In this document: positions 1 through 34,101 of the stretch, piece after piece
Numbering within the stretch: the stretch's first letter is position 1
Layout of the letters: every line of letters starts with the position of its first letter
Sequence record: SRR31156797_7246
DNA length: 34,101 nucleotides
Strand: one strand, 5' to 3'
The notes under the pieces: model-generated
The model's database searches: none
Told to the model about the DNA's origin: nothing
Seen by the model: the letters and a program-made list of their open reading frames with translations, nothing else
Program-made: the position numbers and the translations under genes

Positions 1-323
1 TTTACTGCCAAAATACTGAAGAAGATGGTAACGCATTGACTGAGATTTGGTGAACATTGTGAAAAGTTGCAACTCCATCCAGCTCTACGTAACGTTTTGA
101 AATTGTTTGTAATTAGTCAGGTTTGCGCAATGTTCATGAGAAATCCTGGCTAGAATCTACCTTTAAATATCATAATTGCCTGCAGGATACATATTCAACG
201 CAAAAAACATCTTCAGATATAAAATAGATCCACACTCTATTATAATACCAAAGCAGGTCTCGTAAAAGAAGGACATATTGCTATGTCATCGAATCTAAAC
301 AAATATCCACCAGGTATTCCGAT

Positions 324-560
324 CCAAAAATTGATAATCAGCAAGATACGTTGAATGTTGCAGAAAAAGTTCGTTTTGCCCTCAACCGACCATTTCAATT
401 ATCCGGTTACCCTACCATCCATATATCTCCAAGCATTGGCATTGCTATTTACCCAGAACACGGCAGTGACGAAACTCAACTCTCACGAAATGCAGATAAT
501 GCAATGTATCTTGCAAAGGAAGGAGGACGTAATTTAACTAAAGTCTTTCAGATGCTGTAA
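324..560 (+). pseudogene. C-terminal remnant of a GGDEF (diguanylate cyclase) domain
   Basis: Frame reads PKIDNQQDTLNVAEKVRFALNRPF...ISPSIGIAIYPEHG..QLSRNADNAMYLAKEGGRN, the typical second half of a GGDEF domain. The GG(D/E)EF motif and N-terminal half are absent in-frame upstream. Confidence 0.8.
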
Positions 561-744
561 GTGTTTATTTTTTTTAATTTATCCAAAATGTATTAGAGGG
601 CTCATGTATAGAAGGTTTAGACCTGAGTCGACCTAACCAACGCATATCTGCGTTCACCTTTCCAGTTACACCAACCGCTATAGTTACTCGAGTTACGAAA
701 GAAAGTACTGTTTGAGGAGACCAGCGGCCCGGTGGGTCGAAAGC

Positions 745-896
745 ACTAAAAAGTTGGAGAAAAACTGGATCAAATCGGTACCGAGCCGTGCATGGTTTTC
801 ATTTTTTCGCTTCTACGCTCCGACAGGACCGTTTTTGATCAAAACTGGAAGCTTCCGAATGTGGAAGAAGTTGATTGCTTCAAGGTTTCTGAATAG
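745..896 (+). pseudogene. Frameshifted C-terminal remnant of a DUF1254/DUF1214-type protein
   Basis: EKNWIKSVPSRAWFSFFRFYAPTGPF continues, after restoring one T in the T-run at 832-836, as FDQNWKLPNVEEVD..* (TAG 894-896). This matches the NW..P...W...R.Y.P...F...W.LP end of DUF1214 proteins. Confidence 0.7.
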
Positions 897-1282
897 TTGG
901 ATAAATTGTTCAACAGATGCATCTAACCGATAAAAAAGACGCCGCAGGGGTGCTCTCGACCGATGAGGAATTTAGACTCTCACCAGAGGACTAAGAATGC
1001 AGGCAGAGTAGGGTATATGTGCTTTGCCTGTATTACCCGCTCTTAAGTTTTATGGCTCCATATATTATGTTTGGTGAACCAGGCTATATTTCAAGCATTC
1101 TCTGTTTTTGTGTAACTTATTAAAGAAATTCTTCCCAGCTTACTCTTAAACCGAAAGGTACTTAAACTGTTCTGTTATATTTCTTCTTACTCTTTTTTAA
1201 TAGCACACCCTTTAAAAGGTTCGTGGTTCTAATATAATAAAGTTAAGGCATGTCTGTAAAAGTCTTTTGCAAAGGAGCCAGC

Positions 1283-3244
1283 ATGAATAATTACCTTAAT
1301 AGTGGAAAAGGGATGGGGAGAGTTAAAAGCTCTTTAATGCTCATCTCTAAGTGGTCATTGTCCTTTGTGGTCATGCTTGCAATACTTTTAACTTGGCCTG
1401 TTACCAATTGCATGTCAGAGGAGAATAGATCTCAAATACAGGAAATAAAAGGCTTTCTAGAAGGTGGTCGCGGTGCAGTCTACACGCTAGAAAATTTGAA
1501 AAAAGGTGATACACTCTATGCCTACATAACAAGCACAAATGGCAATCTGGACCCTGTGCTTGGCGTTTTAAGAAATGTTGATAAATCTGAAGCTATCCAT
1601 GAGGAGATAATGGGGAGCGTTGCAAACTCTCCGGAAAACCTCGTTGACACTTTTTCTCGAATTGCGGACACTCATTTCATCGTATGGGACGACGATGGTG
1701 GTAAGGGGTATGATGCGATGTTGCAATTCTCAATACCTGCAGATGGCACTTATTTTCTTTTTGCTGGAAGCATGTTTACTAATCAAACGTTTGATGAATT
1801 CAAGCCAGATTTTTCATTCGGAGCATACAGGCTGCTATTGGGGCTGAATTCCCCAGGCGTTAGAGAGGGAATAGGTGAGCCTAGGGGCAATGTGTTTGCC
1901 ACTCTTAATGACAAATACAATAAGCCTTCCGTGCATGTACAACATTTTGAGGTGGAGCTAACCCAAGACAAACAGATAGTTTTTCATCATCTGAGGACAT
2001 TACAGCCTGGTGATTCTTTCTATGCTCGACTTGAGAGAAAGGACGACCAACCACTTGCGCGGCTTTTCCTAAGCGATTTCGGTGGCAAACCATTGGTTTT
2101 CGGTAAAATAAACGAGTCATCTCATGCGCTCACTTTTACCTATCTCAGCGAGAAAATTTCCCCTGGATTATATCTTTATATTGATGGCAGCGGTACGAGC
2201 AATAAACCCAAGGTTGGTGAATATCGCCTTGTTGTTGGTATTAATGAACCTGGCGTTTTAAAAGACAAAGACGTTGAAGTCGGCCTTCCGGTTTTTGTGG
2301 AGACTAAAAATGTAAAAATAGGTCTGACAATCGACCAGATTGTTAATGTTGACCAACAGGACGAAAATTTTACCGTTGTAGGCTCACTACAGATGGTTTG
2401 GCAGGATTCCGCTTTGGCTTTTGCTCCTGATACCTGCAACTGTTGGATAAAGAAAATGGAACTCAAGGAGTTAGAGTCCCTGGCAAATAAAGCCGATGTA
2501 TATTTACCCCTCTTCACATTTTTTAATCAACAGGGTAATCGCTGGTCACAGGGGCAGGTTGTTTTCATCGAGCCATCAGGTCGGGTAACTTATCGTGAAA
2601 GATTTACCGTTACCTTGCAAGCACCAGATTTTGATTTTAGTGCCTACCCTTTTGACCATCAGAAATTTAATATTCATATAGATCTCGACGTACCTACTGA
2701 GGCATTTACCTTCGAAGAGATTAAAAATCCAATTAATCCTCTTGGTGACCAACTGGGAGAAGAAGAGTGGTCGGTAGTTAAGTTCTACCAGGAAGTCAAA
2801 GATGTTCCCTATAGCAAAAATATGAATAAATCACGATTCACGACTACGCTGGAGATGAATCGACATTTGATTTTTTATGTAGTTCGGATTTTTGTACCAT
2901 TGCTCTTGATACTGTGCGTTTCCTGGGTAGTCTTCTTTCTAAAAGATTACGGTAAGCAACTCGATGTTGCCAGTGGCAACTTGTTGGTATTCATAGCTTT
3001 TAACTTCACTATTTCAAATGATTTGCCAAGACTTGGATATTTGACCCTCCTCGATCGAATGATCATTACCAGTTTTTGTTGCGCCACTTTGGTGGTTTTT
3101 ATCAGTGTCTGCCAGAAACGTCTTGTCGCCAAAGGTCAAGAGAAGCTGGCCGCACGTATTGACAACTTGGTTTTGACCTTCTATCCAATGGCATATATCG
3201 TTCTCATTGCTACGGAGTATTATTTTGTTACTTCAGGCAGTTGA
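1283..3244 (+). CDS. Multidomain pentameric ligand-gated ion channel, DeCLIC-like (two extra N-terminal domains + ECD + 4 TM)
   Basis: Pro-loop DFSAYPFDHQ, M1 RIFVPLLLILCVSWVVFF, M2 QLDVASGNLLVFIAFNFTIS, M2-M3 DLPRLGYLTLLD, N-terminal hydrophobic signal, and ~300 aa of extra N-terminal domains (GNLDP, WDDDGGKGY). ATG 1283 has AAGGAG upstream; the ORF is open from 1250. Confidence 0.9.
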   Translation: MNNYLNSGKGMGRVKSSLMLISKWSLSFVVMLAILLTWPVTNCMSEENRSQIQEIKGFLEGGRGAVYTLENLKKGDTLYAYITSTNGNLDPVLGVLRNVDKSEAIHEEIMGSVANSPENLVDTFSRIADTHFIVWDDDGGKGYDAMLQFSIPADGTYFLFAGSMFTNQTFDEFKPDFSFGAYRLLLGLNSPGVREGIGEPRGNVFATLNDKYNKPSVHVQHFEVELTQDKQIVFHHLRTLQPGDSFYARLERKDDQPLARLFLSDFGGKPLVFGKINESSHALTFTYLSEKISPGLYLYIDGSGTSNKPKVGEYRLVVGINEPGVLKDKDVEVGLPVFVETKNVKIGLTIDQIVNVDQQDENFTVVGSLQMVWQDSALAFAPDTCNCWIKKMELKELESLANKADVYLPLFTFFNQQGNRWSQGQVVFIEPSGRVTYRERFTVTLQAPDFDFSAYPFDHQKFNIHIDLDVPTEAFTFEEIKNPINPLGDQLGEEEWSVVKFYQEVKDVPYSKNMNKSRFTTTLEMNRHLIFYVVRIFVPLLLILCVSWVVFFLKDYGKQLDVASGNLLVFIAFNFTISNDLPRLGYLTLLDRMIITSFCCATLVVFISVCQKRLVAKGQEKLAARIDNLVLTFYPMAYIVLIATEYYFVTSGS

Positions 3245-3256
3245 AAGTCGATAATA

Positions 3257-3291
3257 TGGGTGGTGGGTGGTGGGTGGTGGGTGGTGGGTGG
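3257..3291 (+). repeat. Perfect heptamer tandem repeat (TGGGTGG)x5, predicted G-quadruplex
   Basis: Five exact copies are visible, giving five GGG tracts separated by 4-nt TGGT loops. Confidence 0.95.
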
Positions 3292-3395
3292 TAGGCCTGA
3301 TTTTTAGTTTTACCATGCATCCTATATCCACAAGGGAACTGTCCCGTTAAGAGTCAGTTCCATGTAATCTGCAAGTAGATAAAAGGAGGTCTGTA

Positions 3396-4745
3396 ATGCA
3401 ACTACTTGATGTGATATTAGCTTTTGCACTGACCATGGCCGCCTTGGCGACAGTAGTTACCATTATTATGGAAGCCGGTTTGCGAGTTTCAAGGATGCGT
3501 AAAAAAAACTTTATTGAGGTGATGAAACTTCTCAATAAGGAACTTGATAAAAGTCCGCTAAACATGAGCGAAGAGGAGCGCTGGACCTTTTTCAAGCAGG
3601 TTATCGACAACCCTGCAGAAGCATCAATAGAAAAGCTTACATATAAATTGAAGGATCTGTCTTTAGATGAGAAACTTGCGTTCTTCGGTCGTGACAAGGC
3701 TGGCGGGAAGAATCCTTTACAGCGTTTGGCCCGGTTTATCGTGCAAATATTCGGAGACAAGAAACGAACAGGTATCTATTCCCAGGTTTCCTTGGAGTAC
3801 ATGCTGCGCTGTCTTGCCGAAAGTGAAACAGTCATAAACGCATCGTCTCGAGCAAGTTCCCATTTAAAAATTGAATTTAACCGACTTGCCCGTAAATACG
3901 AGGAGTTTAGCTCGGCGGTCTCGGTTAGCTTTAAGCAACATGCACAACAATGGTCAATCGTTGTTGGTATACTTTTGGCGTTTGGCGCCAATGTAGACGG
4001 ACTACGTATTTTTCAAGCATACCGTCTCGATCCCAAATTGGTAGCAGCTATTGTTGAAAAAAGTGACGCCGTTCTTGAAACGAATCAACACGCTCAGGAT
4101 TCATTTAGAAAAATGGCAGAGCTTGAAGCAAAAAAAATAGAACTGGACCAACAAATAGAAAAAGCCAAAGACGATCAACTTGAACTGCTGTTGAAAGAGA
4201 AAAAGAACATTGAAACAGATATCAATGAGCGGTCTGGAATAGTGCAAATCCAGGAAACAGTCCTGAAAGCCAAACAACAGGTGACGGATCTTATTGATAT
4301 GGGGATACCCATTGGTTGGAATTTTTATCCAAATTGCTCTTACAGTGGAAAGAGTACAGACGCAAAATGTAAAGACATAAAGGTCGTTAAGCAAGAAGCT
4401 GAATCTGTTTTCAGGCAAACTTTAGTCACGGCAGGAAATGATCCATCCGGCTTTGCTGCCTGGTTGGTAAATGTTTTCATTACTGGAGTTTTGATCGGCC
4501 TTGGGGCACCATTTTGGTTCGACATCGCCAAGAGGCTCGCCCAAGTTAGAAAAGGATCTCAGGGTAATACGGCTTCGGCTGAATACAGGTACTCGGCAAG
4601 AGATGCGAATGGTGACCCAAAACTTCGTCGGGAAATCGTAGACACGGTACTTGAAGACATTATGGAAGTCGCGCAAAGCAAGACAAGCGTTCCTGAACAG
4701 GAAAATCGACTCCACAGAGCTGATGCTGCCATTCCTCCAGGCTAA
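3396..4745 (+). CDS. Uncharacterised membrane protein with central coiled coil
   Basis: 449 aa, strong RBS AGGAGG. Hydrophobic segments at the N-terminus, around WSIVVGILLAFGANVD and FITGVLIGLGAPFWFD. GIPIGW motif and a K/E/Q-rich coiled coil. Confidence 0.85.
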   Translation: MQLLDVILAFALTMAALATVVTIIMEAGLRVSRMRKKNFIEVMKLLNKELDKSPLNMSEEERWTFFKQVIDNPAEASIEKLTYKLKDLSLDEKLAFFGRDKAGGKNPLQRLARFIVQIFGDKKRTGIYSQVSLEYMLRCLAESETVINASSRASSHLKIEFNRLARKYEEFSSAVSVSFKQHAQQWSIVVGILLAFGANVDGLRIFQAYRLDPKLVAAIVEKSDAVLETNQHAQDSFRKMAELEAKKIELDQQIEKAKDDQLELLLKEKKNIETDINERSGIVQIQETVLKAKQQVTDLIDMGIPIGWNFYPNCSYSGKSTDAKCKDIKVVKQEAESVFRQTLVTAGNDPSGFAAWLVNVFITGVLIGLGAPFWFDIAKRLAQVRKGSQGNTASAEYRYSARDANGDPKLRREIVDTVLEDIMEVAQSKTSVPEQENRLHRADAAIPPG

Positions 4746-5030
4746 TCCCCCGCTATGCTTGGGCGGATGGCAAAAGCTATGCTGTAGTATTTGATAAGTG
4801 TTCCTTCCAGGGTGATTGCCACTATGCCGACATCGTGACCGACCCAAGAAGGAGCATCCGATGAAAAATACGTTCCCCACACCGCCAGGGAATGCAAATA
4901 TCTTATGGCATAGACACCGCTCCTACTAAACCAATTTAATGCGGCTTTTATTTTTTTAAATCAGACGTGATATATGGTGGTTTTGAGTTTAGAGTGTGAT
5001 TTTTCAAAATTACTCAAGAGAGATTTTTTT

Positions 5031-5351
5031 ATGAAGCTCAATGACCCCTTTGGTCGTATGGAAAGCCGGCATCAACTTGGTTATGAGTCGATGCGTGATA
5101 CAATGCGGAAAAGCGGCATAGATACACCGAACGCAGCCTGGGAAGTTATCAGGCAGTCGAAAAAACGTGCAATAAAAATTATAGCCATTGGAGTGGCCGT
5201 GCTCCTGGTTGTGAACCTGGTATTACCTCAAATGATGCCTGTCACTTTAAGTCTTATGTTTTTTTTGGTGGTTTGGGTCGCCAGCTCTACTATCAACGGT
5301 CAGCGTTATATTCAGCGTTATATTGATGAGGATTTAAAGCAGGAAAAATAA
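5031..5351 (+). CDS. Small hypothetical membrane protein (2 TM)
   Basis: 106 aa from ATG 5031 with two adjacent hydrophobic helices, followed by a terminator. Confidence 0.75.
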   Translation: MKLNDPFGRMESRHQLGYESMRDTMRKSGIDTPNAAWEVIRQSKKRAIKIIAIGVAVLLVVNLVLPQMMPVTLSLMFFLVVWVASSTINGQRYIQRYIDEDLKQEK

Positions 5352-5395
5352 GTGGTAGCATTTTTCTGGCAGCTGCCGCTTAATTGATAGACCAG

Positions 5396-5436
5396 GCAAA
5401 AGGTGAAGGATACATCCTTCACCTTTTGCTTCTTTT
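5396..5436. terminator. Probable bidirectional intrinsic terminator
   Basis: Perfect inverted repeat GCAAAAGGTGAAGGAT-ac-ATCCTTCACCTTTTGC plus a T-rich tail, between convergent genes. Confidence 0.85.
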
Positions 5437-5471
5437 ATGCTGGTATTTGCCCAAAGAGGAGGGGAATTCTT

Positions 5472-6494
5472 TTAAGGTGAAGCCGTGAGGTGAAACGCAG
5501 GACGATACTTCCCAACCACAGTCTTTATGTCGTTGATGTTGGTCTTGCGGACAAAATTAGTAAGTTTTAGTTTCATTTCACTCTCCAGACAATCAAGCTC
5601 GTCGAGAATGTGCATCACAATCGGCGGCAGGGCATCCATTGAGCCGTTTTCTATTTTTACTGCGATCCCAATATCCCTGTCCTTAATACCGACACAGTAT
5701 ACGCCCTCGGCTCCGATCTTGCCTATAAGCGTTCCTTTTGTATGTTTCAGCAGTTCCGTACAGAATCCTCCTGTCCCGGAAACCATTTCCGGGTGTTTGT
5801 TCATGGCGATGAATATTTTTTCGGCATAAGGAGAGAGTGAAGATTGTAGGTATTGATGATTAGCGAGCCTTGCAAACCCAAGGGCCATGTTTCTCACAGG
5901 AAGAGCGTGTACGGGAGCGCTGCAGCCGTCGATACCGATTTTTATGTCATCTGCGGATAATCCACATACATCGGCGAGAATCCTGAGGATGTTTTGCTGG
6001 CAGGGGTGCTCCAGGGAAAGGTAGGTGGCCAGGTCGTACCCCTTGTGTACGCAGGCTGCCAGCATGCCGCTATGCTTACCGGAGCAATCGTTGAAGAGGG
6101 GGGAAAGTGTTGTACCTTCGCTGGCCAACTGTAAGGCGTATTCACCATTAAGAGAGGTGACTGTGCCTCCCAGGATATTCTCTTCTGTCAGGCCAATTTT
6201 CGCCAGTATAGATCGGATGGTTTGTCGGTGGAACTCCTCGGCATAGTGTGATGAGCAAATTACAGAGATTTCCTTTTCCGAGATCCCGAAACGATCTGCA
6301 GCGCCGGATGTGAACAGGTGCAGCGCCTGGATCGGTTTGGCCGCTGAACGGAAATAGGTTGTTTTATCTGGGTTTCCGCAGGAATAAAGAAGCTTCCCGG
6401 AGCTGTTGACAACGGCAATATCTCCTCGGTGGATACACTCGATGACATCACCCCTGGTTATTTCAAGAAGTTTTTCAGGCATGATTTTACTCAC
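5472..6494 (-). CDS. L-asparaginase II (class 3, Rhizobium etli AnsA type)
   Basis: RSAAKPIQA, CSSHYAEEFH, DCSGKHSGML, DGCSAP and GKIGAEGV motifs. The start may be ATG 6482. Confidence 0.9.
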   Translation of the reverse strand: MSKIMPEKLLEITRGDVIECIHRGDIAVVNSSGKLLYSCGNPDKTTYFRSAAKPIQALHLFTSGAADRFGISEKEISVICSSHYAEEFHRQTIRSILAKIGLTEENILGGTVTSLNGEYALQLASEGTTLSPLFNDCSGKHSGMLAACVHKGYDLATYLSLEHPCQQNILRILADVCGLSADDIKIGIDGCSAPVHALPVRNMALGFARLANHQYLQSSLSPYAEKIFIAMNKHPEMVSGTGGFCTELLKHTKGTLIGKIGAEGVYCVGIKDRDIGIAVKIENGSMDALPPIVMHILDELDCLESEMKLKLTNFVRKTNINDIKTVVGKYRPAFHLTASP

Positions 6495-7017
6495 CTTGTA
6501 ATGCTTATAGCATAGGGAAAAATGACTTTAGGCTGGAATGTAAAATGCGCGGCAATACTACTGTCCTAATTATAAAATTGCAAACCTAACAGGCGCATTA
6601 CGGTTAAGAGTTGTTGGCCACGGGGTTGAGAAACCGGTGGATCAGTTAAGGGAGATGTACATGCAATAAAAAAATCTATGCCGGTATATAAACGTGGTAC
6701 ACAACACCTAGAATAATTTGTGTAATTATTCGGCAGCACCTGCCTACCTACGATCAGGCAGGGAAATATAGCATGACTATAGTTACCCAGCCTATTTGTA
6801 AGTATTTGGAGCCCTGCTGAACAGTTACAGGTCGAGGTTATTTGTTATTCGCTAAATAGCAACTCATCAGTTTTTATATGTCGACCAAGTAATCAGTAAT
6901 GTCCTCGTGAATTTTAATTTGAAGTGCAATGATGTAGTTGCTGCCTAAGCGGGCAGGGTGGCCGTTTTGAAACGGTAGTGTGTGTGAAAACAGAAAAATC
7001 ATCTGGAGAATAATTCA

Positions 7018-9384
7018 ATGACACCGGAAATCCTTTTGGTCCTCGGAATTCTTCTTGTTGTAATCGTTGTGCTTGTTACAGAGGTCATGCAGCTTGAAGT
7101 CTTAGCTATGCTGGTTCTTGGGACACTGGCTATTACCGGCCTGGTGACGCCGACTGAGGCCTTGGCAGGATTCAGTAATCCGGCGGTAGTAACCATTTGG
7201 GCAGTATTTATTCTCAGTGGAGGACTTACCCGCACCGGTATTGCCAACATTATCGGGCGAAATATGCTGAAGCTGGCAGGGACAGGTGATGCAAGGATGA
7301 TCATGCTCATCATGGTGATTGCCGGTGGGTTGTCTGCCTTTATGAATAACGTGGCTGTTGCCGCGTTGATGCTGCCTGTGGTTATGGATATTGCTAGAAA
7401 GACCGGCAAGTCTCCTTCTATTTTATTGATGCCTCTGGCTTATGGTTCTCTCCTTGGCGGGCTTACCACCATGATCGGTACGCCGCCCAATATTCTGGTA
7501 AGTGAAGCACTGCGCGCCAATGGTCTTACACCATTTGGCCTTTTTGATTTTTCGCCGGTAGGGGTGATAGTCATGACGGTGGGCATGCTGTTTATAACCT
7601 TTGTTGGAACACGGTTCCTGCCAAAGCATCCACCCTTTCAGCCTGAGCAGAAAGACGAAAAACAGGTTATCAGTCAGTACCGTATCCAAGAACGGCTGTT
7701 TAGAATACACATCCCTAAAAAATCGGCTCTTGTCGGACACACTTTAGCATCAAGTCATCTCGGTTCCAGGCTTGGTCTCAATGTCATTGCTATCAACCGG
7801 GGACGAAAGATCTCTCTTGCCCCGAATTCAACCGATAAAATTCTTCCAGATGATGAACTTATAGTCGAAGGTCGTCTTGATCGGATTCAGGAAATGAATA
7901 ACTGGGGGCAGCTGTTGTCTGAAAACAGTCTTCCTGAGAAGAACGCGCTGCTGGGATTTGGTATGCAGGTGGCAGAGGTCCAGCTTTCAGGTAACAGCCC
8001 GTGGCTAGGGAAAACACTTTCCGAGTTGGGGTTTCGTAACCGGTATGGTTTAAATGTGCTGGAAATATTGCGAATTGATCAGCAGATAAGGATGAATATT
8101 AAATCCCAGAAACTGATCGCCGGGGATGTGCTGGTCGTTCATGGGCCGATTACCAGTATCAATCAACTGGCAGAAGAAGATGGTATCATGTCGCCGGTTG
8201 TTCTCGATGTTGAAGAGGTGAAGAGGAAGTATGAAAGAGAGAAGAGGATTCGTTTCTTCAGTATTCCTGATGTTTCTCGATTGCTCGGCTTGACGGTTAC
8301 TGAGAGTTGCCTTGGTGACGCTCTAGATGTTCAGATTCTCGCCATCATTCGAAAAGATGATAGCGCCGTAGTTCCTGCTTCAAATTTGGTTTTTGAACCA
8401 GGAGACAGGCTTGTGGTTTCCGGCATGTCTGATTTAGTGGGCGTTCTACTTATGCAGGGACTTGAAGCGGTTTTCGATAAAGATCAAGCGATGGTAGAAG
8501 ATGCATCAATCCTGCAAAGCGATACGGTGGGTTTTGTTGAGGTAATTTTGTCTCCTCATTCAGTGCTCGTTGGTCAGACACTGCAGGAAATCCGTTTTCG
8601 TGAGAAATATGGGCTCAACGTATTAGCCATCCTGCGAAAGGGTCAGGTGATACGCACAGGGTTGCGTGACCTGCAAATACAGCTGGGAGATGCCTTGCTG
8701 CTATACGGAGAATGGAAAAAGTTGGCTGTTTTGGGGCGAGAGCCCGATTTCGTGGTGCTCACCGAAAAAATGCAGGAAGCTGCTCGGGAAGAGAAAGCGA
8801 AAACAGCGCTTGCTATTATGGCAGTGGTGCTGTTACCTGTAATTTTCGGGTGGGTGCCAATTTATATTGCTGTGGTCATCGGGGCCGCCTTCATGGTCTT
8901 GACGAATTGTCTGACCATGGAAGAGGCGTATCTTCATATAGAGTGGAAGGCAGTATTTTTGATTGCAGGAATGCTGCCGCTTGGAGTCGCGCTGGATAAA
9001 ACCGGTGCTGCGTCGATGGTTGCCGAGAAGGTTATTGCCGTCCTTGGACCATTCGGTCCCTATGGGGTTTTGTTTGGGCTGCTTAGTATCACTTTTATAG
9101 GCACCAGTATTATACCGACCGCTGCTCTGGTGGTTCTGATGGTGCCTATCGCTCTTAAAACTTCTGCAGGGCTTGGGATATCTCCCTACCCGTTGATGAT
9201 GGGAATTGCGATGGCTGCTTCTTCAAGTTTTACTTCGCCCATTTCTCATCCTGCCAATGTGCTGGTAATGGGTCCGGGAGGGTATAAATTCATGGACTAT
9301 GTTAAGGTCGGGTTACCCCTAACTTTAGTGATACTGGTGTTGCTGATGTTCATTATTCCAATCTTCTGGCCGTTGACAGTGTAA
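7018..9384 (+). CDS. SLC13/DASS-family transporter with TrkA-C (RCK_C) domains
   Basis: GFSNPAV, SAFMNNVA, IGTPPNIL and SPISHPANVLVMGPGGYKF motifs. The central soluble region has four S.L.G.Tl..l..r..g..vl.i.R repeats. Confidence 0.9.
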   Translation: MTPEILLVLGILLVVIVVLVTEVMQLEVLAMLVLGTLAITGLVTPTEALAGFSNPAVVTIWAVFILSGGLTRTGIANIIGRNMLKLAGTGDARMIMLIMVIAGGLSAFMNNVAVAALMLPVVMDIARKTGKSPSILLMPLAYGSLLGGLTTMIGTPPNILVSEALRANGLTPFGLFDFSPVGVIVMTVGMLFITFVGTRFLPKHPPFQPEQKDEKQVISQYRIQERLFRIHIPKKSALVGHTLASSHLGSRLGLNVIAINRGRKISLAPNSTDKILPDDELIVEGRLDRIQEMNNWGQLLSENSLPEKNALLGFGMQVAEVQLSGNSPWLGKTLSELGFRNRYGLNVLEILRIDQQIRMNIKSQKLIAGDVLVVHGPITSINQLAEEDGIMSPVVLDVEEVKRKYEREKRIRFFSIPDVSRLLGLTVTESCLGDALDVQILAIIRKDDSAVVPASNLVFEPGDRLVVSGMSDLVGVLLMQGLEAVFDKDQAMVEDASILQSDTVGFVEVILSPHSVLVGQTLQEIRFREKYGLNVLAILRKGQVIRTGLRDLQIQLGDALLLYGEWKKLAVLGREPDFVVLTEKMQEAAREEKAKTALAIMAVVLLPVIFGWVPIYIAVVIGAAFMVLTNCLTMEEAYLHIEWKAVFLIAGMLPLGVALDKTGAASMVAEKVIAVLGPFGPYGVLFGLLSITFIGTSIIPTAALVVLMVPIALKTSAGLGISPYPLMMGIAMAASSSFTSPISHPANVLVMGPGGYKFMDYVKVGLPLTLVILVLLMFIIPIFWPLTV

Positions 9385-9588
9385 ATCTTGGCTGTACTGT
9401 AATGAACCGTGATTAGCGACAAGAGCAAACATCTTGCAGTCACAAAAAAGTCGGACACCGCCAAGTATTCTTCGTGCAGTGACTTTGGCCCGCGCTGAGA
9501 AGTGATCAAGGATATATTCAAGAAAGTCATTTGATACAGATATGTTAGACTTTTCTAAGCATCAAGGGCCGCTGAATCAGCCCACGGT

Positions 9589-10185
9589 TTACCACGTGTC
9601 GGACATATCTGTTGGGGTTACTTTTTTGATTTCTTGGTGCCGAAAACAGTCGGTTGTGTGGTCGTTGACCATGCCGACAGCCTGCATGTATGCATAGCAG
9701 ATAGTTGACCCGACAAAGTTGAAGCCTCGTTTTTTCAGATCTTTGCTCATCGCATCGGACAGCTTCGTATTCGTCGGAACCTCGGCCATGGTTTTCCATG
9801 CATTTTGCTTGGGTAGTCCGTCAACATAGCGCCAGAGGTAGGAGTCCAGCGACCCGTACTGCTGTTGAATGTCAAGAACACCTTGCGCATTCTTGACGGC
9901 CGAACTGATTTTAAGACGGTTTCGCACGATACCAGAATCGACAAGCAGGCGATTTATATCTTTTTCTGTGTAGTGAGCGATACGATTATAATCGAAGTCG
10001 TGAAACGCCTTCCTGTAATTCTCTCGTTTTTTCAGGATTGTCAGCCAACTGAGTCCGGCCTGTGCCCCTTCCAAAATAAGAAATTCAAACAGGAGTCGGT
10101 CATCGTGAATAGGAACACCCCATTCATGATCATGGTAAGCTATGTATAACGGGTCGGTCCCACACCATGTGCATCTGTTTTTCAT
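9589..10185 (-). CDS. tag: DNA-3-methyladenine glycosylase I
   Basis: RCTW, YHDHEWGVP, LEGAQAGLSWLTILKKRENYR, FVGSTICYAYMQAVGMVNDH...C. Confidence 0.95.
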   Translation of the reverse strand: MKNRCTWCGTDPLYIAYHDHEWGVPIHDDRLLFEFLILEGAQAGLSWLTILKKRENYRKAFHDFDYNRIAHYTEKDINRLLVDSGIVRNRLKISSAVKNAQGVLDIQQQYGSLDSYLWRYVDGLPKQNAWKTMAEVPTNTKLSDAMSKDLKKRGFNFVGSTICYAYMQAVGMVNDHTTDCFRHQEIKKVTPTDMSDTW

Positions 10186-10309
10186 CTTTTATGCCTCTGT
10201 GGCCAATAATAATTTGCGGGTAATTCACGGCAATCGTATTACAACAAATTGCCCAATCATAGAGCTTCTTGGTTCCAATGGCTCAGGAACAGAACCTTTT
10301 TTATATCAT

Positions 10310-11509
10310 TCACCCTGCCAAACTATTGGTTGCAGCTTGCAGCATCGGTTTAAAAGTGGCAGGTGAGGTTTTATGTAACTGGAGAATGTTGCAGCCATTG
10401 AACTGCAGGAACGAAACAAGTTCTTTGCACATGGATCTGGCAAAATTTTCCGTTGTTACGAGCCCGGATTCCAGCGCAAGATGCTGAATATGAAGCAGTA
10501 ATTTTTTCCTCTCAGCTTTGCAGTCCATTCGCGCAACCAGTTTCCCATTCCATAAAACAGGCAGAGAAAAATAGCCGTATTGACGTTTTGCCTCTGGTAC
10601 ATAGCATTCAAGCTGGTAATCAAAGCCGAACAGTTCCTGTATACGTTTGCGTTGAATGAGCAGATTGTCAAATGGCGAGAGTATTTTTAGTTTAGCGCGG
10701 GCAAGTGGTTTGTTCAGCAGCTCCAGTGAAGCTGGTAATACATAGTAGCTATTACCCTTAACATTTACCTTTTGTACTTCTCCACTTAAAACCATTTCCT
10801 GCAAGGTGGTAGATACAAGCGGTTTGGTATTTTTCAATAAGTATGCTATTTCGGCAGACTGGCCCAGTCCGTTTGCCTGCAAATACCGGGTAATCAGAAA
10901 GCGTGCATATTCTATGGGGGCGGGCAGGGTGGTATCAATTTTTTCAGGTAATACACGCTCTGTGAGATCGTAAACCTTATGGAAATTCACTCTATAAGGA
11001 ACCATGAGCTCACCCTGCATAAAGAGATATTCCAGGGCTTGCTTGGCGGGTTTGCTCTTCCATTCACCACTTTTTTTCCCGGTATGCTTGAAGTTTTTGG
11101 CCATCAGCGGTCCTTCTGCAGCAATACGCTCAAGAACCGATTTCATCAATTGCTCATTACGTTCATACCAGTGGTTTTGATCACCATTTGCTATAGCCTG
11201 TTTGCGGGGTAAGCTGTACCGGTAATCGCGCATGGGCAGATAGGCGGCCGCATGAGACCAGTATTCAAAAATTTGTTTGCTGGCAAGGAGCTGATCTAGA
11301 TGTGCGCTTTTATAGCGAGGATTGCGATTCCAAAGGGTATGGTGATGGGCACGCTCAATGGCGGAGATTGTATCGATCTGGATGTAACCAAGGTGTTCAA
11401 TAGCTGAGAGTGTGGCAGCTAGTGCAGTACCGGTTTGCTTTGCCGGTGGCAGTCTCTGGGCCAGCAATACCAGTTTTCTTGCTTGTTGAATTGAGAGTGA
11501 TCCCGTCAT
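10310..11509 (-). CDS. ycaQ: YcaQ-family (HTH_42) DNA glycosylase for alkylation/interstrand crosslink repair
   Basis: QIDTISAIERAHH (QxD catalytic motif), FEYWSHAA, ILSPFDNL, FGFDYQLECYVPEAKRQYGYF. Confidence 0.9.
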   Translation of the reverse strand: MTGSLSIQQARKLVLLAQRLPPAKQTGTALAATLSAIEHLGYIQIDTISAIERAHHHTLWNRNPRYKSAHLDQLLASKQIFEYWSHAAAYLPMRDYRYSLPRKQAIANGDQNHWYERNEQLMKSVLERIAAEGPLMAKNFKHTGKKSGEWKSKPAKQALEYLFMQGELMVPYRVNFHKVYDLTERVLPEKIDTTLPAPIEYARFLITRYLQANGLGQSAEIAYLLKNTKPLVSTTLQEMVLSGEVQKVNVKGNSYYVLPASLELLNKPLARAKLKILSPFDNLLIQRKRIQELFGFDYQLECYVPEAKRQYGYFSLPVLWNGKLVARMDCKAERKKLLLHIQHLALESGLVTTENFARSMCKELVSFLQFNGCNILQLHKTSPATFKPMLQAATNSLAG

Positions 11510-11908
11510 TTTGCCAGCCTCTGGTTAACGAAGTAAAGCGTTGCAGAGTACTCTTCAGTTATGAAAGGGTACTTTTTGTGAGATGCAATTTTGATCATAA
11601 CGAAGTTTGCCATTTGTGGACTGGCACTAGTCAACCACTCGCTGTATGTCACTATTGTATATTGTACTGTTTTGACATTTCTTGTTTTTCGGCTTCAGGT
11701 TTTCACAGAGAAATACACCGCATTCGGAACAGTTATGAAAATTCTTACTTTCAACGGACTTGTACGTCTGACAGCCTTCTTAGCCGTGGGAGGAATTTAA
11801 TGGGCCCTTGCAACACTGGATATTTTCTTACAAAGTTGAGGGGGAAAACTCTGCTGCACTAGCGCCAGAGATGGTCAGGGAAAGGTCTATTTAAAAGTCT
11901 CAAAACTA

Positions 11909-13168
11909 TTAGACAGAACAGCATTTCTTGGTAGCTTCAACATCCAAAGCTTCAGCAAGAATGGAAATTGGATGTTTGACCTTGCTGGATGTCGACATCT
12001 CTATTTGCCACTTACATGTTTCGCAATCAGTAGCAATACAATCGACGCTTGAACGTTCTATCTGATTAAAAAGGGGACGGCCCACTCCCTGTGAAGTCTC
12101 GTAATTTTCTTTCTTAAATCCATAAGTTCCTGCAATACCACAACATTGTGAGTCGAGCTGCACAAAATCAAGTCCTGGAAGCATTTGCAGTAAAGAGGCA
12201 GAGTAAAAAGACCAACCCAACTTCTCCATGTGGCACGGCGTATGATAGGCAACACGTGCCTTGTACTCATTTTTAAAAACGAGCTTAAGCTGGCCAGAGT
12301 CAATCAAACGGAACAGAAAGCGGGTCGCCAGCTCGGTTTGTTCACGGATTTCCTCGTTGTCCACACTCAACAAATGCGGGTATTCATCGCGAATAGTGAA
12401 GGTACATGTTGAAGATGTAGATATAACGGGCATATTTTTGCCAACAATGGACTTCTTCAATGCTTCAACATTATGGCGCGCCTGTTTTGTAGCTTGTTCA
12501 ATCAAGCCATTGGAAATCGATGCAACACCGCAGCATTTTTCCTTCTCAAGAAGGTGAACACCATAACCTGCAGCATTCATGATTTTCACCAGGTCTTTAC
12601 CGAGCTGAGGGAAATTGTAATTTACATAACAGCCGTGGAAGTAACTTATATGCTGCTTAAACGCTTTCTGCTCTGCAGCAGCATTTTTGCGAAACCAGGT
12701 TTCGAATTTTTCACTAGAATATTGAGGAAACACACGGTGATGATCTATCTGCAGCACTCCGTCCATCAAGGCTCGGACTGATTTCAGAGCTACCGTCGTA
12801 TTAACGATTGGAGCGATAGTGCTTGCCACGGTACCGACCAAGTCGGTATTGGCCATGATAATATCCCTAAGTTTTGGTTTCTTTTTACTGTACTTAATGC
12901 GAGCGGCCTGGATGATATCTCCGATTTTAACTTCGGCAGGGCAAGAAACCTCACATCGTTTACAGTTCATACACAGCTTTAACGCCTCATCATAATATGC
13001 TGCGTCCTTTAAGCGGAGTCGTTCTCCATCAGGGCCTGCTTGCTTGGGCCCCGGGAAATCAGGATTTACTGATACTACAGGGCAATAAACGGTACATACA
13101 GTGCATTTGACACACAGCTCAAAGTTGTTGTCGGCAATATTATGGGGGGCAGGGTTTTCTTTTTTCAT
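11909..13168 (-). CDS. glpC: Anaerobic glycerol-3-phosphate dehydrogenase subunit C
   Basis: CVKCTVCTVYCP, GPKQAGPDGERLR, CMNCKRCEVSCP and two CCG domains. ATG 13168 lies just downstream of the glpB stop. Confidence 0.95.
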   Translation of the reverse strand: MKKENPAPHNIADNNFELCVKCTVCTVYCPVVSVNPDFPGPKQAGPDGERLRLKDAAYYDEALKLCMNCKRCEVSCPAEVKIGDIIQAARIKYSKKKPKLRDIIMANTDLVGTVASTIAPIVNTTVALKSVRALMDGVLQIDHHRVFPQYSSEKFETWFRKNAAAEQKAFKQHISYFHGCYVNYNFPQLGKDLVKIMNAAGYGVHLLEKEKCCGVASISNGLIEQATKQARHNVEALKKSIVGKNMPVISTSSTCTFTIRDEYPHLLSVDNEEIREQTELATRFLFRLIDSGQLKLVFKNEYKARVAYHTPCHMEKLGWSFYSASLLQMLPGLDFVQLDSQCCGIAGTYGFKKENYETSQGVGRPLFNQIERSSVDCIATDCETCKWQIEMSTSSKVKHPISILAEALDVEATKKCCSV

Positions 13169-13175
13169 GATCTTG

Positions 13176-14417
13176 TTATCGTAAAATTTGCTCAGCGACA
13201 TGGAGCGAAGTAACCAAACAAATGCCGGCTCCACTTCCTTCCTTTAAAGGATTAGCTCCACCAAGAACGGAACCCGCAACGTAAAGGTTCTCTATCGGCT
13301 GACAGTCCATCACAGCATGGAAATGTTCTTCGGTTTTTACCCCATAATGCATGAATGGCTGGTCATTAAAAACCTTCTCGTCGGCCCATAGCCCACGATC
13401 ACTGTCTCCATCGATATCCAAACCAAAAACAGGCTCATACAGCTTATTTGGAGCAGCCATAATACCCTTGCTATAGAAGCTTCCAGTTGCCAAAACAAAT
13501 TGATCGGCTTCGAGTTTGATATTTCCGTGATTCTTTGTATAAACGGCAGTCAAGCGGTGATTCTCGAAAGTACCCTCCTTAACCATATCACCTAGAAAAT
13601 ACGTTCCCCCTAAATCCTGGAACCGCTTACGGAGCATTATCTGGCTTCGGATACCAGGAGTTGATGGCGGCACAGCAGGAAGTAAAAGTACAGGTTTATT
13701 CACTTTGGTTTTAAGCTTTTCTGTGACCGTGTTGTTAAAAAGACCAAACACAGCAGGAAGAATCACAGCTTCGAACCCTTCGCTCAGCTCATTTACCATT
13801 TGGACAAACTCGTCAATGGCTTCACCCTGGTCAAATACCTTGGCGATATTTGAGGAGCGCATTTCGCTTGGGTTGCGACGAATAGCTTCAAACTGCTTCA
13901 TCGCAATCTCCTTAATTGGCGCTTCCACATTACATTTTGTCAGGCCGTCTTTAAGGAATAAGGTGTGGAAATCAAGAAAACCTGCGAAGTTAAGGATTAT
14001 GACCTGTTGCCAAGGGAGGGGTTCCTTTTGTTCAAATCGCGTAAAGTCATCCAATGTTAACCATGTAGGTTTCATTGTGCCCATGGGGGTCAATACAAAA
14101 TGGTTTTTATCGGGATGACCGGAAAACTGTAAACCGGCACGGCTCAATAACAGGGGAGCTTCTTCTGCCAACCGTTTTATGTTTCCCACTCCCACGCGTT
14201 GATAGGGGTGAGTCTTTGGCAATGTTTTGATCGCATCTAACGGGTGATGTACTTCCTTTCCTTCCACTTGACTCAGCAAATCAAAAGAGCCGGAAAAAAA
14301 ATGGATTGCACTCTGTCCGGATGAAACAATAGCACACTTGCGTCCCTGCTCTGCCAGCTTGATTCCACATGTGAGTCCGCTTAACCCACCACCAATAATA
14401 ATAGTATCAAATTTCAT
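13176..14417 (-). CDS. glpB: Anaerobic glycerol-3-phosphate dehydrogenase subunit B
   Basis: MKFDTIIIGGGLSG, GQSAIHFFSGSFDLL, RRNPSEMRS, PPSTPGIR, LATGSFYSKG. Confidence 0.95.
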   Translation of the reverse strand: MKFDTIIIGGGLSGLTCGIKLAEQGRKCAIVSSGQSAIHFFSGSFDLLSQVEGKEVHHPLDAIKTLPKTHPYQRVGVGNIKRLAEEAPLLLSRAGLQFSGHPDKNHFVLTPMGTMKPTWLTLDDFTRFEQKEPLPWQQVIILNFAGFLDFHTLFLKDGLTKCNVEAPIKEIAMKQFEAIRRNPSEMRSSNIAKVFDQGEAIDEFVQMVNELSEGFEAVILPAVFGLFNNTVTEKLKTKVNKPVLLLPAVPPSTPGIRSQIMLRKRFQDLGGTYFLGDMVKEGTFENHRLTAVYTKNHGNIKLEADQFVLATGSFYSKGIMAAPNKLYEPVFGLDIDGDSDRGLWADEKVFNDQPFMHYGVKTEEHFHAVMDCQPIENLYVAGSVLGGANPLKEGSGAGICLVTSLHVAEQILR

Positions 14418-14429
14418 AATCAACCTGGC

Positions 14430-16055
14430 TTAGTTGTTCTCTGGTTTCAGCCCATAAACGCCTTCATAAATCCATGAGGTGAATTGAATCTCATTGATAG
14501 TTTCACCCCAGGCAATTGGATACATTCCCTTCCATCTTTCCTGGAGGAATTTGGCTAAATCATCTTTTGCCTTGCCTGGTTCTCCCATGGCATCGCAAAG
14601 GAGTCCTGCTGCACGACAAGAGCATAGTTCTCCCTGACAGGTTCCCATGCCTACACGGGTACGGCGACGTAGATCAACAAGGTTGTTGACATGCAACTCT
14701 TCAATTGCATATTTCACTTCCCCGATTGAGACGCCTTCGCATTCGCAAACCATTGAGTCCTCAATATTGTCTCCGGTGGCAATGTTTTTGGCCAACGAAC
14801 CATGGCGATCCTGTGCCGATTTTTGGACAATGCTTTGGCCAGAATAGATTTTCTGGGCAGCGTACTTCATTGAAAAATCATCCTTTTCTGATCCAGGTAA
14901 TGGCTTTGCCGCGGTTTCGCAGTGTTTATCAACAGCCAGTTTTTTGCAGACCAAATCCGTTGCCCATTCAGCCATCAGACGATATGTCATTAATTTACCG
15001 CCGGTGATGGTTACAAAACCTGAAAGTCCATCACGCTCCTCGTGATCCAGTAAAACAATACCGCGACTAATGTTTCTGCCGGTTGGGTCATTGTCAGCAG
15101 CTACCAGCGGGCGGACACCTGCATAAGCCCGCAAGACACGTGTAGTCGCAAGGGACGGCGCAAGTTTCACGCCTTCTTGGATGAGCACATCAACGTCATC
15201 CTTAGTTACAAACATATTATCAATCTGGTCATAGGGTATGCGCTCTGATGTGGTTCCAATCAGACAGATAGTATCTCCTGGTACCAGAATATCTGCATTT
15301 GCAGGTTTTCGGCACCTGTTGAGGATCATTTTATTAACTCTATGGCCAAAGATGAGGAGGGAACCTTTAGCCGGAAACATTTTTACATTGACCCCGGCAA
15401 GGTTGGCTATATGCTGTCCCCAAATTCCTCCGGCATTTACGACTATATCTGCGTAATACTTAACCTTTTCATTGATCTTGTGATTTAACAGTTCCACCCC
15501 GACAATGCGGTTCTGCTCGCGGATAATCCCTGCAACCTCATGCTGAGTTAAGATCTCTGCACCATTAATTCTGGCGTCCAGCGCATTGGAAAGAGTAAGG
15601 CGAAAAGGGTCCACTGAACCGTCAGGAACCTTTACAGCGCCAATCAGGTTCGGATTGACAGACGGCTCGATCCGACGGGCCTCTTCAGGGGCAATCACCT
15701 CAGCATTGATACCTGCTTTTTGACAAGCGGTTACAAATTTTGACTGAAATGCGATATCATCATCGGGCAGGGTAATAAAAAGCCCATCGTTTTCTTCCAC
15801 ACAATGGCTGGCTATGGTGCGAAGCAGCATATTCTCTTTAATACACTCAGCTGCTGACTCATGATCGGTTACCGCATATCGTGCTCCGCTATGCAGTAAG
15901 CCATGATTTCGTCCTGTTGCTCCAGTGGCAAAATCACGTCGTTCCACAAGCAAAACGCTTAGCCCCCGCATGGCACAATCTCGTGCTGTTCCAGCTCCGG
16001 TTGCTCCGCCTCCGATGATTATCACATCGTATTCGTTGGTTTTGTTCTTGTTCAT
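14430..16055 (-). CDS. glpA: Anaerobic glycerol-3-phosphate dehydrogenase subunit A
   Basis: IGGGATGAG, GATGRNHGLLHSGARY, ITGGKLMTYRLMAE, and a C-terminal CECE...RRTRVGMGTCQGELC Fe-S domain. Confidence 0.96.
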   Translation of the reverse strand: MNKNKTNEYDVIIIGGGATGAGTARDCAMRGLSVLLVERRDFATGATGRNHGLLHSGARYAVTDHESAAECIKENMLLRTIASHCVEENDGLFITLPDDDIAFQSKFVTACQKAGINAEVIAPEEARRIEPSVNPNLIGAVKVPDGSVDPFRLTLSNALDARINGAEILTQHEVAGIIREQNRIVGVELLNHKINEKVKYYADIVVNAGGIWGQHIANLAGVNVKMFPAKGSLLIFGHRVNKMILNRCRKPANADILVPGDTICLIGTTSERIPYDQIDNMFVTKDDVDVLIQEGVKLAPSLATTRVLRAYAGVRPLVAADNDPTGRNISRGIVLLDHEERDGLSGFVTITGGKLMTYRLMAEWATDLVCKKLAVDKHCETAAKPLPGSEKDDFSMKYAAQKIYSGQSIVQKSAQDRHGSLAKNIATGDNIEDSMVCECEGVSIGEVKYAIEELHVNNLVDLRRRTRVGMGTCQGELCSCRAAGLLCDAMGEPGKAKDDLAKFLQERWKGMYPIAWGETINEIQFTSWIYEGVYGLKPENN

Positions 16056-16140
16056 GGTAAGTTGTCAGTTATCGATATTTAATATTTTCAGTTGAATATA
16101 ATACTTTTTTTAATAATCCTCTTGCAAAATGAAGAAACGA

Positions 16141-16319
16141 TGTGACGAAAGTTCAGACCTGTATCGTAAATTACAAATAAACAGCTTGCAGGAATAGTCG
16201 CTGAATTATTGAATAAACAGCGTAATATTAGTCGAAGAGGTAAAGCGCTTAGGTTTGCACCGCATTTATACATTAATGAAAAAGATATTCGGCGCTTCCT
16301 TGAAACTTTTGGCAATTGA
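16141..16319 (+). pseudogene. C-terminal remnant of a class V PLP aminotransferase / cysteine desulfurase-like gene
   Basis: ...ISRRGKALRFAPHLYINEKDIRRFLETF* matches the S.RG..lR.sPH.Yn...di..l end of the family. There is an in-frame stop at 16167-16169 and no intact 5' part. Confidence 0.6.
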
Positions 16320-16463
16320 TTCAGGGATTCGCTACAGAAAATTATAACCAAGTACTGTTTAAGGAGTTTTTCATCGCTGTGCTCCTAAAATTAAGTGATT
16401 AACGTTAACTTTTAAGGAAAAACCACCATCAGAGACAAACCCATAGAGCAAGGAGACAAGACA

Positions 16464-17501
16464 ATGGCAAATATTGTTATCTGTGCAGATGGAACCTGGA
16501 ACCGACCAGAAGAAGACATCGAAAAGGATTTCCCGACCAATGTGTTGAAACTGTCTCGAGCGATTAAACCTTCAGCCAGTGGAGTCAAGCAGCATGTCTT
16601 TTACGATTGGGGTTTGGGCTCTTATCACAGCAGTATAAGCGCGGGGGCGACAGGGAGCGGTATTCATAAAAACATAATGGATGGATACCGTTACATTGTT
16701 CAGAATTATGCACCCGGTGATAAGATATTTCTTTTTGGCTTCAGTCGTGGCGCATACACCGTAAGGGCTTTAAGTGGTTTTATTAATAACTGTGGTATCT
16801 TAAAGCGACCAGATGCCAACTTAATTGCCAAAGCTTGGAAGATTTACAAGAGTCCAATGAAAAAAAACCGGCCAAATGAAGTCGCTGCCAGGGAATTTAG
16901 AGAGGAACACAGCCACCCCTCACGTAATGTCCATTTTGTAGGTGTCTGGGACACCGTTGGCGCTTTGGGTATTCCATTTAGTGTGATGGGGCTGCTTGAG
17001 AGCCATGATGAGTTCTATGACACCAAAATGGGGGCAAACATTTCGATTGCCCGTCACGCTTTGGCCATTGATGAGCAGCGTGAGGATTTCGAACCGACGA
17101 CATGGCTTCCCCGGGCTGGGGTTGATCTAAAACAGGTCTGGTTCGCAGGGGTACATGCAGACATTGGAGGGTCATATCCGCCAGATAAGAAAACCGGAAT
17201 TCGAGCATCTGACACCCCTCTCGAATGGATGCTGGACGAAGCGCATGATGCCGGCCTCATTATTGAGCCACATCTTCAAACCTCCATAACTGATGGCAGT
17301 CAGGGTAAATTGCACAAATCTCGTAAACATGTTTACCGACTCAAATCCCCATTGCATCGACCTCTAGTCATCAAAGATATACCCACCGAAATTCACCCAA
17401 GCGTGAAAAATCGTTACGTGGCAGATCCAAACTACCGACCGCCGAAATTAAAGGCATTGGTAGAAGAATACGGTTGGGAAAATTTGGCTATGAGCACATG
17501 A
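16464..17501 (+). CDS. DUF2235 alpha/beta hydrolase (Tle1-like catalytic domain)
   Basis: ICADGTWN, TNV, GFSRGAYTVR, VWDTVGALG, HALAIDEQR, WFAGVHADIGG; RBS AAGGAG. Confidence 0.9.
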   Translation: MANIVICADGTWNRPEEDIEKDFPTNVLKLSRAIKPSASGVKQHVFYDWGLGSYHSSISAGATGSGIHKNIMDGYRYIVQNYAPGDKIFLFGFSRGAYTVRALSGFINNCGILKRPDANLIAKAWKIYKSPMKKNRPNEVAAREFREEHSHPSRNVHFVGVWDTVGALGIPFSVMGLLESHDEFYDTKMGANISIARHALAIDEQREDFEPTTWLPRAGVDLKQVWFAGVHADIGGSYPPDKKTGIRASDTPLEWMLDEAHDAGLIIEPHLQTSITDGSQGKLHKSRKHVYRLKSPLHRPLVIKDIPTEIHPSVKNRYVADPNYRPPKLKALVEEYGWENLAMST

Positions 17502-17591
17502 ATCCTTAAAGGGTGTGAAATTGTTCTTATCGAACGATTATGTTGAAACGTAAAGTATCAAGATATCAACTCCGGATGGAGTTGTGACTGA

Positions 17592-17621
17592 AGAGTCCCC
17601 TGGAATTATCAGGGGGACTCT
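17592..17621. terminator. Probable terminator hairpin between convergent DUF2235 gene and gap
   Basis: Inverted repeat AGAGTCCCCTG...CAGGGGGACTCT. Confidence 0.7.
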
Positions 17622-17645
17622 ATTGTTTGGATGAATTTGCGGTTA

Positions 17646-18662
17646 TTACATTAAACTTCCCATGTGGTCTAATGTTCTTATTAATTGACTGACATAGCTC
17701 ATTTCATTGTCATACCAAGACACAACTCTAACCTCATAAATATTGGTTCCACAGCGTTGCGCAAGTGTTTGGGTGCTATCAAAAAGTGAACCATAGCTCA
17801 TACCAATTGTATCGCTAGACACCAGCTCTTCATCAGAATATCCAAAAGACTCATCTGCAGCCTTCATCATTGCTTCATTGAGTCCCTCAACACTGACAGA
17901 GTCGGTCTCATCTTTTAAGGTAGCATCAAGAATAGTGATTGAACCCGAAGCAACGGGTACCCGCTGTGCTGATCCAATCAGCTTGCCGTCAAGTTCAGGA
18001 ATGACAAGGCCAATTGCTTTTGCAGCACCGGTTGAATTGGGCACAATGTTGATTGCGCCGGCTCTCGCACGACGAAAATCACCCTTACGGTGCGGTCCAT
18101 CAATAATCATCTGGTCGCCTGTATATGCATGAATCGTAGTCATAAAGCCTGTTCTCAACTCACGATATTCATTCAATGCCTTTGCCATTGGAGCAAGGCA
18201 GTTGGTTGTGCAGGATGCGCCGGAAACAATGAGGTTGTCACTGGTTAGTGTATGATGATTGACCCCGTAAACAATGGTTGGAAGGTCACTGCCTGCAGGA
18301 GCTGAAATAAGCACCCTCTTGGCACCTGCATCAATGTGCGCCTGACTTTTGTCTTTGGAGCAGAAAAATCCTGTGCATTCTAAAACAATATCCACCCCAA
18401 GGCTGCCCCAAGGAAGATCTTTAGGATCTGCATCTTTGTAAACTCTGATTTGCTTACCGTCAATGATAAGAGAATCCTCATCACTCTCCACAGTATGTCC
18501 TGAAAAACGACCCTGTACGCTGTCATATTTCAGAAGGTGAGCAAGCATCTTTGGCTCTGTCAAATCATTAATTGCCACAACTTCAAAACGATCATCGGCA
18601 AAGATTTTTCGAAAAGTAAGTCTTCCTATTCTTCCAAAACCATTGATAGCAACTTTGAGCAT
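17646..18662 (-). CDS. gap: Type I glyceraldehyde-3-phosphate dehydrogenase
   Basis: [33 protein letters not shown]. Confidence 0.97.
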
Positions 18663-18840
18663 CGCATTTCCTCCTAATATATTATTTGGTGAGGTGACAG
18701 GAAATCGTTTCTTAAAAACGGATCGGTAAAGTCAAATTGGGATTTTGAAACTCATTCCCCACCTGTTTTGATCAAAAAAAATCTTATGTCACAAGCACGT
18801 TCACTGATATCCGTCGGCAAAAGTGGGGAAAAACATCACA

Positions 18841-20682
18841 CTATTCTACCGTTACACTTTTAGCGAGATTTCTAGGCTGATCCACATCACAACCAAGTCT
18901 TGACGCAATTTCATAGGATAGGAGTTGCGCTGGAATGGTGTAGAGTATTGGGTTCATTGCCTCTGTTACTTCCGGTAAAAAGATAACCTCCTCTGAGATA
19001 TTTTCAAGGTGATCATCTCCTTCAGTACCGAAGAGAATAATCCTGCCCTGGCGAGCTTTAACCTCTTCAATATTTGAGATGGATTTCTGGTAGACTCTAT
19101 CACGCGGTACAAAGGCCACCACTGGCATTTCTTTGTCAATGAGTGCAATTGGCCCGTGCTTGAGCTCTCCAGAAGCATACCCTTCCGCGTGGATGTATGA
19201 TATTTCCTTGAGTTTCAACGCACCTTCTAAAGCGATTGGAAAATTGAGACCTCTGCCTACAAAAAGAAAATCACGGGCATGATAATATTCTTCAATAAGC
19301 ACCTTGATCTTTTCCTGAAGTTTTGGCGTCTCATTCTCGATCACCGCAGCAATTTTAATAAGCTCTTTGCCAAGGCTTACCCTTTCTTCAAGTGGAATTG
19401 TTTCTTTTACCTGCCCCAGATGCAAGGTGAACAGGAATAAGGCCGATAGCTGCGAAATGAAAGCTTTGGTTGAAGCTACCCCGATTTCTGGTCCCGCATG
19501 CGTATAAATGGTGCCGTCAGCCTCTCTGGTCATTGTTGAACCAACGACATTACACACAGTAATGACCTTTGAGCCTAGTCCTTTGGCTATTTTGACTCCG
19601 GCAAGTGTATCGGCGGTTTCTCCTGACTGTGACAGGGCAACAGTAAGGACCCGTTCATCGATAAGTAGATCCCGATATCTAAATTCTGAGGCAATATCGA
19701 CCTCAACCGGTATACGGGCGTATTTTTCAATCCAGTATTTTGCAACAAGAGCAGCATGGAGAGAAGTCCCGCAGGCAACAAAAACAATCCGGTCGATAGT
19801 ATCGATCTCTGATGCGATAAAGCTGATTTCCGGTATGTTCACCTCACCTGTTTCAGGGGTGATTCTACCGCTTATGGTATTGGTGATTGCCTGAGGCTGC
19901 TCATAGATTTCCTTGAGCATAAAGTGCTTATACCCAGCCTTCTCGGCCATGGCAGAGTTCCACTCAATGGTCTTGACTGGTTTCTCAAGCAGTTGACCGC
20001 TCGTAAGGGAATACACCTCATGACTTTTTTCTGTGAGAATCGCCAACTCCATATCATTAAGATAAATGACCTGGTTGGTGTATGGGAGCAAAGCGGGAAC
20101 GTCAGAGGCGATAAACCTTCCGGCTTCTTCGCTTACGCCAATAACCAGTGGGCTCTGGTTTCGCACGGTAATAAGGGTATCTGGCATGCCGGTCCACATC
20201 ACCCCAATTGCAAACGAACCCTCCAGTAAACTTACGGCCTTTTTTACGGCAGAGAGCAGGTCTTTTTCAAGGTGCTCTTCAACGAGGTGGGCAATAACCT
20301 CGGTATCGGTCTCAGAACTGAACTGATGACCATTTTGCTTTAAATATTCACGCAGGGAGTGGTAGTTCTCAATAATCCCATTGTGCACCACAACTATCTC
20401 TCCACTGCAATCGCTGTGTGGATGTGCATTTTCTGTGGTTGGAGCGCCATGGGTTGCCCAGCGGGTATGGCCAAGACCAATATGCGAGTTGGCTATTATG
20501 TCGTCGCCAATGATGTTTTCCAGGTTTGCAAGTTTCCCTTTTGACCTGTGTTTCACCATCTTCCCTTGATCAAGGTAGACGACACCTGCGGAGTCATATC
20601 CCCTATATTCAAGGCGTTTGAGTCCTTCAAGGATGACGGGTACAACCTTTTTAGGACCGCAATAACCAACTATTCCACACAT
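18841..20682 (-). CDS. glmS: Glutamine-fructose-6-phosphate aminotransferase (isomerizing)
   Basis: MCGIVG, LEYRGYDSAG, GHTRWATHG, SQSGETADT, ELKHGPIAL, PRNLAKSVTVE. Confidence 0.97.
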   Translation of the reverse strand: MCGIVGYCGPKKVVPVILEGLKRLEYRGYDSAGVVYLDQGKMVKHRSKGKLANLENIIGDDIIANSHIGLGHTRWATHGAPTTENAHPHSDCSGEIVVVHNGIIENYHSLREYLKQNGHQFSSETDTEVIAHLVEEHLEKDLLSAVKKAVSLLEGSFAIGVMWTGMPDTLITVRNQSPLVIGVSEEAGRFIASDVPALLPYTNQVIYLNDMELAILTEKSHEVYSLTSGQLLEKPVKTIEWNSAMAEKAGYKHFMLKEIYEQPQAITNTISGRITPETGEVNIPEISFIASEIDTIDRIVFVACGTSLHAALVAKYWIEKYARIPVEVDIASEFRYRDLLIDERVLTVALSQSGETADTLAGVKIAKGLGSKVITVCNVVGSTMTREADGTIYTHAGPEIGVASTKAFISQLSALFLFTLHLGQVKETIPLEERVSLGKELIKIAAVIENETPKLQEKIKVLIEEYYHARDFLFVGRGLNFPIALEGALKLKEISYIHAEGYASGELKHGPIALIDKEMPVVAFVPRDRVYQKSISNIEEVKARQGRIILFGTEGDDHLENISEEVIFLPEVTEAMNPILYTIPAQLLSYEIASRLGCDVDQPRNLAKSVTVE

Positions 20683-20737
20683 TTTTTGTTCCTTTTAAAC
20701 GTATTCACACTCATTAAATGTACGTAATGTACTTTGC

Positions 20738-21718
20738 TCAATACTGTCCAGCGCTGCCGAGTACATTTATGTTTTTCTCTTTGATAAGCTTGATAAGTTC
20801 GTCTCTTGCTGGCCCAAGGTACTTGCGCGGGTCAAATTCTGCAGGGTTTTCACCAAATACTTTGCGGATGATAGCAGTCATCGCCAAGCGTCCGTCACTA
20901 TCTATATTAATCTTACACACAGCGGATTCTGCCGCACGGCGAAGCTGTTCAGCTGGAATACCAACAGCACTCTCAAGGTTGCCTCCGTACGCATTGATCA
21001 TGTCAACATGCTTAGGGGTAACAGAAGAAGCGCCATGCAAGACGATTGGATACCCTGGAAGAAGCGTTTCAATTTTATCTAAAATGTCAAAGCGCAACGG
21101 GGGAGGCTGCTCACCAGGTGCCAACTTGAATTTATGTGCCCCATGGGATGTCCCGATCGATATCGCAAGGCTATCCACACCGGTTTTACCCACAAATTCT
21201 TCTACCTCTTCCGGCTTTGTGTAATGCGAAACTTCTGAGGAAACCTCATCTTCAATCCCGGCCAGTACGCCAAGCTCTCCTTCTACCGTTACATTATATT
21301 TATGTGCGTATTCTACCACCTCTCTGGTAAGCCGCATGTTTTCTTCAAAAGAATGATGTGAGCCATCAATCATGATTGATGAAAAGCCATAATCAATACA
21401 ATCCTTGGCCAGCTCAAAGGTGGAGCCATGATCAAGGTGCAAGGCTATGGGAATCGTGCTGCCCATATCCCTTGCCATCGCAACAGCTCCTTGCACCATA
21501 TGGGGTAAAAAAACAGGGTCTGCATACTTTCTGGCGCTGCCTGAAACCTGAAGAATAACAGGGGAGTTGGACTGAGCACACCCTGTGACAATAGCCTGCA
21601 GCTGCTCCATATTGTTAAAATTATATGCAGGGATTGCGTATTTTCCCTGCATTGCCTTGGTAAACATCTCTTTGGTGTTAACCAGGCCAAGATTTTCATA
21701 TCGAATTGGATTTGTCAT
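20738..21718 (-). CDS. fba: Class II fructose-1,6-bisphosphate aldolase
   Basis: ALHLDHG, MIDGSH, VEGELGVL, GTSHGAHK, VLHGASS, KINIDSDGR, FDPRKYLG. Confidence 0.95.
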   Translation of the reverse strand: MTNPIRYENLGLVNTKEMFTKAMQGKYAIPAYNFNNMEQLQAIVTGCAQSNSPVILQVSGSARKYADPVFLPHMVQGAVAMARDMGSTIPIALHLDHGSTFELAKDCIDYGFSSIMIDGSHHSFEENMRLTREVVEYAHKYNVTVEGELGVLAGIEDEVSSEVSHYTKPEEVEEFVGKTGVDSLAISIGTSHGAHKFKLAPGEQPPPLRFDILDKIETLLPGYPIVLHGASSVTPKHVDMINAYGGNLESAVGIPAEQLRRAAESAVCKINIDSDGRLAMTAIIRKVFGENPAEFDPRKYLGPARDELIKLIKEKNINVLGSAGQY

Positions 21719-21806
21719 AATGAATCTCCATTACGTATCTGGATAATGAAACAGGGTGATTGTATACCGTATACTGCTGTTGTTTTATGAAATCATAACA
21801 AACCTG

Positions 21807-22736
21807 TTATATCTCTCTTAGCTGAACCTGTGATAACAGTTCGTTTACCTGCTCACGGGTACCAACTGATGTGCCTTTTTGGCTGGCAGTGGCAGCTCCA
21901 CAGGCAATTCCTTTACAGAGGGCACCCTGCATACTATCGCCGCAGCTGAGTCCCCAGACAACCCCGGCAACCATGGAGTCTCCAGCCCCGATGGGGTTGG
22001 CAGTAACTATTTTGGGGCTGGCTGCCAACCATGCCTTGTTTTTATCGACCAATACAGCTCCCTTTTCTCCAAGGGAGATAATTACACTAGCAGGGCCCAT
22101 GGCTGAGATTGCATTACCAACTGCTGCTATCTCTGCGGGAGTGTTAACAGGCAGCCCGGTAAGCTCATGTGCTTCTTCATCATTGGGTTTAACAAGCAAA
22201 GGCTTGGATCCGCAGTTTTGGCGTAAGGCCTCGTCGCTGGTATCGAGAAATACCTTTGCTCCGGCTGACTGGATGATGCTAATCAGCTCAGTATAGTATG
22301 TAGGCGGAACCCCGGGAGGCAGACTTCCGGCAAGCACCCACCAGTCTCCGGCCTGAACCCAGTCGCCTATTTTTTGTGCCAGTTGCGCAAGATCAGCCTC
22401 AGTGATGGTCGGCCCAGGCTCATTGACTTTTACATAGCGGCCGTTTTCACTGCTTACTATACTCACGTTGGTGCGGGTGTCACCTTCCACCCAGACGAAA
22501 TCAGTCTCAATTCCCAGTGATTGGAGCTTCTCACTCAGCATTTCCCCATTTTTACCAGCAGCAAAACCCAACGCCACACTCGATATGCCCAGTGATTTGA
22601 GCATGCGGGCAACATTGAACCCTTTTCCGCCGCAATCCACCCGCCACTCCGAAGCGCGCAGGACTGTATCAAACGCAATCTCGTCAACCGTTAATTCCCG
22701 GTCAACTGCTGGATTGAGTGTTACAGTGAATATCAT
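21807..22736 (-). CDS. fruK: 1-phosphofructokinase-family hexose kinase (PfkB/FruK/LacC group)
   Basis: MIFTVTLNPAVD, GGKGFNVAR, TRTNV, AGSLPPG, VKPNDEEA, IGAGDSMVAG. Confidence 0.85.
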   Translation of the reverse strand: MIFTVTLNPAVDRELTVDEIAFDTVLRASEWRVDCGGKGFNVARMLKSLGISSVALGFAAGKNGEMLSEKLQSLGIETDFVWVEGDTRTNVSIVSSENGRYVKVNEPGPTITEADLAQLAQKIGDWVQAGDWWVLAGSLPPGVPPTYYTELISIIQSAGAKVFLDTSDEALRQNCGSKPLLVKPNDEEAHELTGLPVNTPAEIAAVGNAISAMGPASVIISLGEKGAVLVDKNKAWLAASPKIVTANPIGAGDSMVAGVVWGLSCGDSMQGALCKGIACGAATASQKGTSVGTREQVNELLSQVQLREI

Positions 22737-22739
22737 ATC

Positions 22740-24476
22740 TCACCCCTTCCAGTATTTTTCAAAAAGTGCTTCCTCAGCCTCTTGAGTCCACATATTTCCA
22801 GGTTCAAGTTTCTCCGCTACTTCTGGTAGAATGTCTGCAAGCTCATCTAAACCTATTAACGGTAAATCCTCTATCTGCGGAAAGATGACTATCTTTCCGG
22901 CATACTTTCCTTCGATAACCGCCTGGATACCTTCCTTGGCCACATTCATTCCGCCGATCGCCCCAACACTGCGGCCGGGGGAAAGCGAACCAAGAGACGC
23001 CTGGCTGAGCACCTGTCGCTGATCGTCCAGGGTGAGGCCGGAAGTTCCCGTGTACTGGCCATTACTCATGTAGACGTTACTCAGATTCATGGGTGCCATG
23101 GTACCGTTTGGTACGCCCGCAAAGAAAACGAGCATACCGTTTTCATTCATCAGAGTATCGCCTTCTGCCATTACACCCGCAATGGGAACACTGACAACGA
23201 CATCATCGGCTCCTTTTCCATCAGTTGTCGCCATAACAAAATCATGGAGTGACTGCTGGTTTGTCTGGGGGTTAAAGGTGAGCAGCTTCCTTCCGTTCTT
23301 TTCTGCCAGTGGTGCGAAACGATCTTTGATCGCATCAAGGCGCTGGTCGCTTACCTCTGTGGCAATGACTGTTGTTGGTCCATCGGGCAGTTCAAGTGCT
23401 CTCTGGACGTGCATCTGACCCATAGGGCCGCCGGCACCGACAAAGACTGTGGTGCCATTGGGGAGCAGTTCGCATCTGTTGCGTTTTTCGCCATAGGATG
23501 CTGCGATATCCGGGCCTTGGTTGCCGAGATAGGCTGTATAGTCGTAGTGGAGGCGACCGACATCTGTATCGACCAGTCCATCCAGCGGGGTTTTGCCGAC
23601 CATATTCATGGTTCCCCGACGGGCTATAAACTTAGCTGCAGTGCCAACAACCTCGGCGGAGCGAGGATCGAGCATGACAATATCATCATAACCGTTGCCG
23701 TTGGTGAACTCCTTGGCCAAATCATCGAACTGATCAACGGTGATACCGTTACGAACCTCTACCCTGGCAGATGTCTTCTCGGCAAGTTCGGCAATGGCTT
23801 CCGGCACGTCAGAGAGGATGATGACAGCAGGAGCATCCAAACCTTTGGAAAAGGTGTATTGGGCAGTGTCCCCAGGAGTGCCGATTATCCACATCACACC
23901 GCCTTGTTTAGGATCCAGGCGCCTGCGCTGGGTGTAGGCTGCCAGAACACATCCCCATGGTTCTAGAAGCGATGCCTCGGCATATCCCAAGGATTCGTCA
24001 ACCGGCAGCAGACACTCTCCCTCGTCAGTCTCAAGCATTTCCGGGCCGATCAGGTGATACTGGATAAGACCGCCTGGGATAGTGTACCCGTACGCGGTAC
24101 TCTTACCGTCCTGGTAGATATCAGGCTGTACCGCCACACGCTGTCCCGAACTGTATTTTCCCTTCAACTCTTCACCCACTTTAACGATCGTAAGGGCCGC
24201 TTCATGACCAAGTCTGGTCGGCTCTTTAGTGAGATCACGGTTGTACAGTTTTGGGTGTTTCCTACCCATATTGATTAACTTTACATCGGAAAAACAGAGT
24301 CCAACACTGTCAACTCGTACCAGTAGTTGGTTTGCCCCAGGTGTTGGCACTGAGAAAGGTTCAGGTTTTCCATTTTTTCCTATATTCTCTTCACCTGCTC
24401 CGTACATGTTCCATGTAAGGTTTTTTTTAGGTAAGTCGAGGTCGACCGTATGGTATCGATTGTATTGTGATGTCAT
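22740..24476 (-). CDS. Zinc-dependent MDR dehydrogenase, L-sorbose-1-phosphate reductase (SorE)-like, with duplicated Rossmann domain
   Basis: Catalytic Zn ligands GLC61FSD, LGH91E and LE172PWGC; no structural-Zn Cys cluster; GAGGPMG nucleotide-binding motif; 578 aa with an internal repeat. Confidence 0.85.
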   Translation of the reverse strand: MTSQYNRYHTVDLDLPKKNLTWNMYGAGEENIGKNGKPEPFSVPTPGANQLLVRVDSVGLCFSDVKLINMGRKHPKLYNRDLTKEPTRLGHEAALTIVKVGEELKGKYSSGQRVAVQPDIYQDGKSTAYGYTIPGGLIQYHLIGPEMLETDEGECLLPVDESLGYAEASLLEPWGCVLAAYTQRRRLDPKQGGVMWIIGTPGDTAQYTFSKGLDAPAVIILSDVPEAIAELAEKTSARVEVRNGITVDQFDDLAKEFTNGNGYDDIVMLDPRSAEVVGTAAKFIARRGTMNMVGKTPLDGLVDTDVGRLHYDYTAYLGNQGPDIAASYGEKRNRCELLPNGTTVFVGAGGPMGQMHVQRALELPDGPTTVIATEVSDQRLDAIKDRFAPLAEKNGRKLLTFNPQTNQQSLHDFVMATTDGKGADDVVVSVPIAGVMAEGDTLMNENGMLVFFAGVPNGTMAPMNLSNVYMSNGQYTGTSGLTLDDQRQVLSQASLGSLSPGRSVGAIGGMNVAKEGIQAVIEGKYAGKIVIFPQIEDLPLIGLDELADILPEVAEKLEPGNMWTQEAEEALFEKYWKG

Positions 24477-24509
24477 GGTTATCTCCTAGGAGTGTTAAAA
24501 TGTTATATG

Positions 24510-27140
24510 CTACAACAGATCGTCGTTAATTTTATACAACTCCATAATGGCTTCTGAACTTTCCAGTTCTAATGCTTTACTGGCTTTTTCTTGTAATTTA
24601 CTATAGTTTACTGCGCGGATAATATTTTTCACCGCCCCCACATTGGCGGGGCTGACGGACAGTTCACTTACCCCCAATCCGACCAGAAGTGTTGCGAGAT
24701 TAGGATTTGCCGCCGCATTGCCGCACACACCAACCCATTTGCCATGGGCCTGTGCACCTTTTACCGTCATCTCAATCATTTTCACCAATGCGGGATGGTA
24801 ACTGTCCGCTTCATTACAAAGCTCAGAATGCCCGCGATCTATGGCCAACGCATACTGGGTTAAGTCATTGGATCCGATGGAAAAGAAATCCACTTCCTTG
24901 GCCAAATGCTCTGCAACCATCACCGCTGACGGCACCTCAATCATGATACCCAACGGTAGTTGGGGAGCGTTTAACTGCGTACGAACACTCTCGGCAATAT
25001 CTCGCGCTTTTTGCCACTCCGACATTCTACCGATCATGGGAAACATAATGTGCATCCCGGTTGATCCGGTTGTCTCTTGCTGCCAGAGTGCGGTCTGGTA
25101 AATGGCTTCCAGTTGACGCCTGAACATGTCTTCATATTTAAACGAAAGGCGGATTCCCCGCATGCCCAGGAACGGGTTTTCTTCATGGGGGATATGCATC
25201 CAGGACACAGGTTTGTCTCCGCCAATATCCGCCGTACGCACGATCAACTGGCGATTGCCAAGTTGCAGGGCAATAGTTTTGAGACTCTCGCATTGCTCTT
25301 CAACTGATGGTTCAGCATGGGAAGATTCAAAAAGAAATTCTGTCCGTAACAGGCCCACACCTTCGCCGCCATGTTCCAAAACAAGTTTCGCGTCTTCAGG
25401 TTTGGCGATATTACATACGACCTCGATGTAGTGACCATCAAGTGTTTCAGCAGCTTTATGTTTTTGAGAATCTTCAGCTTTGCGGATCTGGTCCCACTGC
25501 TCAACCCATTTCAACCCGTTTTTCTGGGTAGCTTCATTGGGGTCAACGTAAATGGATGATGCCTGAGGATCGACTATAATCAAATCACCATCCACAATGT
25601 TCTCAAGACTCTCCTCGCCCAGGCCAACCACGGCCGGAATTCCCAGGGCCCTGGCAAGGATCGCCATATGACTGTTGGGGCCACCAAGTTCAGTACAGAT
25701 GCCGCGAACCTTCAGCCCGTGCAAACCGGCTGTTTGGGAAGGTGTTAAATCTTTTGCCATTAAAACGAAATCGTCTTGCGGATACTCAACAGCTGATGCC
25801 GCAGGCACCATCAGGGCCAATACCCGATCACGCACATCGATCAGGTCGGCAATTCTTGCCCTTAACCGCTCGTTGTCAACCGTTTTCAATGATTCAACCT
25901 GCTTTTCAATGGCTTGGTGGAAAGACCAGGCCGCTGTTTTCCCATTGAAAATGGATTTTTCGCAGTCGGTTAGTACAAGTTCGTCCTGCAGCAATTGCTT
26001 TTGAGCATGTAAAATAGCTGCTTCTTTTGGCGCCCTGGTTTGCAGGTTGGCTTGCAGTTCATCCAGTTGATGTGCGGCCTCTGTCAGAGCAGTGCCAAAA
26101 AGATTGGCCTCGACCTTAGGGTCTTTTGCATCCACCTCATACTTTATCTTTCCGACCTGTAATCGAAATGCAGGTGCCATGGTAATACCAGGTGATGCAG
26201 CCGAACCACTTATCGTCTTGCGACACCCAACGTCGGGCAGAGCGGACAAAACCGTTAAAGGGTTATAAGATGCACTGTCCTGTTCATCATCGTCGTCCAA
26301 TCCCTGATTAATCATTTTAGCCAGAACTTGAACGGCCTGCTGCGCCTCAGGCCCCTCAGCGGATACTATCAGAGCATCGCCTTGACTTGCGCCCATGGCT
26401 AAAAGAGATGCCATGGATTTAGCAATTGCTGTTTTCTGATCGTTTCGAATGCGAATATCTGTTCCTGGAAATTTTGCAGCCTGTTCTGAAATTAAGCTGG
26501 CGGGGCGGGCATGCATCCCTTGAGCGTCAACAACCTTGGCCTCTTTTGTAACAAAATAGTCTTCCAGTTGTTCGGCAGGTGCCTGCTTCACGTCGTTCAG
26601 CGCATTCAGAATATCCGTTTTGTCGGTTGTGGTTGCAAGTTGGTCGGCTAAAGTTTCATCCATAACCACATTGGTCAACCGTTCGAGTAGTTTCAAATGG
26701 TCTTTGCCCTTTGCCGCAATACCTACGATCAGACGAGCTACGTCTCCCTTGTCATTCCAGGTGACGCCTTGGGGTGCCTGTACAATAAAAACACCGGTTT
26801 GTATCACCTGCTCTTTTGCTTCGTTTACACCATGTGGGATTGCTACTCCATTAATCAGGTAGGTGCTGACTTTTTCTTCACGCCCAACCAATGCTTCCAA
26901 ATAGTCTCCACTGACGAGACCTAAAGATGACAAGTTTTGAGAAATCAGCTCCAGCACATCGTCCTTAGTCGCCACTTGGGCATTTAATAAAATCTGGGCA
27001 GGATTTACCGTCAGAGTATCTTCCGCAGCAGCTTTGGTATCTTGCGGCGCGGATGCCTGAACAACTTCCTCGGATACTTCAGGTTTCTCTGTGATCTCTG
27101 ATTTTTCTTGACCACCGAGCAATTTTTTAAAAAAAGACAT
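24510..27140 (-). CDS. PTS multiphosphoryl transfer protein: EIIA(Fru/Mtl)-HPr-Enzyme I fusion
   Basis: EIIA STYLINGVAIPHG; HPr GMHARPA...AKS; EI GGPNSHMAILARALGIPAVVG, VGLLRTEFLF, SIGSNDLTQY. Confidence 0.93.
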   Translation of the reverse strand: MSFFKKLLGGQEKSEITEKPEVSEEVVQASAPQDTKAAAEDTLTVNPAQILLNAQVATKDDVLELISQNLSSLGLVSGDYLEALVGREEKVSTYLINGVAIPHGVNEAKEQVIQTGVFIVQAPQGVTWNDKGDVARLIVGIAAKGKDHLKLLERLTNVVMDETLADQLATTTDKTDILNALNDVKQAPAEQLEDYFVTKEAKVVDAQGMHARPASLISEQAAKFPGTDIRIRNDQKTAIAKSMASLLAMGASQGDALIVSAEGPEAQQAVQVLAKMINQGLDDDDEQDSASYNPLTVLSALPDVGCRKTISGSAASPGITMAPAFRLQVGKIKYEVDAKDPKVEANLFGTALTEAAHQLDELQANLQTRAPKEAAILHAQKQLLQDELVLTDCEKSIFNGKTAAWSFHQAIEKQVESLKTVDNERLRARIADLIDVRDRVLALMVPAASAVEYPQDDFVLMAKDLTPSQTAGLHGLKVRGICTELGGPNSHMAILARALGIPAVVGLGEESLENIVDGDLIIVDPQASSIYVDPNEATQKNGLKWVEQWDQIRKAEDSQKHKAAETLDGHYIEVVCNIAKPEDAKLVLEHGGEGVGLLRTEFLFESSHAEPSVEEQCESLKTIALQLGNRQLIVRTADIGGDKPVSWMHIPHEENPFLGMRGIRLSFKYEDMFRRQLEAIYQTALWQQETTGSTGMHIMFPMIGRMSEWQKARDIAESVRTQLNAPQLPLGIMIEVPSAVMVAEHLAKEVDFFSIGSNDLTQYALAIDRGHSELCNEADSYHPALVKMIEMTVKGAQAHGKWVGVCGNAAANPNLATLLVGLGVSELSVSPANVGAVKNIIRAVNYSKLQEKASKALELESSEAIMELYKINDDLL

Positions 27141-27275
27141 AATGATCTCCTTTAAAATTGTGTCGATCCTTGAACAGGTCCAACGCCTGCGGCATTACTG
27201 CCACCGCATTAGCAATAACATCTACCCGAGCATCCCATGACCATTTCTGGTGAGAAGCTCGGGCTAACAGAGCCG

Positions 27276-28655
27276 TTATACCAGTTTGGCTACCAAGTCA
27301 TCATAGAAGCTGGCGTCCATGAAGTTATCGATGCTAAAATGTTGAGCATTGGGTAATTGGGTTCGGGCCCGATCCGTCAACTCATTCTGGGTTATGACGA
27401 TGTCCGCATCTTTCAGGTCATTAATAGCTTGGTTGGTAACTTCAATATCTAAGCCGGCATCATTAATCTTGCCCCTCAGTACTGTGGCTCCCATGGCCGA
27501 TGAGCCCATGCCGGCATCGCAAGCCACCACAATTTTTCGAATACTTTTCGCCGCGACAGGAGTCGCCTGTCCTTTTGCTTCGGACTTACTTGCTGCAACA
27601 GCAGCTGTGGCAGCATCCAGGTCATCACTTTCAGAAGCATCTGTGCGAATGAGTAAGGCTCCAATGAGGAACGAAGTGAAAGCGGACAAGGCAATGGAAC
27701 TCAAGGTCAAGACAATACCCATTCCTTTTGTGGACATCAGGGTTAACGCAAATACAGAACCCGGAGATGGAGGACCAACCAAAGCGTTACCTGTGAACAT
27801 GTTAAAACCAACGCCCACCATACCACCAGCGATCACAGCAACAATCAATCGTGGCTTCATTAAAATATAAGGAAAATATATTTCATGAATGCCGCCCAGG
27901 AAATGAATGATGGATGCGCCATAGGCTGATTTTTGTGCAGTGCCTTTACCAACAACCATATAAGCGATGAGGATACCCAAGCCAGGGCCGGGGTTGGTTT
28001 CTATCAGGTAGTAAATGGAAGAACCGACATTAGCTGCTTGTTCTGCGCCCAAAGGCGTAAAGACGCCATGGTTGATGGCGTTGTTTAAGAATAGAATTTT
28101 TGCAGGTTCTACAATGATTGACACCAGAGGCAAGAGGGACATGTCGACAATCCAGCCTACGCCCTTTGCCAGTGCCGCTGTAATTACAGAAACGACCGGG
28201 CCAATTACCACGTAGGCAATCAAGGCTATCAACATGGAGATGATGCCGAGAGAGAAGTTGTTGACCAACATTTCAAACCCAGGTTTGATTTTACCGTGGA
28301 CCTTCTCGTCGAATTTCGTTATCGCCAGACCTCCCAGTGGACCAGCAATCATGGCACCCATGAACATTGGAATGCCACCACCGACAATGACCCCCATTGT
28401 CGTAACGGCACCTGCTACGGCACCGCGGTCACCACCGATCATCTTGCCACCGGTATAACCGATCAATAGAGGCAGCAAGTACGTAATCATAGGACCAACC
28501 AGTGACGCTAATTGTTCGTTAGGCAACCAACCTGTTGGTATAAAGAACGCAGTAATTAACCCCCAAGCGATAAATGCCCCAATATTTGGCATTACCATAC
28601 CACTTAAGAACCTTCCAAATGACTGAACACCTACCTTCACAGCATTAGCGGACAT
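27276..28655 (-). CDS. mtlA: PTS mannitol-family transporter subunit IICB
   Basis: VQSFGRFLSGMVMPNIGAFIAWGLITA, EPAKILFLNNAINHG, ETNPGPGLG, GGIHEIYFPY, and the EIIB motif VACDAGMGSSAMGA. Confidence 0.95.
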   Translation of the reverse strand: MSANAVKVGVQSFGRFLSGMVMPNIGAFIAWGLITAFFIPTGWLPNEQLASLVGPMITYLLPLLIGYTGGKMIGGDRGAVAGAVTTMGVIVGGGIPMFMGAMIAGPLGGLAITKFDEKVHGKIKPGFEMLVNNFSLGIISMLIALIAYVVIGPVVSVITAALAKGVGWIVDMSLLPLVSIIVEPAKILFLNNAINHGVFTPLGAEQAANVGSSIYYLIETNPGPGLGILIAYMVVGKGTAQKSAYGASIIHFLGGIHEIYFPYILMKPRLIVAVIAGGMVGVGFNMFTGNALVGPPSPGSVFALTLMSTKGMGIVLTLSSIALSAFTSFLIGALLIRTDASESDDLDAATAAVAASKSEAKGQATPVAAKSIRKIVVACDAGMGSSAMGATVLRGKINDAGLDIEVTNQAINDLKDADIVITQNELTDRARTQLPNAQHFSIDNFMDASFYDDLVAKLV

Positions 28656-28670
28656 AAACGGACCTCCTCA

Positions 28671-28782
28671 TTACATGGTTAACAAATTCTCCATAATCAA
28701 ATCCCAGGTGATGAATGCATCAATGTTGGGGGATGATTATTTCTCTTGGCGAGCCACCAAATTTTTGAGTTGTTTCTTGCTT
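28671..28782 (-). pseudogene. Degenerate remnant of a second mtlA 5' end
   Basis: Minus strand reads KQETTQKFGGSPREIIIP/NIDAFITWDLIM with one extra C in the C5 run (plus-strand G run 28728-28732). It aligns to MtlA KVGVQSFGRFLSGMVMPNIGAFIAWGLIT. Confidence 0.7.
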
Positions 28783-28895
28783 TTGAGACTCCCTTTCTCG
28801 TGGGTTTGTGTAAGTTAGCCACACTCCTTACTTTTTTTTAGGTAATTCGATTGGCCTTTTCCGTGAAACTTTCACTGTCAGTGTCATTTTTAAGT

Positions 28896-28925
28896 ACTGT
28901 AAACGATTACAATATAAAGTGTCAA
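28896..28925 (-). promoter_or_regulatory. Sigma70-type promoter of the PTS operon
   Basis: Minus strand TTGACA-N18-TACAGT, about 240 bp upstream of mtlA. Confidence 0.65.
28898..28911. promoter_or_regulatory. LacI-family operator O1
   Basis: Near-palindrome TGTAAACGATTACA with central CG, overlapping the -10/spacer of the mtlA promoter. Confidence 0.8.
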
Positions 28926-29049
28926 TATTTTTTTGCACAGATATCTAGTGTTCAAGGTGTAATTCTTTGTTTTTCTTATGTGCCTGTTGTTTCATAATTT
29001 GTGTTGGTGTGGTGGCAGGGTGTAGCGTGAGCTGATACTGAAAGGACTA

Positions 29050-29063
29050 CGTAAACGTTTTCA
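29050..29063. promoter_or_regulatory. LacI-family operator O2 (auxiliary)
   Basis: CGTAAACGTTTTCA, similar to O1 and O3. Confidence 0.55.
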
Positions 29064-29269
29064 TTAAAAGGTGTAGCGTGATGAGCTGGAACCGCTGTGG
29101 CTACACGTTTGTTTGCCTACCTGTATTGTGTGATACATAACGTGGACCTCATCTGTTGTTGCTTTTTTCAGGTATTTGTCAGGTAGCGGGAGAGATTTGC
29201 TCATACTCATTTATTCCTGCAGTACAGCTATGTTTACGCACTGCATTAAGTTAAAAGCAGTGAAATTGT

Positions 29270-29298
29270 TTGACGTTGATATTGCAAACGATTACATT
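29270..29298 (+). promoter_or_regulatory. Sigma70-type promoter of the LacI gene with embedded operator O3 (29283-29296)
   Basis: TTGACG-N17-TACATT containing TGCAAACGATTACA, which matches O1 at 13 of 14 positions. Confidence 0.75.
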
Positions 29299-29345
29299 GA
29301 TTGTGTCCGTCAGATTTTTTCCCACGAAAGATTGAAGAGGTATTA

Positions 29346-30347
29346 ATGGTTAAAATTAAAGATGTTGCTGATGCGGCAGGTGTGTCAACAGCGACAGTTT
29401 CCAGGGTCTTGGCGAACAAACCCCACGTGCGACCTGAAGTGCAGCAACGTGTAATGGAGGTAGTAGAAAAGCTGAATTATCGGCGAAACAGGGTTGCTCA
29501 GAATCTTCGTTCAAACACCTCAAAGATTATTGCCTTGATAGTTTCCGATATTGAAAATCCATTCTTTCAACGGGTCAGCAGGGCTGTAGATGATGTCGCC
29601 TTTGCACAAGGTTACAGTGTTATGCTCTGTAATACCGATGAGAACCCCGATAAAGAAGAAACCTCCCTGAATCTTCTTCGAGATGAAAATGTAGCCGGTA
29701 TCATTTTCTCTCCAACTCGGCAAACCATCGACAACTTTGCAGAAAGTTTTGATCTTAACATACCGATGGTGATAATTGACCGGCATGTATACAATTTTGA
29801 CGTTGATAATGTTCTGATAGATAACGTGCAGTCAGCCCACACTCTGACAAGCCATTTAATAGAGCAAGGCTATAAACGGATAGGCGCTCTCTTTGGGAAG
29901 GGCAGCACAACCGGTCGGGAAAGGCGCGAGGGCTTTGTGCAGGCATTAAAAGACCATAAAATCAAGCCGGTTAACGACATCGTTAAATACACCAATCCCA
30001 GAGAAGAGGACGGGTATAACACGGCCATGAAGCTGTTGGAAATGCAGGATAGACCTGAGGCTATATTTACAAGCAACAGCCTGCTGGCAGCAGGGGCTCT
30101 TCTGGCAATTCGTGAAAGCAAGCTGGAAATCCCCAAAGATATTGCCCTGGTAAGCTTTGATGATACAACATGGGCAAAGTTAGTGGAACCTGCACTAACG
30201 GTTATTGAACAACCAACTTATGAAATCGGGCGTACTGCAGCTGAGCTTCTTATTAAACGGATTCAGGATCCAACTCGTTCAAACCGTGAGGTTGTTCTCA
30301 AAACAAAGTTAATTATTCGAGAATCTTGCGGTTCCTTAAACCGGTAA
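29346..30347 (+). CDS. LacI-family transcriptional regulator
   Basis: IKDVADAAGVSTATVSRVL HTH, YRRNRVAQNL hinge, ENPFF, IPKDIALVSFDD, LTVIEQP. ATG 29346 follows GAAGAGG. Confidence 0.95.
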   Translation: MVKIKDVADAAGVSTATVSRVLANKPHVRPEVQQRVMEVVEKLNYRRNRVAQNLRSNTSKIIALIVSDIENPFFQRVSRAVDDVAFAQGYSVMLCNTDENPDKEETSLNLLRDENVAGIIFSPTRQTIDNFAESFDLNIPMVIIDRHVYNFDVDNVLIDNVQSAHTLTSHLIEQGYKRIGALFGKGSTTGRERREGFVQALKDHKIKPVNDIVKYTNPREEDGYNTAMKLLEMQDRPEAIFTSNSLLAAGALLAIRESKLEIPKDIALVSFDDTTWAKLVEPALTVIEQPTYEIGRTAAELLIKRIQDPTRSNREVVLKTKLIIRESCGSLNR

Positions 30348-30651
30348 CATTGAATGCATAGGGTTTGTTATGTGTTGTCGTTATAAAGAAAATACGTAAC
30401 CCTTTTGTGTGAAAAGTCTATCTGGCCAATGGTATAATGCAATATAGAATCCTCGAACAAGAAAGGGAGTTATCTATTCCGATCGATTTATGAGATTGGT
30501 GCTCGACCCTATTAATTTCTTGACAGTGTGTCTCTCTCCAGATAGCGTAACATGCTGAGAAAAGGGGGGAACCGTTAGTGCTTTTCCGTTGGTTGGCGGT
30601 CGAGGCGACTGGTGCCCATGGATTCACATTCTATTTAAGAGGGACTTAATA

Positions 30652-31503
30652 ATGAACAGCAGCGGCAGCAAGATTCGGACACTTGAAGAAGCTCTCCAGG
30701 AGCCGCGCAAACATCGCGACATGGATTTGGCGTTGAAACCGATGGATAACTACAGCAACACTCCAGGTGGTCCGAATAAACAGCCGCTAAGTTTCTGGGC
30801 TTCTTGGGACCTGGAGGAGCGCCCTCGCAGAATCGCTCTGCTTCTCGATGACTGTCAGGAAGAGTACCGGCCGTATGCAGGAGGTATTCTTCCGAATCTT
30901 ACTAAACTGGTAGAAACGTTTCGAACGGCTCAATCGAAGAGTGAAGGAGTCCGCATTATGTGGAGTGCCTGGACCCGTACGTTTGACGACGGTATCAGCA
31001 ACGCGATGGATCGATGGTATGGGCCAAAAGGGTTGCAACCGGAAGATCCGGAGAACGCTGTGTATGTTTTTACCGGTGCACCAGGTATGAAGCCCTTGGC
31101 TGAAATTGCCCCGACAGAGAAGGAAGTTGCCGGCGGTTGGTTCTACCATGGAAAACATTTAGATATGTTCTGGACCTTTGATGAGAATGGCAACTCTTAT
31201 CTGGATGAAAAATTGAAAGCGGCCGATATTGATACTATTGTACTTGTCGGTCTCTGGACGGATGAATGTATTCTTAGCACGGCCTACGCAGGGAACTCGC
31301 GTGGTTATGATGTCGTGCTGGTAAGTGATGCAATCGCAACGGCGACTGCAAATCATGAGATGGCGCTAAAGATTGCCAGCAGTACTGTCGCAAAAGTGCT
31401 GCCAACCGATGAAGTGATTGGCTACATGAAGAACGATTTTGTCACTGGAGAGCCGGGCGCTGTTAAAGGTACGCTTCAGCCAGACGGAAGAAAAGAAGGC
31501 TGA
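30652..31503 (+). CDS. Isochorismatase-like cysteine hydrolase
   Basis: ALLLDDCQ (Asp), GKHLDMF (Lys), VGLWTDECILSTA (Cys), RGYDVVLVSDA. Confidence 0.85.
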   Translation: MNSSGSKIRTLEEALQEPRKHRDMDLALKPMDNYSNTPGGPNKQPLSFWASWDLEERPRRIALLLDDCQEEYRPYAGGILPNLTKLVETFRTAQSKSEGVRIMWSAWTRTFDDGISNAMDRWYGPKGLQPEDPENAVYVFTGAPGMKPLAEIAPTEKEVAGGWFYHGKHLDMFWTFDENGNSYLDEKLKAADIDTIVLVGLWTDECILSTAYAGNSRGYDVVLVSDAIATATANHEMALKIASSTVAKVLPTDEVIGYMKNDFVTGEPGAVKGTLQPDGRKEG

Positions 31504-31568
31504 CACCGGTTTTTCTATAGAACTGAGATGTTTCCTGGTGCTCTTTGGGTGGACAAAGTTAAGAAGGG

Positions 31569-32294
31569 TTAGGTCCTTCTGGTCCTGAAGCCACAAAAAG
31601 AAGGATATGTATTGGTTCTTGCATAAAAGTCCGGGTATGCTTCTCGCAGTTCATCATTCGCTCGAGATTCTGCGATTCGCTCAATTACGAAGCCGTTTTT
31701 GAACAGACTTTCCGCTATGGTTTCAAATGTATGGTGATATGAGACCAGCTGCATTCCATCTAGCATTTCCCATGTGTACTGGTCGTTGTGGAAGTATGGT
31801 GCTGTTTTCGCCTGGTACTGATTGTCGTGGCAGCTCACTTCCATGACCTCGTCAAATGGATGGTGCATGGTGAATATAAATATGCCATTTGCACTTAAAA
31901 TCCGTGCTGCCTCGGCAAAAACAGTGCACAGGTCCTGAACATAGTGCATCACTAAGCCGCTGACGATAATGTTAAACGAGTCAACAGCATATGGTGTGGA
32001 GACGATATCAGATATAGTAAAAGCAATATCAGGGTTTTCTTTTTTGGCGATGTTAATAAGGCTGCTTGAGAAATCGACCCCCCGTGTATCAAGGCCCTCG
32101 TCCTTTAGCCACCTTGTAAGCAAGCCGCTTCCGCAACCAAGATCAAGAACCTTCATGTCAGGTGAAGGTTCACCCATGAGCCTTTCTATCATGGGCCGAT
32201 CCAGGTATAAATTCCATAGGTTTTCCTCTTCGCACCTGCGTTTTTCATGGTACTGCAGCGCATATTTATTGTATGTCTGTTGATTATGGTTCAT
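31569..32294 (-). CDS. Class I SAM-dependent methyltransferase
   Basis: VLDLGCGSG, GVDFS, FNIIVSGLVMHY, IFTMHHP. Confidence 0.9.
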   Translation of the reverse strand: MNHNQQTYNKYALQYHEKRRCEEENLWNLYLDRPMIERLMGEPSPDMKVLDLGCGSGLLTRWLKDEGLDTRGVDFSSSLINIAKKENPDIAFTISDIVSTPYAVDSFNIIVSGLVMHYVQDLCTVFAEAARILSANGIFIFTMHHPFDEVMEVSCHDNQYQAKTAPYFHNDQYTWEMLDGMQLVSYHHTFETIAESLFKNGFVIERIAESRANDELREAYPDFYARTNTYPSFCGFRTRRT

Positions 32295-32682
32295 CTCATT
32301 TAAGTTCTACGAGTGTAATAAATATAAATAATTAGCGACTATTTGTTCGGTACCTTCAGCACACAATGTGCGTTGTTAAGTGTTAAATGGTTGCAAGTAA
32401 ATTTGGTCTAGATGATTCATATTTTTGACACTCTACATAACCTGAGGTTTCAAGGTTGTCGATATTTCGGTTTGCAGCAAATACATGGAGCATACCTTTT
32501 TAAGTGATTTCCTGCCTGTATTTGTAAATTATCTGTGTAATAAAGTGGACTTGGTTTACTTTTTTGATAAAAAGGGGCAAGGTTCTCGATGACTGTGGTT
32601 TAGGGTGTTATGGTCTTTATCCCGAGGGGATCGATAGAGAACTCTCGGTATATTTAAAGAAGAAATAATATGAAAAAGGAGA

Positions 32683-33270
32683 ATGAACATGAAGTTTAAG
32701 GTACTGTTGAATTGTTTCTTGGTCTTGCTTTTCAGCTCTTCAACCCTTTTTGCGTCGGGAGAGGAAAGTGTAAAATCTGAAAAACCAGGAATCGTAGACG
32801 CTGTAGTTACTATAGTTGAAGCGACCGTGGAAAAAGTTGATCATGCGAACCGAATGGTTACGTTGAAAGGGCCAGAGGGGAATTACGTAGAATTAGAAGT
32901 TGATGAGGCTGTTAAAAATCTACCGCAGGTTGAGAAAGGAGATATTGTAACAGTTAAATATGTAGAAGCTGTATCAATACAAGTCTTTCCCAAAGGAGCT
33001 GCTGTCCCAGGTCTCACTGCTATTGAAGCTGAAGCCAGCGCAGAGCCCGGGGAGAAGCCTGCTGGTGTTGCCATGGAAGAAATTACTCTGGTCACCATTG
33101 TCGACGCCATTGATTTAAAACAGCAACTGGTAACCCTCAAAGGTGCAGAGGGGAAGACTAAAACTTTCAAAGCCCGTAACCCGGAACGGCTTGCTCAGGT
33201 GGCGGTCGGTGATACTGTCATGATTACGATAACAAAAGCAATTGGCATCAGTGTGACGGAAAAGGAATAG
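32683..33270 (+). CDS. Exported protein with two repeated small beta (OB-like) modules
   Basis: Signal peptide ending TLFA. Repeats ATVEKVDHANRMVTLKGPEG...QVEKGDIV and TIVDAIDLKQQLVTLKGAEG...QVAVGDTV. RBS AAGGAG. Confidence 0.8.
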   Translation: MNMKFKVLLNCFLVLLFSSSTLFASGEESVKSEKPGIVDAVVTIVEATVEKVDHANRMVTLKGPEGNYVELEVDEAVKNLPQVEKGDIVTVKYVEAVSIQVFPKGAAVPGLTAIEAEASAEPGEKPAGVAMEEITLVTIVDAIDLKQQLVTLKGAEGKTKTFKARNPERLAQVAVGDTVMITITKAIGISVTEKE

Positions 33271-33484
33271 GAAATCGATCAACCTAAGCCTTATGTCATG
33301 CCCGGATGCATCAGAACGTACTGTAGCTTTTGGGCGCAGAACTACTTTTTAATTGTGCCAGGGGAGTGGATATCCAAAGGAACATTCACTTTCCTGGTTA
33401 CCCGCAAGTTTTTCTCTCCAATTTTTCAGAGATAGATAACTCATTTGATTTTTTTATTTTAATGAGCACTCACAACGTAATTTT

Positions 33485-34000
33485 ATGAAAGTAGATAGAA
33501 ACAGCTTAAAGAAAATACCGAACTCTGAAGATCAAACCTGTTTTGGTTGTGGAAGCAACAATCGCGACGGGTTGCAAATGGAGTTTTATACAGATGACCA
33601 GCTTCTTTATTCTTTTGTAAAGATACCTGTGAAAATGGCCGGATGGGACCAGGCTGTTCATGGTGGTATTCTTTCTACTGTTCTTGATGAAATTATGGGC
33701 TGGGCTGTCATCTATCTTTGTAAGCAAATTGGTCTTACTAAAACGATAACTGTCGATTTCGTCAAACCTGTCTTTGTAGGGGACGAACTAACTGTAATTG
33801 GCAAGCTAGAAGAGAAGAAATCCGCTAGATCCGTGATGATGTCCGGCGAGATTTACAACTCTCAATCTGTCCTCTGCGTTCGTGCCTCTGCAGAATTTAA
33901 GGCTATTGAATCCAAAACTGCTCTCCGCCTTGGACTGGTAACTAAGGAGTATATGAATATGTTTGACCCTATTCTCAATTTCAAATTTGAAGAGTCCTAG
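33485..34000 (+). CDS. PaaI-family thioesterase (hotdog fold)
   Basis: CFGCGSNNRDGL, VHGGILSTVLDE, VDFVKPV. Confidence 0.88.
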   Translation: MKVDRNSLKKIPNSEDQTCFGCGSNNRDGLQMEFYTDDQLLYSFVKIPVKMAGWDQAVHGGILSTVLDEIMGWAVIYLCKQIGLTKTITVDFVKPVFVGDELTVIGKLEEKKSARSVMMSGEIYNSQSVLCVRASAEFKAIESKTALRLGLVTKEYMNMFDPILNFKFEES

Positions 34001-34101
34001 CAGAGTGGATAAGCTGGCTCTTCCACCTGTTGTCATTTCTGCGCTTATTATTTAGGGGAATGGTAATAAACGGTTCATCCGACTAAAGCGTACTTTGTTT
34101 C

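Follow-up and report, generated by a model that had tools for sequence, protein, structure and literature searches.

The locus described here raises the question of how mannitol could reach glycolysis when a mannitol-family permease is encoded without MtlD. In the window, by which we mean the whole stretch of 34,101 nucleotides analyzed, a zinc dehydrogenase and a fructose-1-P kinase stand in place of MtlD, and in a relative of the sulfate reducers this points to an alternative route from mannitol to glycolysis, which we propose here. With moderate confidence, we read the genes as a mannitol catabolic operon that is self-contained, is controlled by LacI and joins glycolysis at fructose-1-phosphate. 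PEP would phosphorylate a fused EI-HPr-EIIA protein, which would pass the phosphoryl group to the IIB domain of an MtlA-type IICB, and mannitol would be imported by the IICB as mannitol-1-P. A 578-aa zinc dehydrogenase of the SorE/YggP clade would then use NAD+ to oxidize C2, the carbon adjoining the phosphate, and FruK would convert the resulting fructose-1-P to fructose-1,6-bisphosphate.

Gene order, permease and phosphorelay

On the minus strand, a co-oriented run of genes encodes an MtlA-type, mannitol-family IICB without a IIA domain (27276-28655), an 876-aa EIIA-HPr-EI fusion (24510-27140), the 578-aa MDR dehydrogenase (22740-24476), the 1-phosphofructokinase FruK (21807-22736), the class II fructose-bisphosphate aldolase Fba (20738-21718), GlmS (18841-20682) and a type I GAPDH, Gap (17646-18662). 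The first-pass annotation had described this run, a 3-bp gap between the dehydrogenase gene and fruK, a divergent lacI gene and a window without MtlD or MtlR. The order was borne out by ORF coordinates and family profiles, the gap by a dehydrogenase stop codon ending at 22740 and a fruK ATG at 22736, the divergence by a plus-strand ORF upstream of the minus-strand run, and the absence by tblastn with E. coli MtlD and MtlR, for which the best E-value in the window was 1.3.

The arrangement is not due to chance, because the same core recurs in 80 loci of other genomes, from three phyla. An MtlA-like gene was found within the flanks of the dehydrogenase gene in 70 of these loci; in seven of the other ten the sequence breaks off no more than 2.7 kb upstream, and of the remaining three, L057 carries an IS110 transposase and what is left of a truncated HPr-EI. 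Among the 119 genomes in the family of G001, three carry the dehydrogenase, and these same three carry MtlA. No tblastn match to E. coli MtlD or MtlR at E ≤ 1e-3 turned up in the 80 loci, MtlD was found in none of the 15 genomes of cluster-carrying relatives searched, and Pfam Mannitol_dh was absent from 14 of these 15. The lone Mannitol_dh match, considered as a candidate MtlD, proved to be a tagaturonate reductase (657 bits against a cut-off of 359) encoded beside a KDG kinase.

The IICB protein scored above the cut-offs of the mtlA model TIGR00851 (484.9 bits against 468.4) and of NF011663 (700.4 against 589). It is 61% identical to the IICB portion of E. coli MtlA, the VACDAGMGSSAMGA stretch included, and 50% identical to E. 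coli CmtA. CmtA has no proven substrate, so specificity is not fixed by family membership, and the permease might import D-glucitol, another hexitol, fructose or L-sorbose, the dehydrogenase then interconverting its phosphate with a ketose-1-phosphate ahead of the PfkB kinase. We consider such a different substrate unlikely, as the IICB is nearer to the characterized MtlA than to CmtA and exceeds the mtlA cut-offs. Growth data point the same way: one line of a taxonomic table, covering one strain, gives Desulfopila aestuarii DSM 18488 (L003/G002) as positive for mannitol as electron donor (PMC8497536, Table 2), and this strain has an intact cluster and a single EIIC. Its dehydrogenase is 81% identical to that of the window, and the two fall in the same starred clade of five rows. 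In the same report, three strains related to DSM 18488 are mannitol-negative (PMC8497536); the status of the cluster is established for DSM 18488 alone.

In the fusion protein, Pfam placed PTS_EIIA_2 at residues 46-183, PTS-HPr at 197-278, and PEP-utilisers_N, PEP-utilizers and PEP-utilizers_C at 312-845. The EIIA is of the Fru/Mtl type, and the protein exceeds the TIGR01417 cut-off (467.9 against 341.7). The translation also contains AIPHG, GMHARPA, GGPNSHMAI and VCGN, which we take to be motifs. Judged by its domains, this one protein is a complete phosphorelay of EIIA, HPr and Enzyme I. In the fruB-fruK-fruA systems of Pseudomonas and Rhodobacter, a fused EIIA-HPr-EI multiphosphoryl transfer protein likewise occurs together with FruK, and glycolysis is entered via fructose-1-P; the operon of the window differs in that its permease is of the MtlA and not the FruA type, and in that a dehydrogenase step would lie between uptake and FruK. 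With E. coli mtlA-mtlD-mtlR it shares an MtlA-type permease and presumably the first product, mannitol-1-P. Unlike that operon, it lacks MtlD and MtlR, has a LacI-type repressor as its regulator, carries IIA fused to HPr and EI rather than to the permease, and would run through fructose-1-P and FruK, not fructose-6-P and PfkA.

The dehydrogenase and its predicted chemistry

The dehydrogenase, which has ADH_N and ADH_zinc_N domains, had been labeled SorE-like, and the label holds: a profile of its family ranks YggP and SorE far above other MDR proteins. In E. coli K-12 the profile picked YggP (147.9 + 99.9 bits; next MDR, 56.5), and in a K. pneumoniae record it picked SorE (123.4 + 99.6 bits), although identity to either is only 25-30%. 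The cofactor domain is tandemly duplicated, both halves aligning to the one cofactor domain of SorE/YggP. C61, E92 and E172 are invariant in an alignment of 65 sequences that extends down to 28% identity, and H91, G347, G350 and G353 are kept in at least 90% of it. The AF2 model (pLDDT 95.6) has a fold of the polyol/threonine dehydrogenase class. In the functional cofactor domain, the second strand is followed by an acidic residue, E374, which suggests a preference for NAD+.

SorE, of the K. pneumoniae/E. coli and L. casei-type sor operons, belongs to the same MDR clade and shares with the 578-aa enzyme the zinc-ligand positions, the GPMG cofactor motif, the DVHY and GTSGG motifs and a C-terminal tail, the last also common to YggP. 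It differs in having 410 residues and one cofactor domain, in its partners (a mannose-family PTS and an SDR glucitol-6-P dehydrogenase) and in feeding fructose-6-P, not fructose-1-P. According to two reports (PMC12817954, PMC13410766), SorE is a reductase of the C2 keto group adjoining the C1 phosphate, and L-sorbose-1-P is the substrate of its clade. The chemistry proposed for the window enzyme is that of SorE run backwards; the carbon involved and the stereochemical outcome would be the same. By our own Fischer-projection bookkeeping, hydride delivery of the SorE type on D-fructose-1-P would give the manno and not the gluco product, and the stereochemical argument of the first-pass annotation is sound on this derivation. 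That mannitol-1-P rather than glucitol-1-P would be formed argues against a different substrate. The use of L-sorbose-1-P by the clade speaks for one; a sorbose route, however, needs a glucitol-6-P dehydrogenase, which is missing from the cluster, and would leave FruK idle. We propose that the enzyme is a mannitol-1-phosphate 2-dehydrogenase with fructose-1-P as its product.

As SorE is a reductase, the window enzyme might also work reductively in vivo, converting fructose-1-P to mannitol-1-P either to serve as a redox sink or on the way to mannitol as a compatible solute; the host lineage is apparently from marine sediment, where osmolytes matter. We regard this as very improbable, since the cluster has neither a phosphatase nor a fructose-specific permease, fructose-1-P would also be drawn off by FruK, the permease is of the MtlA type, and E374 suggests NAD over NADPH. 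Oxidation at the other end of the molecule is a further alternative. GatD, another MDR enzyme, oxidizes C5 of a hexitol-1-P, a carbon remote from the phosphate, and the 578-aa protein could similarly be a non-homologous replacement of MtlD, a mannitol-1-P 5-dehydrogenase yielding fructose-6-P, with FruK present for some other reason (fructose arriving via another system, or promiscuous activity on fructose-6-P). The grouping of the enzyme with SorE and YggP, which act next to the phosphate, makes this doubtful.

YggP is itself encoded directly beside a mannitol-family IICB, CmtA, in the 'cryptic mannitol' cluster of E. coli K-12 (cmtB-cmtA-yggP-yggF-fumE-yggC, followed by epd-pgk-fbaA). That cluster, whose core is also conserved in Photobacterium, likewise lacks MtlD and has glycolytic genes (a gap paralogue and fbaA) next door. 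It differs in that YggP has 425 residues and one cofactor domain, EIIA is separate with EI and HPr encoded elsewhere, and FruK is lacking, YggF (FBPase II), FumE and the P-loop protein YggC being encoded instead. By itself, the likeness explains nothing about the function of the operon in the window.

FruK and the genes downstream

FruK exceeds the TIGR03828 equivalog cut-off (336.8 against 292), falls below that for PfkB-II (158.6 against 353) and scores 160-177 on LacC models, below their cut-offs. Scoring as a 1-phosphofructokinase and not as PfkB-II, it argues against a replacement of MtlD, and by failing the tagatose-6-P kinase models it argues against a different substrate. Given the 3-bp gap, fruK is probably translationally coupled to the dehydrogenase gene; across the window's locus and loci L001-L013, the two genes are 3-8 bp apart. 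In all five Desulfobulbales genomes (G001-G005), the single FruK above cut-off is the cluster copy. G002, G003 and G005 have no PF02378 EIIC other than the MtlA-like protein, so these relatives lack a FruA-type fructose PTS, and they have no other source of fructose-1-P. Fructose-6-P as the product would leave FruK without a source of its substrate in these three of five genomes, which is hard to square with a fruK kept 3-8 bp from the dehydrogenase gene.

Other observations count against the fructose-1-P reading. In G001 and G004, FruK could also be fed by a further EIIC, encoded next to a second EI fusion. All five relatives own 2-3 PfkA-type phosphofructokinases, so fructose-6-P would be usable, a route through it would be equally workable, and the fructose-1-P route is not forced. 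Among the 80 loci, fruK lies within the flanks in 62 (directly downstream in 31) and is missing from 18, about 13 of these with full flanks, which favors a replacement of MtlD. In Nocardioides, an EI-dehydrogenase-mtlA-EIIA operon lies back to back with deoR-fruK-fruA; there fruK is part of a canonical unit, again in favor of such a replacement, and the arrangement also fits a shared fructose-1-P intermediate. The conversion of mannitol-1-P to fructose-1-P and on to fructose-1,6-bisphosphate, as first put forward, agreed with every comparative test (SorE clade, absence of MtlD, sole FruK) and is biochemically unproven.

The route had also been held to explain fba and gap, and this part was not supported. 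Fba (574 against a cut-off of 511, NF005481) and Gap (403 against 367, TIGR01534) look like housekeeping proteins, because relatives carry a single canonical fba and a single gap of the window's type, whose position varies between genomes, either beside the cluster or away from it. The cluster-adjacent fba encodes the only full-scoring aldolase in G001 and G003, whereas the aldolase gene lies elsewhere in G004 and G005. Gap is 91-96% identical in the seven relatives where gap follows the cluster, and each relative has 3-5 Gp_dh_C matches. Most likely, fba and gap are housekeeping genes beside which a laterally spread module sits. GlmS (812 against 418, TIGR01135), which the first-pass annotation left without an explanation, is 81-82% identical to the cluster-adjacent GlmS of L012 and L001 and 67-68% identical to the stand-alone GlmS of G004 and G001; in L001 the cluster-adjacent glmS is split by an IS transposase, with a whole copy elsewhere. 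On these identities, glmS is a cluster-linked, accessory second paralogue, and its attachment to the cluster lends some support to a different substrate.

Candidate control elements and transcript ends

The divergent gene encodes a LacI-family protein with Pfam LacI HTH and Peripla_BP_1/3 domains. None of the NCBIfam equivalogs was reached, the best matches being RbsR/PurR/CytR-like at about 235 bits, under the cut-offs. Its mechanical ORF opens with TTG at 29301; the ATG at 29346 (gene 29346-30347, plus strand) is the more likely start, because it is preceded by GAAGAGG and yields MVKIKDVA... Of the 13 Desulfobulbales-clade loci (L001-L013), 11 likewise have a divergent gene for a LacI homologue.

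Two candidate operators, new with the present analysis, lie between lacI and mtlA. O1, TGTAATCGTTTACA (28898-28911), is a near-palindrome of the form TGTAA-N-CG-N-TTACA, and O2 (29283-29296; TGTAATCGTTTGCA on the minus strand) lies about 50 bp before the probable ATG start of lacI. They are the only sites within two mismatches of TGTAATCGTTTACA in the 34-kb window, where three matches were counted, a palindromic site scoring on both strands, against 0.33 expected (2 of 100 shuffles reach three). With one mismatch allowed, TGTAANCGNTTACA occurs 28 times in L001-L015, and 27 of these sites fall just upstream of mtlA, which in loci with lacI is the stretch between the two genes. At least one site is found in 12 of the loci L001-L013; the thirteenth, L009, has no region upstream of mtlA. 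The candidate LacI-type operator pair is thus conserved, which suggests that LacI controls the operon. A promoter-like site on the minus strand (28896-28925; TTGACA, 18 nt, TACAGT; 10 of 12 matches) precedes the mtlA start by about 240 nt, and O1 overlaps its spacer and the beginning of its second hexamer. The promoter-like site is a candidate only, because such sites in the region (21) are not above shuffles (19.8).

The fruK-fba, fba-glmS and glmS-gap intergenic stretches had no structure above shuffles (z = -0.66, -0.23 and +1.22). Between the mtlA and EIIA-HPr-EI genes, the minus-strand stretch 27138-27283 is structured (MFE -50.7 kcal/mol, z = -3.22), none of 200 shuffles folding equally well. 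By eye, a hairpin of differing sequence occupies the same place in five of eight aligned sequences (the window and four of seven relatives); RNAalifold found no conserved consensus there in the alignment of eight. A strong minus-strand hairpin lies 3' of gap (17593-17621) and is probably the end of the transcription unit: the 116 nt from 17540 to 17655 fold at -30.7 kcal/mol (z = -4.70; 0 of 200 shuffles), and a separate scan also picked up the stem on the opposite strand.

The mannitol-type gene run and its dehydrogenase

Seven genes lie in one orientation on the minus strand (17646-28655), and the first-pass annotation had described them as a run from mtlA through the EIIA-HPr-EI, dehydrogenase and 1-phosphofructokinase (fruK) genes to fba, glmS and gap, with a 3-bp gap between dehydrogenase and kinase, a divergent LacI and neither MtlD nor MtlR in the window. 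ORF calls, family cut-offs and tblastn searches showed this to be correct in every detail. The 459-aa IICB permease is of the MtlA type (484.9 against a cut-off of 468.4 for TIGR00851; 700.4 against 589 for NF011663); its residues 1-459 are 61% identical to E. coli MtlA, and the IIB cysteine stretch, VACDAGMGSSAMGA, is aligned. An 876-aa fusion protein carries EIIA (Fru/Mtl type), HPr and Enzyme I in a single frame, and its translation contains what we take to be the phosphorylation-site motifs of these domains. The ATG of the 1-phosphofructokinase gene lies 3 bp past the dehydrogenase stop codon, and the kinase exceeds the TIGR03828 cut-off (336.8; cut-off 292) while falling below those of the sister kinases (158.6 against 353 for PfkB-II; 177 against 469 and 160 against 410 for LacC). 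The class II aldolase, GlmS and type I GAPDH each exceed their own NCBIfam cut-off. Upstream of the operon lies the divergent LacI-family gene, for which the ATG at 29346 is a likelier start than the TTG at 29301. With E. coli MtlD and MtlR as tblastn queries, the best E-value in the window was 1.3 and no match was found in 80 related loci; the N- and C-terminal Mannitol_dh domains (Pfam) were absent from all window ORFs scanned.

The dehydrogenase, a zinc MDR enzyme of 578 aa, has ADH_N at residues 47-140 and ADH_zinc_N at 353-490 (Pfam), with about 210 residues in between. It gives two alignments with E. coli YggP (425 aa), residues 41-321 with YggP 19-316 (30%) and 332-575 with YggP 167-416 (26%), and a like pattern with Klebsiella pneumoniae SorE (39-321 with SorE 18-312; 339-572 with SorE 176-401). 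Two alignments over one cofactor domain indicate that this domain occurs twice in tandem: residues ~185-321 and 332-500 both align to the single cofactor domain of SorE and YggP. The enzyme thus departs from the SorE/YggP architecture of one catalytic and one cofactor domain in about 410-425 aa. The duplication was not detected by self-BLAST of the protein and is visible only via SorE and YggP. In the domain alignment, copy 2 retains the GPMG glycine motif, FFAG and GTSG and has lost the His-Tyr; copy 1 has lost those three motifs and retains the His-Tyr of the SorE/YggP 'VHY' motif. Across a 65-sequence family alignment, H310 and Y311 (copy 1) are invariant down to 28% identity, G347, G350 and G353 (copy 2) are likewise invariant, and at the zinc site, which aligns with those of YggP and SorE, an invariant C61, E92 and E172 are joined by an H91 kept in at least 90% of the sequences. 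We regard the enzyme as a clear example of a domain duplicated internally, with complementary motifs retained by the two copies.

The label 'SorE-like' holds as a clade assignment, since the family profile singles out YggP among the MDRs of E. coli K-12 (147.9 and 99.9 bits; runner-up, 56.5) and SorE in the K. pneumoniae record (123.4 and 99.6 bits; next, 20.5). YggP and SorE share 46% identity. The AF2 model (pLDDT 95.6) has the polyol/threonine dehydrogenase fold class, and searches of the PDB by sequence and by fold returned generic MDR matches only, with no solved structure of the SorE/YggP type or with the duplication. One family search matched 3075 proteins at E <= 0.001 among 8000 candidates scored, and another gave 293 representatives at E <= 1e-30; the closest homologues, 76-85% identical, belong to Desulfobulbales (Desulfogranum marinum, Desulfopila aestuarii, Desulforhopalus and MAGs). 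From the gene context, we infer that the substrate is a ketose-1-phosphate/hexitol-phosphate pair.

A candidate mannitol route through fructose-1-phosphate

L-Sorbose and D-fructose differ only at C5, and D-glucitol-6-phosphate, numbered from the phosphate, is L-gulitol-1-phosphate, which differs from D-mannitol-1-phosphate only at C5. Hydride delivery of the SorE type on D-fructose-1-phosphate would therefore give the manno, not the gluco, product. This stereochemical argument, on which the annotation had built its mannitol-1-phosphate 2-dehydrogenase, proved sound in our own derivation from Fischer projections. Sprenger and Lengeler reportedly described in 1984 that SorE also reduces fructose-1-phosphate to mannitol-1-phosphate, a point that we do not use as evidence. 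In the passages on SorE in PMC12817954 and PMC13410766, the enzyme reduces the C2 keto group of L-sorbose-1-phosphate, giving D-glucitol-6-phosphate. The 578-aa enzyme would catalyze the reverse of this reaction, on the C5 epimer. A literature search returned no paper describing a mannitol-1-phosphate 2-dehydrogenase or a fructose-1-phosphate reductase, and nothing relevant that joined mtlA, fruK and mtlD, or mannitol-1-phosphate, fructose-1-phosphate and 1-phosphofructokinase, or sorbose, fructose-1-phosphate and mannitol-1-phosphate.

The dehydrogenase has at least 565 relatives in species-representative genomes, of which the best 80 loci were examined. The first-pass annotation had proposed a survey for co-occurrence of mtlA, a SorE-like gene and fruK without mtlD: the flanks hold an MtlA-like IICB in 70 of these 80 loci, EI in 66 and fruK in 62, with fruK directly downstream on the same strand in 31, and MtlD is absent from all 15 cluster-bearing genomes searched. 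Seven of the 10 loci without an MtlA-like match end less than 2.7 kb upstream, and another locus without one, L057, carries a truncated HPr-EI remnant and an IS110 transposase. Two loci from Actinomycetota MAGs (L014 and L019) have full 10-kb flanks and gave no MtlA-like, EI or FruK match; among five ORFs scanned in L014, Pfam found a release-factor-like domain only.

Our genome-wide statements rest on the genomes of such relatives. The Pfam search for Mannitol_dh covered five Desulfobulbales, five Nocardioides and five Chloroflexota genomes, all cluster-bearing, and gave no match in 14; the lone match, in D. aestuarii, was rejected as an MtlD, being a 492-aa tagaturonate reductase adjoining a KDG kinase. 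Each of the five Desulfobulbales genomes (G001-G005) has exactly one FruK above the cut-off, always as the neighbor of the dehydrogenase. In G002, G003 and G005 the MtlA-like protein is the sole PF02378 EIIC, so that these genomes lack a FruA-type fructose PTS as a source of fructose-1-phosphate; in G001 and G004 a second EIIC adjoins a second EI fusion. That cells might take the fructose-1-phosphate route for want of a phosphofructokinase was also considered and ruled out: PfkA-type enzymes (PF00365) are present in all five genomes, and the route is thus not forced by a missing kinase.

The genome of D. aestuarii DSM 18488 (G002; locus L003) has the cluster intact, no MtlD, one PF02378 EIIC and one FruK, and Table 2 of PMC8497536 lists this strain as using mannitol as an electron donor with sulfate. 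The same table gives strains IMCC35004 and IMCC35005 and Desulfotalea psychrophila DSM 12343 as mannitol-negative, and a table in PMC13761340 gives Desulfopila inferna as negative for both mannitol and sorbitol. None of the mannitol-negative strains is among the best 80 loci of the at least 565 relatives, which we take as weak evidence. That D. aestuarii is listed as using mannitol, with an MtlA-type protein as its sole PF02378 EIIC, argues indirectly for mannitol transport and phosphorylation by the IICB. Taken together, the comparative evidence supports well, and makes reasonably probable, a route in which mannitol-1-phosphate would be oxidized to fructose-1-phosphate and passed to FruK. The cluster would then be a variant of PTS-dependent hexitol catabolism and not a new kind of system. 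Cultured strains that bear it include several type strains of Nocardioides besides D. aestuarii DSM 18488, which opens the question to direct test.

Three phyla are represented among the best 80 loci: Thermodesulfobacteriota, Chloroflexota and Actinomycetota, the last mostly by Nocardioides. In Nocardioides ganghwensis, an EI-dehydrogenase-mtlA-EIIA operon stands back to back with a canonical deoR-fruK-fruA. Of 119 genomes in the family to which G001 belongs, three have the dehydrogenase and the same three have MtlA, and in an order-wide sample of 201 genomes the enzyme was found in G001 alone; an occurrence this rare and patchy within the order tells little about the function of the module. 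A quick tree, to be read with care given its long outgroup branches, nests the Actinomycetota rows within those of Thermodesulfobacteriota, with the Chloroflexota rows basal, and puts the window enzyme and that of D. aestuarii in a starred clade of five rows. This nesting and the patchy distribution point to lateral spread of the module.

The nearest described gene set is the uncharacterized cmtB-cmtA-yggP-yggF-fumE-yggC of E. coli, whose core is conserved in Photobacterium. Like the window, it pairs a mannitol-family permease with a SorE-clade dehydrogenase; unlike the window, it has no FruK and no duplicated domain, and its yggF, fumE (yggD) and yggC, present in E. coli and partly in Photobacterium, have no counterpart in the window. 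Genuine sorE genes neighbor sorbose PTS genes of the mannose family. A paper on acid resistance names yggP. In E. coli K-12 (3068000-3083000; L082), the genes directly after the set are epd (a gap paralogue), pgk and fbaA, much as fba and gap follow the mannitol-type cluster in the window, a resemblance that may be a coincidence or a recurrent placement.

Candidate control region and downstream genes

A near-palindrome, TGTAATCGTTTACA, at 28898-28911 is a candidate operator; it shares bases with the spacer and with the beginning of the second hexamer in a promoter-like site, the sole 10/12 site upstream of mtlA. A second candidate, TGTAATCGTTTACA with one mismatch, at 29283-29296, lies some 50 bp before the probable lacI start. 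No other site in the 34-kb window comes within two mismatches. The match count of 3, which two sites produce because the palindrome scores on both strands, compares with 0.33 expected and was reached in 2 of 100 shuffles. In loci L001-L015, TGTAANCGNTTACA with at most one mismatch occurs 28 times, 27 of them just upstream of mtlA, which in loci with lacI means the intergenic region between the two genes; among the 13 Desulfobulbales-clade loci (L001-L013), 12 have at least one such site and the 13th is without that region. The pattern suggests a typical LacI-family operator pair, with predicted repression of the operon and autoregulation. Promoter and terminator counts in a scan of 17000-30500 were not above those of shuffled sequences (21 against 19.8 and 12 against 12.5), and from the promoter scan only the operator-overlapping site was kept, as a candidate. 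Rfam gave no match at the gathering score in the whole window. The spacer between mtlA and the EIIA-HPr-EI gene (27138-27283, minus strand) is strongly structured (-50.7 kcal/mol, z = -3.22), and a hairpin of differing sequence was seen by eye at the same position in five of eight aligned spacers (the window and four of seven relatives). RNAalifold did not recover a conserved fold at the hairpin (-3.25 kcal/mol overall, one compensatory pair). The spacer may act as an intercistronic stabilizer or attenuator.

The fruK-fba, fba-glmS and glmS-gap stretches fold no better than shuffles, and a strong hairpin (z = -4.70) follows gap; read-through from fruK into fba-glmS-gap is therefore possible. 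The proposed route had been held to explain fba and gap as well, a claim that comparison did not support as it stood, since the canonical fba and the gap paralogue of this type are single-copy in relatives and adjoin the cluster in some of them and lie elsewhere in others. Past fruK, relatives vary in having fba-gap, glmS, only gap, or none of these. In G001 and G003, no FBA gene other than the one beside the cluster reaches a full score, and in G004 and G005 the FBA gene is away from the cluster; the gap paralogue is single-copy, has 91-96% identity against 72-91% for the cluster genes, and lies elsewhere in G004. Given their location and copy number in relatives, we reject dedicated pathway genes as the main reading of fba and gap and read them as housekeeping genes that the module adjoins. 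The window glmS (18841-20682, minus strand) shares 81-82% identity with the glmS copies beside the cluster in L012 and L001, and only 67-68% with the stand-alone GlmS of G004 and G001; moreover, in L001 (12788-16287) the cluster-linked glmS is split by an IS (DDE) transposase gene and a whole copy lies elsewhere. By these sequence comparisons, glmS is a second, cluster-linked paralogue in some lineages.

A joint reading, which strikes us as rather unlikely as a whole, would connect these features. The tandem cofactor-domain copy would take the place held by the partner subunit's domain in ordinary MDR dimers, making the enzyme a pseudo-dimer; the roles of the ancestral domain would be split, with copy 2 binding NAD and copy 1 keeping only the invariant His-Tyr of SorE/YggP. 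Together with FruK, the enzyme would form a general fructose-1-phosphate route, on which parts of three phyla would chiefly rely for mannitol and which the 'cryptic' cmt-yggP genes of E. coli would encode too. The GlmS paralogue would draw fructose-6-phosphate for cell-wall synthesis when carbon enters below fructose-6-phosphate.

Textbooks describe mannitol catabolism as running via MtlA and MtlD, and pipelines for genome annotation read mannitol use from mtlD. In sediments and soils, mannitol is a major storage compound of algae and fungi, and sulfate reducers are usually thought to use few sugars. If the fructose-1-phosphate route is real, mannitol would be used by organisms annotated as non-users, sulfate reducers included; a conserved family with a generic annotation only would gain a function, and the long-unexplained cmt-yggP genes of E. 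coli a testable one. New here are the Desulfobulbales version with its triple fusion, a connection to mannitol use as published for a strain, the operator pair, the glmS paralogue, and evidence that in some genomes nothing else supplies FruK with substrate.

Other genes in the window

A 345-aa ORF at 16464-17501 (plus strand) has the catalytic domain of a Tle1-like T6SS phospholipase effector (PF09994, E = 2.2e-84); it stands alone between glpABC-like genes and gap, and the window showed no further T6SS genes. The GlpABC-like run of three genes (11909-16055, minus strand; anaerobic glycerol-3-phosphate dehydrogenase) encodes DAO and BFD 2Fe-2S, FAD_binding_2, and CCG and Fer4_8 domains. Adjacent DNA glycosylase genes at 9589-11509 (minus strand) encode a methyladenine glycosylase (Adenine_glyco) and an AlkZ-like protein, and a 788-aa CitMHS-type transporter with four inserted TrkA_C domains is encoded at 7018-9384 (plus strand). 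At 1250-3244 (plus strand), a 664-aa protein has a neurotransmitter-gated ion-channel ligand-binding domain (PF02931, residues 353-477) and is a relative of the prokaryotic pentameric ligand-gated channels with a long N-terminal extension; its gene adjoins a 449-aa ORF (3396-4745) with no Pfam match.
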